Source of the DNA: Chrysemys picta bellii
Lineage: Eukaryota
Assembly: GCF_011386835.1 (NCBI RefSeq)
Contig: NC_088803.1
Coordinates: 32,860,001 to 32,924,000 of the forward strand
Direction of reading: 5' to 3'
Length of the DNA: 64,000 bases
The notes beneath the pieces are model-generated. The model did not search any database. It was not told the DNA's origin and saw only the letters and a program-made list of their open reading frames with translations. Shown here piece by piece: positions 1-64,000 of this stretch; the first letter of the stretch is position 1; every line of letters starts with the position of its first letter. Both the position numbers and the translations under genes were made by a program.

Positions 1-72
1 CCACTCTACTCAGCACTGATAAGGCCTGAACTGAAGTACTGCTCCCTGTTCTGGGCACCGCACTTTGGGAAA
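1..72 (+). mobile_element. CR1 LINE ORF2 fragment, left half (interrupted by the Harbinger insertion)
   Basis: Frame 1 reads PLYSALIRPELKYCSLFWAPHFGK. It continues in frame as DVEKLERVQRRATKMI at 4821 once the 73-4817 insert and one AAA copy are removed; this is a typical CR1 ORF2 C-terminal motif. Confidence 0.9.
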
Positions 73-441
73 GGGTATGTCTACACTACAAGAGTAGTTC
101 GATTTTACTTAAATCGATTAGTGGAACCGATATTACAAAGTCGAACGTGTGTATCCACACTAAGAACAGTAATTCGACTTTGTGAGTCCACACTAACGGG
201 GCAAGCATCGACATTGGAAGCGGTGCAGTGTGGGCAGCTTTCCCGCAGTCCTCGCTGCCCATTGGAATTCTGGGTCGAGCCCCCAATGCCTGCTGGGGAA
301 AAAAAATGTGTTGAGGGTGGTTTTGGGTAACTGTCGTCATTCAACCGTCACTCCCGCCCTCCCTCCCTGAAAGCGCCGGCGGGCAATCAGTTCACGCACT
401 TTTCTGGTGAGTGACAGCGTGGACGCCACAGCACTGCGAGC

Positions 442-1713
442 ATGGAGCCCGCTGCGACCATCGCTGCAGTTATGGCCGTTGTCAACACCTCGCACCTTAT
501 CATCCACCTTTTTCAGAGGCAGATGCTGAGAAATCGGGCGAGGAGGCTACGGCAGCGCGGTGAGGACATTAAGTCTGAGAGTGGCACAGACCTCTCGCAA
601 AGCACGGGACCCCGCGCTGTGGACATCATGGTGGCAATGGGTCATGTTGATTCTGTGGAACGGTGATTCTGGGCCCAGGAAACAAGCACGGACTGGTGGG
701 ACCGCATAGTGCTGCAGGTCTGGGATGAATCACAATGGCTGCGAAACTTTCGCATGCGTAAGAGAACTTTCCTGGAACTTTGTGAGTTGCTGTCCCCTGC
801 CCTGAAGCGCAAGGACACCCGGATGCGAGCAGCCCTGATGGTCCAGAAGCGAGTGGCCATAGCCCTCTGGAAGCTTGCAACGCCAGACAGCTACCGGTCA
901 GTCGCGAGCCACTTTGGCGTGGGCAAATCTACCGTGGGGGTTGCTGTGATGCAAGTAGCCAATGCAATCATTGAGCTACTGCTCTCAAAGGTAGTGACCC
1001 TGGGAAACGTGCAGGTCATCATAGATGGCTTCGCCGTGATGAGATTCCCAAACTGTGGTGGGGCTATAGATGGAACTCACATCCCTATCCTGGGACCGGA
1101 GCACCAGGCCAGCCAGTACATTAACAGAAAGGGCTACTTTTCAATGGTGCTGCAAGCACTGGTGGACCATAGGGGACGTTTTACCAACATCAACGTCGGA
1201 TGGCCGGGCAAGGTTCATGACGCTCGTGTTTTCAGGTCTGTTTAGACGGCTGCAGGAAGATATTTACTTCCCGGACCACAAAATAACTGTTGGGGATGTG
1301 GAGATGCCTATAGTGGTCCTCGGGACCCAGCCTACCCGCTAGTGCCCTGGCTCATGAAGCCCTATACAGGCGCCCTGGACAGTGAAAAAGAACTCTTCAA
1401 CTACCGTCTGAGCAAGTGCAGAATGGTGGTGGAGTGTGCTTTTGGACGTCTCAAGGGGAGATGGAGAAGCTTACTGACTCGCTCTGATCTCAGCGAAACC
1501 AATATCCCCATTGTTATTGCAGCTTGCTGTGTGCTCCACAATCTCTGTGAGAGCAAAGGGGAGATGTTTATGGCGGGGTGGGAGGTTGAGGCACATCCTG
1601 GCTGCTGATTACACCCAGCCAGACAGCCAGCGATTAGAAGAGTCAGGCGGGACGCGCTGTGCATCCGGGAGGCTTTGAAAGCTAGGTTCCACAGTGAGCA
1701 GGGTAACCTGTGA
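442..1713 (+). pseudogene. Harbinger (HARBI1-like, DDE_Tnp_4) transposase pseudogene
   Basis: ATG 442 and in-frame TGA at 664-666. Motifs NFRMRK, YRSVASHFGVGKST, AIDGTH (D 1069), HDARVF, GDPAY (D 1324), VVECAFGRLKGRWR (E 1432), CCVLHNLCE. Frameshifts near 1238, 1323 and 1590-1630. Terminal TGA 1711-1713; AATAAA 1837-1842. Confidence 0.93.
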
Positions 1714-2479
1714 CTATTAAGTTTGTTTAAAGAGAAGCTGAACCTGCCCCCGTTTCTTTACTCACTTAATGTTGACTATCCTCTCCAGTTACATACCCAC
1801 TTCACCCCGTTGCCCCCCTTCCAACACACTTTTAAAAATAAAAAATTGGAACTTTGTTCATTAACACCATTTTCTTTATTAAGCGTTTCGTGGTAAAGGG
1901 TTGAAACTGGGACGCATTCTGTGGTGGGGAGCGGGTGTATGATGGAAAGGACGCTTCTAAACTCGAGGAATGACAGGCTCCTGCTCCTAGAGTGGTCCGC
2001 AGTGGTGGACTGGTTGTTTCAACGGAGCCTGCCACCCCTCCTTTTTCGTGACTCTGTGTGTGGGGGCTATGTGACTTTGTGGCGGGGGAGGACGGTTACA
2101 GATCCCCTGCTGCGTGGCTCTGTCATCCAGGCTAAGGACCGCTGCATAAGATCTGTAACCGCCCTCCCCCGCCACAAACTCACATAGCCCCCCCCCACAG
2201 AACATGAAAACCACCTCCCAGACTGACCAGGGTGCCTAGTGACTGCAATGTGTGTGTGACCTGCTGCTGAACCTGCCCCCGTGTCTGTACCCTGGTAAAG
2301 GTGGCTGTCCTCTCCAATTACCACCCCCTTTCCCCCCTTCAGACACACTCTCCTCTAAAAGAACCTGACGGAAACAGTAATTAACAGAAACGTGTTTTTT
2401 ATTAACGACTACACAGTTAGGGGATGACACTGGGACGGGGGCTTGGGTGAGGTGCTTTTGGAGTGAAGGAAAGGACTTA

Positions 2480-2949
2480 TCAAAACTTTGGGAATGAGAG
2501 CCATCTGGTACTTGAGCAGTCTGCAGGGGTGGAGTGACTGTTTTCACGGCCCCTGCCGCCCCTCCTTCTTGGGACTTTGGGTGAGGGAGGGATGGGACTT
2601 TGTGGCGGGGGAGGGCGGTTAGAGACAGACTGCAGCGGGGCTCTGTCCTCCTGCCTCCGGTCCTGCAGAACATCTACAAGGCGCTGGAGCGTGTCCGTTT
2701 GCTCCCTCATTAGTCCAAGCAGTGTTTGAGTCGCCTGCTGGTCTTCCTGCCACCACCTGTCCTCCCTTTCGCTGTGTGATCGCTGGTATTGCGACATGTT
2801 CTCCCTTCACTGGGTCTGCTGTGCCGCCTCGGCTCGGGAGCAGCCCATAAGTTCGGAGAACATCTCATCCCGTGTCCTTCTCTTTCGGCGCCTAATCTGC
2901 GCCAGCCTCTGGGAGGGGGATGCCGGGGTAGGTCGGGAGACACTCGCAG
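2480..2949 (-). pseudogene. Harbinger Myb/SANT gene, exon 2 (one internal stop)
   Basis: Acceptor CCATTCCACAG| at 2950; phase 1 matches exon 1. Reads AASVSRPTP...IRRRKRRTRDEMFSELM. In-frame TGA at 2807-2809, then continues to LSFPKF-stop at 2480. Minus-strand AATAAA at 2398-2403. Confidence 0.82.
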
Positions 2950-3452
2950 CTGTGGAATGGGAAAAAGGGAGTGAATTCCTCACAAAGATACATTTTTGTG
3001 AACAATGAACATAGTCTTTCTCTGTGAACAAGACCATGCACAGCACCTATCACATGCGCACTCAGGACAAGGTCAAATTTTTGGCCTTCCCATTCAGTGC
3101 CTGGGGTCTTGGAGTACAGATCACACAAGCGGGGCAGGACAGCGGAATTCGGCTAGCAGGCGGACATGGTAAGCCGTAGACTTTTGGCTGCTGAAAGCTT
3201 AATTTATAGCAGTGCCCTCCTTTCACTTTCAAAGCAGTGCCCCTAGCGTTGCCCAGTTCCTGCTGCCGGCAATCCAGCCAGCATGAACTCTGCCCCTGTC
3301 CCACCCCCCTCGTGGCTGTCCCCGGGAAAGATCCCTGTATGCTTCCCCTGTCCCACCTCCACCACGTAGCTGTAAACTGCCAGTTACAGTTATGTAAAGG
3401 AACAGGCAATCAGTCCCAATACTAACATTCCCCTAACTTAAAGCAGGTCACC

Positions 3453-3743
3453 ATGAGTGATATCACTCTGATGAGGATCTCGGACACACAGAAAGACCGC
3501 ATGCTGCGTGAATGCCAGCAAAAACCAGGGCCGTATGCGGCCATGCTGTGCGAGGCACTTATCCCGGAGTACTTGCTGCTAGCCTGGCGCGGAAAAGTTT
3601 CCTACCATGGAGGACACAATAAGGCCGCTCTCCCCAGGAACCTAATGCAAAGGCTTTCAAATTACCTCCAGGAGGGCTTTGTGGAGATGTCCCAGGAGAA
3701 TTTCTGCTCTATCCCCGGACATATTGACACAATTTTCCAGTAG
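3453..3743 (+). CDS. Candidate third Harbinger ORF (96 aa, unknown function), antisense within the Myb intron
   Basis: Branch-point-like ACTAAC/CCTAAC at 3421-3437, AG acceptor at 3445-3446, Kozak GTCACCATG, TAG 3741-3743, AATAAA 3833-3838. I recognise no homologue. Confidence 0.45.
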   Translation: MSDITLMRISDTQKDRMLRECQQKPGPYAAMLCEALIPEYLLLAWRGKVSYHGGHNKAALPRNLMQRLSNYLQEGFVEMSQENFCSIPGHIDTIFQ

Positions 3744-3862
3744 TTGCACTGGCAAGGACTAAAAAGTAAAGCGCCTAGGGCAAAGTAATCATGAAAAACC
3801 CATTGTTAATATTCCATTCCTGTTCTGATCAAAATAAATGTTTACATGTTTAAAACACTTAC

Positions 3863-4427
3863 CGACTGATCCTTCCCCTGATTCAGGGTCAGGGTTAACG
3901 CCTTGGGAGGGTTGGTAAGGGATCTCCGTGAGGGTGATGAAGAGATCCTGGCTGATGGGGAAATCAGCGTTGTATGCGCTGTCGACTGCCTCGTCCTCCT
4001 CATCTCCTTCCTCATCTTCCCCATCCGCGAACATCTCAGAGGAAGCAGCCGTCGACAATACCCCATCATCAGAGTCCATGGACAGTGGTGGGGTAGTGGT
4101 GGCGGCTGCACCTAGAATGGAATGCAGTGCCTCATAGAAACGGCATGTCTGGGGCTGGGATCCGGAGCGTCCGTTTGACTCTTTGGTCTTCTGGTACCCT
4201 CGTCTCAGCTCCTTAATTTTCACGCGGCACTGCGTTGCATCCCAGCTGTATCCTCTGTCCGTCGTGGCTTTGGAGATCTTCTCATTCCGTTTTTTCGATC
4301 GCAGCTCTGAAAGCACGGACTCATCGCCCCACACAGCGATCGGATCCAAGACTTCCCGATCAGTCCATGCTGAGGCCCTCTTTCTATTCTGCGATTGCAT
4401 GGTCACCTCTGCTGGAGAGCTCTGCAT
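3863..4427 (-). pseudogene. Harbinger Myb/SANT (trihelix) DNA-binding gene, exon 1
   Basis: ATG at 4427. WTDREVLDPIAVWG...QCRVKIKELRRGY...CRFYEALHSILG trihelix motif followed by an acidic tract. Donor G|GTAAGT with the intron starting at 3862. Confidence 0.88.
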
Positions 4428-4817
4428 CGTTGCCAGTGCTGCTGAGCTCGCCACGATGTCCAAACAGGAAATGAGATTCAAACTGCCCAGACAGGAAAAG
4501 GAATTCAAATTTTCCCGGGGCTTTTCCTGTGTGGCTGGTCAGAGCATCTGAGCTCGGACTGCTGTCCAGAGCGTCAACAGAGTGGTGCACTGTGGGATAG
4601 CTCCCGGAGCTATTAGCGTTGAATTCCATCCACGCCTACCCTAATTCGACATGGCCATGTCGAATTTAGTGCTACTCCCCTCGTCGGGGAGGAGTACAGA
4701 AATCGATTTAAAGAGACCTCTATGTCGAACTAAATAGCTTCGTTGGGTGGACAGGTGCAGGGTTAATTTGATTTAACGCTGCTAAATTCGACATAACCTC
4801 CTAGTGTAGACCAGGCC

Positions 4818-5289
4818 AAAGATGTGGAGAAACTGGAGAGAGTCCAGAGGAGAGCAACAAAAATGATTAAAGGTCTAGAAAATGTGACCTACGAGGAAAG
4901 ATTGAAAAAATTAGATTTGTTTAGTCTGGAGAAAAGACTGAGGGGAAACATTATAACAGTCTTCAGGTATATAAAAGGTTGTTATAAAGAGGAGAGTGAT
5001 ATATTGTTCTCCTTAACCACTGAGGACAGGACGAGAAGCAATGGGCTTAAATTGCAGCAAGAGAGATTTAGGTTAGACATTAGGAAAAATTTCCTAAGTG
5101 TAAGGGTAGTTAAGCACTGGAACAAATTACCTAAGGAGGTTGTGAAATTTCCATCATTGGAGGTTTTTAAGAACAGGTTAGACATACACCTGTTAGGAAT
5201 GGTCTAGATAATACTTAGTTCTGCCTCAGTGCAGGGGACTGGACTAGATAACCTCTCAAGATCCCTTCCAGTCCTACATTTCTATGATT
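4818..5289 (+). mobile_element. CR1 LINE 3' end (ORF2 C-terminus, 3'UTR, ATTCTATG-type tail)
   Basis: EKLERVQRRATKMIKGLE...RVVKHWNKLP...RLDIHLLGMV-stop at 5207, followed by a CR1 3'UTR ending ...CCTACATTTCTATGATT. Confidence 0.92.
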
Positions 5290-6013
5290 TCTTACCCTTC
5301 CAGAGCTGCAGTTTTTCTCCCTTGCCAAATCTCTTCCCTGTGTAACATACACATAAGCAGTGACTATCCTATGGCAAGTAGCAGGGTGGATGAAATAGCC
5401 CGTAAGTTCCCTCTGAGAATGGGGGTCTGCTTCCTGAGCACAGAGAGGGGAGTCTCCCTGTCAGCCATGCAGCACATAATTGCCTCCTGCACAGATGGCC
5501 AAGATGGTCCCTTCCATTAGGCCTGCTGGAAATGCGGGTCAGGAACGAGGCTACCTCTGAAAGGGTTAGTGCCTCAGCTCAAAATTGCTTCTAGCATGCA
5601 AAGGGTTAAAGAAACAGTGGTTACACCATCAGTTCTCAACCTGTGCAGCTAGCTGCCTATGAGCCACCAGGGTTTGATAGCCTCTACTCTTTCCAAGCAG
5701 AGAAGTTGAGTTTCGGGGGGGGGGGGGGGGGGCTTAAAATTGAGCTCCTGTTTGCTCTGCATGGACATGTTTGCTCTGGCTCTTGTCCCCAGGGTAGGAT
5801 TTTGCTGGAATATCATTCTCACGCCATTAGGAGCACTATTAACCTGGCTGTGCTTTGGGGGTACTGTACGGATAGAGTGTGCCAAGTGTTCTGACTGATG
5901 TTCAGCATGCAAATATGGTCAGACAAGGAATTTGAACCCAATTATCGCTGTTATTTACTGGGTCAGGAGAGGAAAAGAACATTTCCATTTCCCTTTCTCC
6001 CTGTTAACTACAG

Positions 6014-6138
6014 GCATCACACAGGAAAAAATCAATGAGATGCGGGCTGCTCCGGAGCAGGCCATGATCTCTGACATCCGAGGTCTAATTGCAGCAGGAC
6101 AAGACCTGAACAGGACAGATATTCAAGGTGCTACATTG
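6014..6138 (+). CDS. PPP1R16B: PPP1R16B (TIMAP) internal coding exon
   Basis: AG|GCATC...TTG|GTGAGC, 125 nt; (G)ITQEKINEMRAAPEQAMISDIRGLIAAGQDLNRTDIQGATL. Confidence 0.93.
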
Positions 6139-6833
6139 GTGAGCAGAATTGCTACAGTATCCACCCTCGTCTGTCCCTACAACCTGTGTGAATTCTAGGA
6201 GGCTGTCAGTGGTGTGTGTCCTTTGTTAATCTCCAAGGACAAGTACAGTGTGAGGAGGTAGAAAGCTAGTGGCTTCTATTTTAGGTCATCTCCTTTGAGC
6301 AATAATGGTGTCCATGAGTAAAGACTTCGCAATTCAGGGCCTGATCTTGCTCCCACTGGAGTTAATGGCCAACTTCACAAGAACAAAGAAACAGATCAGA
6401 TCACTGGCCTATCTAGTCCAGTATTCTGTCTCTGATAGCGATCCAGTACCAGCTGCTTCAAAAGAAATCCCACAATGGGAGTCCTGTACACTCCAATGGG
6501 AGCATGAATTTTGGAAAAGTCTTTGGGCAGGTTGAGTAAAACCATTCAGTAGTTCTATTATCACTCCTAATCCTGTCTGATCTGACTTCTACTGAAGTGA
6601 GACTAAAAATCCTCATTGACTTTAGTGGGATCAGGCCCAGCTGAAGGATCTGACCCCATATCTTTTTGGTTGCCCCAAAGGAATCTGTTTGGCCTCTCAC
6701 TTAAACTTTCCCCAAAAGCTAAGGTGCCCTAGTAATACTGTTTTTTAACTGTAGTGTATTGTAGCCTGTGTGGCTGTGACCTTGGTAAGTTGACATTTGA
6801 GTTCAGAGGTATCTGAGAAGGCTTTGGTATCTA

Positions 6834-7324
6834 CAGGCCCATCGACAGCAATTCCGGGCCCCAGGACAGAACAGTCAATTGGCCCCTTAGAAACGGATGG
6901 CTGAGGTTTGATTCATGCAGGGTGGGCTGGAGTCGGGCCCCACGCTCCTGCTGGTCTGTCATGGCGTCGCCACATGGGCGCGGAGCTGGACCATGTGCGG
7001 CTGCTGGTGCACACACGCATATGCCACGGACGCTGTCTGCCTGACATTTGGGCAGTGCTGCGCCTGCACTGGCTGGTGCCCAGCGAGCTGCCGGCTGCAT
7101 TGCTGGGCGTGCTCTTCCGGCACCACCAGGGCTTCCACATGCCCTCCCGACTGCCTTCGCCACTGCCAGTACCACCCTGCGCACGCCTAGGAGCCCTGCG
7201 GCCCACCCAGGTGATTTAAAAGGGCCTGGGGCTCCTGTCTGCTACCATGGCAGTGTCGGCGGCCAGGGGCCCCTGGGCAATTGCCCTCTTTGCCCCTCCC
7301 CCTCCCCCCTCGTCAGCGGGCCTG
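6834..7324. mobile_element. hAT-type MITE (491 bp)
   Basis: Ends CAGGCCCATCGACAG / CGTCAGCGGGCCTG; perfect 8-bp TSD GGTATCTA (6826-6833, 7325-7332). Confidence 0.88.
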
Positions 7325-7939
7325 GGTATCTAGGTTACCTCATGTCATTACACAAGTGGCCAAACCATGACAGTGTAATTAAGTCTCTAACTCTAAAACA
7401 TTGATTAGTGAGATTCAGAAATCTTTCCCATATCATTAGTTACAAAATCTGAGGAGGGCAGGCTCTCTAAATAAGACTCTGGTGGCTGGAATCTTTCACG
7501 GGGCTTACATTTTCATGGCATTCCGAGGTTTCTCCTTTTAACTAATTTTCAATTCTTTGAACATCCTGTTTGACTATTCCATTAGCATCACCCAGCTCTG
7601 GCTTGTCGGGCAATCCTAAAATCTCTGTCTTATCATACCAGCACAGTAGAACTGTTATAATTTTGACAACTTCCCCCCTGGGGATCAAGCTTGCATTTAC
7701 CTTTCAGGCTATTGCTTGTGAAAGTCAAGAATTTCCTACTCACAAGCAGCCCCCTGTTGGCCTCATGAAGATATGACCACTGATGCAAAGCCTATAAGAA
7801 ATGAGCTAGCTCATGAGGGTTTGAGGGGAAGATGAGATTTGGCGCTCCATATATTTTATAATAGAGTGAGGGGATGCAAATGTATATAGTATATCCGATT
7901 GTGTATTCCTTTCACCCCACCTTCGGTATGTTGCTGTTT

Positions 7940-8015
7940 TAGACGGTGACCTCTCTGAGACAGGGACTGTCTGCCTGTGTGTTAGAACAGCACCTAGCAC
8001 AATGTGGCCCTGATC
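7940..8015 (+). repeat. Old L2/CR1-like 3' tail fragment
   Basis: GACAGGGACTGTC...AGAACAGCACCTAGCACAATGTGGCCCTGATC resembles amniote L2-type tails; recognised from memory only. Confidence 0.4.
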
Positions 8016-9386
8016 TCAATATTAATGACCACCAGCTTTGAAAAACTATTGCAACTATTGCCTTTTATTACCTGACAGCCACAAACTTCTAGTCTGGAAT
8101 GCATGACAGCAATGGCTCGTTTTCGTAGGGTGGTGCAGGCAGCTAACATTTCTTTTAGAAAAGCATTGAATTTTAGTACAAAAATAACTCTTACACAGAA
8201 TGATAGGATATGAAAAGGGCAAATTGAGCTTCCGACCTCCCTGTTTTGAGAGTATCCCTTAAATTACACACAAGAGAACACCAAGAAGTTTGTCAAGAAG
8301 ACAGCTGGTATAATTTCATTTCTGTGGCATGATCCACATTCCTTCTCCATTATGGAATGTGCAGAAAGGAGTAGAAGTTCTCTTTTCCCTACAACACCAC
8401 TTGAAATGGAATTACCTCTGTGAGGGAGGGACTGCTGCCGACTTGCATACAGTAAATTGCAAAACAGAGCATGGAGCAGGAAGAGGGTATGTTTTGATCA
8501 AGGATACAGCAGCAGACAGACAGTGTTAAGAAAAACTCCCCAGAGAGACCTAAATGTCCTCACAGAGTAGAAAAGATCCTCAGATGCCATTTGTGCTCTT
8601 GGTATCAGACGTTGGAGACCAAAATCTGAAATGCAGAGTCCCTGAATTGCAAGCACTCGGGGATTTAGATATCTTATTCACTTACATTGAGAGTGCAAGC
8701 AACAGCGTATGCAAAACTGTGGTCACGGAAATGGAAGCCTGGCTATGGCCAGGCTGAAAACTTGGTCCTAGAGATCCATTCCAGAGCATCTCAGAAGAAT
8801 GTCCTCTTTTCCCCATTGTCATGGAATGTGCACAGTGCCCTTTAGCTGTGATCCTCCACCCCAGAGCTGGCTGCATTGTGGTGGTGCTGCATGCTTAGTT
8901 TGTGAAGCATTGCAGAACCTTTTGAGATAAAAATACAAAATTTGGTGGGGGGGTTCATTCCTGACCACAGAGGCCTGCCACATTGCACCTAGCTCCACAG
9001 TACCTTACATTTATCTCTCCATAAATAGTTATAGATGGTGATTTCATTGGTTTAAAATGTACTTTGGATGCTGCTTTTGTTTTGATACATGTTAAAAAGC
9101 ATTTACATGTTAAAAACCCTTGGAGGACATTTTTAGATCAGCCCAAAGATCTTCACTGGCAGAGATTTACCTAAACCACATTGATGGCGTTCCAGGGTCC
9201 AACCAAACTCCCCTCGAAGTCAATGCAGTGTCTTGTCATTCACTTCAATGGGAGCTAAATCCAGCGCTGCTGTTTTTTCTTGGTCTAAACTCAGACACTG
9301 CAGTGGCATCACCTGGGTTACTTGGTGAAGAAGGAAGTTCATGAGCCTTAGACAGCAATTCATACTCTCTGTTCCTGGTCTCTTAG

Positions 9387-9593
<207 letters not shown>

Positions 9594-10543
9594 TGAGTGC
9601 TCTGGCCAGAGAGTGCACACTCCCTTTGTCTGCAAAATCCAGGTGTTCTGTGGGGGCAAGCAGAACAAGTGTATTGTGTGGGCAAAACAAGTCCAAACAA
9701 GTGCCAAAAAAGCCTTAATAATGCCATGATTCGCTCCGCCACACACATACACCAGCCAATATTTTGCATATGGCATGTATTGGAAAACTACTGTTTAGGA
9801 TGGTTTTCGAATGCTGTGAAAATGTCATTGGCACTGTTTCTTGTATCCCTCCCCCAGTAATGCTGGGGTCCTAGTTACCAGTTGTGCAAGGCTCAGAAAG
9901 CCCTAAAAAAAGACTTAAAATAGCTTTTTAGACATCCTCGTTACAGCTTTAAAGTCTGATACCTCAGGCTCTCCCTAGGGTAGAAATGAGTGCAGATCCC
10001 ACTGAGCAGCTGGGAATCTCACTGTGCCAGTGTTGGAGGGTTGGAGTGTGTTCTCTGCCTGTACATGTACATTCAAGGAATTGATTTGTTCCTAGTTTTT
10101 TTTCCTCCAATTCCCAGATCTCATGGATACCTATCTGCTAGTACTGTTTCTTAGGATATACATGCCAGGGTCCATTGCCGATGGACACAATGCCATCCTA
10201 TCAATTAGACATGGAGTGGATTTACTCCCAATTGTGGGGTCCCCGCCCATGGGCTGGAAGCATTGGGGGGTATCTAAGCTCAGAGTCTCACTAAAACCCT
10301 GGTGATTCTAAGTGAGGCGCTATCCCTGGGAGAGCTGGTGGGAAATCTTCCAATGGTTGAGCTGGTAGGAACTGTGCTTAGTATCTTGCATGGAGATCAC
10401 TCATACACTCACCAGTACAGTCGGAGATCCTGGTGTCAATGAATCATGCATCCCGCTGGTCCATAAGTTTGTCCCTTAGATCACATGCAGCTACTGATTA
10501 CCTAAACAGGGCTGTGAATATTGCTTCATTTCCCTTGCTGCAG

Positions 10544-10619
10544 ATGCAGATGGCAGAGTTGCTGGTGTCCCATGGGGCCAGCCTGAGTGCCAGGACGGCC
10601 TTTGATGAGATGCCAATAG
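10544..10619 (+). CDS. PPP1R16B: PPP1R16B coding exon
   Basis: GCAG|ATG...ATAG|GTGAGT, 76 nt; MQMAELLVSHGASLSARTAFDEMPI; phases consistent with neighbours. Confidence 0.95.
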
Positions 10620-10778
10620 GTGAGTTCAAATTCTCTCCTGGGTAAGGGTATTTCTGATCTTGGCTAAATCCCTAGGATTTTTCCAGACAGCACAAAGAAA
10701 CCAGGGAGCTTCTTAGCCTGCTGGAGTTCAGGGCTGAAATTTTTAAAAGTCTGATTCTTTTCAAGAGACTTAAAACCA

Positions 10779-10807
10779 TAAGTCCCATTGAAAGTCAATG
10801 GGACTTA
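10779..10807. repeat. Perfect 13-bp palindrome, core of a short palindromic interspersed repeat
   Basis: TAAGTCCCATTGA-AAG-TCAATGGGACTTA; related half-motifs near 6345-6370 and 6612-6637. Confidence 0.6.
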
Positions 10808-11675
10808 AGAGCGTAAGTGCCTCAGTCACTTCAGTGCTTTTGAAAATGTTACCTTTGCTCTTGAAGCATCAGCCTCTCCTTCGTACACCCCTGCCCACGT
10901 GTCTCCAGCTCCCCTTCCACCTGCCGGCTGCAGAACTGTGAATGGTTTGCTGCTTTTCAGGTCTTCTGCACCTACTCTGTGCAGCCCGAAGAATGTGGTT
11001 TTTATTACCCTGGTTTGTTGTGGCCAGATTCCAAGCCAGTTTGGTGTGGAGTGGAAAGTGGGGAGATAGGGAAGTCTGACACCTCGACTTCCAATCTCCG
11101 TTTCTAAGAATCCTATCCCCAGCTGCTGACCTACTGTCATTGTGTGTCCACGGGAACAGCAATTGGTTAAATACAGAAATTCTCAAAGGCTTCTTCTCTT
11201 CCCCATAGACCATCCATGTGATTCCAGGATTCACCCTACATTTCTAGAATATCCAAATATAAAGCAATGGTAAAAAACATCTCTTCCCCTTTGTGATGTG
11301 AGGTACAATACACTGCACAGAAGAGAGGGATCAAGTCAGTCTCTCTGGCCATTGCAGAACTAAATTCCACAGCATATTCTCCAGTGCTTTTTTCCAGTCC
11401 TGTTTTAGGTGCCCCAGACAATGCTGCTTCCACCAATTGCCTTAGGGACTGGCTTTCCTGTTCTGCTTACGTTTTCCTTCTCAATTCTATTCCATTATCT
11501 CTACCAAACTGTGAAGACCAAGAAGGCACAGCTTTGAGAGTGGCACAGGAGTGTCTAATTATGGTAGTTATCATGTGTGCTCCCTCTAGCCCCCACTCTC
11601 CCTGTTCCATTCAGCTGAGTGTATCACATTAGTACAGCCCTGCTCATGGCTTGGTTTGGTTTGTGTGTGCCGTAG

Positions 11676-11805
11676 ACTTGTGTGAAGAAGAGGAGTTCAA
11701 AGTGTTACTGCTGGAGCTGAAACATAAGCATGATGTGATCATGAAATCCCAGATGAGGCACAAGTCCTCCCTCAGCAGGAGGACCTCAAGCACGGGAAGC
11801 CGAGG
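11676..11805 (+). CDS. PPP1R16B: PPP1R16B coding exon
   Basis: CGTAG|ACTTG...CGAGG|GTGAGT, 130 nt; (D)LCEEEEFKVLLLELKHKHDVIMKSQMRHKSSLSRRTSSTGSR(G). Confidence 0.95.
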
Positions 11806-12679
11806 GTGAGTGCGAAATTGATCTTCCCACAAATCATGCCACATACTAGACTGGAGAGCATCCTTGCTGTCCCAAACTTGAAATCACCAGTATTCAGTAT
11901 AATCAGATACAAAGCTGTCTGCTCTGAAGTTTAGTGGACTCTCCAAAAGGCTGAAACTGGGCCAATTGTTCAGTGAGCTTTTTTTTTTTTGGAGATTGTG
12001 CTGCTTCTAGAAAAGTAGGCTCCATGATGCAATGCATCAGACAGTGCGGGAAAACATAGCAGGTGATAGGGGAGTTTCCCATCTCCTAAATATTGGTATT
12101 TGTTCCATCATTGATTGATGCTTTGAAAAGATTTTCTCATGCATGATAGTTCTAATGACTGGGGATGTGGGGAAAAGTGGAGGTATAGCAATAGGTAACA
12201 TAAGGACAGAACCCCGATACTCTTCTGCAAGTTGACTGAACACGCAGTCTACCTAGAATATTCTTTTTCTTTATGAATTTAGAGTAGCAGTTCTCAAGCT
12301 ATGGCCTGCAGAACTCCACTGGACCAATCTGCAGGTCCTCTCCTAGAATAAAACAAATGGATAAAGCTCCAGGGAAGGTTGGGTGGAAAGCTGTCCACTT
12401 GCAAAGCTATATGCAAGATCTCATCTTCTGAGCCCAAATCCTCTTTGAAAAATTCCTTTACCATTTCTATGCTTCCCTTTCCTCCCTGTAATGTGAGAGT
12501 TAGGGACCTTTTCTACCTCACATGGGTGCTCAAAGGCTTAATTCATGTTTGTAATGTGCTCCTAGACACTGATGGAAGATGCTGTAAAGTGCAAGGATAT
12601 GAAGGAGCTATCGTGTGAGGAGGAGCTCCCTCACTGCCCCATCTTGCTAAAGTCTCTGCTCCCTGCTTCTCTTCTTCAG

Positions 12680-12848
12680 GAAGGTGGTGAGGAGGGCGAG
12701 TCTTTCAGACCGAACCAACCTTTACAGGAAGGAGTATGAGAAGGAAGCCATTGTCTGGCAGCAAATGGGAGCAACGGAAGAACAGAGAAACTCAGGCTAT
12801 GCTGGAGAAATCATGGAGGCTCGATCTGACCAAGAGAACACAGATCCA
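12680..12848 (+). CDS. PPP1R16B: PPP1R16B coding exon (RRASL phospho-region)
   Basis: TTCAG|GAAG...CCA|GTAAGG, 169 nt; KVVRRASLSDRTNLYRKEYEKEAIVWQQ. Confidence 0.95.
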
Positions 12849-13457
12849 GTAAGGAACCAAATTCATGTTCTAGTTTCCTATCAAAATTCATAAAGAGCCT
12901 CAAACCAGCGTTGTGAATGGGCGTGTTGGTTATGAGTACTTGGACACTATGGTGATGAGTGTTGTGTGCGAACCTAGATTATATTAAAGACAATGTTAAG
13001 GGCACACATTTAAATACAAGGCCAGATTCTGGATCCGGCTACGCTGGTGCAAATCAGGAGTACTGCCCTGGAAGTGAAAGGAATGATGTGGGATTCACCA
13101 CAAAATAAATGAGGCCAGAATCTGACCCAAAAAGTCAGGCAATTGCAAAAACTCATGTTCTCATATAACAGTGTGTATTTTTATGTGCATTTAATAGACA
13201 TCATGTAGGTGCAATGTGGGTGGGCCAATGTTTCTAGAAGAACTGTCTTTCTATGTTAACATTTAACTGGTCCCAGTTAGGATTTGAAGTTCACACATTA
13301 ATGAAATAATAGGGCTGGGGGAGAGGTAATTTCACCCCTTTGGTGCTACTCTTTGGCTGCAGGAATGGATTAAAAGGGACTGACATGGACTAGGAAGCTG
13401 TGGAAGGGATGGATTGTACTCTGGGAGCTGCTTCTCTTTAACGTTTTCTCATTACAG

Positions 13458-13979
13458 AATTCAGTGCTGGAGAAGTCTATGCTCCTTCCTGAGTTAGCTA
13501 CCAAAAGCACACAGAGTGACCCTGAATCCTCCCTCCAGAATGGACTCAGGGCATCGGCCAGCACTTACCAGTACTCGGTTTCCAACGGGGACGTCTGGAA
13601 AATGCACACAGCTCCAGACTGTAATGCAAGTCAAGCCCTGCCCTATAGCAGCCCCGGTGTCCCCGACTCTCAGCAAATCTGGGGTGGCTACAAGGATCGC
13701 AGCCATCAAACACTTTCTGAACTGAAGCGGCAGCGGGCTGCAGCTAAGCTGCTTAACCACCCCTTCCTCAGCACCCACTTTGGCACCAGTGTGAGTGGGG
13801 TAGTTGAGAATGGGGGCGAAGCCAAGGAGCACCTGATTGATTCCAGGACTTCTCCCTACAGTTCCAATGGGACATCGGTTTATTACACAGCATCCAGTGG
13901 CGATCCCCCTCTCTTGAAATTCAAAGCTCCCATGGATGAAATGGAGGAGAAAGTGCACGGGTGCTGCAGGATTTCCTAG
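13458..13979 (+). CDS. PPP1R16B: PPP1R16B last coding exon with C-terminal CAAX box
   Basis: TTACAG|AAT acceptor; HQTLSELKRQRAAAKLLNHPFL and PPLLKFKAP motifs; ends GCCRIS-stop (prenylation motif). Confidence 0.95.
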   Translation, partial: NSVLEKSMLLPELATKSTQSDPESSLQNGLRASASTYQYSVSNGDVWKMHTAPDCNASQALPYSSPGVPDSQQIWGGYKDRSHQTLSELKRQRAAAKLLNHPFLSTHFGTSVSGVVENGGEAKEHLIDSRTSPYSSNGTSVYYTASSGDPPLLKFKAPMDEMEEKVHGCCRIS

Positions 13980-16900
13980 TGTCATCCATGTCTCACCTCA
14001 GAGGAGACTAAAAGTGGATGGCCAGGTTAGCTTTATTACTGAGGATGGGCTGTTTCCATCCCCACATGGGGAGAACTCAGTTTAGTTACATAGGACTTGA
14101 TGGGGCCAGCCTCATTCATCTTGAATAGTACCTTACCAGTACCCCTAGTAACCCCACTGCAATCAAATGAGTAAGGCGGCAGAGTGAGGCCCATAGTGGA
14201 GAAATGAAGTACACATCTTTGCGTGCAGTAAAAAGAAGCTACCCCACTCTTCCTCATGGCAGTGTTATGAAAGGGACAGTGGGGGGCTCTCCACTCTAAA
14301 TCATGAAGGGTCCTTGAAAGACAAAACCATCTGAATTAGAGTCCTCCCTTTCTGAGCCTCCTGCTGGGAGCCACCCAGCTTCTGGAATGTGACATGCTGG
14401 GCCCGCCTCTCACTCATGGATGTGATAGGTGTATCCCCCGAGAATGAGTGGCCAGCCCCCTGCATTTGTGCAAACAGCCCAGGGGTTGCAAGTGCAGACT
14501 TTGAGTCTTTGGTGTGTTTCATTTGCTTACACAGAGGTGAAGCTGGGCACATCCCCAGTGCATGCACTTTGGGAAGTTGTGTGATGCCTGCATTGCGTGA
14601 TGCCTGACAGCCCACTATCAAAAGCTGCAAACCAGTTTGTGGCCTACTCTAATTGAAAGCAGGGGCTGTGCAGTGCCTTCAGGTTTGAAGCAGAACTCCT
14701 GATGGAAATCCAGTAGAATAAACTCTGGCAATCAAATACTGACTGAAAGGGTCAATAATGGGATAGAAACAAATTACTTGTATTACTAAGACCCTTAGAT
14801 TAGTGAAATCCATTCAGTTTTAACAATCTCACCTTCCCTGTTGGTGCTGCGTTTTACTCTCTATGCTTCACTCAGCTTAAAAACTAGAATGGTCTTTGTT
14901 GCTTTCTGTCTCTCCTGCACTAGCAGAGTGCTATTGTATTTGGGTTTCCAGAACTGCAGGGCTCTGTTTAAATTGGGAAGGAAGGGGAAAGAAATACCTG
15001 CTTCCAGTAAAAATGGCATGGAAACATTTCCAGCCACACTAGGTTTTGACACTCTTGTGTGTGAACCTGTGTTCTTGGGGCTAAGCTGCTCGAGCATCTA
15101 AATATGTAAATGCTAAGTTGTTGCTTTTGGTTTTGAGCATCACAGTAGGATGGAAACTTTTTAACATTTTTTCCCAGCATTCCAGTGTTTTTTCAGACCC
15201 TATGCTGGGGTCACCAGCAGCAGTACAGTAGCTGCCAGCAAAAGGCTCAGAAATAGTTATCTTGTATGAGAGAGAAAGTGGCTTCTTTCACTGAGCAAAA
15301 GCTAGCATGCAGGGGTGAAGTTTGGAGTGGTCTAGTGAAGTGCCGTTGGATAGGAAGCCAGCACCGGTGTTTCGGGGTAGCGTGTGTTAACTGTGTGCCA
15401 GGCTGCATTTGTGGAATCTGTGGCATGGTATAACAAGGGGTGTGCAATTGGCAGGCCAGTTTCTGCAGTTGCCCTTCAGGGAGCAGAACCCTCACCTGAA
15501 TGGTAGCAGCAAGGAGACAGCACCTATCCGCAGAGCATCAGCTCTAGGGAAGTGGACATGAAAGTTAAGAATAAACAGGCAAAATATTTTAAAAATGGTT
15601 TAAATTGCATCTGCAAAATATTTGTCTGCACAAAGGGGCCATTGCACACAGTCTGGTCTGTGGATTTTGTCTTGTAGGTGCAGCTTAGGCCCCAGACTTA
15701 AAAAACACAGTATTGTTTGGGTTCCTGATGCTACCCTGAGCCATCACTGGGTAGATGCCTGCTCACAGCACTGTGTCTGTGCTCCAGCTAAGCATCTGCC
15801 GTAGATCACGCAACTTCCATGCATCTTCCTCTCTTTCCAGCTGCTATTTGAGAGCAATACTGTATTCCCTTCTGGTAAGGGACTTTAAATGTACCTTTCT
15901 CTTCTCTGACTCATCCCCCCCATCCTTTCAACCATTTATGGCTTGGAAAACAGGAGACACCAGCCTAAAGATGAGGCGGCCTGTTAGTGAAGCCATCCCA
16001 CAACTAGAAACATTGTTCCATCTCTACAAGGGAGACTAGCAGTGTGTTAGTGAGACATGTGTGGTGTTATAATGAACAGGGGCTTTTTGACAGTGGTGGG
16101 ACCCAGAGTTGCACTATCCTTATATGGGGGAAAGGAAGCAAGAGCTGAAGGGGTACAAGCCGCATATCAGGTTGTCTGGAGGGCTCACGCACTCCTTGCT
16201 TTGTTTACTTGAGTTGAATTTGATGTAGCACTTTTTTGAATGGAGCCTGTGTCTGCAGTGCCATATCCAGGGATTTGGACCCATCTCGCCCTCTGCTGGA
16301 GAAGGTAGGACATTGCACATTATAGTATCTGCCCCCCAGGCAGGGGAGATGAGCCTCTGTTACAAGGAAGGTGTCAGGGTGTATCGGCAGGTCTTAGAGC
16401 TTCCTCTCAGGCTGACGCATAAGTCTTTTGGACTCTGACAGTCCACTTATCCTTTCTTTCCATTTTCTCCCTAAATGAAGAGAATTTTGGCATAGGGAGG
16501 GGATAGAAAGTCAGGTCAGATTTCAGAAGATCTGTTACAGCAAAGGCATCGTTTCCTAATGTATTTAATAACGTACCCAGTCACTCCTCCGCATTATCCC
16601 TTGCCTGACACTCCTGCCCCATTTTCAAGGGGCCAACCTGCTATTCCTGTTCCGTTTCCTGATGCCCTACCTGCCTTGGAACTCTACTGCTGCATTGTTT
16701 GAACTTGTATGATAAAAAAACAAACAAACCACCCTCTAAGGTTATTGGGCCATCAGGGAGCTTAGCTCCTATTCTCCCAACTTAAAGAAGTTGAGCAGAT
16801 AATTGAAGAGTCCCGTGCAGCAGAGGTGACTGTGTTGGGGGGTGTATGTAGGTCTGGTGGTGTCATATGATTACCCAGAGTTCCAGGGAATGGAACATCC

Positions 16901-19900
16901 CAGAAAACTTGATGCGGTCTTAGCAACTGTAGCCTCGATATCATGGAATGAAGGCGTTCCCCTTTTACCAGCTCTTGAATGTCCTTTTCCCGTTTACCTG
17001 GGAGAAAGACGTTACTCCCCTCACCCCCACTGGAATGAGAATTGCTGGAGCAGAATTAGCCTGGTGTTGCTGCACATCATTTGCAGCCTGTGCTAAACTT
17101 TGAACAGTTGTTAGCTGTATTCCCAGTGATAGATGATATCAGGTCATGGCCTGTTCCTTCTCACTCTCACCAGCCGTAAATCAGAAGTGACTCCAATGAA
17201 GGCAGATTACAACGGTGAAAGTGAGAGGAGTATTGGGCTTTACATCTCATTCCAGCAAATAGAAAGCAGACACTTGAATGCAATGGAATTATATAGTTTG
17301 GGGCTTGCTTTCATTGACAGTGGTTACTACACTAAAGCAATGTGAACCCAGCGTAATTTAGACAAATAGCTCTGATTCATCAATACGACATCTCTGATAT
17401 ACGTAATCTCCAGGATTTCATTATTCCAGCTAATGCTGTGATGTCTAACTAAGCAACAATGGCTTTACTATCCAGGGGTGTGGAAGGGAAGAGATGCTAC
17501 ATGCTCTAGGTTGCACGAATATTCCCTTAATTGGACTGCTGTAACATTGTAACCATAAACTTGGCCTTAGAGCTGCTTAATGTGGCTGTTATGGCTCTGG
17601 GGCTGTAAATATGACCTTGGTGATAACTAGTAATTTATCTCCAATTTATCTCAGAGCGGAGAAGAGACAGAAACTAGTGAATGCTCTAGGAGCTGCACCA
17701 GGGCAGTGATGAGCTTTATCTACCATTGGTGTGTGTAGGGATTTGGGAATGGAATAGTCCCTCTAGGGTCCTTTCCATGGCTACTTAAGGATGTGAATCA
17801 ATTTGACAGCTTGGGATAAGTTTTCAAACAAGGGCATAAGGGACTTGCTGGCTGGAATGCCTAGATGGCCATGGGACACCAGCAGGGATACATGGGCAGG
17901 GCGTAGACAACTTAAACATGTGTGCGAAGTGGTGATAGTAAGCACCGAATGGATAATTCTGAGCACAGAATGGGGACTTAATCCACCAGCAGGTATTTAT
18001 TTGGTAGATGCAAATGCAGGTTTTCATGGGTAGGATAGGTGCACAGGCACTTCTGTAGACATATTGCAAGTGCCCTCCTTTAAGAATATAGTCCTTATTC
18101 ATTTATAAAAAGCACTATAGCTATAGCAATTATGCTAAAGCCTGTAATATCTAGCACTTGGGGGGCCATTCCAGTAGGATGCTTTGACTATTTTGTGGCT
18201 TACAATAGCAGACACTCAGCTACTTCACTGGAGATTTTAGTGCCACTAAAAAGGTTGCTGAGAATAGAAACCATCTCAGGATTTGCATGTCTAGCACTTA
18301 GGTTAGTAGAAAATTTTTCTTCTCTTTTAGTGCTCTGTTCTTGGCCAAACCATTCAAGCTCTGTTTCCCCTAAAGCCTACACAGCTGTCTGGCCCTGCCT
18401 CTTTGGTACAATCCTCTCTTTCATGCATGTTCCCCTGTAGGCAAGGGCAGCCTGGCTCTGTTAAAATCTGAGTAACAGTGGGGAAGCCGGTCAGACTCTA
18501 GTTTTCTTAGACATGAGCCCAGGGTGTAAATTTCAGACCCATCTTTCCCTGAACTTTTGAGGAGGTTGAATCCAGTCACCATCCCTGTTATTAGTCACCA
18601 CAGCCGGAGTGCTGTGTATGGGCACAACCTTACTGCATGCAAGCCTTCATGATAGACTGGGGCCCTAGTGCTGCTAGCAAACTAATGTGGAGTTGGAGGG
18701 AGCTCCATCTGCCATGCTGAAGGACCTTCTTCAGATGCATAATAGTGCCTGGGAGCAGTCTTTGCCAGCTCTTGATCCAGCCAAGCAATACGCATAGCAA
18801 TAGACTATTAATTGTTAGAGATGGGCTTGAACTATAAAGTTTGGTTCTCATTTCAGACCTAGATCCAGACTTTCCCCTTCAAGATGTTGAACTTTCTTGT
18901 CCCAGTTGAGCTCTTAGAGCAAGGCCTCAGTTCGGACCTAGATCTGAATTCCTTTGAGTCCAGTATTCTAGCTTGGGCTCTGATGAGATGTTACACAGGG
19001 CAGAGAATCCCCTGTGTTAGGGAAGGAAGGGGATGATGGTCACAGGGAGGGTTCGGGTATATAGCAATGAGATAGGGCAATACCCAGTGGGTATGATGAA
19101 TTCTGTTAATGTAAAGTGGCTTTTGGCTGATAAGTTTGCAGGTAGATGTGAGCATTTATAATCCCCTAAATTGCATTGAGCCTCATTCTTAGCACACTTC
19201 AGCTTGATGTTGGGCATCTGTTCCCACAGCCTTCTGTGTTGAAACACTATCAGCCATATACTGAAATAGGAATACTCCAGCGCGGGAAGCACTAGAACTA
19301 TTCTTTAGCAGATCTCAGTGGCTTAATTGGTGTCAGCCTGCCTCGAGGTGCTCTCCCTGTCTATAGGTATATCTATGTATTACCATGCTGGCTACAAAAC
19401 AGCTCAGAGCACGTGGCTACTAGAATGCGGTGACTCTGTACAGCTGGCTTCAATTGTTTTGACAAAATGGCTTTTCAAAGGAAAATCTTTTTTTTCAAAA
19501 TTTCACTTCCTATGAAATTTTTCAATTTGAATTGTAGATTTTTGTTTTGCTTCTTTTGTTCCCCCATCTCTCTTCTCTGCTTTTCCAGTGAGAGGAGAGG
19601 GAATCTTCCCTCCCACCCAGCCCAAAAATTGTATTTGAATTGAAATAAAACAGATTTTCAGCAGTCCTGTGATACCTGGAATAAAAGCATGAGTTCTAGT
19701 TTTGTTAGTTTGGGGCTACGGTCTAACCTTAGATGTACAGCATCATGAGTGGTTGGTTTAGGTTAGCTGGGACGGAGCAGGAAGGATGGAAGGTTATACT
19801 CAGGCCTGGCATACACCTGAGTTTCAGCTCCGGCTCCTGTCCACTGGCCATGACTTGATTCCAACATCAAGTCTGGTGCCAGCATTAAAATCTTTATTCT

Positions 19901-21535
19901 TTCTCTAGCTTTGATGTCCTGGTGCAAGCATTATGAGCACTAAATGTTCTTCCTAAAGTATGATCTTACTAGTAACTGGCTGATTTATAAATTAAAACTT
20001 GTGTAAGGTGAAAACTCCAGGTTAGCTTTGGTTTTCTCGGGTCATATGAGTACACAGTGAGATCCAAGTCCTTGTGTATTTTAACAGATGATGTTGGCAC
20101 ATCATGTTCTCTCCACAAAAGATATTATATTGTTGTACAGTAAGTGCCCAAACACAATGGTAGTATTACAAGCTGTAGTCCATTACTACAGGACACTGTA
20201 ATTTTTCTAAGGCTGTAGAATGGGGTTTGGAGTTACTGAGCAGTTTCCAGGCCTGATCCTGCTGTCTTCATGCAGGGAAAGCTGCCAATGTACAATTGCC
20301 TACACACAAAGCGTATGATTGGATTCTTTACGGGTGCATCTGCTACTGCAAACTTACAGCTTGTAATTCTCCTCTTTGCAGTTCTATTGGTGGTAGCAAT
20401 GGTGGAGGGTCTAGAAAGAGTCGGGCATTTTAGTTATCAATCCCGTGCCTGAGCCCCGTTTATGCTCCAGCCTCCACCTGAGCCAGTGGAGAACAAGTTT
20501 TCAAATAGCCAATGTGGATGCACCCTTAGTTGAGCCTTATCTGACTTCTCAGCATCCAGACTGCAATTTTGTTGGTTTTTCCAGGAGAAGGAAGCAGTAA
20601 ACTAACTTCAGTGGCATCTGTAGGCCTTGTACAGCTAGGTTCGGCTGCTGCATATCCAGGACATGTCAAAAGGATGCCCAGCCCTCTGCAATAACTCATG
20701 ACTCCATTGAGCTGTAGTAAATGATGTACAAATAAAACTTGACAAAATGTATTTTATGTGAAAAAATAATGCAAGAGAACTGTATATTGTATTAGCAGCT
20801 TTGTGTATAAAAATGGCATTTTGGCAATCAGAGTAATATATTTAAAACTTTTTAAAAAAGGATATTTGATATTGTATGGAATTAACTTCATATTGCTACT
20901 GTAAGTATGAAAAGATGGTTTTTTAACATGTTGAAGCAATGCATTAAATATCGAACTGTATGTAAATCTCATGCCAACAGGATATGTATGACAGTATTAG
21001 CATCTGACTTCTCAGTGTCTTTAATAGAATGATTGGATTTTTTAATTTAAAAAAATATATTAAATTTCTTTTGATAATATGAGGAACTGCAGATGGGGTC
21101 TTTATTTACTGGTTTAATGAGTTTGAAATCTGTGGCATCTGATTTTTAATATAACAATATACCACCACTGTGTGGACTGTAGCTAAATGTGTTTTCTCCT
21201 CTGATGGGCCATGGGCTTTGCCAACATAATCTGTCTGGAAGAGCTAGGCAGGTGGATAAAATGCAGTGAGCTTAAATCAACCGATTATCAACAGACATGA
21301 GCTTTTTAGGATGATGGGAATAGACTAGTATTCAAGCCCATGGTCTGGTGTCCTTAATTACCAGATTCAGCATTGCATGGAGCTTTGCACTCATGGTGGA
21401 CTCCTCACTAATCCTGTACACGTGCAGGTTGCCACAGTAGCCAGGACTTCTTTCATACATCACCCTTTTCTTCCACAATTGAGGACTCAGCAGTTATGTT
21501 TGACACTTTTGTCATCTCCAGGTTACATTGTAGCT

Positions 21536-21697
21536 CAATGCTTAATATGTGCCAGGGCTGAGCCTCAGTGCCTCTGGGTTTGGCAGTTCAGAGCCCGGGC
21601 ACCTCTGGGCTTGCCACAGGAAAGTAAAAAAATTGCTTAAGCCCCAGCACCTAATTGCTTGAGCACCGGCACCTCTTTTATTACAAATTAAGCACTG
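21536..21697. mobile_element. Short hAT-type MITE (162 bp)
   Basis: Ends CAATGCTTAATATGT / ACAAATTAAGCACTG; flanks TTGTAGCT / CTGCAGCT (6/8, degenerate TSD). Confidence 0.6.
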
Positions 21698-22458
21698 CTG
21701 CAGCTCTCTCTACTGGGGCCTGAGATTAACCATCACAGGTATAACTGGAGCAATATAAATCTGACCCCCCCATAATGAACAGGCCAATGTGCAACTGTCA
21801 TGCTGGTCCTTCATCAATTCCACTGTCTGCTTCAGGAGAAGGGTGATTATCTCTCTGCAGGTTTGGGAACAGACCCTTGCAGAGAGAGGAGGAAGAAAAG
21901 GAATTAAGCCTCTTAAGTCTTGTCTTAATAGGAAAGTTTTACTAGTTATACCAGTATAATGTTCTGTATGGACACTTTTTTCAGCTTGGCTTATATATTG
22001 GAAGAAGAGCATGCACATTGTTACACCAGTATAACTTTCCTGTATAGATAAGCCCTGGAGTGAGGGAAGATGTGTATGTCATCCCCTCTTGATCACAAAT
22101 ACCAGTAACTCCAGCCACTGTACAGGAGTTTGCTGCTGCCACTAAGGCCTTGTCTTCACTAGGAAAGTTAGCTTGACAGCAGATAAATGCACCCATGTTG
22201 ACTAACTTCTGTTTAAACTGTAGTAAGACAAGGAATTGTAGGTTGAACCAGTGGTAACCTACCTGGGGGGAGGAAGGGTCACATGCCCCTCCCCAATCGC
22301 GGGGGGGGGGGGGGGGAGGGCACTGCTAAGGACTTCCACCCTTGGTGCAGGGAGTTTGTTTATAAACAGAGAAAGGGTGATTAAGATAACAAAAGGCTTG
22401 CCATTACATCAAATTAAGGATCCTTAGGTGATCTTGAAAGCATTCCCAGGCACTCCAG

Positions 22459-22833
22459 TTAAAAGACAGGAAACAAAGGATAGGCATAAATTTTCAGAAG
22501 GAGAGAAGTAAATAGAGGCTTCCCCAGGGGTCTGTACTAGTCTGGGATCAGTGCTGTTCATCATATTCATAAATGATCTGCAAAAACGGGTAAATAGTGA
22601 GGTGGTAAAGTTTGCAGATGATACAAAATTACTCAAGATAGTTAAGTCAAAAACAGACTGCAAAGAGTTACAAAAGGATCTCACAAAACTGGGTGACTTG
22701 GCAAGAAAATTGCAGATGAAATTCAGTGTTAAATGCAAAGTAATGAACATGGCAAAATATAATCCCAACTATACATACAAAATGATGGTGCCTAAATTTG
22801 CTGTTACCCATCAAGAAAGAGACCTTGGACTCA
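22459..22833 (+). mobile_element. CR1 reverse-transcriptase fragment
   Basis: LFIIFINDL...[10 protein letters not shown] (FADD motif) and QERDLG; frameshifted. Confidence 0.85.
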
Positions 22834-23639
22834 TTTTCAGTACTCTGAAAGCACTGTTTCCAGAGTACTCCAAATGTAAGAATCTTTCTCACTGTGCCTG
22901 TACCATCCTGAACTCATTCTCCAGCTTCAGAAGACTTAAACATTATCTCCAGTCATCAATGGGACAGACTCAATTGAATAACGTAGCTGTCCTTAACATG
23001 CAGGTCGTGGGGAGGGGGGTGCCCCCTCTTTAGCTGGTGCCCCCCTTTGCATCCCTCCAATGTGTTGCTGTCAACTGCCTTGTCCTCATTATGGCTCTAA
23101 CACAGGTGAAATACACCTCTTTTCCTTGTGAAGGTACAGCTTCAGGGAAGAAGCAGCTGTCTGCAGAGAAAGTGTTAGCATTTCGCAGAGTTGGAGCCGG
23201 CAGTGAAACAGCAGAGACCCCCCCCCCCTTAAATCTGTGCTACCTCTTCCCATCCAACAGTGTTTTCCCCCCTGGCAGAAAGGTAATGCCCTTTTCTCCC
23301 TACCATTTGCTGCCATTGAAACCTTAATTTGCCTCAGTGTTTCATCAGACCTAAAGCTTCTAGCCCTTTCTTCTCTCAGGACCTTCCCACTTACCTCTGC
23401 TAAATGCAACAGGCTCATACCATGGGATGGGCAGTGATGATTTTGGATGCTTTCGCTTCTTTGCCGTACACCCCTCTTTTCCAGTGGCATATCTCCTGTT
23501 AAATGCAGCCTAATAAATAAGGACCCTCATCATGAGTAGAACAGGTCTGATTCTGCAAAGAGTAATAACTCCACATTTCCAAATTCCAAGGGAATGGGGG
23601 GGGGGTAACTTTTTACTTAGCCCCTTTCTAACAACTCTA

Positions 23640-24183
23640 GTAAAAAGCCCAGAGAACGGGAAAGGAGCCGGTGACGAGAGAGCTGCAGAGTAAAGCCTGC
23701 AGCCAGCCCAGGAGAGGGAAAACGTTTCAGACTCCCCGCACAGCCCAGCTCCTGGCACTGCTCGCGGGGTCGGGGTCCAAAACCTGGCTGCCCCGTGCTG
23801 CTGGCCCAACTCAGGGCAGTCCGGCTCAGCGCGCGTCCCAGCGCAGGGGGGACCGGGACCGGGGAGCGGGGAGCGTGCGGAGCCAGGCCGTATTGGCAAA
23901 CCGGGAAGTGGGCGGGCTCCCCCGCCCAGCCCGCGGGGCACTGAAGCCGGCCGGTACGGGGAGGGATCTAGGGGCGGGCTTGGCCAAACACATTCAAAAG
24001 CAGCCAGCCAACCACAGCGGGGGAAGGAGAGGTAGCGGCCTCCCCAATCCGTGGCGGCGGCGGCGCGGCAGCTCGTTTGGGTTCAAACTCCCTATAAAAG
24101 GCCCCCGCTCAGCCTCAGCTCGGCCCCCTTTCGGTTCAGCTCCCCTCTCCCCGGGTTGGTAGCAGCGGCGGCCGCGGCTCCCC
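23640..24183 (+). promoter_or_regulatory. FAM83D CpG-island promoter with G2/M-type motifs
   Basis: CpG-rich. ATTGG 23892-23896, CCAAT 24044-24048, GC boxes, CHR-like TTCAAA 24082-24087, TATAAAAG 24093-24100. Confidence 0.75.
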
Positions 24184-24645
24184 ATGGCGAACCAGTCCCA
24201 GTGCCTGGAGGACGCGCCCGGCCGCTGGTCCCCCGGGGAGCCGAGCTCGCCCGAGCTCTACAGCGAGGCGCAGCGGCTGGCGCTGGAGGAGCTGGTGGCG
24301 GGCGGCCGGGCCGCTTTCCGCGCTTTCCTGCGCCGGGAGAAGGTGCCCGGCTTCCTCTCGGAGCCCGAGATCCAGGCCATCCTCCAGGCGGCCGCAACGC
24401 CGGCCGGGGCCGAGGACGGGGCGGCCGAGCCCTCGCTCAGCGCCTCGCTGGACTGCTCCTCGCTCACCTACTTCCCCGAGCAGTCGGACGTGGAGCCGCC
24501 CGTGCTGGAGCTGGGCTGGCCGGCCTTCTCCAGCGGCTCGTACCGCGGCCTCACCCGCGTGGAGGCGCTTTTCCAGCCCAGCTTCGGGGAGACCATCTAC
24601 AGCTGCAAGGAGGCGGTGCGCAGGCAGATCCGCTCGGCCAGGGAG
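24184..24645 (+). CDS. FAM83D: FAM83D exon 1 (copy 1, full-length gene)
   Basis: 462 nt; [18 protein letters not shown]...[24 protein letters not shown]...QIRSARE|GTGAGT (DUF1669 N-terminus); synteny with PPP1R16B and DHX35. Confidence 0.96.
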
Positions 24646-25000
24646 GTGAGTCCCTAGCCCGGCCTCTGCGCCCCCTTCCTGCCCGAGCCGAGCCTCCTCC
24701 TCCTCCGGGCGCCCAGGCTTGTGCCTGGGGAACTGGGCGTGTAGCATCGGCCCCCGGCTGGAAGTGGTTTCCATCACATACAGGGGTTTAGAGTTTGGTT
24801 TAATGACTCTCGGTCAGTACCCTCCCTATACAAACGGTTCCAGCACCCCATGGAAGCTGGGCTGCAGGGGAGAGTTTAACCCGCCCTGCTGCTGTGTCCT
24901 TCAGTGTGAACAATCTCTAGCTCAGCTCAGCTCCCCTAGCGCTGCCCTTGGCTCTAATGACTGGGTGAGTGTTTAATCTGGGCAGTTAATGAGGGTGAGC

Positions 25001-26554
25001 TGTTGGTACGGAAAACCAGCGTCTGGCTGCGATTGAATAAATCCCTGTACTCATACTGTACACATTATTGCAATAATATTTGTACAAGGCATGCCTAGCC
25101 TGAGGTATCATTTGAAAACTCATAATTTGCTGGTGGTCAGTATTATCCCTGGTACAATGTCGCCACACATTCTATGTGAAGTTATAACGTTCCCCTGTAT
25201 GGGGTTAACAACACATGTTTGAAACCCCACTGCCCTGCACAGGCAGAAATCAGGTCTGTCCTAAACAAAAGAGGGAATGTGTGCTTGCTTTAATTTGTAT
25301 TTAAGCAGTAAACAGAATCATCAAGCAGAGAGGAAAACTAAAGGACGCTTACATATGTGGGGAAAAAACCAAGCAGGGAATATCTTTTCACATAGACTGT
25401 CTCTTTGGGTCTCTGCTGGAAATGTTTTTCAAGAGTGGGGCTGAAACTACAAAAAGGGGAGACAGAGGCCCCAAAACCCTCTACTCCCCACACAGACCAT
25501 GCCCATCACATTCACTGCCCCTAAAGAGACAAAGGAAGCAGCTGTTAAACTGTGGGAGGAGTCCTGACCTGTGGATTGATTCTCATGACTGCTGAAAGCA
25601 TGTGGTGAGAACTTTGCTTTGAATCTAATATAGTTTTGTTAGGCAGTGTTTTATCTTGTAACCATTTCTGAGTCTTATGCCTTATTACTTGTACTTTGTA
25701 GTTAATAATAAACTTGTTTTGTTTTATCTAATCCAGTATGTTCAAGTTGAAGTGTCTGGGTAACTTCCTTTGGGGTAGTAAATTGTGTGCCTGTTATTAA
25801 GGCTATGATTATGTCACTGAATCCGTGACTTCCAGAGACCTTTGTGACATTTTCTTCCCTGGAGCTGGCAGGCTGAGCAGCTCTCAGCTGCTGCTGGTGG
25901 CGGAGCCCCTGAGCACCAGGGGGACCCTGCAGCTCCCAGTCCCCACAGGTGGCGGGGGACACCCCACAGCTCCCAGCTGCCATGAATGGTGGGGGAACCT
26001 TCTCCACAACTCCAGGCAGTAAGGAGACCTCAGAGCTCCCTGTGGGTGGCAGGGTCCCCCAGCTGCTCAGTGTCTGTGGGTGCTGGACCCTCCTTCCTCC
26101 CCACTTTGTCAGGAATATTTTTAGTAAAACCCACAGGTCATAGGCTTCTGTGGATTTTTGTATATTGCCCGTGACCTGTCTGTAATTTTTACAAAAAAAA
26201 AATCCGACAAAATCTGAGCCTTACCTATTATTCTCCTAAAGGATTAACGGACTTAACCTATTTGTGCTGTCCAGGAGAGGGCTTAGCAGTACAGGACATA
26301 TATTCCTGGGGAGAAATATGGGAGTGTGTTGGGATCACCCTGTAGTAGTAATTAAAGCTGGCAAGAGTCAAGGTGTGGCTGGCTGGCTGCAGCGCATACA
26401 GACATAGATGAGAGTGATTTACATTCTGGAGGCTGTTTGAAGAGCAGTCCAGGTTGGAGACTACAGCAGCAAGGCATTGTAACCTGAGGTGCCCTTTACA
26501 GGGCAGGGATAACACAGCTACTCATTGGTCTGGACTGTACCCTTGTATGTCACA
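25001..26554 (+). mobile_element. Solo LTR of an LTR retrotransposon (boundaries approximate), interrupted by a MITE
   Basis: TGT...TGTCACA ends, internal AATAAA at 25707-25712, LTR-like composition; no clean TSD found. Confidence 0.55.
25801..26220. mobile_element. Harbinger-type MITE (420 bp) nested in the LTR
   Basis: Ends GGCTATGATTATGTC / GACAAAATCTGAGCC; flanked by TAA / TTA (TWA target). Confidence 0.75.
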
Positions 26555-28847
26555 CCTGGGGCTAGTCAGACTCTTGGGCTGCGTCACCCTTGCCAGTTCT
26601 AACTAACACTCTCCTAGATCATGCTTTGAAAAGCATTCCTTAGTTTATCTTGGGGTATGTATGTAAGAAGGGGGCATTGTGGGGGAGAGACAGCACTGAA
26701 ACAAACCATGGCTGTAGGAAGCGCTGATCTACAAGAAAGCAAAACAAACCCCCATAAGCCTCAGAATGCAGGCAAGGGATTCCCTGCAATTTTTATACTA
26801 TGCTTCCAGCCTGTGCTGCTTGTAAGGAGCAAGGCTGGATTGAGGTCTCTGAGTCAGGGACTTGATCATCACCCAGATGTCCTCTAAGCTGGTTATAACA
26901 TGTAGTGTAGCTGGGACCAATACTGTCCCAGTGACTGGGCTAAAACCTTGGACTGTCTGCTAAGCTGCATGAACATGGACCTGTTGATGTGGATTACAGC
27001 AGGAGAACATCTTTAGCACCGTAACTGCCTTCACTCTGCAAAATGGAACACCTTTTCTGCTATGGGGAGAAGGAAACCACATGAGGCCACGTATCTAATG
27101 TATGCCCAGCCCTTGTCATCACTGCACTTATTCTTGCAATGCTGCACCAGCAATATGGTTAATTATACCTGTTTAAAACTGGCACTAACATGATATAAAG
27201 GTTGAGGAAACAATGCACTCAGAAGTCAGAAATTGTAGAGTGAAGGCTGAATTGCCCCTTGTGCATATGCCTTACTTAGCATGTAGTGTCTGTCACTTCC
27301 ACTTTGTCACTTGTCAAATATCACACTTTCTATAGTAAAAGCTTCCAGTTTCATAATCCTGCATACAAGCTGTACTACTGTGTAAAACAGACTATGCATC
27401 TAACATGCTATCCTAGCCAGAATATTAGGCCGTGTGTGTCTGCACTGAAATGACAATGTGAGCTATAATCTCTTCAAACAAATGAGTCAAATTTTAAAGT
27501 CACAAGACTAGGACAAATAAGAACATATTTTTAGTGTTAGGGTCATAATGATTTAACCATTTCTTGCTTTGCAATAGTCTCTCTATTGCGGAAAGGGGTA
27601 AAGTAATTAAAAAATCCTAAACCTATTAAACAATATATTATGAATGTATTGGTCTCTGTCTGCCTTACCATCTCCTATCAAAAACATCATGCACAAACTT
27701 GTCCAGTTTTTAAACAGCTTAGAAATTTTTTTAGGGATCTGTTTGTTTGGATCTGGGCCACACCTATTAATTCTTTCCCTTCTAGCAATGTTACACAGTT
27801 ACATAAATATTAAACTCCATCCTCCCTTTATGCTGCTTGCCAAGACATTCCAGCTCTTTTCACCCAAATGTTCCACTGCTTATGAGCTGAAGTTTGTCTT
27901 GGCCAAATCAAATGGATCCTTAATTGCTCCCGTATCAAGTTTCTAACCAATTTGTCTTGTGTAGCTGCAGTTCCCTAATAAATGCTGTGTTGCTTTTCAA
28001 AGTTCTTGCACGTGTAGCTTCCCTCTCTGATGCAATAGGATTTTATCTGCAAAGACAACCCTCTGGCCAGAATGCTGTGATTTCCCCCTCCCTTTCCCTC
28101 CCTAGTCTGTAAACAGCTGATGTTCATAGTTTTGCACAGCAGCAGTGGTGTTAAACTTCACCTGATGCTAGCCAGTTTCACTACTGCCAGTGGGAACCCC
28201 CGGGCAGCTATGAAACTGTCCAATGTCAGTTTCACACTGCTGTTTGAGGGGAGCTGAAGAGGCAGGCATTTAGCTTCTTGGCAGGTGGGACTGAAGATGC
28301 CAAAACTGGGAAGCTGGCAAAAAGATGGCCTAGAAGTCCTTTTTGTTTGGTCCTGCTGCATTTGTGTGTGTGTGCTCCCACTCCCCCACCTGCCACCCCT
28401 ACCAGCCAGAAGGCTCTGAGGTGGGGAGAAGAAAGCAAGCGCAATCTTTTTGTCAGCAGCTAGTATCTGAGGTAAGGGGGATGTCCTTCATCTCGTCATC
28501 TTTGCCGCCGATGTCTACTAGTGTGGCTTCTTAGCAAGATTGAGGCCCTGTGCAGAGTCTAGGGCTAGCAGCTGAAGATGGCAGACTAGCTGGGCTTTTC
28601 GCTAGAGGCTGAGCCAGTGGGAAAGCATTGTTTTTGTTGGTTAAAGTTAGACATTTAAACCATGCCCTAGACCTAATCTAGTTGATAAACACCACACAAA
28701 ACATGCACTTCTAGCAAAAACAATTGCTAGAGGCAATGGGCCAGATCTTGTTTTCTCACAGTAACGTAACCTCCAGAATAGCTGTTTATTGCCACTGAAT
28801 TATTGCCCAGATCTTTGGGCCCCATAGCTCCTATAACTTGTATCTTA

Positions 28848-29126
28848 GGCTTGGTCTACACTTAAAATTAGATGGATCTAGCTACGTCACTCAGGGCTGT
28901 GAAATTTTTCACACCTCACATGCTATAGTTGCATCAAATTAACTCTTGGTATAGGTGCAGATAGGTTGATAGAATTCTTCCATCACCCTAGTGACTACTG
29001 CTTGGAGAGGTCAATTAACTACTTCAATGAGAAACACCCATCCATCAATGTAGGAGGCATATACTCTGGCTCTACAGCAGCATAGCTGCATCACCGTAGC
29101 TGTGTTACTGTTGTATAGACATAGCA
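28848..29126. mobile_element. Harbinger MITE (279 bp)
   Basis: GGCTTGGTCTACACTT / GTATAGACATAGCA ends, same TIR family as 73-4817; TTA TSD at 28845-28847 and 29127-29129. Confidence 0.8.
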
Positions 29127-29342
29127 TTAAGATGTCCTATAATGCTACTAAGAACCAAGCAGGCATCAAACAACCGAAAGAGAATGTCTTGCTCATTTTC
29201 TCCCTTGTACTCCAAGGTTTGACTTGGCATAAGGTGCCATAATTGGTCAGATGTCTAGTATCCTGTCTCTGACAGTGGCTAATACCAGAAGAGACAAAGG
29301 CAGCATCTCCTTCCCCCGCCAAGTCCTTTCTATAATTGAACT

Positions 29343-29533
29343 GAGGGATAGCTCAGTGGTTTGATCATTGGCCAGCTAAACCCAGGGTTGTGAGTTCAAT
29401 CCTTGAGGGAGCCACTTAGAGATCTGGGGCAAAATCAGTACTTGGTCCTGCTAGTGAAGGCAGGGGGCTGGACTCAATGACCTTTCAAGGTTCCTTCCAG
29501 TTTGAAGAGATAGGATATCTCCATTAATTTATT
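29343..29533 (+). mobile_element. tRNA-derived SINE with CR1-type 3' tail (turtle polIII/Cry-type SINE)
   Basis: A-box GGATAGCTCAGTGG, B-box GAGTTCAATCC, CR1 tail GGACTCAATGACCTTTCAAGGTTCCTTCCAG; imperfect TSD TATAATTGAAC / TATAATTTAAC. Confidence 0.85.
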
Positions 29534-32500
29534 TATAATTTAACAGTATTTTACAGGGTCCTGGAGGAGGATTTTTTTCCTGCTTACCTGTAACTTACAC
29601 TCAAACTAACAATGCCCTCCACCCTGCCCTTTGCTAACTTCAAATGGCAACCAGAAACCAATTCAAGGTATGTGTATTATGGGAGGGAATACAATGAGCA
29701 TTTGGACAATCATCTCTGGAGTGAGCGAGGTCAGGCTTTTTAATCTGGGAGGATCATGTTCTGAATATGCTGCTTTTGGTTGCTAACAAACAATAACTTT
29801 AAAAATACACCTAGGCAGTTTAAAAAAAAGAAACTTGTCAGGTCAGCTGTTGATCTATATGTGCATGACAACCCACAACGATGCCACCCAAAACACAATA
29901 GAACAGGAAAGGCCAAGTGCTACGGGGCTGAATTTTTAAAGATGTAGTGTCTTGAGGGCCAGAATTCCATGTCAATCAGTGTTAGGGTATGAAAGAGGGA
30001 GTAAGAGATAAGATTTTTTTTTTTTATGCTGCCCTACAATGTGAGTGAAAAGGGGTCACTTGAGAGAGAAAAAAGGACACGTGAATTTAAAATGAATAAA
30101 AGACACACCATTTCAAGTCGTTCTAATCCACCTAAGGAATTTGCAACCCCAAGAGATCAGTCAATTACTATAGCTGAAGTTAAAAATAGCCTTGATTAAA
30201 ATTAGGACCAATAATGTGTAATTAGACACAATAAAAGCAGTCACTAAATCTCATGCTTCAGGGCATAAACTGACTGAGAGTTAGGAAGAAAGTTATTTTC
30301 TTTCTTTCCCAGCCCAGTGTACAACACTGCGTACCTGGCTTGGTACTATGTGCTCTGTATAGAGGTTGGGGTTGGTTTCCTCTGAAGCTATGGGTATTAA
30401 CTACAGCCAAAGGCAGGATATTGGATTAGATGGACCAATGGTCTGACACTTCTTCAATAATAAGAGCAGGCTCCCGATTCAGGTTTTTCTTGGTGGTTAA
30501 AGACTAGCTGGAAGGAAGTGCCTTTTCCAGGGGTGGCTGTGAAAATATAAAATACGTGAATGGAAACATTGGTCTACTTGTGTTTGGCTTGGAATGCTGG
30601 TCTGTCCAGTGCAGTAGGAAAACAGCCCCTCTTTCCATATTCCTGTACCTGACAGTAATGCGCAGAAGGAGGATTGGAGTTCTGTGGCTCAGAGGTAGAT
30701 GTGGACCTACAAGAAGAAACTTGGCCTTGTGACTAGTCCAGTTCAAGTGTACACATAGCTCACTGAGGAAGGTAAAGTCCAGAGGTGGTAGTGCTGGCTA
30801 GAAATAAATCACAGTACTCAAGCAATGTGCTTAAATTTAGCATGTTACTATAGCACTGATACCAGAATTCTGGAAATCTCAGATTCAGTAGGGGCATGGT
30901 AGCAGATAGGATTATCCAATAAGGGATAAACGCACTTCTACAGGTGCCAGAGCTACTTGAAACCAGAATTGCCTGCTGTAACTTGCATACAACTCAAACT
31001 ACTACATGAGACTGGCCTCTTCTTCAGGGATTACCTCTGTCACATAATGCCCTGGGTCTGCATAGAAACTTCCAAATGTTGGGAGGTATTGAGTGTTTCT
31101 TTATCTTGGGTTTTTATCAGATAGGAAAGTTGCTGATTCAGGCCAGCTCTTGCAGTGCCTTCAAGGGGCTAATCAATTCCAACTGGTGTAGTTCAGTAAA
31201 GGTTGCTGATGTAGCATTATCTCTATTCTATACAAGGAGGGATTAAAATCCGAGTTTAGAGAAGTAAACAAGTGATTCAGGTACCGGAAATAGCAAGGGA
31301 GGTGTAGCTATTAATCTGTATTGTTGTAACGTGCATAGCTGGTGCAATAAAGGGAAACGACAAGAGAATGAATAACTTCTATCCACCTGTGCCTGTAAAT
31401 GTACCCTTCAGTGGCAGAAACTAGTCACGCTGCTCACCCGAGACTAAAACAACTCCTGTGGCCTAAAACCCACACTAAAGCTGAGGCCTGGATCATCCTG
31501 CAGGGATCAAAGTATGGAGAGAGTCTACTATACACCCATCCTGCATGTGCGCACACATCCCTCCTGAAGCAGTGAAGAGTGAAATTTCATGAATAAGAAT
31601 AGGTGACGGAATGCAAATACACAAGTGGGTACTGTACCCTTGTTTGTGTGAAAAGTCCCTTGGTCTCTGTATGCCAAGAGCAGTTAGGAACCTCCATTCC
31701 AAGCTTTCTCTTGAAGACCAAATGTGGTAAAAGGGAGAAATTGCTTTCACTGGGTTTCTCTCCCCTTGCAGAGCTTAGAGAAGTTCTCTATTTAAAACCG
31801 CGGTTCAGAAATGTTTGAAGCTCTGATGAGTTCAGCACTTGGTTTACAGATTTGGACGATACTGGCCTTTCTAGTACATCCATAAATTTAGATGGAGTGT
31901 GTATATATTTTTAAAAAGAGAGACAAACTTCCCCCTCTCCCTCCCAATTTCCAAGCAACTTCTCTGATCTAGTATGTACCTATGTCTGCATCTTAATAGC
32001 TTGGTATGGTGTGCAGCTGTAACATGCCATGATTCCATGTAAAACCCCAGGTTCAGAATGAACTTTGCCTAAACTGTAAATGTGGTCTGTCTCTTCATAG
32101 ACTTCACTTTTTCTTTCCCCTCCCTTCCATAGCCTTATAATGAGGCTTAAATATTTCTGGATGCACATGTTCCCCTCTAGGCTAAAAAGAAAGTTAAGGT
32201 GGTGGGCAAGTGGTTCTGTAACACTGGTGGATGAGATCATGGTTCCAATGCCACTTCAGTTCCAGGTGAACTCTACTGTTTGCTGAATTGGGGAGCTCAT
32301 TTGCAGTAGAGGTGACCACCTGGGGGAAGAAACGCTGGCCAGAAACGTCATAATACTCTTCTCATGGTCAGTCTAAGGAGTAGCACTGTCATCTTTCTAG
32401 TTGTAAAGCTATGTAGCTAGGCAGTTTCAATGTTTAGCAAAAGGTCTGGTGACACTTGTGTATGAGGGGGAGAGTGGATGGATAAACTTTCAGCTTGAGG

Positions 32501-32840
32501 TCATGCACAATCCTAAATGAGGGAAGGGTGTAAATGCATTAAACAAAAAGTAATTAAACAGTGAGAGAGATGACTATCAAACAGCAACAGATTGTTATTG
32601 CCTAACGACTGGTGAGTCAATATTTGATTTTGATTGAACCTTGGGGCAGCTAGTGAGTGATGGACTAGTAGAAACGCCCTGAAGCCAGAACGTGTGATCA
32701 TACTGCATTCACTAGCATCTAGCTTTCCAAAGTAAGTCACTTGTACCCTGTGAACCAGAAAGGTAGTTTCAGTCCACTGGTATTTTAGTTTCTGCCACTG
32801 TAGTGCCAGGCATACAAAGCAAAAGGTGAGGACAGTGCCA

Positions 32841-33273
32841 CAGGGGTGACCAACCTGTGGCTCTGGAGCCACATGTGGCTCTTCAGAAGTTAATATGCAG
32901 CTCTTTGTATAGGCACCGCCTCTGGGGCTGGTGCTATAGGCGCCAATGTGCCGGGGTGTGTGTGTGTGTGTGCTCACTGCTCAACCCCTGGCTCTGCCAC
33001 AAGCCCTGCCCCCGCTCAACCCCTTCCCGCCCCCTCCCCTGAGCCTGCTGTGCCCTCGCTCCTTCCCCTTCTCTTCTGCCCCTCCCCCCCCCCTCCTGCA
33101 TGCCACAAAACAGCTTATCGGGGGGGAGAGGCATTGATTGGCGGGGCTGCCGGTGGGTGGGAGGCACTGGCAGGCGGGCGGTGGGGGGGTGCTACTGACA
33201 TATTACAGTGGCTCTTTGGCAATGTACATTGGTAAATTCTGGCTCCTTCTCAGGCTCAAGTTGGCCACCCCTG
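32841..33273. mobile_element. hAT-type MITE
   Basis: TIRs CAGGGGTGACCAAC / GTTGGCCACCCCTG (13/14); TSD not preserved. Confidence 0.75.
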
Positions 33274-33384
33274 CTTTATGTCTACACCAGGGATGGGCAA
33301 CCTACGGCCTACGGGCTGAATCCAGCCCGTCAAGGCTTTGAATCTGGCCCGTGGGATTTCCGGCCCCTGGTGGACACAGCCTAA

Positions 33385-33482
33385 GCCTTAATGTCTACAC
33401 CACACCTTAGTCTGAGCCCTGCAAGCCTGAGCCAGCTGGCATGGGTCAGACATGGGTTTTTAATTGCAGTGTAGACATACCC
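33385..33482. mobile_element. Small Harbinger MITE remnant
   Basis: ATGTCTACAC near 33391 and GCAGTGTAGACATACCC ending 33482, followed by TTA. Confidence 0.55.
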
Positions 33483-34539
33483 TTAGAAGCACCTTCACTA
33501 ATGACGCCTTTCAAATGGCAAGTATTGGTGAGATTACAGCTGGGTGAATAAAATGCAGCCAATAACTGGTTTGACCGATTTAGAATGGGCTTTTCAATAG
33601 CGGCCAGTGTTGATCTATCTGTTCCCCTTGAATTAAACAGGAGTTTTCTAGCATTGACTTAATGGTGGTAGCGGTAGACCAAAACTGAATGCTCTTGCTA
33701 AATACCTTTAGCCTCCCTCTTCTGGCTGTCACAACAGCTTATTATTTCCTCAAATTATTCGAATAATGCTTGGAGGGTAGCTTGTTGCAAGTGCTCGAAA
33801 GCTAAAATTCAAGCTGTTTAATTTTCACTAGTACTGCTTATCTTCCTTGATTTGATATGCATGACTTTTAGAATTGGGATTCTTGTGAAAATGTGGACTT
33901 TTTCAACTCAAAATCTACTTTCAGTGGATATTTTCTAATGTCCACTTAAATTGTGGTTTCTGCAAACACTTTCTACAGTAAACTCTTGTTAGGACACATG
34001 CAAAAAGCAAATCTGTTTAAAAACACCTGAGTATTTCTGCAGACTCTAATTACCAGTGCTTTGGAACAGGGTACAATGGTGAACAAAAAAGTAAATCTCT
34101 GTACTTGTGGGAAGTAACTTTGTGTGTGAGCAATACCACACAAGTAGAGGTTATGCAGCGTACCTATACACACCTTGGGGCTGGGTTACACCTCATAAGT
34201 GCAGTTCCCATACACCTACATTACTTGTATAGCCACTCTCCTTTGATGAGCCAGTACTTTGGAATATGGCGAAACAAGCCATCAAATTGAATTTTTTTTA
34301 CCCATCTCCATCATCCCCAAGCCAGATGCACTTCTTCTGAATGATGAAGGGCTAGATATCTAGCTCTGTGATGACATTTGGAGTCAGCTAGATGGGTTGC
34401 TAGAACACATATGGCTGTGGTCCTAGTTCTTAGTAGCCTGGAAGAGAAGGATCTTCCTGTCTTGGGCTTTGTCTACACTAGAGGAATTATTAGCAGAAAG
34501 CGTGCAATGGTGCTAATGCTGGTGGAAAGCTGATCTTTT

Positions 34540-34760
34540 GGTGAAGGCACTGGACTGGGACTCAAACTATTAATACCTGGCTCTATCAGGGTTCAGTTCC
34601 CAGCTCTGCCCCAGACTCCCTTTCTGACCGTGGATAAACAGCTTAATGTCTGTGTGCATGGGGATGATGATGATGATGTATCCCTATCGGACAGGGGTGT
34701 TGTGAGGATAAATTCATTAAAGCTTGAGAGATGCTCAGATACTACAGGGATGGAAGACAT
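34540..34760 (+). mobile_element. MIR/CORE-SINE-like ancient repeat
   Basis: GCACTGGACTGGGA...TTCCCAGCTCTGCC...GACC motif followed by a GTTGTGAGGATAAA tail. Confidence 0.5.
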
Positions 34761-35272
34761 GTTAGATAGTCCAGTATAGATAGGAGCTTTTAGGTCTAAA
34801 ACTCTCTCGAGCCGCAGTGAACTGATCAGCGACTGTAGGGCTAAGACAAATCCTTGCAGCAGGAGGTGTTCAGCCCAGAGTATCTGGGAGCAAGGGAGTG
34901 GAGCCAACTCTGCAAGATTGCTGACTGTGCCACGCCAGCTCCCCAGGTGCTGAAATAAGATGTCCTTATGCAAGGTTGTGCAGAAAAGCAAACCATAACA
35001 TGTGAGAGCATTAACAGGTGTGGGAATAATCCATCTGGGATCATCCTGTATACTCCAGGGCATAGTGAGTTTGACTAAATTGTGGGAACATAAGATGATC
35101 ATTTTGCCAAACAATAACAACCAAAAGCAGCATGAAAGTCTCATTATACAGCCAGACATGTTTCTGAATGAGAACTGACTGGGGGAGCTACTGATCTAGA
35201 CAGGCAAGTCATGCTTACTTGTGTAATGAGAGAGTCAGGCTCTGGGCCTCATGGCGTCTTCTGTTTCTGCAG

Positions 35273-35440
35273 GTGATCGCTCTGGTTATGGATTCCTTCA
35301 CAGATATTGATATCTTCAGTGATCTTCAGGAAGCCTATAGAAAGCGGAAGATTCCGGTCTACATCCTTCTGGACCAAGATTTTCTACCCCACTTCATGGA
35401 AATGTGCAGGAGTCTGGGAGTCTGCCCTGAGCAGGAAGGT
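35273..35440 (+). CDS. FAM83D: FAM83D exon 2 (copy 1)
   Basis: CTGCAG|GTG...GGT|GTAAGT, 168 nt; [21 protein letters not shown]...VYILLD. Confidence 0.95.
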
Positions 35441-36703
35441 GTAAGTATTAGAGGCGTTTTCTATGGTAAATTATAGCATTGCCTTTGAAAGACACGCCAG
35501 TATTTCACATGCTGCCTATAGTTGAACATTTTAGATACTCTTTTATGTTTGTTTGGAAGCCTCTGTGTATCCCAAAGGTTGGGGATTTACACTGCAGGAT
35601 TTGAATCTGGGCTCTGCATTAACCCAACATGATAGGCTCCCAAAACCAGCAAGAGCCACGTAGAAGCAGCATATTGGCCCTTATCCCAACTTATACGTAT
35701 TGTATTGCAATACTATTCAGAGGCCACAGTTGTAGGGAGTAGCCCCATTGTTCTGAGTGCCATACGTACGTATAGGAAGAGACTGTCCTTGTCCCGAAGA
35801 GCATGCATTCTAAATCACATGTGGCTTTTATAATCTGTTCTCCCCTCCCCCCATAATATGCATTTCTTTTTAAATGAAGTGTCAAATGTCAGACCCACCT
35901 GATGTAGTCATGTAGGTCATGTGATGTATTCCAGTTCTTCAGAATCCGTTTTAATTATGAATAATTAAAAAAAAAAATTCTAGCTCTCATGGTTGAGGAA
36001 TCTTCCAAGCGTAAAGCTATGCAGTGTTGCCTTAAGTTTTCAGAAATCTTGAAGTGTGAACTCCCCTGCCCCTGATTTACTCTCACTGAGAGGTTGGTAC
36101 TAAAGCCCAATGATGACATTCAGGGGACAGAATAAGGGATGGAGTAGGATTTGGAAGTTTCTGCAGGGCAGGAAATGCAGAGGGACCAAAAGGGTGGTGG
36201 GGACAAAGGTAGGGAAGAAATAATGGTACCCCCAAAGATGAGGCTATTTTCCCAATAAGTGCTGCTGAATGTGAAAATCTGGTACTAAATCACTAATGAT
36301 TAAAAGTTCAATTATTACAGACAAGGCCATTTCTACCTTCGATCTTTGTGCAAACCTCCAGTTGACAATAGTGAGAGTTTCTTTTAGTCCTAACCTATGC
36401 CTTGACTAATGACCCATAATTAAAATGGAATTGGGGCATCTCTGCAGATTGAGTCTGACATCTCTGTAAGCTGTGTAGAGACAAGGAACTCAACCACATT
36501 TATCTCTATAGTGGTTAGCACAAATTTGCTGTTATTAATGGTTAATAATAGTGTCACTTACTGTCCAGCAAGTATTAATACTAAGTGGTATTAAGCAAGT
36601 CAGTTTCTTTCCTCTCTCCACTGCATGGTTTATATGTTTATATGTTGAAGAGAATTGTTGACTCTTATGAAAATCAGTTTAATGTATTTTTTCTTTTAAA
36701 CAG

Positions 36704-36828
36704 CTGATGAGAGTTCGAACTATAACTGGGAACACTTACTACACAAGGTCAGGAGCTAAAATTGTTGGGAAAGTCCATGAGAAGTTCATGTTAATTGATG
36801 GCATTAGAGTGACGACAGGCTCCTACAG
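36704..36828 (+). CDS. FAM83D: FAM83D exon 3 (copy 1), GC donor
   Basis: AAACAG|CTG...TACAG|GCAAGT, 125 nt; [41 protein letters not shown]. Confidence 0.93.
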
Positions 36829-37296
36829 GCAAGTTCTGGGGTCCTTTGCATTTCTTTAGGTCTTTGTGGGGAGGAGATTTCTGCAAGAAGTGAAAACTAA
36901 CTTGAAAGATATAGGATTGGCTCAAAAGCAATATTGGTGGTTCATCTATCTAATGCTATTAACTTTTTGAATCTGAATCAGCCTTGAGTAATGGGAAATT
37001 GAGAGTGGCTGCATTTCAATTGAGCGCTCAGATCCATAGAGGAGGATCATGGGGAGGAAAACATTTTGTCTCATTGCTTCTGTTTCTGGCAGGCTGAGCT
37101 CCCTAGTACGCTATTTCCTGTAACTTCCACCATTTGTGGGAACTTTCTACCATTTGTATTATTCAAACACCTACAGCCAGTTGTGCAAGGGCAAGCATAT
37201 TTCTCACTTAGTTTTTGTTGCTGCATCAGAGATGAAACCTAGTTGCATGGTGGATTCCTAAAAACCAGTGCACAACCACATGACCATACGTTAGCT

Positions 37297-37706
37297 CAAT
37301 GGTTTTCAACCAGGGGTATGGATACCCCTAGAGGTACACAGAAGTCTTCCAGGGGGTACATCAGCTCATCAAGATATTTGCCTAGTTTTATAATAGCTTA
37401 CATAAAAAGCACTAGCAAAGTCAGTACAAACTAAAATTTCATACAGACAATGACTTGTTTATACTGCTCTATATACTATACGCTGAAATGTAAGTACAAT
37501 ATTTATATTCCAGTTGATTTATTTTATAATTATATGGTATAAATGAGAAAGTCAGCAATCTTTCAGTGATAGTGTGCAGTGATACTTTTGTATTTTATGT
37601 CTGATTTTGTAAGCAAGTAGTTTAAGTGAGGTGTAACTTGGGGATACAAAAGACAAATCGGACTCCTGAAAGGGGTACAGTAGTCTAGAAAGGTTGAGAG
37701 CCACTG
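37297..37706. mobile_element. hAT (Charlie-like) MITE in FAM83D intron 3
   Basis: CAATGGTTTTCAACC / GGTTGAGAGCCACTG ends; flanks CGTTAGCT / CATTATCT (6/8). Confidence 0.75.
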
Positions 37707-37921
37707 CATTATCTCAACAGGCTTCTGTATGACTATGGCATAAAGTGTCATCGATTGCATAAGGACTGGATATGGATAGCCCTAATGGAAAGTTATACCT
37801 CACCTAAACACATAACCCGCCTAATCTGTACTTGTCACTCGGTGTGTGTATAGTTGTACTATTCATTCTAATGTACCAGTTAAAGTGAGATTAACTGTGA
37901 ATCTCCATTTGTTTTCAATAG

Positions 37922-38879
37922 CTTCACGTGGACTGATGGGAAATTAAATAGCAGTAACTTGTTGCTGCTGTCAGGCCAAGTGGCTGAACACTTTGATCTG
38001 GAGTTCAGGATCCTTTATGCACAGTCAAAACCGATCAGCCCTAAGCTGCCATCCAGCTGCCGGAGCAGTGGAATATTTGATCACCTGGTCAATGGAATAA
38101 AATCACCCAAAGACTACACTGTGGGAAACCTCTTGAGAGCCGAGTTGGCCAGACTGTCAAGCACCCCCAAGAAACCACTGAAAAAAACAGATTTGGCTAA
38201 CAACACTGAAGGAAGCAAATCCTATAACCTAGGTCCTTCCTACATCGGCACAGAGGAGTGGTTTGGAAGTCAGGAGGCCATAGTGGAACCAAAGGAGGTG
38301 AACAGCATGTCTACTCAAACTGAACCATGGGAAGAGAAGCCCACAGTGACACTCTCTAATGCTGTCACGCAAACCAGTGTTGTAATGGTAGCATCTGGAA
38401 CCCAAACCTCTGTTGCTGCTAGAATGGCTGGCACTCAAACAGTTGTGCCACGGAAGACTGCTATGACCCAGACAGACAAGAAGGAGAGTGTGGAAGAGCA
38501 TCTACTGCTGAGACAACAATCGAAAGAAGGATCTCCTTCATCTGGAAAGTCCACATCAACTTCTTCTAGTCTACGGTCACTTTCTTCATCATCTTCCCAG
38601 TGCTCTCTGGCAAGCTCTACCAGCTCGCTGTCCTCTCTGAGGTCCATTGAGTACTCTGGCAACCACAGGGCAGAGTACTTCCAAAAACTGCATAAAGAGA
38701 GGCAGGTCCACTACTCTGTTATCAGGTCCAAACTTAACCATATGGTTGCTATCCTCTCCCGAAGGGGACGCGTGCCTGAAAACTGTACAAGCTGCCACGT
38801 TGTAAGCTGCAATGTAAAACAGAGGCGTGAGATCAGCACCAGCCTACTCAGCCTCAGAGACATTTCAGTGTTCAAATAA
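37922..38879 (+). CDS. FAM83D: FAM83D exon 4 (copy 1); spliced CDS 1713 nt = 570 aa
   Basis: CAATAG|C TTC ACG TGG; FTWTDGKLNSSN, HFDLEFRILYAQSKPISPK, LARLSSTP, five TQT motifs (38313-38474), Ser-rich tract, IRSKLNHMVAILSRR; TAA ends at 38879. Confidence 0.96.
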
Positions 38880-39377
38880 ATGACTGAGTTGGCTATAAGC
38901 ACAAGAGCTCCAGGCTCACTGCACTTTTAATAGCTGCTGATTCTTGTAGTCCATCCTGGTACCCTGTGTATAGGGGCTGGTAACTTGCCAGCACTACAGT
39001 CTCATTCTATACAACTTGTTAAACAATGCACTGAAATATTTTTAGATATTTGTAATGCCATAAGTGCCTCCACTTGCTTTTTTAACATAGAATGAATTTT
39101 ACTGTTATTACATCTGTGGATGTTTACCCCCTCAATTCCTTGTTAGACTGTAACTAGCTAGTGCTTTGTAGTGCTGTCAGCATTATGGTTTTAACTTATT
39201 TATAGTTAGAAAAGTTATCAAGTCAGAATGATTCTGTTCAAACTGGGTTCTGAGATCTTATTCTGATTTCCACTCACTAACATGAATTATTTTAATATTG
39301 GGTTTTATTATAACTTTGGCTTTTTAAAGTTGTTTTATTTTCACAATAATGTGGGGGAAATAGCTTCACATATCTGC

Positions 39378-39383
39378 AATAAA
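39378..39383 (+). terminator. Putative FAM83D polyadenylation signal
   Basis: AATAAA about 500 nt after the stop, at the end of a U-rich 3'UTR. Confidence 0.55.
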
Positions 39384-40682
39384 CAAGGCTAACTTTGTTC
39401 CTAATCTGACTTCAATGATCAATTTAGATATATTATGGGTTTATCACTCTTGCATGATAGTCATAAGGACTCTAGATAAGAGCTTATGGGTGTTTTTGTG
39501 TTTGATTATATCCCCTCTGTTTAACTCCAATCTAATGAAACTCACTGAGTGGTACCTAACTAGCCAATCTTCCAGCCTCCATCATTCTTTTGCACATTTT
39601 GTTTTCTATAAAACCAAGCTTCTTTAATAACCTAGTAAACAACCCTGATGAACGCCCACTCTACACTACAGAGTATAACCCCCATCTTTTGGGAGAACTC
39701 TCATAAGTCTGAGAAGCTTTAAGGCCTTTTCAGGGTCTATGCTACAAAAAGCGATCATGTGGGGCAGCAAAACCAATAGGTATGTATTACCTTACATTTT
39801 TTCTTTGTGGGATATTTTGTTGAAAAACAGTTACTCCTGTTAGGAAGGAGAATGTGTCTTTATTACCCCACACTCTCTGTAGTTGCCCCTCAGAAGGAAA
39901 TTCTTCCTGATGAGTAGGCACCTGATTCTATTAAATCAAGGGAATCTCCTAGCAATGGCAGCCCTGGCCTGTACTAGCAAAAGTTTCTAGTGCAATAATG
40001 TCAGGAATATGATTATTTACAATGTTTTTATACCAGCAAAAGGCCTTACTGTTGTACCAGCAAAACAGTCCTCTTGGCAGTCTAGTTCATTTTGTTCAGG
40101 TAACTGGTGTAAGTTATAAGGGCAAAAGAACTGGTCGGTATAAGCTACTTCCCCACAAGGGAAGCATTGCGGGTGTAGGCCATATTTCAATGTGCCTGTA
40201 AACAGTTAGTCTAGTAACTTTCTTCTCTATAAGGTATCATATAGGACATGGGGCTGTGTGAGGGCAGGGGGTAGCTCAGGGTGCTGGGAGAGGGGTATTA
40301 GGAGCTATGTGCTCAGAGGGTTCCCCTGCAGTCCCTGTTCCCAGAGGTGTCTGCCAGCCATAGACCCAGGTATCCCCACCTGAGCAGTTCTTAGACTGCC
40401 TCTGTGGGAGCAAAGGGGGCTGGGAGCTGAGGAGCACCTTCAACCTGGGGCACCAGCCAGAGTAGCTGCTGCCCCGCACTGCCCGGTTCCGGCTTCCCGC
40501 CTCCAACCTGAGCAGGGAGAGGTGTGGAGTTGCCCCTGGGACTGCCATGCTCTTGCACTGCAGTTTTTGGTTTTGTTTGTTTTTTGGGGGTGGGGGAATG
40601 CCCTCCACGTCCCCAACTCTGCCCATGGGCTCAGGGCTTCTGCCCCACAGGGAGCATCGGGGCTCTGGGATTCAGGATCTGC

Positions 40683-42066
40683 TGTGACGGGTTCGGTCAC
40701 AGAGACCCCCTTGGGACTGTCACATGATGTGCTGGGACCACCTCTGAGCCCGTTTTCCCTGCCAGCTTGGGACTTTGGAACCCTGTCTTGTTAAGCCAGA
40801 CCCACTAGCCTGCTGCAACACAGACCCAGGGTCTGAACCACGCCCTCAAAGCTCCAGACTTAACTGAAAACAGCTCAGCAAGTACTCCTGTCTCCAGCAC
40901 CCAGACACCCAGCTCCCAATGGGATCCAAACCCCAAATAAATCCATTTTACTCTGTATAAAGCTTATACAGGGTAAACTCATAAATTGTCCGCACTCTAT
41001 AACACTAATAGAGCTGCACAGCTGTTTGCTCCCCCGGGTATTAATCACTTAGGGCAGGTCTTCACTACGGGGGGGTGGGGGGGGTTGATTTAAGATACGC
41101 AAATTCAGCTACACGAATAGCGTAGCTGAATTCGACGTATCGCAGCCGACTTACCCCGCTGTAGGGACGGCGGCAAAATCTACCTCTGCGGCTTCCCGTT
41201 GACGGTGCTTACTCCCACCTCCGCTGGTGGAGTAAGAGCATCGATTCGGGGATCGATTGTCACATCCCGACAGGACGCGATAAATCGATCCCTGAGAGGT
41301 AGATTTCTACCCGCCGATTCAGGCGGGTAGTGTAGACCTAGCCTTACACTGGGTTAATTAATAAACAAAAGATTTTATTAAGTATAAAAAGTAGGATTTA
41401 ATTGGTTTCAAGTAATAACAGACAGAACAAAGTAAGTTACCAAGGAAAATAAAACAAAACACACAAGTCTAAACCTAATACATTAAGAAACTGAATACAG
41501 GTAAATCTCACCCTCAGAGATATTCCAATAAGCTTCTTTCACAGACTAGACTCCTTCCTAGTCTTGGCCCAATCCTTTCCCCTGGTACAGTCCTATTTCT
41601 AGCTCAGGTGGTAACTCAGGGATTTCTCATGACTGGCAGCTTCCTTTGTTTTGTTCCACCCCCTTTTATAGCTTTGGCACAAGCAGGGAATCTTTTTGTT
41701 TCTCTGGGTCTGCACCCCATCTTCTAAATGGAAAAGCACCACAGGTTTAAGATGGAATCTACTACCAGTACTGCGAGACCCCAAGCCTTCATTCTTCCTG
41801 TCCTAGTCAATGGGAGCCATCAAGATTCCAAGCCATCATTAGTAGCCCACATTTTGCATAATTACAATAGGACTTCAGAGTAATACTTCATATTTCTAAC
41901 TTCAGATACAAGAATATATTCACAAAAATAGGTTGAACACACTCAGTATGTTATAAACTTTGTAATGATACCTTACAAGAGACCTTTTACATAAAGCATA
42001 TTCTAGTTACATTATATTCACACTCATAAACATATTTTCCATAAACAGATGGAGTGCAATGTCACA
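40683..42066 (-). mobile_element. Solo LTR between the two FAM83D copies, interrupted by a MITE
   Basis: Terminal TGTGAC...GTCACA inverted hexamer; minus-strand AATAAA at 41374-41379; TSD not clear. Confidence 0.7.
41052..41343. mobile_element. Young CpG-rich Harbinger MITE (292 bp)
   Basis: GGGCAGGTCTTCACTA / TAGTGTAGACCTAGCC TIRs; perfect TTA TSD (41049-41051, 41344-41346). Confidence 0.92.
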
Positions 42067-43985
42067 CCTGGCTACAGCTCCCCCGGGGGTGCTGGGGATT
42101 GGGGGTTTAGCCATGGGGTCATGTGGATCCCCAGAGCGCCATGGACCCCTGCGTGAGAAGCGCTGCTAGAGGGGGTGGCAATGGGGCAATACAAATGATT
42201 GCAGCAGGTACTCTGTCATCTGTTCTAATATCTAGCTGACAACCCTGCGCAGCAGTGACTTCTTCACACAATGACATTGCATAACCTTTACATTCATGTA
42301 ATCTAAATTTGTAGGTTGCAACAAGTGGATGCCATCGTCTTAATTACATTTGTGTGAAGATGTGCTACCTACTGTTACAAATAATTAAGTAGGAAAAATA
42401 CAAGGAAAACAATTTCTTTTAAGTGTGGTAACTGATAGCAGTTTGTCTGTTGCCAGTTCCATTGTTTTCTCCAGTACAGTTTGTTTCATGTTTGTGTGTC
42501 TTTCTCTTACCAAGAAGCAGGGAGAAACACTTTTTTTTTTTAAGTGGAAACCTACAACAATTGGCAGAGGGATGTGGGGGAAGTATAATCCTTGCAAGTA
42601 CCATACCTCTAACACTGCTGCCCCTATTTCAGAGATTACCTGTATTCCATAAATCTTTCAGAAGTGAGGAACAGTTACTAATTCTGATCTATCTTGATCA
42701 CCTGGAGATATGCTGAGATGGAGGAAGCCAAATCTTTCCAACCTACTGTAGGATGTTTATTCTCGGCAAGCTACAATAGCAGATAGCTGCATGGACAGAA
42801 CCTTCACTGGCCAATCTGATTTCCACTTTTGTAAAACTGTAACTTCCGGTCTCATAAATATACTACAGAGTTCTCACTTTCAGTGAGTTTGTGTGTAATG
42901 GGTGGAACAAGCCAGCGTTCTTACTGGATCCTCTCCTATGCCAGCGAGTAGAAAGGTATACAGTACCCTAAATCTAACTTGTCTACAACACAAGCTGGTT
43001 AAATGCAGTAACATTTCTCTATTAATGTCAGCATCTGGTCTGATTCTTGTTGGTAGAGGTAACTATACCTATGCTCAAAAGTGGCTACTTTGTGCATTTC
43101 AACCTCCCTACATGGGGAAAGCTGACAATTCATTGTTTTATGCTACCACGCCCATACTACGCAACTATGAGGACAGGAGGATCTGGCTTTAAAGTTCTGG
43201 CTGCACTAGCACTGTTGAAGCCAATAAAAAAGGTGGCTCGGTGGCCAGAAGTCCCCTCATCAGCCACTGCAGGGGTTGTAGAGAGCTGGTGAATGCACAC
43301 TTTAGTAGCCAAGTGAGGGATTTATTCCCTGCTTCATTTATGGTAGCACTTTTCTCCTTGTTAAACTCTATTTGAAAACCTTCCTTCTTTCATGTCCTTT
43401 TTACAATGTTACATTATACTGCTATACAGACTTTCTGCTGATGGAAAATAATTTTACTTGACAAATTAATTTAAACAGTGAATTTGCAGTGTGGGTTTTC
43501 TTAATTATGACTTTTCCTTATCTTTGGTTCTTTCCTTCTACTTGGGATTTTGACTCTTATTCACTTAATGAAACATTTTCTATCTAGATTATATTTTCCA
43601 GCTACGGGGGGAGGCAGGAATTAATTCTAGTGCTATTAACCACCATAAACAGCACATGGAAGAAGTCAAAGTTATCAAGATGTAGCATACCCATTCTACT
43701 TTTCATAACAGCCTATTCTTTAGACACTAGACTTCTTTTGGGGGAAAGAACAGTGCTGTGGAAGAGACCCCAGGTTTATTCTTGCTGTTTCAAACATTCC
43801 TCTGATATGGTTTACTCTGAAGAAAAGGGGTAGAATGACTGTTAACATGACTTACAGCTGTGGCTTCTGAAGCTTTAGCTTTCACCCAGACAGCCTTTGG
43901 CAAAAGGGGGTGGGGTAGGCTAATGCCTTGCTTTTATTTTGGCTACTTGCTACCTGAGCAGTGGGAGTTCACCACCTTTTGGAAG

Positions 43986-44112
43986 TATCAGAGGGGTAGC
44001 TGTGTTAGTCTGGTTCTGTAAAAAGCGACAGAGTCCTGTGGCACCTTATAGACTAACAGAAGTATTGGAACATAATCTTTCATGGGTGAATACTCACTTC
44101 ATCAGATGCATG
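43986..44112 (-). mobile_element. Penelope-like element terminal fragment with degenerate hammerhead core
   Basis: Same GGGGTAGCTGTGTTAGTCT...GGCACCTT..AGACTAACAGA head as 47303; minus strand reads CTGATGA...ACCCATGAAAG. Confidence 0.65.
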
Positions 44113-44490
44113 TCTGGAAGGGCTCCTTCATGTTAAGAGGATGACAAATCAGAGTAAACAAAATGACCCTCCCCATGCAGGTTTGTAAATGCAGTTTTAG
44201 TGGTTACAGGCAAGGACAAGATCGGTGCAATGCTTTGGTAGCAGGTCTCCTGTGCTGAATGTGCTCTGTTTCTACAACTGTTTTCAATAATTCATTGACA
44301 GCCCTGTGGGGCAGGGTAGCCATTCCGAGAGCGCGGATGGGGTTACACAAGGGATTGCTAGGTGGGGAGTGTGGGAGGAAAGCAGGGACTGGTAGAGTTA
44401 GAGACTCTCCATTGCTTCTCCCTGGCCCGCTTCAGCAGCTGCCCAGCCTGAGTCAGGGTATCTCCACCAAGGTGAGCTGGGGCATTAGGG

Positions 44491-45348
44491 CAGGGCTGCC
44501 CAGAGGGGGGGGCAAGTGGGGCAATTTGCCCCAGGACCCGCAGGGGCCCCCACGAGAATATCAGAGGCTCCCCCCCAGTGCCTCAGCACGCCGTGTCCAA
44601 GAGCGGCCCTGGACAGCACTGCAGTGGTGTGGCCTGAGCTCCTCCCACTCGGAGCCGCGGGGTAAGGGGGTGGGGCTCCGGGCCAAGAGGCGGGAGCTCA
44701 GGTCCCGTGGAGCCATGCTGCTGCAGCGCTGTCTAGGGCTGTTCATGGATGCCACGTGCTGAGGCTCTGGGAAAGGGGGGGAGGCGGGAGTAAGCAGCAT
44801 GGTAAGGGGGCCAGGGCCAGGCACCCCCTGACCCCATCCCCCCCACAGCCCTGACCCCCAGCTCTGAGCCCAGCCCCTCTGAACCGGACACCTTCCCCAA
44901 CCCCCATCCCCCCTACAGCCCTGACCCCCAGCTCCAAGCCCAGTCCCTCTGAGCCGGGCACCCCCCAACGCCATCCCCCCACAGCCCTGAGTCCAGCCCC
45001 TGTGAGCCGGGCATCCCCCTCCCGACCCAGAGCCCAGCTCCCCACCCAGCCCTGGGCAACAGCAGCACCACCCCCAGGCAGTGATGGCCCATTGGCACCA
45101 ACCATCACCATCACCCAGCGACAGCCCATTATGTAATTGCAAATGTATACATACCATTAAAGCATTTAATGTTTTTAAATAATGTATTTTGTGTATTTTC
45201 AAATTATTAAAAATTAATTTTTGAATTTATTTCAATGGTTATTTTTACATTTCCAAATACATGTTACTAGAGTATTGCAACTTTTTTTATGGAAGGGGCC
45301 CCCGAAATTGCTTTGCCCCAGGCCCCCTGAATCCTCTGGGCGGCCCTG
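44491..45348. mobile_element. hAT-type MITE (858 bp) just upstream of the FAM83D copy-2 promoter
   Basis: TIRs CAGGGCTGCCCAGAG / CTCTGGGCGGCCCTG (14/15); perfect 8-bp TSD CATTAGGG (44483-44490, 45349-45356). Confidence 0.92.
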
Positions 45349-45356
45349 CATTAGGG

Positions 45357-45555
45357 AGCCTACCAGCCGCTTGAACTCAACGACCGTCGCTCCCTTCAGC
45401 CTGGGAAGGTGCAAGAGGAGGAGGCAGGGCCCGGCGCTGGGTGGGAGGTGGAGGAGAATTGGGGTGAGGGGGCGTTGGCTGGGTTTAAAACTCCTCATAA
45501 AAGGCCTGGTTTAGTGACTACCCTTGCGGGCTAATAGCGGCGGCCGCGGCTCCCC
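45357..45555 (+). promoter_or_regulatory. Candidate core promoter of the FAM83D-like copy 2
   Basis: ATTGG 45458-45462; GGGTTTAAAACTCCTCATAAAAGG (45481-45504) aligns to copy-1 GGGTTCAAACTCCCTATAAAAGG. Confidence 0.6.
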
Positions 45556-46017
45556 ATGGCGAACCAGTCCCAGTGCCTGGAGGACGCCCCCGGCCGCTGG
45601 TTCCCCGGGGAGCCGAGCTCGCCCGAGCTCTACAGCGAGGCGCAGCGGCTGGCGCTGGAGGAGCTGGTGGCGGGCGGCCGGGCCGCTTTCCGCGCTTTCC
45701 TGCGCCGGGAGAAGGTGCCCGGCTTCCTCTCGGAGCCCGAGATCCAGGCCATCCTCCAGGCGGCCGCAACGCCGGCCGGGGCCGAGGACGGGGCGGCCGA
45801 GCCCTCGCTCAGCGCCTCGCTGGACTGCTCCTCGCTCACCTACTTCCCCGAGCAGTCGGACGTGGAGCCGCCCGTGCTGGAGCTGGGCTGGCCGGCCTTC
45901 TCCAGCGGCTCGTACCGCGGCCTCACCCGCGTGGAGGCGCTTTTCCAGCCCAGCTTCGGGGAGACCATCTACAGCTGCAAGGAGGCGGTGCGCAGGCAGA
46001 TCCGCTCGGCCAGGGAG
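45556..46017 (+). CDS. FAM83D-like paralogue (copy 2) exon 1
   Basis: 462 nt, differs from 24184-24645 at only 2 positions (45588 synonymous, 45602 S16F); donor GAG|GTGAGT. Confidence 0.85.
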
Positions 46018-46856
46018 GTGAGTCCCCAGCCCGGCCTCTGCGCCCCCTTCCTGCCCGAGCCGAGCCTCCTCCTCCGGGCGCCCTGGGAAACCCGGGGGGA
46101 TACTGCTCTGCACAACGCTCCTCTGTGCCTGGGGAACTAGGAGCCTAGCCCTGGACGCCGGTGTTGCACTAAAGACCCGCTGGCTTTGGTCCCTAATCTC
46201 CAACCAGCTAGGATTAAATTCTGAAATCTGCACTTTAGCATTATTATTTATTGCATTTAAAAACAAATCACTACTTTAATATTTGGTCTTGTAGAAACGT
46301 GTGACATTCATGGTGGTGGTGAGCTTTCCTCTGTGGATAGGCCATCACTACAATCCTGCAGGAGAATGAAGGAAGGGAGAGGCTCCTCAGGGCAGGGATC
46401 CTGTCTGCTTTGTGATAAAATCTCTCATACTTTAGAAACTAGTCTTTCGGCAAGGTATGTGTTATATGCAGAATAAATGACAGTGTAGTGTGCTTATGGA
46501 CACTCATTGGCCTTGGCTAGCTCACTTGGGACCTTGGCAATTATGAGTAATGTGGTCATCCCAAAACACATGCTTGTGGCACCTTAGTATCACACCATCA
46601 CACAGTGTGTCTTTTAAATAAAACCTGATAACTTGTGTCTAACGCACAATGGGTGCTATGTACATAATTCACCTGGGGATCACTCATGCCACGTCTAGGA
46701 TGGAATATAGCAGCCTTCTGCTTGTACAGTAACTCCTCACTTAACATAGTAGTTATGTGCCTGAAAAATGCAACCTTAAGCGAAACAATGTTAAGCGAAT
46801 CCAATTTCCCCATAAGAATTAATGTGAATGGGGGGAAAGTAGGTTCAAGGGAAATT

Positions 46857-46984
46857 NNNNNNNNNNNNNNNNNNNNNNNNNNNNNNNNNNNNNNNNNNNN
46901 NNNNNNNNNNNNNNNNNNNNNNNNNNNNNNNNNNNNNNNNNNNNNNNNNNNNNNNNNNNNNNNNNNNNNNNNNNNNNNNNNNNN
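46857..46984. other. Assembly gap (128 N)
   Basis: Run of N. Flanks are collinear with about 60 bp of CA/TA-rich sequence (57640-57699) in the intact inverted MITE copy. Confidence 0.99.
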
Positions 46985-47209
46985 CAAACAATTTAATACT
47001 GTACACAGCAATGATTATTGTGAAGCTTGGTTGAGGTGATGGAGGAAGAGGGTGGATATTTCCCAGGGAATGCCTTACTGCTAAATGATGAACTAGTACT
47101 CTGCTGAGCCCTCAAGGGTTAACACATTGTTGTTAATGCAGCTTCACACTCTACAAGGCAGCACAAATGGAGGGAGGGGAGACAGCATGGCAGACAGAGA
47201 TACACACCC

Positions 47210-47242
<33 letters not shown>

Positions 47243-47302
47243 TGCGCTCATTGCCCCTTTAAGTACGCTGACCCCACTCTAAGTACACTGCCTTTTTAAG
47301 TA

Positions 47303-47495
47303 TCAGGGGGTAGCTGTGTTAGTCTGTATCTACAAAAACAACGAGTCTGGTGGCACCTTAAAGACTAACAGATTTATTTGGGCATAAGCTTTCGTGGGTA
47401 AAATGCATCTGAAGAAGTGAGGTTTTTACCCACGAAAGCTTATGCCCAAATAAATCTGTTAGTCTTTAAGGTGCCACCAGACTCCTTGTTGTTTT
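47303..47495. mobile_element. Penelope-derived palindromic mini-insertion nested in the Tigger MITE
   Basis: Perfect 61-bp inverted repeat (47343-47403 / 47424-47484, 20-nt loop). 14-bp TSD TGCCTTTTTAAGTA (47289-47302, 47496-47509). The empty site is present once, reverse-complemented, near 57307-57320. Confidence 0.85.
47405..47445 (+). ncRNA. Minimal type I hammerhead ribozyme motif (Penelope-type)
   Basis: Stem I GCAT/ATGC, core CTGAAGA, stem II GTG(A)GGT-TTTT-ACCCAC, GAAA, palindromic stem III AGCT, NUH = CUU. Confidence 0.65.
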
Positions 47496-47992
47496 TGCCT
47501 TTTTAAGTAGATCAGCAAGTTGAGACAGCAGCTGCTGCCAGCAAGCTCCCTCCCGTGTTCCCCCCCTGCTCTATGGAGATGGAGTAAGTCGGGGGCAGGG
47601 AGAGGGGGACACCCTGACATTAGCCTCCCTCCCCCCCTGCACAGCAAGCAGGAGGCTCCTGGGAGCAGCTCCAAGGCAGAGGGCAGGAGCAGCACGTGGC
47701 AGTGTGGGGAGGGACAGCTGAACTGCCTGGCAATTGATGGCCTGCTGGGCGACTGCCACACAGGGAACTTAGGAGAGCAGGGAGCTGATGGTCCGCCCTG
47801 GTTCCAAGCCCCCACCAGCTAGCTGCAATGGGCTGCTCTTTCTGCAAGCAGTGGACAAAGCAGGGGGCCGCCAAATGATGTTATAAGGGAGGATTGTACA
47901 ACTTTGAACAAGCATGTTCTCTAATTGATCAACAGCATAACAACAAAACAGCGTTAACCGGGACGACTTTAAGTGAGGAGTTACTGTAGTCG

Positions 47993-49272
47993 TAGAATCA
48001 TAGAATATTAGGGTTGGAAGAGACCTCAGGAGGTCATCTAGTCCAACCCCGTGCTCAAAGCAGGACCAACACCGACTAAATCATCCCAGTCAGGGTTTTT
48101 CAAGCTGGGCCTTAAAAACCTCTAAGGATGGAGATTCCACCACCTCCCTAGGTAACCCATTCCAGTACTTCACCACCCTCCTAGTGAAATAGTGTTTCCT
48201 AAGTTCCAACCTAGACCTCCACTACTGCAACTTGAGACCATTGCTGCTTCTGTCATCTGCCACCACTGATAACAGCCGAGCTACATCCTCTTTGGAACCC
48301 CCCTTCAGGTAGTTGAAGGCTGCTATCAGATCCTCCCTCACTCCTTGTAAGTCATGTGCTCCAGCCCCCTAATCATTTTCGTTGCCCTCTGCTGGACTCT
48401 CTCTCCAATTTGTCCACATCCCTTCTGTAGTGGGGGGGGCCAAAACTGGATGCAATACTCCAGGTGTGGCCTCACCAGTGCCGAATAGAGGGGAATAATC
48501 ATTTCCCTTGATCTGCTGGCAGTGCTCCTACTAATACAGCCCAACATGCCGTTGGCCTTCTTGGCAACAAGGGCACACTGCTGACTCATATCCAGCTTCT
48601 CATCCACTGTAATCCCCAGGTCCTTTTCTGCAGAACTGCTGCTTAGCCAGTCGGTCCCCAGCCTGTAGCGGTGCATGGGATTCTTCCTTCCTAAGTGCAG
48701 GACTCTGCACTTATCCTTGTTGAACCCCATCAGATTTCTTTTGGCCCAATCCTCCAATTTGTCTAGGTCATTCTGGATCCTATCCCTACCCTCCAGCTAA
48801 TCTACCTCTCCCCCCAGTTTAGTGTCATCTGCAAACTTGCTGAGGGTGCGATTCATCCCATCATCCAGATCATTAATAAAGATGTTGAACAAAACCGGCC
48901 CCAGGACTGACCCCTGGGCACTCCGCTTAATACCGGCTGCCAACTAGACACTGAGCCATTGATCACTACCCGTTGAGCCCGACAATCTAGCCAGCTTTCT
49001 ATCCACCTTATAGTCCATTCATCCAATCCATACTTCTTTAACTTGCTGGCAAGAATACTGTGGGAGACCGTATCAAAAGCTTTGCTAAAGTCAAGCTATA
49101 TGACATCCACCGCTTTCCTCATATCCACAGAGCCAGTTATCTCATCATCGAAGGCAATCAGGTTGGTCAGGCATGACTTGCCCTTGATGAATCCATGTTG
49201 AATGTTCCTGATCACCTTCCTCTCCTCCAAGTGCTTCAAAATGAATTCCTTGAGGACCTGCTCTATGATTTT
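47993..49272 (-). mobile_element. 5'-truncated CR1 LINE (about 1.3 kb)
   Basis: Minus strand carries QHGF, DFSKAFD and FADD RT motifs, LYSALVRPHLEYC, the 3'UTR and an ATTCTATG tail. Confidence 0.93.
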
Positions 49273-49460
49273 GCTGTGGCTAGTCTTAAATTAGTCCCAC
49301 TTAAGTTTTTCAGAGGAGAACTGAAGAACATCTCTACTTAGATTTCTCCCTATGATATCAGCTATGAAGGCAGAGTGTAATTATCCAAGCTGGATCTTGG
49401 CCAGGCCATCTAGACTAATAATGCTTCCTTTGTTCAAAATGTTGTGGGATCCCTAATGAC

Positions 49461-51026
49461 TAGGGCTGTCAATTAATCACAGTTAACTCACGCGATTAAC
49501 TCAAAAAAAATTAATCATGATTAATTGCAGTTTTAATCACATTGTTAAACAATAGAATACCAATTGAAGTTTATTAAATATTTTTGGATTTTTTTCTAGA
49601 TTTTCAAATATATTGATTTTAAATACAACACAGAATACAGTCTACAGTGCTCACTTTATATTATTTTGATTACAAATATTTGCACTGTAAAAATTATAAA
49701 AAAAGAGACATAGTATTTTTCAATTCACCTCATACAAGTACTATAATGCAATTGCTTTATTGTGAAAGTGCAATTTACAAATGTATTTTTGTTTGTTTGT
49801 TACATAACTGCACTCAAAAACAAAACAATGTAAAACTTTAGAGCCTATAAGTCCACTCAGTCCTACTTCTTGTTCAGCCAATCGCTAAGACATACAACAT
49901 TGTTTACATTTTTGGGAGATAATGCTGCCTGCTTCTTATTTACAGTGTCACCTGAAAGCGAGAACAGGCGTTCACATGGCACTTTTTTAGCTGGCATTGC
50001 AAGGTATTTACATGTCAGATACGCTGGTGACGCTTGTTCAAAAAAAATGCATTAATTAAATTTTGACTGAGCTCACTGTGGGGGAGAACAGTATGTTTCC
50101 TGCTGTTTTACCTGCAGTCTGCAATATATTTCATGTTATAGCAGTCTCGGATGATGAACCAGCACATGTTTTTCATTTTAAGAACACTATCACTGCAGAT
50201 TTGACAAAACGCAAAGAAGGTACAATGTGAGATTTCTAAAGATAGCTACAGCACTCAGCCCAAGGTTTAAGAATCTGAAGTGCCTTCCAAAATCTCAGAG
50301 GGACAAGGTGTGGAGCATGCTTTCAGAAGTCTTAAGAGAGTAACACTCCGATGCGGGAACCACACAGAAAGAAAATCAACCGTCTGCTGGTGGCATCTGA
50401 CGCAGATGATGAAAGTGAACATGCGCTGGTCTGCACTGTTATCAAGCAGAACGCACCATCAGCATGGACGCGTGTCCTCTGGAATGATGGTTGAAGCATG
50501 AAGGGACATATGAATCTTTAGCTTATCTGACACGATAAATATCTTGCGACGCCGGCTACAACAATGCCATGCGAACGCCTGTTCTCACTTTCAGGTGACA
50601 TTGTGAACAAGAAGCAGGCAGCATTATCTCCTGCAAATGTAAACAGACTTGTTTGTCTGAGTGACTGGCTGAACAAGAAGTAGGATTCTGTGGGCTTGTA
50701 GTCTCTAAAGTTTTACATTGTTATTTTTGAATGCAGTTATTTTTTTGTACATAATTCTACATTTGTAAGTTCAACTTTCATGGTGAAGAGATTGCATTAC
50801 AGTACTTGTATGAGGTGAATTGAAAAATTATTTTTTCAGCACAAATATTTGCAATCAAAAATAAATTGAGCACTGTACTCTGTTCTGTCAATATATTTGA
50901 AAATGTAGAAAACATCCAAAAATATGTAAATAAATGGTATTCTATTATTGTGTGATTTAATCATGATTAATTTTTTTAATCATGCGATTAATTGTGATTA
51001 TTTTTTTTAATCACTCCACAGCCCTA
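49461..51026 (+). mobile_element. Internally deleted hAT transposon (1566 bp) with C-terminal dimerisation-domain remnant
   Basis: TIRs TAGGGCTGT / ACAGCCCTA; perfect 8-bp TSD CTAATGAC. Remnants PRFKNLKCL and KYLATPATTMPCERLFSLSGDIVNKKQAALSPANVNRLVCL (about 50250-50681). Confidence 0.92.
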
Positions 51027-52763
51027 CTAATGACAATACAGTATTTCTTCTCATCTAAAGAAATGATAGTAAAGGGGAAAACAATTCACACCAGTGAAGG
51101 TATTTGCTGTGCTGAGAAGTTCCTTTTCCTTGCATACTCAAACCCTTTGCAGATACCCCTGGTGAAGTCAGTGATCCTTTCCAAGTTTTGGGACTGAAGC
51201 AGTCCTTCTCTTCAAGCAGTACATTTACAGGAAGAGGGGACAATCCCACAATCTGTGACTTAGGATGTGTCTATCAAAATGGCTTGCATTTATGTTGCAT
51301 CTCCAACTTGGGGTACTTCAGTGTAAGAAACTTCAAGCTAAGAATTAACCATCTTGCCAAAGTTCTGTTTTGGACTGGATATTTACTCCCCATTTCCATA
51401 TCTCAGTTTATTAAGTGGCTGAATGGTATTAAAGGTCAACTATTTGGTTGTGAAAGGCTGGTGGTGAAACACTTATTTTTAAAAAAATGTGTCTAAGTAA
51501 GCTTCTTACTAGCCCACTCATCTGGTGTTGGAGAGCAACCTGTGGTCCCTGCCTGCCCTGGTGGGTCTTGGGATCAATTTAGAGGTGGGGGAAATGAAGG
51601 AACGTTAAGACCTATGTGGCTCAACCTTGCAGGTGAAGTCCTGCAATACACAAGAGGGAACATAGAAAACAAATATAATTAAACAGTGAGCAAGATGCTG
51701 CTGAGCAAAGACAAACTGAGATAGTGCTCCCTGATAAGTGATGATTCAGTACTTGATTCTGAATGTATATAAGATTCCTTTTCCTGAGTAACTTATGCAT
51801 TGACAGAAAGGACTGACAACCAGCAATCTCTCTTTCCCAATTCACTTACCTGCCTTCAGCTATTTAATTGTGTCATTTACACCCTATGAACCAAAGAGAT
51901 GTAGTCCCTATTCGCAGACTCTCTAGTTCCTGCTATTGCAATTCCAGGTGTACAAAAGGAAACCACGTGGATGGTATAGCAAAGAATCTTAGATGTACTT
52001 TCTTTTTATACATTATCAAATGGTAAGTGTCAAAGACAGAATGAATACTCTAAGAAGCAGACTCCCATCATCCTACGAGTTCAGTATCTGTTTCCATTTT
52101 ACTATGTATGACTTTGTGGAAGCGATGATATGCAGAGATTGATTATAATGGGTATCCATTATACTTTAGGTGTGTGTGAAGCAACATATTTGACACCTAA
52201 CAGATGTATAGTACCCATGTGTTTTCCCTTTGAAGTGCTGTTAGCTTAACCTAAACCCATTCCCTTACCCTTCCATCCCTCAGTATCATGGTGTCCTCTC
52301 TTACCTTTGATGCAGAGCAATATAAAAAGCTTTCCCACTGTAGAGCCTGCACATACAGCTCTGATTCAGCCAGAGATTTGTCTGTCATCAACAAGTTGGT
52401 TCAAGAAAAGCTATTACGTCATCCACCTTATCTCTCTAATATCCAGGGACTGATGCAGCTACAACATTACATATCTAAATTATCCAGTACTTGACACACT
52501 TGTGGAATGCTGCTAAGAATGACCGAACAGGTTGACTATGTCACAATAAAATAACACTTAAAAAAAGTAGCAAGGAAAATGGAAACTTGTCTAGGGAATA
52601 TGGTATCAATAAAAGGAAACCAATCAGGGGTCTACTTAATTTGGAAGCTAAATTGATTCATACACCCTCTGCCCCTTCTAAATCTTCCCCGGGGTGCTGA
52701 GAAAGATAAGACATAGGTCACAAGGTTTTCTTGAACTAATGGTTTCTTCTGTATTTGTTTCAG

Positions 52764-52931
52764 GTTATTGCTGTGGTTATGGATACCTTCACAGACATTG
52801 ATATCTTCAAAGACCTTCAGGAAGCCTGTAGCAAGCGGAAAGTTAGTGTGTACATCCTTTTAGATCGTGCTTCATTTCCCCACTTTCTGAAAATGTGCAG
52901 AAATCTAGGAGTTGATCTTGAGCAGGAGAAG
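52764..52931 (+). CDS. FAM83D-like copy 2 exon 2
   Basis: TTTCAG|GTT...AAG|GTAGGC, 168 nt, open; [34 protein letters not shown]; 41/168 nt differences vs copy 1 (manual count). Confidence 0.88.
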
Positions 52932-53772
52932 GTAGGCACTGTGATACTTATGGCAACAAACAACTGGTTATTGGCCCTATTGCAACCATAACATCTAAGT
53001 TTTAAAAAGAAATATGATCTATGTAGCGCTTGCTCTTTTTTTGTAAGTTTTAACTGATCTTGAAAAACAAGGCATTAACTGCACAAACGATGATGTCTTT
53101 AGAGGTGCATTAACACCCATGTATTATATTGAAGTGATTTTTGTCTTTAACACTTGTTATGGGATTGCTGAAAGCACTGCAGACACTTTTTTCTTTATTT
53201 AAATAGCTGTAGCCATCTCATAAAGTAAATTGACTTTCCTTAGAATTGGGAATCTTTCTGACGAATGTCTTAATGTTTCTGGCCCAGATGATTAAAGTTT
53301 TTTCCTTCTTCTAGGAAATCTGTTGAAAGAGAGGTTCTCTTCCCACAAACATAAATTATTTAAAGGGGGAGGGGACTCATACAGGGTAAACACATAATCC
53401 ACTATATTTTTTAGTCACTTCTTTTGTAAGGACACAAAGGAGGTTTCAGTTCAGTTTAGTCCATTTCTTATTCCCTGAAGGACAAATACGTTGAGTGGTC
53501 TTGTTAGTCCAACAGTGTCAAGGCTCTCTGCTTTACAAAGAGGGAGACTAAATTCTGGTTCAGATTTTCACTTCGTGTTTTGCTCCCTAAGCCACAAGAA
53601 CCCCTTAGAATGGTCATTTGACTCCTTAGGAGAGAGAATCTTATGCCACTCAGCAGCATCCTGTGTTAGCTGATCAACAGCGGTCTTTAATGTTTGTAAG
53701 TTTCCCTCTTAGGTAGAAACATTTTCTCTTGATATGTCAAAACTTAAATACGTTTTTTTCTCTTTCAAACAG

Positions 53773-53897
53773 CTGATGAGAGTTCGAACTATATCGGGAA
53801 ACACTTATTGCACAAGGTCAGGAGTCAAAATTGTGGGGAAGGTCCAAGAAAAGTTTATCTTGGTTGATGGCATAAGAGTGACAACAGGTTCCTACAG
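53773..53897 (+). CDS. FAM83D-like copy 2 exon 3, GC donor
   Basis: AAACAG|CTG...TACAG|GCAAGT, 125 nt; [41 protein letters not shown]; 18/125 nt differences vs copy 1. Confidence 0.88.
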
Positions 53898-54168
53898 GCA
53901 AGTACCCTATTTCTTTTCATGTCCTTGTCTCCTATGACTTCTTTGGATTGTGGGGTGAAGGGTAATAGTACAAAACTGTTTTTCTTGTGAGCTGTTGATC
54001 GTATGTGATGTTTGCACTAAAAATTATGTTGCTAACTATCCGTAGTACAGTAACAATCTAGTTTCTTGTATTGAAAGAGAACATGTATTGGCACTATTTC
54101 AACCTTTGTGTGGGTGTATTATTTATTTTAATAAATTAACATCATTTGTGAATTTTCTCATTATTAAG

Positions 54169-54559
54169 TTTCACATGGACTGATGGGAAACTAAGCAGCA
54201 GTAACATCTTGATTCTGTCGGGCCCAGCAGTCGCACACTTTGACCTGGAATTCCGGATCCTTTTTGCTCGGTCAAAGCCCATCAACCCCAAACTGTCATC
54301 CAGTTGCAAGAAGAGTGGAATGTTTAATCAGCTGGTTAGGAGAACAAAGGCTTGCAGTGACTTGATGAAGGAAAACTTCTTGAGAATGGATTTTTTCTAC
54401 CTTAGAGCATTTGTAGGAAACATGAGAAGGAAACAGAGCTTCTTGTATGCCTCCAGGGAGGCAAAGTGTGAGTCAAATATCATCATGCAAGCATCTCCAC
54501 CGTTGACTGAGAGGAATGTCTCTGCAGTCATGAGGCCACGTTGGAGCATAGAGAGGTGA
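54169..54559 (+). CDS. FAM83D-like copy 2 exon 4 (short); spliced CDS 1146 nt = 381 aa
   Basis: ATTAAG|T TTC ACA TGG; FTWTDGKLSSSN, HFDLEFRILFARSKPINPK, then a diverged tail ending RPRWSIER-TGA (54557-54559). Confidence 0.82.
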
Positions 54560-55020
54560 GCACTGTCCACTCAACTTGAAAGATAAGAGCCACTGTGCCC
54601 ATATCCAATGCTTCCTTGCAAACCAATGTTGTAATGGTAGCCACTGGAAAACAAACCTCAAATTGAGAGATGGCAATACTCAAACAGTGGTTCTACTGAA
54701 GACCACTACAACTCAGGCCAACAAACATAAGACTGGTATTGTCTCTGCCTCCAAGGTGTGGATAACTCTCTTGTTAACTTCTTCTAGTTTTCAGTCATTC
54801 TCCTGTACTTTCCCATCCTCTACTAGATCAGTATCATCTTAACTCAATGGCTCTGGTTATTCTAAAGACTCTGGCTACTGAAAAGAACAATGCTTAAAGA
54901 TCTCCTTCTGAAAAATAAATAGAGGGGGACACTCTTCTGCTCTGAAATCAGGTCCAAGCTCAATCCTGTGTTTGGTAACCTCTCCAGCCAGGGACATTTG
55001 ACTGAAAAATGACATGGATA
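54560..55020 (+). pseudogene. Vestigial, frameshifted remnant of the FAM83D C-terminal tail downstream of the copy-2 stop
   Basis: Fragments STQLE, GKQTS, GNTQTVVLLKTTTTQANK, TSSSFQS and ATCAGGTCCAAGCTCAATC align to copy-1 STQTE, GTQTS, GTQTVVPRKTAMTQTDK, TSSSLRS and IRSKLNH; stops and indels intervene. Confidence 0.8.
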
Positions 55021-55724
55021 GCCAAACATAACATATAACCTCAATTAGATGGAAAAAGATCGATGTCAGCCTACTGGGCCTCGGACATCACACCCTTTCT
55101 TCAAATGAATGGCCGCAGCTAGGTGGAGCAAGTTAGTGCATCAGCTGCTTTTAAGCACTGTTGTTTGCAGTGTTGTTGTGGCCATGTTGGTCTCAGGATA
55201 TTAGACAGACAAGGTGGGTGAGGTAATATCTTTTATTGGATCAACTTCTGTTGGTGAAAGAGACATGCTTTTCAAGCTTACACAGAGCACTGTTGTGGTT
55301 CTACCTAGGCAACTTATTACACCATGCACAGTGAAGTACTTGAAGCATTAAAACATAGAAGTGCCTTAATTTGCTATTTGAGTTTTGAACAAATTACATT
55401 ATTTTAAATATACAATATCCTTTTTGTTTTGTAATTAAGTATGGATAAGGTTGCAAAAAGATTATAAAAAAAATCTTTTTTTAGATATTCATTTCTCTAG
55501 AATACTTTTTTTTTTCTATGCTGAAGCTTTCCCTATTTGCTTTTGCAGAACCAAATGAAGCCCTACTTCGTTATATCATTGTACGTTCTCCATACCTGGC
55601 CTGACAGGCACAGGGGCTGTTGCTTTCAGTCTACTCTTGGGACAAGTTTTATGAGAGATTTTGAAATGCAGGGGGAATCCTCCTCCCCCCACTGCACACA
55701 TTTCCCCAAAATCAGATTGTATGT

Positions 55725-55726
<2 letters not shown>

Positions 55727-55762
<36 letters not shown>
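55727..55762. repeat. Poly(A) homopolymer (36 nt)
   Basis: Directly visible; no recognisable retroelement body upstream. Confidence 0.9.
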
Positions 55763-55765
<3 letters not shown>

Positions 55766-55997
55766 AAATAGCCTGCCATTTTAAGGTCTTCATACAAATT
55801 CAAAGCTCTCATTTAAAACAAATCTAACCTTTACTGTTGCAAAAATAGTAATTGCAGCATATATTCTTGCCCTGTGGTCTCATTAATTCAGCCTTGCAGA
55901 AACTTCTCTTCAGTCAACAGTGGTATCTGCAGTAAAGTAGGAACTTAATCTTATCCCACTTCATTCATTGAGGCCCTGATTCAGCAGAGCATTTAGG

Positions 55998-56727
55998 TAG
56001 GGTTACCATACATCTGTTTTTTCCCGGACATGTCCGGCTTTTCGGCAATCAAAACCCCATCCGGGGGGAATTGCCAAAAAGCCGAACAAGTCCGGGAAAA
56101 ATACCGGCCGGGCACTTCCCCTCCCGCGGCTGCTCTGCTCCTCCCCTCTCAGACTTCGGCTCTGTTTAAGAGCCAAGCTGCCCGAGCCAGCGCAACCGGC
56201 TTCAGGCAGCCCCCCGTGCCTCCGGACCCCAGCCGCCGGCCGGACACTTCCCTTCCCGGGCTCCAGCTGTTCTGCTCTGGCGGCGCAGGGTCTGGAGGCA
56301 AGGGGGCTGCCCGAAGCCGGTAGCGCTGGCTCGGGCAGCTTGTCTCTTAAACAGAGCTGAAGAGTCAGGGGAGGAGCAGGCGGGGGTGCGGGGTCCGGAG
56401 GCATAGGGGCTGCCCGAAGCCCGAGCGCTACCGGCTTCACGGGTTTGCCGGGCAGCCTCCAGACCCTGCGCCCCCGGCTGGGCACTTCCCCTCCAGGACT
56501 CCAGCTGTGCTGGGGAAGCGCCGGCCAGGGGCGCAGGGTCTGGAGGCTGCCCGGCAAACCGTGAAGCCGGTAGCGCTTGGGCAGCCCTTTTCGCGTGGCT
56601 GGGAGGGAGGAGGGGGAGTTAGGGCGGGGAATGGGCGGAGTTGGGGCGGGGCTGGGGTTGGGAAAGGGGCGGGGCCGGGGCCCCGTGGAGTGTCCTTTTT
56701 TTTTATTTTTTAAATATGGTAACCCTA
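55998..56727. mobile_element. GC-rich hAT-type MITE (730 bp)
   Basis: Perfect 13-bp TIR TAGGGTTACCATA / TATGGTAACCCTA; flanking direct repeat ATTTAGG (7 bp). Confidence 0.88.
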
Positions 56728-56805
56728 ATTTAGGCATGGGTGTAAGTGCTTTACTGAGTCTGGGCCTGAGGTGTGAACATCTAAACCTAACTGAGGAGTT
56801 ATGTA

Positions 56806-57836
56806 CAGTAACTCCTCAACTAACGTCATCCCGGTTAACGTTGTTTCGTTGCAGATCAATTAGAGGATGTGCTCGTTTAAAGTTGCACAATACTCCCTTA
56901 TAATGTTGTTTGGCAGCCGCCTGTTTTGTCCACTGCTTACAGAAAGAGCAGCTTGTTGGAGCTAGTTGGGGCTCAGAACCAGGGTGGACCAGCAGTCCCC
57001 CTATCAGCTCCCCTAAGTTCCCTGTGGTGCAGCCGCCCAGCAGGCTACCAATTGATGGCCAGTTCAGCTGTCCCTCCCCCCCCGTGCCGTGTGCTGCTCC
57101 TGCCCTCTGCCTTGGAGCTGCTCCTTGGAGCCTCCTGCTTGCTGTGTGAGGGTGGGGGGGAAAAGAGGGGTGCTAATGTCAGGGTGTTCTCCTGCCCCCC
57201 TCCACCCTGCTCCTTTACCCCATCTCCACAGAGCAAGGGTGGGACACAACAGGGCTTAGGACAGAGGGAGGTTGCTAGCAGCAGCTGCTGTCTCAACTTG
57301 CTGATCTACTTAAAAAGGCAGTGTACTTAGAGTGGGGTCAGCGTACTTAAAGGGGCAATGCGCATCTCTCTCTCACCCACACGGGGGGTCTGTGTCTCAC
57401 ACACACACACACACACACACACAGTGTGTCTCTGTCTCTCTCTGTGTCTCCTCCCTCCATTTGTGCTGCTTTGCAGAGTGTGAGGCTACATTAAGAATGT
57501 ATTAACCCTTGAGGGCTCAGCCGAGTATTAGTTCATCATTTAGCAGTAAGGCATTCCATGGGAAATATCCCACCCTCTGACTTCACCACCTCAACCAAGC
57601 TTCACAATCATCATTGTTGTGTACAGTATTAAATTGTTTAAAACTTATACTGTGTGTGTCTGTGTATAATATATAGTTTTTTGGTCTGGTGGAAAAAAAA
57701 ATTCCCTGGAACCTAATTCTTCCCCCACCCCCAATTTACATTAATTCTTAAGCTAATCCAATTTCCCCATAACATCATTTTGCTTAAAGTAGCATTTTTC
57801 AGGAACATAACTACAACGTTAAGTGAGGAGTTACCG
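56806..57836. mobile_element. Tc1/mariner (Tigger-like) MITE, inverted relative to 46727-47986
   Basis: CAGTAACTCCTCAACTAACGT / ACGTTAAGTGAGGAGTTACCG; TA TSD at 56804-56805 and 57837-57838. Confidence 0.9.
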
Positions 57837-58453
57837 TATGTTATAAAGCATGGCAATTAAAAACAAAAAAGACACAATTTGGGGCAACCCAGTTATTGTT
57901 GCATTAAGGCTGTTTTAAATCAGGAAAAATGTAATATTCTAGATCAACATTAATTAGCACTTCATATAGCCTGTATATTTTTTATACACAACAAACAAGA
58001 AAAAAATCTTATGTGCAATAAAGATAACACTAAGATTAAAACATGACAAACTGAATGTATAACATAATTTATCTTCTGCATTTATTGTAATTGAAACTTA
58101 ACCCTTCTAATTTGCCTGATTTAAGAACATTCAATAATTGTAAACGTCCATGATGTTTTTTTATCCTTGTTTACTAGTATCTTAAGTGTGGGTTTGTCCT
58201 TTGCTATATGTCTCTCTTAAATGCAATAATCCTCTTAATGCCAATTTTGTGATCTATTCAGAATGTTCCTGTCAGGCTAACAAATTCTAAAAGAATTTGT
58301 AAGTGTCTTGTATATTTGTGTGTTCAAAATTGATGATGGACTTTTCTCTTGAATGAGATTCCCCCCCCCCTTTTATATAAAGGATTCTAAGTTTACTCTA
58401 ACAGTGTTTCCTGTATGGGCTATTGTTGCTGTGATTGAAAAAAGCAACATTTA

Positions 58454-58633
58454 CATAGAATCCTAGAATATCAGGGTTGGAAGGGACCTCAGGAGGTCAT
58501 CTAGTCCAACCCCCTGCTCAAAGCAGGACCAATCCCCAGACAGATTTTTTGCCCCAGATCCCTAAATGGGCCCACTCAAGGATTTAATTCACAACCTTGG
58601 GTTTAGGAGGCCAATGCTCAAACCACTGAGATC
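58454..58633 (-). mobile_element. tRNA-derived SINE with CR1 tail
   Basis: Minus strand: CTCAGTGGTTTGAGCATTGG head, then a CR1 3' end almost identical to that at 47993-48065. Confidence 0.85.
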
Positions 58634-59221
58634 TTTTGTATTACTTGTAATTTCAAAATGTATCCAAATAAACAGCCAGGATTTTAAGATTACTCTTATT
58701 ACAATCAGACATAATTTTCTCCAAAAGAGTTTGCGAAACAATTTTTATTTATTATCTAATAGTTAATTGCAAGACTATATTAACTAGGTAATGTTGTATA
58801 AAAGCATCACTTAAGATGAATTACAATAGTCATAGTGTTGCTCTGTCACATTATTTATGTGCATGATAAAGAGTGCTAGTGATTTAAGAAGCCAGTGAAA
58901 TGTGACTGGGGATTTTGTGGTTCTGTGAGGTTTTTCACCCTCTCTGTCAAAGATTTAATAAAGCATCAGGGTAATTGAACTTCATTGTCTGGTGATTCTT
59001 TTCCCAAACCATCAGCTGCCTGGTATAAAGTGCAATGATTTTGGTGCATATATCCTTGTGGTATCTACCACTCGTGGTAGGGAAGAAACTTGAGCTGGTT
59101 GTAATGAATATACCGGTAATAGGGATTCTTTATTGAAGCTGTTGGACAAAGATCCTGTAGTTCTCCTTTGGTCGAGCCACTACCTCAAATACAGCCTGTG
59201 CTGCCTTGTCTTATCATACAG

Positions 59222-59507
59222 CAGAGGCTCTTAAACTTCATTGCACCACGTCCCCCTCTGACAAAACCCAAGCCCCACCACCTAGGTGGAGGGGGGCAAA
59301 GCCAAAGCTCAAGAGCTTCAGCCCCAGGCAGGGAGCCTGTAACCTGAGCCCCGCTGCCCAGGGCTGAAGTCCTTGGGCTTCAGTCCCAGGCAGTGGGACT
59401 CGGGCTTCAGTCCTGGGCCCTAGCAAGTCTAAGCCAGCCCTGGCAACCCCATTAAAATGGAGTCCCAACCCACTTTGGGGACCTGACCCACAGTTTGAGA
59501 ACTGCTG
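59222..59507. mobile_element. hAT-type MITE (degenerate)
   Basis: CAGAGGCTCTTAAAC / GTTTGAGAACTGCTG ends; weak TSD. Confidence 0.6.
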
Positions 59508-59544
59508 TCAGAGGGTTTTCTTAAGGCTCGGCTAGGACTAATGA

Positions 59545-60065
<521 letters not shown>

Positions 60066-61606
60066 GTGATAAGGGGGGGGGAATCATACTTTTGTGTTTG
60101 TTTGTTTTTCTTGTGTGAATTTAAGGAAACTTTTCACAAGTCAAGCTTTGGGTCTGTGCCTAAACTGGGCCTTGAGCAGCCATAGCCATCCTGTTCTGTC
60201 TCGGTTTTTCCAATGCTGGTGCTGCCTAAAATTACATCCACTATGCTTGCCAGTCACCAAAAGGTGATTCCCTTCCAATGCTGTCCATAATACAAATGGT
60301 CACAGCAGCAGCCACTTTGCTATTGCTTCCCTGCCTTTTTACCTTGCACTGCTGAAGTCATTTTAAAGACGTAACAGGTGAGATCAAATATAAGGAGCAT
60401 TGTTGACTATTTGATCTTTTTTTCTAGTTAAGACTAATTTAGTTAGGGCTTAGCTAACATGTGGTAGCTAAGGTCAACCTAAACTCAACCTCTTTTTCTA
60501 GTTGGCCAGGTGATATGAAATCTTGCACTCAGTGGGGTGGCATTTTCTATGCTTGTCTGCAATGCAATAATGTTTGGATGCTGCATTTGATCAACTCCAA
60601 ACTTTCAGGGACTGTTGCAGATATCAGTGGACAGAACCCTATTGCTTTGGATGAAAATCAAAAAACCAGCAGGGAGAAATGGGGGGTGCACAGATCCTCT
60701 GGCATCTTGTTAGCAGGTTGAGCATCTTCAACCAACGACTGTGCCTGTAGATCAAAGAACCAGCTGGTGTCAGCTTTCCAGCATAGCAATACCCCAATCT
60801 CAGCTCTGCTGCTGTTCCTAGTACAGTTTAAACATATTGACACCCTGAATTACTTATCTCCCAGAGAGAAAGAAAAAGAATGGGTTGGAGGTGGGGGGCT
60901 GGGGCGTACATACACAGTCCTTGGCATAGGCAGGGGGGCCCATGGAAACCCAAGGGAAGGGGGAATGAGGGATACACAGAAGGAGGAAGAATGAGGAGCA
61001 CATAGCTCCTGGCATGGAGGATAATGGCATGGAGGGCACACAGAGATCCTGCATGGGAGTAATGGGGGACAATAGTATGGGGGAGGGGGAAATAGGGAGG
61101 CACGCTAAGCCCTTGCCATGCTGAGGATGGGGGAATAGTGAGCATGGGGAGAATGTGGACACACAGTGCCCCATGCATGCGGGCCAGGGGAACTATGGGT
61201 AAACAGCTGCCGGTGTGGGAGGAAGAATGGGGGACAGACAAAGACCCTGGCTTGAAGGGAAGGGGGACATGGAGACCCTGGCATGAGGGAAGGGATGAAG
61301 GGGTTGAAGAGAGTCCCTACAACAGAGGGGAGGGGAGGGGAGGGTGGCACAGAGGGAACTTGTGGCTGGGAAGAGAGAAATGCAAGGACCCTCCAGTGTG
61401 TGCAAAGTGCTCAGCCTAGGGAAGCAACAAAATGTGCAACCCTCTCATTGTGAGTGTCCCAATGCATAGTATTTTTCTTAAAGCTCCAGCTCCTAGGAGC
61501 AAATTCTTAGGTGTGAATCAAGGTTACTTTTTTCTTAATGAATGTTTCTAGCCTATCTGGTTGTAGAGGAAATCTTGAAAACATTATCGAAATGCACCCT
61601 AAAGTC

Positions 61607-62350
61607 TTAGGCCAGAGCTATACACAAAACTTTTGCCAATATGGTAATAGCGGGTGGGGGTGGGTGGGTGATTTTTTTTATGACATTTTTATACTGTATC
61701 TGCAAAAGCTCTAGTGTAACTTGTTTTGCTGGGGGAATCAGTAAAAGCTATACTAGCAATTTGCAAGTATAAACTATGTCTGCACTAGGAGGGTTTGTCA
61801 GTGTAGCGATACTGGTATAAAAACACATGCAACCCATTTCTAGTCTAGATTAGGGTCAGATTTACACTTGGATCTGGTCTATACTAGAAAGCCTTATTAG
61901 CATAACTGTTGGTTAGGAGTGTGAAAACAATCACACTGCTAACTGACATAGCTATGCTGGCAAAAGCCCTAACGCTGATGCAGTTGTACTGGCAAAAATG
62001 TTCTCTTGCTGGTATAGCTTAGTTTTGATTTAAGTTATACCAGCAAAAGCACTGTATAAACTGCATCTGAACTAGGGGGATTTGCTGACATAGCTCTACT
62101 GTTATAGCATACCTGTAAAGCACTCCTAGTGTGGACTCAGTATATACTTCCAAATCTGCACTTTGGCATGGATAACTTATTATGGATAAGTTTCTTCCCA
62201 CTGAAATAAACTATACTGTCAAAAGCACTGTTTTGCCAGAATAACTGTGTCTACCCTAGGTGCTATTCCCGGCACAGCTATGTTGGTCAGAGATCACACC
62301 CCGTGCCTGATATAGATGTGAAAGCAAAACTTTGTAGTGCAGACCTAGCC
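61607..62350. mobile_element. Cluster of old Harbinger-type MITE remnants
   Basis: Several degenerate GTCTA(C/T)ACTAG / CTAGTG(T/C)(A/G)GAC ends (e.g. 61876, 62127, 62246, 62335-62350). Confidence 0.45.
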
Positions 62351-63042
62351 TAGACCTGAGAAATCAGCAGGCAAATAACTAGAATCCAGGACATAGCATC
62401 TGTTAAAAGGTAATGATTTTTTTAAACCACACGTGATATTCTGGTGGCTCAGCACTTGTGAGCTGGCAGTATGGGAATGTTTCGTCAGGGGGTCTCTGAG
62501 TACAGCATTGTCCTCTGTGCCCCACATCTATTATTAGGCTTGAAAGAAATTGATTTAGATTACACACACACACCAACGTTTACTTTAAAGCTTTTTTCTT
62601 TTATTGTTTTAAATGTTCACAGTTATGGGAATTTATTGGGGGGTGGGGGGGTCAGACAATAATTATTTAATGGCAGTTGGCACTGAGATGCAAAAAGTTA
62701 AAGCTTCATAACTGTTACACAAATAGTCAACATCACACATCAAAAGCTATCAGCTGAATATCCTTCAATCAAACTCTAACACGGAGATACTCAAATTGAG
62801 GCTCAGGAGCTGCAAGTGGCTCTTTGCAGCACACATTAAAACACGGTGTGATTTAATTATTAACCAATCTAAGTTATTAACCAGTCAGGATGCTTTTGGT
62901 ATGTTATTAACCAATTATAGTTGATAAAAATAATAATACTTGGTCAGTCCCTTTGCTGTGAGAATAATATATATATATATAAAGAAACAATGAATTCTCA
63001 CTATTATGACTCTTTTGGGTACAGTTGATACTGATTTGGCTC

Positions 63043-63123
63043 TAGGGTGACCAGACAGCAAGTGTGAAAAATCAGGACAGGGGGTGGGGGGTAATAGGCG
63101 CCTACATAAGAAAAAGACCCAAA
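63043..63123. mobile_element. hAT MITE 5' fragment
   Basis: TAGGGTGACCAGACAGCAAGTGTGAAAAATCAGGAC start; the other end was not found. Confidence 0.6.
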
Positions 63124-63299
63124 CGCTATTTGGCTCCTGCACCAGGAGGTCTGAGTGAGTGTCACTGATCTAACATGTTCTCAAGCCCCATTTTCCCGAC
63201 TTGGCCCAGCTGTAGCCTTCAATCATTATTGCTTGAAATATTTTCTCCTAGGTTTGTGCATAGCGAAATCACCACTTACCGCATTTTACCCCTAAAAGT

Positions 63300-63664
63300 C
63301 CTTCCACGCCCCGCTATTAAAGATCAAGGCACAAAGCCCCTAGGAGCCTGCGCCTCGCCCTGGGGTGCTGCCGGGCCGCCCCTGAGGGGAGGGGCCTTCT
63401 GGCTCCAACCTTGGCGCCCATCACCCTAGTCTCTGGGCGCCTCCTCTGGTGGGGGAGGGAGCTGCCGGGGCCCAATGGGGCCCCCTGCTCCCCTACGACT
63501 CAGGGCTGGGAAGGGCAGGGCACAGAAAAGAACAACTGCGGCTAGCCCGCGGGACCGATGCTATGGCAACGGCCGGCCAATCACATAGCTCATCACGTGA
63601 CACACAGCCCCGCCCCTTGCAGTGGGCGGGGGGCGTCACTTCCTTTTTGACCTTTCACCCCAAG
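63300..63664 (+). promoter_or_regulatory. DHX35 CpG-island promoter
   Basis: X-box-like GATGCTATGGCAAC 63557-63570, CCAAT 63577-63581, CACGTG 63594-63599, GC boxes, GTCACTTCC 63635-63643, YY1-type CAAGATGGCGGC over the start codon. Confidence 0.75.
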
Positions 63665-63704
63665 ATGGCGGCGCCCGTGGGACCGATGAAGTTTTGGAAA
63701 CCCG
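63665..63704 (+). CDS. DHX35: DHX35 (DEAH-box helicase 35) exon 1
   Basis: MAAPVGPMKFWKP(G)|GTGAGG, 40 nt; matches the recalled vertebrate DHX35 N-terminus and the expected synteny after FAM83D. Confidence 0.88.
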
Positions 63705-64000
63705 GTGAGGGGCGAACGGGCCCTGGAGGGAGGGAGTCACTGGGGAGCAAAGGCCGGGGATAGGTACCGCTGGTGCTAGTCCTCTCTGCTTCCCTTCGCC
63801 GGGACCTGGCCGTGCCGCCCGGCAGGAGCCTCTTGGGCCTCCCCTCGTCCCATCTCCTATTGGCGCTGCCCGGGGCTGGGGCGAAGCTGTTCAGTTCTTA
63901 CCCTTCCCCACCACAGTGACCCGGAGCTGGTGACTTAATGGTCTGTAATTATTCCCCCTCCCCCAGAGTCTCAGGGTGGGTGGGCCATTTAAGTTCACCT

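What the first reader, a model, noticed from the sequence alone, without database searches (positions are those of the whole stretch)
45536..46083. Exon 1 of the two FAM83D copies is ~99.6% identical while exons 2-3 are ~76-86% identical: localised gene conversion
Seen: a tract of about 550 bp (copy 1 24164-24714, copy 2 45536-46083) runs from 20 nt upstream of the ATG into intron 1. It has only 2 substitutions in the 462-nt coding part, plus one substitution and a CTC-repeat indel in the intron. Identity drops abruptly at both ends, yet diverged promoter homology continues upstream and TGTGCCTGGGGAACT resumes downstream. The duplication therefore already included exon 1, and the tract was homogenised recently. 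Inference: ongoing non-allelic, possibly GC-biased, conversion locks the N-terminal half of DUF1669 and the CpG island together while the rest of the paralogue diverges. Read collapse during polishing is the main alternative.
Basis: partly seen in the sequence, partly recalled or inferred. Interest (0 to 1): 0.8.

Follow-up and report, generated by a model that had tools for sequence, protein, structure and literature searches.

The report
Exon-1 gene conversion between FAM83D duplicates
Two neighbouring copies of the cell-division gene FAM83D keep their first exon almost letter-identical by repeatedly copying it between each other, and this happens not only in this turtle but also in other turtles, birds, crocodilians and most lizards checked, although the rest of the two genes split before those groups parted.

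Summary
Window 24164-24717 and 45536-46086 are 98.7% identical. Exon 1 CDS has 2 differences in 462 nt. Exon 2 is 76.6% identical, exon 3 is 85.6%, and the flanks do not align.

The two genes are a long FAM83D (L, 570 aa, identical to the Chrysemys picta bellii protein) and a short tandem paralogue (S, 381 aa). S has a full SACK1/DUF1669 domain and no C-terminal tail.

Assembly collapse is rejected:
- Eight other assemblies (four turtles, two birds, one lizard) show the same 510-650 bp tract at 97.4-99.8%.
- Contigs from three other individuals join S-specific flanks to the tract.

- On exons 2-4, S forms one clade (100/98) of turtles, birds, lizards and alligator.
- On exon 1, L and S pair by species. 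S monophyly is rejected at p-AU 2.6e-64.
- L-S dS is 0-0.017 in exon 1 and 0.65-1.95 elsewhere.
- S orthologues have omega 0.18-0.34, so S is under purifying selection.

The tract ends at indels, which fits homology-limited interlocus gene conversion. Rhineura and skinks have escaped it. GC bias is plausible (GC3 88-100%) but not shown.

This is a known kind of process. This case seems unreported and is unusually long-lasting.

The parts
24164..24717 (+). Converted tract in the long paralogue (L). It runs from 20 nt upstream of the ATG, through exon 1, to about 70 nt into intron 1.
   Evidence: blastn and global alignment: 98.7% identical to 45536-46086. GC 74.5%, CpG o/e 0.85.
45536..46086 (+). 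Converted tract in the short paralogue (S). It is an isolated GC/CpG-rich island.
   Evidence: GC 74.6% and CpG o/e 0.84, in flanks of 46-48% GC and o/e 0.27-0.38. Independent contigs join it to S-specific flanks.
24184..24645 (+). L exon 1 CDS: 154 codons, first half of the SACK1/DUF1669 domain.
   Evidence: Gene model. The spliced product equals P0001, FAM83D of Chrysemys picta bellii, exactly.
45556..46017 (+). S exon 1 CDS: 154 codons.
   Evidence: Pfam SACK1 model positions 7-138 of 274. Two differences from L exon 1.
35273..35440 (+). L exon 2.
   Evidence: Splice sites read; model.
36704..36828 (+). L exon 3, followed by a GC-AG intron (donor GCAAGT).
37922..38879 (+). L exon 4 with stop. 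The tail carries five TQT motifs.
52764..52931 (+). S exon 2, 76.6% identical to L exon 2.
53773..53897 (+). S exon 3, 85.6% identical to L exon 3, with the same GC donor.
54169..54559 (+). S exon 4 with stop. The product is 381 aa, with no TQT tail.
   Evidence: A 381-aa gene is annotated at the same place in Emys, Mauremys, Emydura and Caretta.
24075..24103 (+). L core promoter block: GTTTGGGTTCAAACTCCCTATAAAAGGCC (TATA box plus a TTCAAA motif).
   Evidence: Alignment of five turtles, L and S. It is homologous to 45478-45506 but diverged.
45478..45506 (+). S core promoter block: GCTGGGTTTAAAACTCCTCATAAAAGGCC.
   Evidence: It is conserved among the S copies of five turtles.
46085..46123 (+). 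Intron-1 segment kept in S (and in Caretta and Emydura L) but deleted from L of Chrysemys, Emys and Mauremys. This indel is the downstream edge of the tract in this genome.
   Evidence: Multiple alignment.
24720..24734 (+). TGTGCCTGGGGAACT: residual intron homology just beyond the deletion. The S counterpart is 46124-46138.
24724..24800 (+). Start of a dispersed repeat in L intron 1, which ends all L/S homology.
   Evidence: The own-genome search finds dozens of 81-94% copies of query positions 625-701. The element is absent from S and from Emydura L.
46857..46984 (.). Run of 128 N in S intron 1, 770 bp beyond the tract. Left untouched.
   Evidence: It lies in a high-copy repeat zone (depth table).

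Best explanation
The window holds two tandem FAM83D (SACK1D) genes, between PPP1R16B and DHX35. The long gene (L, 570 aa) has the normal structure. The short one (S, 381 aa) keeps the whole CK1-anchoring SACK1 domain and lacks the tail.

The duplication predates the split of turtles, archosaurs and lepidosaurs. Since then exons 2-4 have diverged to near saturation at silent sites.

Exon 1, plus 20-90 nt of 5' leader and 0-160 nt of intron 1, is repeatedly homogenised by interlocus (non-allelic) gene conversion. A break in or near the GC-rich exon 1 of one copy is repaired from the other copy, 9-44 kb away.

The tract is the one long uninterrupted block of homology left, about 0.5 kb. It stops where indels or a repeat insertion interrupt the homology.

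Shown: the tract, its boundaries, by-species grouping of exon 1 against by-paralogue grouping of the rest, homogenised silent and intron sites, purifying selection on S, and escape in some squamates.

Inferred: that conversion has been continuous rather than episodic, since recombination needs high identity; that promoter or CpG-island breaks start it; and any GC bias or selective benefit.
For: Within the window:
- The tract is 98.7% identical against 63-86% in the other exons and unalignable flanks. P is about 1e-19.

Other assemblies, each with two physical exon-1 copies:
- Emys 97.5% over 558 bp.
- Mauremys 98.9% over 556 bp.
- Emydura 97.4% over 649 bp.
- Caretta, two assemblies, 99.8% and 99.4% over 621 bp.
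- Rissa 98.6% over 509 bp.
- Dromaius 99.1% over 574 bp.
- Hemicordylus 99.8% over 523 bp.
- Identity is about 100% inside and about 50% outside in all of them.

Proteins of 20 species pairs:
- Exon 1 is 98-100% identical in 16 of the 18 pairs with both exon-1 sequences; the other two are Tiliqua (87%) and Rhineura (68%). Exons 2-4 are 54-93% per exon in all 20.

Trees:
- On exons 2-4, S is one clade (100/98) and L is one clade (94/82), with opossum outside both.
- On exon-1 protein, the L/S label needs 22 changes.
- On exon-1 DNA, L and S pair by species with 87-100% support. By-species versus by-paralogue sites are 4:0 (Chrysemys-Emys), 8:0 (Chrysemys-Mauremys) and 34:0 (Chrysemys-Emydura).
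- The AU test rejects S monophyly on the tract, p 2.6e-64.

Silent sites and selection:
- L-S dS is 0-0.017 in exon 1 and 0.65-1.95 in exons 2-4.
- S orthologues have omega 0.18-0.34.

Flanks and boundaries:
- S-specific and L-specific flanks are orthologous across species.
- Boundaries coincide with indels and a repeat insertion.

Natural controls:
- In Rhineura, L and S exon 1 are 74% identical in DNA and 68% in protein.
- In Tiliqua, only the 5' half of exon 1 is identical.

Independent individuals:
- Contigs of three DNA runs from three studies carry the S-flank-to-tract junctions at about single depth and the tract at about double depth.
Against: - No conversion event was observed directly.
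- Continuity over the whole history is inferred, not shown.
- The exact number of L/S differences in this assembly may be affected by polishing. At 45768-45769 the window has AA in both copies, while contigs of three other individuals read GC. The S-state C at 45588 was seen in none of them. However, contigs drop minority paths.
- Emys L and S are not resolved as sisters. Two Emys-Mauremys sites group by paralogue, so homogenisation is not instantaneous.
- GC bias and the initiating lesion are untested.
- The Rhineura, Tiliqua and crocodilian statements rest partly on annotated protein models.
Confidence: 0.9

Rival explanations
1. Assembly or polishing artefact. Reads from L exon 1 were collapsed onto a gap or a diverged S exon 1, so the near-identity is not in the animal.
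For: - The tract is very GC-rich (74.6%).
- It lies between high-copy repeats and 770 bp from a 128-N run.
- At 45768-45769 both copies of the window carry AA where other individuals' contigs read GC. This would fit some cross-polishing of details.
Against: - Eight other assemblies of seven species show the same tract with the same kind of boundaries.
- Contigs from three independent DNA runs run from S-only flank into the tract on both sides: 45343-45576, 45325-45568, 46046-46754 and others.
- Those runs give the tract about twice the flank depth.
- Annotated S genes elsewhere start at their own exon 1.
Confidence: 0.02
2. A single recent conversion, or a few, private to this turtle lineage. 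The deep pattern in other groups would then be coincidence or annotation borrowing of exon 1.
For: In this window alone the data cannot tell one event from many. Some bird and lizard protein pairs are 100% identical in exon 1, which could come from a shared exon in gene models.
Against: - DNA of Rissa, Dromaius and Hemicordylus shows two physical copies 8.6-44 kb apart.
- Lineage-specific substitutions are shared by L and S in every lineage.
- The AU test gives p 2.6e-64.
Confidence: 0.03
3. No conversion. Exon 1 is frozen by extreme purifying selection at the nucleotide level, for example an overlapping regulatory element in the CpG island.
For: - Exon 1 has lower between-species dS than the rest of the gene (0.05-0.39 against 0.13-0.94).
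- GC3 is near 100%.
Both point to some constraint or bias on silent sites.
Against: - Exon 1 does change between species: 34 fixed differences between Chrysemys and Emydura, and about 69% protein identity between turtle and bird.
- Each change is shared by both paralogues of a species.
- Intron and 5'-leader bases inside the tract are homogenised too.
- Where the identity is lost (Rhineura, skinks) both genes persist.
Confidence: 0.02
4. Independent, lineage-specific duplications of FAM83D, each young enough that exon 1 has not yet diverged, with fast divergence of exons 2-4.
For: Within any one species the exon-1 identity looks like a young duplicate.
Against: - S sequences of turtles, birds, lizards and alligator form one clade on exons 2-4 (100/98).
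- They share the 374-388 aa length, the exon sizes and the position between L and DHX35.
- dS of exons 2-4 is 0.65-1.95.
- S-specific flanks are orthologous across turtles.
Confidence: 0.01

Closest known systems
Interlocus gene conversion between tandem duplicates with a bounded 5' tract. The textbook case is the human fetal globin genes HBG1/HBG2 (own knowledge, not checked here). A genome-wide survey of human segmental duplications is PMC3790853 (abstract seen).
   Same: - A short tract is homogenised between neighbouring paralogues on one chromosome.
- Identity drops sharply at the edges.
- The flanks keep the old divergence.
- Silent and non-coding sites are included.
   Different: Here the tract is one exon of about 0.5 kb. 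It is held for the whole history of a duplication shared by turtles, birds, crocodilians and lizards, not within one young primate duplicate.
Mammalian BEX/WEX/GASP genes: coding and non-coding chimaerism sustained by gene conversion (PMC1274310, abstract seen).
   Same: Only part of each paralogue, at the 5' end, evolves in concert while the remainder diverges.
   Different: It is a different gene family, in mammals only, and multi-member. I did not read the paper beyond its abstract, so tract anatomy was not compared.
Long-lasting concerted evolution (PMC6053082, prokaryotes). [quoted passage not shown]
   Same: Paralogues stay closer within a genome than to their orthologues over very deep time.
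   Different: Those are whole prokaryotic genes. This is a single exon of a vertebrate gene pair with long, unalignable introns.
GC-biased gene conversion in arm-to-arm converting palindromes (PMC8981503, abstract seen).
   Same: Frequent intrachromosomal conversion goes with very high GC at free sites. Here GC3 is 88-100%.
   Different: Bias was not demonstrated here. Exon 1 is also part of a promoter CpG island in L, which alone could explain high GC.
FAM83D/SACK1D of mammals: a CK1-alpha anchor at the mitotic spindle (PMC6726907, PMC12803952, PMC6008594).
   Same: L has the SACK1 domain (Pfam), the 4-exon structure, TQT motifs in the tail and the PPP1R16B-DHX35 neighbourhood.
   Different: The papers I found describe one FAM83D gene. 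The short paralogue S has no tail, so it has no equivalent of the C-terminal helix that binds HMMR in human SACK1D (aa 516-556, PMC12803952). I found no mention of S in the literature searched.

Membership tests
Interlocus (non-allelic) gene conversion / concerted evolution | Inside the tract, paralogues of one species are closer to each other than to their orthologues. | tested here: met
   In the DNA tree, L and S pair by species with 87-100% support in 7 of 8 species. Site patterns are 4:0 to 44:0. The AU test rejects S monophyly, p 2.6e-64. The protein tree needs 22 label changes.
Interlocus (non-allelic) gene conversion / concerted evolution | Outside the tract, the same genes group by paralogue, so the duplication is older than the species. 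| tested here: met
   On exons 2-4, the S clade has 100/98 support and the L clade 94/82. L-specific and S-specific flanks match their counterparts in Emys and Mauremys at 83-97%.
Interlocus (non-allelic) gene conversion / concerted evolution | Silent and non-coding sites are homogenised too, so the cause is not selection on the protein. | tested here: met
   dS is 0-0.017 in exon 1 against 0.65-1.95 in exons 2-4. The 5' leader and about 70 nt of intron lie inside the tract.
Interlocus (non-allelic) gene conversion / concerted evolution | A discrete tract with abrupt ends at breaks in homology. | tested here: met
   Sliding identity goes from about 100% to about 50% within 50 nt in nine assemblies. 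The ends sit at a 5'-leader indel and at a deletion and repeat insertion in intron 1.
Interlocus (non-allelic) gene conversion / concerted evolution | Direct observation of transfer events, in pedigrees, sperm typing or shared polymorphism between paralogues in a population. | not testable with these tools
   Only contigs were available. They hint that L/S differences vary among individuals: 45602 reads T in X2 and C in X1 and X8. The two Caretta assemblies differ, with 1 against 4 L/S differences.
GC-biased gene conversion | An excess of AT-to-GC fixation in the converted tract, relative to unconverted controls. | tested here: inconclusive
   - GC3 is 88-100% in exon 1 against 45-55% in exons 2-4.
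- Rhineura, which escaped conversion, has GC3 of 73-74% in both copies.
- The escaped half of Tiliqua S exon 1 is still at 86%.
- No single-copy outgroup DNA was fetched.
FAM83D / SACK1D gene family | N-terminal SACK1 (DUF1669) domain. | tested here: met
   Pfam PF07894 matches at E 3e-100 (L, aa 20-289) and 2e-100 (Malaclemys S, 376/382 identical to the window's S, aa 19-289).
FAM83D / SACK1D gene family | C-terminal tail with the HMMR-binding helix and dynein-light-chain (TQT) motifs. | tested here: not met
   This holds for S only. S ends at residue 381 and has no TQT motif, while L has five. The HMMR-binding helix of L was not tested. S is therefore a FAM83D-derived paralogue, not a full FAM83D.

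The most novel reading that the evidence does not exclude
The exon-1 identity is not just a passive by-product of leftover homology. It is one of the longest-running single-exon concerted evolutions in a vertebrate protein-coding gene pair, dating from the common ancestor of turtles, birds, crocodilians and lizards, which own knowledge puts at roughly 280 million years.

On this reading it is kept because L and S must present an identical N-terminal half of the CK1-anchoring SACK1 domain. For example, the tail-less S may compete with or buffer L for CK1-alpha away from the spindle. Lineages that lost the identity (Rhineura, skinks) would then have changed that relationship.
Probability: 0.15. 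Interest if true: 0.75.

Novelty: new member of a known kind. Interest (0 to 1): 0.55.

Why it matters
It gives a clean, replicated natural experiment on interlocus gene conversion. One 0.5-kb exon is kept identical between two functional genes in dozens of species, while silent sites in the rest of the gene are near saturation.
- The tract edges can be read to the base and coincide with indels.
- Some lineages have escaped wholly (Rhineura) or for half the exon (skinks).

That lets several things be measured on one locus:
- How much homology conversion needs.
- How often it happens.
- Whether it is GC-biased.
- Whether promoter-associated breaks drive it, by comparing birds without PRDM9 with turtles and lizards that have it (own knowledge).

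There are practical consequences. Exon 1 misleads orthology calls and gene trees of FAM83D in sauropsids. The database names A-like, B-like and -like are applied inconsistently. Short-read mapping to exon 1 is ambiguous.

It also draws attention to an undescribed, conserved, tail-less CK1 anchor (S) in reptiles and birds, chicken included.

Tried and rejected
- A look-up of the window's own L protein returned nothing, because the own genome is withheld. I used relatives instead.
- The RNA run X15 laid on the S tract is from a related species (15 differences, 7 gaps). Its contig runs into the intron and does not reach the S-specific leader. It says nothing on S transcription.
- A search for runs holding S exon 4 found nine small runs of the same organism label with 91-97% of its words. 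Their kind (RNA) is only guessed, and I had no read-laying run left. Expression of S is suggested, not shown.
- The GC-bias test through lineages that escaped conversion was inconclusive.
- Distance between the copies does not explain escape. Hemicordylus (44.4 kb) still converts and Rhineura (46.3 kb) does not.
- The direction of transfer could not be read from the five L/S differences. Derived states sit on both copies.
- Contig depth ratios (tract about 1.6-4 times the flanks) agree with two collapsed copies. The tool warns that depth is no copy number, so I use them only as support.
- Literature searches for FAM83D with gene conversion, paralogues in birds, or duplication in chicken found no paper.
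- The 128-N run was not filled or looked up.

Full report
**1. What is in the window**

Reading the two places and comparing the two halves of the window by blastn confirms the observation. 24164-24717 matches 45536-46086 at 98.7% over 554 columns. The only other match between the two gene copies is exon 2, at 76.6%.

A global alignment lists every difference in the tract:
- 24216 G / 45588 C, synonymous.
- 24230 C / 45602 T, Ser/Phe.
- 24655 T / 46027 C, in the intron.
- A 3-nt CTC-repeat indel at 24693-24695.
- 24715 A / 46084 T, at the edge.

Identities from the same call are 99.6% for exon 1 CDS, 76.6% for exon 2, 85.6% for exon 3 and about 63% for the start of exon 4. The 200 bp on either side are no better than shuffled sequence.

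A permutation test on the aligned coding sequence gives 464 nt as the longest stretch with at most two differences. The maximum in 2000 permutations is 144 nt, and the binomial P is 1e-19.

The whole genome holds only these two near-identical copies of exon 1. The next best hits are other FAM83 genes at 72-78%.

**2. The two genes**

Splice sites were read directly.
- L has exons 24184-24645, 35273-35440, 36704-36828 and 37922-38879.
- S has exons 45556-46017, 52764-52931, 53773-53897 and 54169-54559.

The first three exons have the same sizes in both genes (462, 168 and 125 nt). Both have the same unusual GC donor after exon 3.

The L product (570 aa) is letter-identical to FAM83D of Chrysemys picta bellii. 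The S product is 381 aa.

Both carry a complete SACK1/DUF1669 domain (Pfam, about aa 20-289). Exon 1 encodes the first half of that domain. L has five TQT motifs in its tail and S has none.

**3. Not an assembly artefact**

The L proteins of other species led to their loci. In Emys, Mauremys, Emydura and Caretta a 381-aa SACK1 gene is annotated just downstream of L. In Rissa and Dromaius the S product is 378-379 aa, and the order is PPP1R16B - L - S - DHX35.

Self-comparison of each locus finds the same tract:

| Species | Identity | Length |
|---|---|---|
| Emys | 97.5% | 558 bp |
| Mauremys | 98.9% | 556 bp |
| Emydura | 97.4% | 649 bp |
| Caretta (two assemblies) | 99.8% and 99.4% | 621 bp |
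| Rissa | 98.6% | 509 bp |
| Dromaius | 99.1% | 574 bp |
| Hemicordylus | 99.8% | 523 bp |

Identity profiles go from about 50% to about 100% and back within 50 nt in every case.

Logan contigs of three DNA runs from three studies were laid on 45000-46850.
- S-only flank contigs run into the tract: 45324-45533, 45343-45576 and 45325-45568 upstream, and 46046-46754 and others downstream.
- A separate contig covers the tract at roughly twice the flank depth. That is what two near-identical copies give in a de Bruijn graph.

The same contigs show that details vary among individuals.
- 45602 reads T in one run and C in two.
- 45588 reads G in all three.
- 45768-45769 reads GC where the window has AA in both copies.

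Contigs drop minority paths, so I do not read more into this. The exact count of L/S differences in the reference should be checked with long reads.

**4. How old and how general**

A protein search restricted to exon 1 returned long and short proteins side by side from turtles, lizards and birds. A search restricted to the S-specific part returned S-type proteins from all turtle suborders, many birds including chicken, several lizards and Alligator. No mammal or amphibian appeared among them.

In 16 of the 18 species pairs with both exon-1 sequences, exon 1 is 98-100% identical at the protein level; Tiliqua and Rhineura are lower (see Escapes). Exons 2, 3 and 4a are 54-93% in all 20 pairs.

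Trees separate the two histories.
- On residues 155-300, S is one clade (100/98) and L is one clade (94/82). An opossum FAM83D lies outside both and amphibians are at the root.
- On exon 1, the L/S label needs 22 changes and pairs form by species.
- On tract DNA, L and S are sisters in Chrysemys (98/94), Mauremys (87/95), Emydura (100/98), Caretta (99/99), Rissa (99/97), Dromaius (97/92) and Hemicordylus (100/100). Only Emys is unresolved.
- Sites grouping by species outnumber sites grouping by paralogue: 4:0 against Emys, 8:0 against Mauremys, 14:0 against Caretta and 34:0 against Emydura.
- Forcing S to be one clade on the tract costs 301.6 log-likelihood units, p-AU 2.6e-64.

Silent divergence between L and S is 0-0.017 in exon 1 and 0.65-1.95 in the next 150 codons.

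S is not a pseudogene. Its orthologues differ with omega 0.18-0.34, and its length is conserved.

Conversion has therefore acted after the Chrysemys-Emys split, and separately in every major lineage. The duplication itself predates the turtle-bird-lizard split.

**5. Escapes**

- Rhineura L and S exon 1 are only 68% identical in protein and 74.3% in DNA.
- In Tiliqua the first half of exon 1 is identical and the second half is diverged. That diverged half resembles the S of another skink, Lerista.
- Alligator S and Crocodylus L share crocodilian-specific residues in exon 1.

These cases show that nothing but homogenisation holds exon 1 together. They also show that the tract can shrink.

**6. 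Anatomy of the edges**

An alignment of five turtles, L and S, shows a homologous but diverged core promoter in both genes. The TATA box with its neighbouring motif lies at L 24075-24103 and S 45478-45506.

Between the TATA box and about -20 to -33, the two 5' leaders differ by an indel. The tract starts right after it.

Downstream, Caretta and Emydura keep L/S identity to about +590 and +625. In Chrysemys, Emys and Mauremys, L has lost about 40 bp that S keeps (46085-46123), and the tract ends exactly there. Then come 20 bp of residual homology, including TGTGCCTGGGGAACT. After that, cryptodiran L carries a dispersed repeat (24724 onward; many genomic copies).

The tract is therefore the longest uninterrupted homology block. 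Exons 2 and 3 are short (168 and 125 nt) and sit in long, unalignable introns.

**7. Mechanism**

The best reading is recurrent interlocus gene conversion limited by homology. It is self-sustaining as long as events outpace mutation.

What is inferred from general knowledge of homologous recombination:
- Continuity over time.
- Initiation by breaks in the promoter CpG island.

S's tract is a GC and CpG island of its own (74.6% GC, o/e 0.84) set in 46-48% GC flanks. L's island extends upstream.

GC3 is 88-100% in exon 1 against 45-55% elsewhere. Between-species dS of exon 1 is lower than in the rest of the gene. Both would fit GC-biased repair.

The only unconverted controls are ambiguous. Rhineura has GC3 of 73-74% in both copies. 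The escaped half of Tiliqua S is still at 86%.

**8. Comparison with what is known**

Partial-gene concerted evolution by conversion is a classic process. The library holds surveys and single cases (PMC3790853, PMC1274310). [quoted passage not shown]

I found no paper linking FAM83D with gene conversion, with a paralogue in birds, or with a duplication in chicken.

FAM83D/SACK1D is known as the anchor that brings CK1-alpha to the spindle. It does so through a C-terminal helix that binds HMMR (PMC6726907, PMC12803952). N-terminal SACK1 mutations in FAM83G abolish CK1 binding (PMC6798324 abstract), so the exon-1 half of the domain is functionally relevant.

**9. Verdict**

The process is of a known kind. 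This instance appears unreported and is unusual for its age, its restriction to one exon and its replication across sauropsids.

Noticed in passing
window 45556-54559 (S gene): The short paralogue is a conserved, selected gene: 374-388 aa in turtles, birds including chicken, and lizards, with omega 0.18-0.34. It has a full CK1-anchoring SACK1 domain but no tail. Databases name it inconsistently (FAM83D-A-like, -B-like, -like). Nine small, probably RNA, runs of the same organism label hold 91-97% of the words of its exon 4.
   Followed up: partly
L012 14701-14836 vs 22060-22195 (Rissa): In the gull, exon 3 of L and S is 95% identical in DNA; in the gull and in Calidris it is 93% in protein. In turtles it is about 85%. 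Rissa S exon 3 is closer to turtle L than to turtle S. This may be a second, L-to-S conversion tract in shorebirds.
   Followed up: partly
L018/L020 (Rhineura), L019 (Tiliqua): Some squamates have escaped exon-1 homogenisation. In Rhineura the whole exon has escaped (74% DNA identity). In skinks only the 3' half has.
   Followed up: partly
window 59545-60042 (+): An intronless open frame matches ribosomal protein S5 domains (uS5/RPS2 type; Pfam E 2e-25 and 4e-11). It is most likely a processed pseudogene.
   Followed up: partly
window 45000-45371 and 46674-46850: Very high-copy repeats (contig depth 10^4-10^5) bracket the S promoter and tract. Only 45372-46673 is unique. The 128-N run at 46857-46984 lies in the downstream repeat zone.
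   Followed up: no
window 36823-36834 and 53892-53903: Intron 3 of both paralogues starts with GC (AG|GCAAGT). This is a rare GC-AG intron kept in both copies since the duplication.
   Followed up: no
window 24075-24103 and 45478-45506: Both promoters keep a TATA box preceded by TTCAAA (L) or TTTAAA (S). This resembles a cell-cycle homology region as found in G2/M genes (own knowledge, not tested).
   Followed up: no
window 24396-24397 and 45768-45769: Both copies of the window read AA (Ala-Thr). Contigs of three other individuals, and the proteins of other turtles, have GC (Ala-Pro). Either a derived double change has already spread to both paralogues in the reference lineage, or it is a polishing effect.
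   Followed up: partly
P0143 vs P0009 (Carettochelys): The S copy carries a 7-residue tandem duplication (EPEAGVA) inside exon 1 that L lacks. An indel can therefore sit inside an otherwise homogenised tract.
   Followed up: no

Follow-up and report, generated by a model that had tools for sequence, protein, structure and literature searches.

We have analyzed a 64,000-nucleotide stretch of the painted turtle genome (Chrysemys picta bellii, contig NC_088803.1, positions 32,860,001 to 32,924,000 of the forward strand; hereafter the window, with positions counted from its first nucleotide) and confirm that it contains, in addition to the canonical FAM83D gene, a second gene that is a real, spliced and selectively maintained FAM83D paralogue. 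This shorter gene is probably an old tandem paralogue of sauropsids that is spliced and constrained, carries a frameshift-born tail, has had its exon 1 converted and acts as a predicted off-spindle anchor of CK1. Mammals have a single FAM83D, and the FAM83/SACK1 field works almost wholly in mammals. The family has eight recognised members, A to H, which have in common an N-terminal domain that anchors CK1 and a subsequent C-terminus that differs from member to member and determines location (PMC6008594).

The short paralogue is encoded on the forward strand by four exons. Exon 1 (45556-46017, 462 nt) specifies codons 1-154, comprising the N-terminal half of the SACK1 domain, with an open frame and a GT donor. 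Exon 2 (52764-52931, 168 nt) is bounded by an AG acceptor and a GT donor, while exon 3 (53773-53897, 125 nt) encodes the CK1-binding Asp of the LVDG motif. Exon 4 (54169-54559, 391 nt) consists of an ancestral-frame part that contains the end of the SACK1 domain (HFDLEF) and a linker (54169-54403), and a frameshift-born tail with its TGA stop (54404-54559; residues 331-381). Introns 1 and 2 are of the GT-AG type and intron 3 is GC-AG, with the GC donor being common to the canonical gene and used in RNA contigs. The 3' UTR (54560-55190, forward strand) contains an AATAAA at 54914 as well as decayed remnants of the TQT repeats (approximately 54560-54740), of the Ser-rich region and of the HMMR-binding helix (54941-55006). 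Exons 2-4 are single-copy in the 2.37-Gb genome and the exon 1 region, where exon 1 has a GC content of 0.73 and a CpG observed/expected ratio of 0.87, occurs exactly twice. A preliminary description of this DNA had proposed a complete four-exon gene of 381 aa, and this is borne out by the open frame, the splice sites and the identity of the protein to RefSeq XP_065421923.1, annotated as "FAM83D-A-like" (Chrysemys picta bellii).

Canonical FAM83D (copy 1) lies upstream at 24184-38879 on the same strand, with exons at 24184-24645, 35273-35440, 36704-36828 and 37922-38879. Its 570-aa product is identical to the RefSeq entry "protein FAM83D [Chrysemys picta bellii]" (P0063) and has a C-terminal helix (...IRSKLNHMVAILSRR) that is conserved with mammals. 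The gene model also agrees with the earlier count of five TQT motifs at 38313-38474 (starts at 38313, 38367, 38400, 38433 and 38466). On the other side of the short gene, the start of DHX35 is found at 63651-63711 (forward strand; 91.8% identical to L002 14469-14529, the region in which chicken DHX35 starts), and in chicken, emu, Emydura, Chelonia and Carettochelys, too, the short gene is followed by DHX35. Between the two turtle copies the introns do not align, and the exons other than exon 1 are 77-86% identical. Exon 3 differs at 16 codons, 10 of which are changed synonymously, and these are the same counts that had been given previously.

The short protein does not end at a simple truncation point but in a new tail, since the 51 codons that precede the stop (54404-54556) are no longer read in the ancestral frame, a net loss of 1 nt having occurred near 54398. 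Across this new tail, including that of Emydura, the ancestral tail is recognisable in a frame other than that of the ORF, and a tblastn search with the copy 1 tail recovers collinear remnants at 54415-55006 in frames +2, +1 and +3 (linked E 1e-12). The proposal that the stop terminates the gene before the first TQT motif is thus correct as to the stop at 54557-54559, but not as to a plain truncation, as the preceding codons are already frameshifted. Similarly, the TQT tail has indeed been lost, with remnants that are frameshifted past the stop and no TQT motif in either the 381-aa protein or the 62 sequences examined that have the new tail (76 long forms have a median of 5), but the loss is larger than was proposed. 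The Ser-rich region is also missing, as is the HMMR-binding C-terminal helix (human 514-585, ML-x-ML), which is absent from short proteins and present in long ones. No remnants of the TQT tail were detected in chicken or emu. Recent gene conversion is not needed as a source of the turtle remnants given that the copy 1 side is constrained, that turtle rates are slow and that the remnants carry indels among turtles. The TGA stop occupies the same aligned column in seven species (four turtles, chicken, emu and a lizard), and turtles exhibit no indels in coding exon 4 and 6-74 gap columns in the first 170 nt past the stop. This conservation of sequence suggests that the 51-aa frameshift-born tail has been maintained since before the turtle-bird-lizard splits and does something. 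The short gene would then illustrate cleanly how a frameshift can give rise to a coding tail that is later conserved. An AlphaFold2 model of the short protein, built with a 46-sequence alignment of short forms, has a mean pLDDT of 49, which is too poor to interpret.

In the retained part of the protein, Pfam SACK1 (PF07894), a domain of the pseudo-PLD type, matches residues 21-289 over profile positions 8-274 of 274 (E 1.2e-101), and there is an additional PLDc_2 match (E 4.9e-9). The LVDG and HFDLEF motifs are both present, and all 20 short sequences compared retain the residues that correspond to human D249 and F283, with the second Phe of F-x-x-x-F also kept. Retention of a CK1-binding DUF1669 domain, which had been recognized from these motifs, is therefore upheld by the profile match and the invariant residues. 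Mutation of this Asp or Phe in human FAM83D abolishes CK1alpha binding (PMC6726907). In squamate short forms HFDLEF is changed to F(R/E)(R/L)RF, a change that could alter their affinity for CK1.

A useful reference for what such a protein might do is human SACK1D truncated to residues 1-514, a stabilised form that no longer binds HMMR and that associates with CK1alpha outside mitosis (PMC12803952). We propose that tandem duplication of FAM83D/SACK1D generated a paralogue that would have been kept between FAM83D and DHX35 ever since, and that a net 1-nt loss in exon 4 after the duplication would have shifted the frame to give the new 51-residue C-terminus and stop. The new stop would have removed the TQT repeats that bind DYNLL1, the phosphorylated Ser-rich region and the C-terminal helix that binds HMMR and acts as a degron, leaving their remnants to decay in the 3' UTR. 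The resulting protein is predicted to still anchor CK1, most likely CK1alpha, via its intact SACK1/DUF1669 domain. It would not be transported to the spindle by HMMR or be coupled to dynein light chain, and it would be free of the element that allows CK1alpha to bind only in mitosis and that brings about destruction on mitotic exit. Its predicted behavior is consequently like that of human SACK1D(1-514), namely that of a stable constitutive CK1 binder located off the spindle, while the conserved new tail may provide a different partner or location. The short gene appears to keep the kinase-anchoring domain but none of the elements through which the parent protein is now known to be controlled, which are its binding of dynein light chain, its targeting to the spindle by HMMR, the confinement of CK1alpha binding to mitosis, and the degron. 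As such, it would offer a natural test of the model derived from engineered human truncations, and one that is tractable in chicken cells. We tentatively raise the possibility of a more ambitious version of this proposal, in which the short gene is a ninth functional SACK1/FAM83 member in sauropsids. It would be an approximately 300-million-year-old natural "separation-of-function allele" of FAM83D, serving as a constitutive off-spindle CK1 anchor with a binding function in its own tail and with exon 1 converted at a CpG-island recombination hotspot.

An alternative that we regard as unlikely is that the short protein has no anchoring site of its own and instead acts as a decoy or dominant-negative, competing with FAM83D for CK1alpha and thereby tuning the amount of kinase that reaches the spindle. 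The two proteins share their determinants of CK1 binding and are fully or almost identical over the first 154 residues, the short one is without the spindle-targeting helix, and the 1-514 truncation of the human protein binds CK1alpha constitutively (PMC12803952). However, for competition the domain alone would suffice, and yet the 51-aa tail and its stop appear to have been conserved since before turtles, birds and lizards split.

The proposed off-spindle anchor is not a novelty of turtles. The short gene is already in RefSeq, where it is called FAM83D-A-like or FAM83D-B-like, and the literature found contains no paper on it, so that it is known only by these automatic names. The names, borrowed from the -A and -B gene names of Xenopus, hide a distinct orthologue group. 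The gene is present in cryptodire and pleurodire turtles, in palaeognath and neognath birds and in several squamate families, with short forms being 365-407 aa and long forms 560-600 aa in length. In chicken, emu, Emydura, Chelonia and Carettochelys the short and long genes are tandem neighbours that precede DHX35, and both forms are found in squamates. The alligator short form is 304 aa long and may be decaying. A search with the exon 2 protein sequence led to a crocodilian contig (L001). In a tree built on exons 2-4 the short forms make up one clade (100/97) that is apart from the clade of sauropsid long forms (100/96). The short clade is placed weakly (94/77) outside of the mammal, caecilian and sauropsid long forms, and an AU test (p 0.218) does not reject an origin on the sauropsid stem. 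Judged from gene distribution and phylogeny, the duplication dates to or before the last common ancestor of living sauropsids. The earlier suggestion that the paralogue is lineage-specific is thus not sustained, given its presence in turtles, birds, squamates and alligator, its single clade and the stop column common to seven species.

When the short gene is compared between species, the domain part of exon 4 gives dN/dS values of 0.13-0.45 and the tail, in deep pairs, values of 0.26-0.69. The tail values are noisy, exceeding 1 in some turtle-turtle pairs where there are few substitutions. By these estimates the coding sequence, new tail included, is under purifying selection, as had been anticipated from the turtle copies and as deep-pair values of 0.13-0.69 now substantiate. 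No signs of a pseudogene were found among those sought (disabling mutations, lost splice sites and neutral evolution); the frame is open, the splice sites are used and indels occur only past the stop. We therefore consider it very improbable that the gene is a transcribed but functionless duplicate, decaying slowly and with a frame left open by slow evolution of turtle genomes. Such a duplicate would fit with the still recognisable remnants of the lost tail in the 3' UTR, with the turtle-turtle tail dN/dS values above 1 and with the shortened alligator copy. It does not explain an open frame whose length stays nearly constant (365-407 aa) across dozens of rapidly evolving birds and squamates, a common stop column in seven species combined with deep-pair dN/dS well below 1, indels that begin exactly past the stop, or invariant CK1-binding residues. 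Furthermore, the two copies can no longer be aligned in their introns, so neutral sequence of such age does not survive.

The maintained paralogue is also transcribed and spliced. Three transcriptome-like runs (X1, X2 and X5) that come from two studies, and whose RNA nature is inferred from their splicing pattern and size, yield contigs with the joints 52931>53773 and 53897>54169 exactly as predicted, while a DNA run (X15) is without both joints and collinear with the genome. The RNA contigs depart from the genome sequence at 52762-52764, the start of exon 2, and pass through the stop to 55190-55223 without a joint. Consequently, a candidate donor at the stop (AG|GTGAGC) that would give a longer isoform is rejected, as no contig has a joint at 54555 and all read through the stop. 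For the same reason an old Chelonia model, EMP38237.1 (P0046), in which ...WSIE is joined to a DHX35 exon at this site, is regarded as a prediction artefact. The turtle contigs extend only 26-183 nt into exon 1 and the two exon 1 copies do not differ over their last 415 nt, so these contigs cannot tell which exon 1 is used. Of the junctions that were predicted for RNA reads, those between exons 2 and 3 and between exons 3 and 4 are thus observed, but that between exons 1 and 2 is not assignable to the short gene's own exon 1. Nevertheless, 195 nt specific to the second locus, upstream of its conversion tract, are represented by 47-73% of sampled words in some transcriptome-like runs. In chicken, the whole 374-aa ORF is found in mRNA contigs that also include the 5' UTR and exon 1 belonging to the short locus itself, matching this exon 1 at 100% as compared with 98.2-99.1% for the other copy. 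An exact look-up of the 381-aa turtle protein in assemblies returned no record.

The near identity of the exon 1 copies is confined to a tract at 45536-46086 (forward strand) that is shared with copy 1 (24164-24717) at 98.7% identity over 554 nt. Within exon 1 only two nucleotides differ (45588 and 45602), and dS between the copies is 0.009 in exon 1 versus 0.57-0.88 in the other exons. Chicken and emu display the same exon-1-limited pattern of identity, and at the protein level 16 of 18 species have an exon 1 that is 98-100% identical to its FAM83D counterpart. From these sequence comparisons, gene conversion with FAM83D repeatedly overwrites the GC-rich exon 1 of the short gene. The pattern would represent exon-limited concerted evolution that has lasted through sauropsid history.

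Intron 1 of the turtle gene contains an insertion (46727-47984) that encloses an assembly gap (46857-46984) and is absent from the Chelonia orthologue. As the flanks at 46018-46726 and 47985-48500 align to segments that lie immediately next to each other in Chelonia intron 1, which has no gap (L007, 11164-11167), the turtle assembly gap lies inside the insertion, and being intronic it does not put the reading frame at stake. Sequence to the right of the gap (46985-47984) belongs to a dispersed repeat for which there are at least 5949 candidate copies. It is hardly credible that the locus is an assembly artefact or an alternative 3' end of FAM83D, with the exon 1 at 45556 a misplaced duplicate and exons 2-4 alternative terminal exons served by the exon 1 of copy 1: the gap between exon 1 and exons 2-4, the 98.7% identity of the two exon 1 copies and the ambiguity of the turtle RNA contigs as to which of them serves would allow this, but exons 2-4 are single-copy, the two exon 1 regions have different surroundings beyond the 554-nt tract, the gap flanks are collinear with Chelonia, the same four-exon gene with its own exon 1 is found in gapless loci of Emydura, Carettochelys, chicken, emu and Hemicordylus, the chicken mRNA contigs match the short locus in 5' UTR and exon 1, and turtle words specific to the second locus upstream of the tract occur in some transcriptome-like runs.

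Compared with FAM83D/SACK1D/CHICA, represented by the human gene and by copy 1, the short paralogue has the same SACK1/DUF1669 domain with CK1-binding Asp and Phe, the same four-exon structure including a GC-AG intron 3, the same location upstream of DHX35 and a near-identical exon 1 within species. It differs by the absence of the TQT motifs, the Ser-rich hyperphosphorylated region and the HMMR-binding/degron helix, and by having a 51-aa tail and a clade of its own. With the engineered human SACK1D(1-514) it shares the missing C-terminal helix, and by analogy it is predicted to be without HMMR binding, to bind CK1alpha outside mitosis and to escape post-mitotic destruction. In contrast to that truncation, the natural protein is cut far earlier (at residue 330 in the ancestral frame), is also without the TQT and Ser-rich regions and ends in a conserved new tail. 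As for FAM83 A-H in general, the short protein follows their arrangement of a CK1-anchoring N-terminal domain and a member-specific C-terminus, but it would be a ninth member that is so far found only in sauropsids and that was born by tandem duplication and frameshift.

The short gene, the second FAM83D paralogue of the window, is a real, old, expressed and constrained gene. Its four exons on the forward strand (45556-46017, 52764-52931, 53773-53897 and 54169-54559) join into 1146 nt that translate to 381 residues with no internal stop before the TGA at 54557-54559, just as the preliminary description had proposed. Introns 1 and 2 are GT-AG, and intron 3 has a GC donor that is used in RNA. 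Intron 3 is GC-AG in both paralogues (donor CAG/GCAAGT, at 36828/36829 and 53897/53898), and thus the non-canonical donor is older than the duplication. The upstream copy 1 (exons 24184-24645, 35273-35440, 36704-36828 and 37922-38879, forward strand), which is the "protein FAM83D" of Chrysemys picta bellii, encodes a protein of 570 residues, and its TQT motifs start at 38313, 38367, 38400, 38433 and 38466. The two proteins align gap-free over residues 1-330 with 83% identity and show no similarity beyond, and SACK1/DUF1669, the CK1-binding domain, is complete in both (E 1e-101 and 3e-100). A recount of exon 3 gave the same figures as the preliminary description, with 10 of the 16 differing codons synonymous. 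The 381-aa protein is identical letter for letter to XP_065421923.1, "protein FAM83D-A-like [Chrysemys picta bellii]", so the gene model is already public.

The distinctive C-terminus arose by frameshift. Alignment of exon 4 DNA from the two copies indicates that the short gene has lost a net 1 nt near 54398. When the copy 1 tail was searched against 54390-55200, the collinear matches obtained pass through three frames in turn (linked E 1e-12), first 54415-54660 in a frame other than that of the ORF, then 54648-54839 and finally 54941-55006, all on the forward strand. Given this loss and these out-of-frame remnants, residues 331-381 constitute a new reading of old sequence, and the TGA is itself an out-of-frame GTGA within the ancestral ...GAG GTG AAC.... 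The Emydura short gene has the same frame-shifted remnant pattern. Remnants past the stop, all of which lie within the transcribed 3' UTR, include STQ.., ..LQTNVVMVATGKQTS.., ..NTQTVV..TTTQ.. and SEIRSKLNPVFGNLS, the last being the ghost of the HMMR-binding helix. The short protein keeps the CK1-binding domain and is without this helix, the Ser-rich region and any TQT motif. The earlier claim of a lost TQT tail thus stands as far as the motifs are concerned, but the tail was not simply cut off, as the 1-nt loss made a new C-terminus.

Comparison among species indicates that the new tail is constrained. The TGA occupies the same aligned column in four turtles, chicken, emu and one lizard, and across these seven species exon 4 has at most one 2-codon indel. 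Between species, dN/dS is 0.13-0.45 in the domain part of exon 4 versus 0.26-0.69 in the new tail for turtle-bird, turtle-lizard and bird-bird pairs; turtle-turtle pairs have few substitutions and give noisy tail values (0.39-4.8). Among turtles only, coding exon 4 has no gap columns while the next 170 nt have 6-74 gap columns and lower identity, so constraint stops at the TGA. An alignment of 46 short forms contains a near-invariant N-x-L-R-M-x-F-x-Y-L-R-A-F-x-G-N block across the frameshift point and, further along, a P-P-L-T block. Counterparts of human D249 and F283, mutation of which abolishes CK1alpha binding (PMC6726907), are invariant in 20 of 20 short sequences; in squamate short forms the acidic residues between the two Phe are altered. 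It is possible that the short protein is a pure decoy, as had been one of the suggested roles, but this would leave the conservation of the tail unexplained. That the short gene is a functionless copy is unlikely given the shared stop column, the dN/dS below 1 in deep pairs and the constraint that ends at the stop.

To find relatives, exon 4 was used as the query of an exhaustive profile search and the full-length protein as that of a word-based search. Across many species FAM83D-type proteins fall into two size classes, short (365-407 aa) and long (560-600 aa), with long forms present in the same species as short forms. The latter are spread over turtles (cryptodires and pleurodires), many birds, emu among them, and several squamates (Hemicordylus, Elgaria, Tiliqua, Lerista and Rhineura). 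An alligator short form (P0161) has 304 aa and diverges past about residue 290. Additionally, a crocodilian genomic contig (L001) contains a short-type exon 2 at 2196-2369 with alignable intron, and neither exon 3 nor exon 4 follows within 1.6 kb. In crocodilians the short gene may be in decay or may have been rearranged. The order long gene, short gene, DHX35 found in the window (DHX35 starts near 63.65 kb) is repeated in chicken, emu, Emydura, Chelonia and Carettochelys. An old Chelonia mydas model named DHX35 (P0046, EMP38237.1) fuses the short gene to internal DHX35 exons, with the splice placed at the GTGAG in which its stop lies, and is probably a prediction artefact. In a maximum-likelihood tree of the part encoded by exons 2-4 (53 rows, 176 columns), all short forms constitute one starred clade (100/97) and all sauropsid long forms another (100/96). 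The short clade falls weakly (94/77) outside the mammal, caecilian and sauropsid long forms, and a sauropsid-stem duplication is not rejected by the AU test (p 0.218). Since short forms occur in turtles, birds and squamates and form their own clade, the duplication goes back at least as far as the divergence between lizards and the lineage of turtles and birds. The gene is therefore sauropsid-wide and no turtle novelty, contrary to its initial portrayal as lineage-specific. Although annotated, it is not mentioned in the literature searched.

Expression is evident from Chrysemys contigs of three transcriptome-sized runs (two studies), which contain the joints 52931 to 53773 and 53897 to 54169 and whose match to the genome breaks off precisely at the acceptor of exon 2. 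A DNA run yields one collinear contig over the same region, and the RNA nature of the three runs is inferred from exact intron removal relative to this control. No joint in the turtle contigs begins at the donor-like AG/GTGAGC containing the stop, and they read through the stop to 55190-55223. There every contig, whether RNA or DNA, breaks off at a very high-copy repeat (55191-55307; its contig depths in the DNA run add up to about 1e6), so the transcript's true 3' end lies beyond view; AATAAA occurs at 54914 and ATTAAA at 55347. Because the last 415 nt of exon 1 do not differ between the two turtle copies and contigs break 26-183 nt into exon 1, evidence that exon 2 joins its own exon 1 is indirect. 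Some transcriptome-like runs hold 47-73% of sampled words from the copy-2-specific 195 nt upstream, which is at most suggestive. In chicken, two public contigs hold the whole 374-aa ORF, intronless, and match exon 1 of the short locus at 100% and 99.8% versus 99.1% and 98.2% for the long locus; one starts 197 nt further upstream, within DNA found only at the short locus. At 54354 the reference and DNA run have G (TGC, Cys314), and C (TCC, Ser314) stands in all three transcriptome-like runs; Ser is also what other turtles have here. This is a polymorphism or strain difference and does not correspond to any known kind of RNA editing.

An N run (46857-46984) lies within intron 1, 840 nt past the exon 1 donor, and thus the reading frame does not cross it. 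Sequences at 46018-46726 and 47985-48500 match directly adjoining segments of the N-free intron at the orthologous Chelonia mydas locus (L007, 10463-11167 and 11164-11722), placing the gap within a 1.26-kb insertion, and the insertion right of the gap is a dispersed repeat of thousands of copies that accounts for the assembly break. In the 2.37-Gb genome, exons 2-4 have a single copy and the exon 1 region exactly two. An assembly artefact, the possibility raised for the second locus, is unlikely given the collinear Chelonia intron and the fact that Emydura, Carettochelys, chicken, emu and Hemicordylus, whose loci have no gap, carry this gene together with an exon 1 of its own. Downstream, blocks 55998-56727 and 56806-57819, where GC rises locally to 0.53, are missing from the orthologous Chelonia intergenic region. 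A 150-nt inverted match (58478-58630 and 29352-29499, opposite strands, 79% identity) links intergenic DNA downstream of the short gene with copy 1 intron 1, and probably represents two interspersed-repeat copies.

Exon 1 has a different history. Between the tract 45536-46086 and its counterpart 24164-24717 identity is 98.7%, versus 77-86% for the remaining exons; the introns are unalignable, and exon 1 dS is 0.009 versus 0.57-0.88 in other exons. Chicken and emu have the same pattern (a 498-nt tract at 98.8% and a 574-nt tract at 99.1%, respectively). Within species the exon 1 proteins of the paralogues are 98-100% identical in 16 of 18 species, while turtle and chicken share 66%. The exceptions, Tiliqua (87%, P0120/P0149) and Rhineura (68%, P0124/P0136), seem to have escaped homogenisation. 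As judged from sequence, this is recurrent gene conversion limited to the GC-rich exon 1 (GC 0.73, CpG o/e 0.87), and it may be tied to recombination hotspots at CpG islands. An interspersed repeat of about 350 nt at 45000-45350, with at least 3210 candidate genome copies at 94-95% identity, is SINE-like and apparently young and lies about 190 nt upstream of the tract. With this repeat the short gene has a promoter region unlike that of copy 1, and GC in the 500 nt before the ATG is 0.49 versus 0.70.

What seems undescribed is a ninth FAM83-type gene that has a conserved tail born of a frameshift, has lost every known control module of FAM83D and shows concerted evolution limited to one exon. 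FAM83D brings CK1alpha to the spindle through DUF1669 (PMC6726907). HMMR binds its C-terminal helix (human residues 514-585), which also confines CK1alpha binding to mitosis and contains degron information. With the CK1-binding domain kept and the helix, Ser-rich region and TQT motifs gone, the short protein would anchor CK1 off the spindle, and its conserved new tail may provide another partner or location. By analogy we lean slightly toward a stable protein that anchors CK1 independently of the cell cycle and is not carried to the spindle. The human 1-514 truncation no longer binds HMMR, its CK1alpha binding is constitutive and the protein is stabilised (PMC12803952); the short protein likewise is without the helix and additionally is without the Ser-rich region and TQT motifs.
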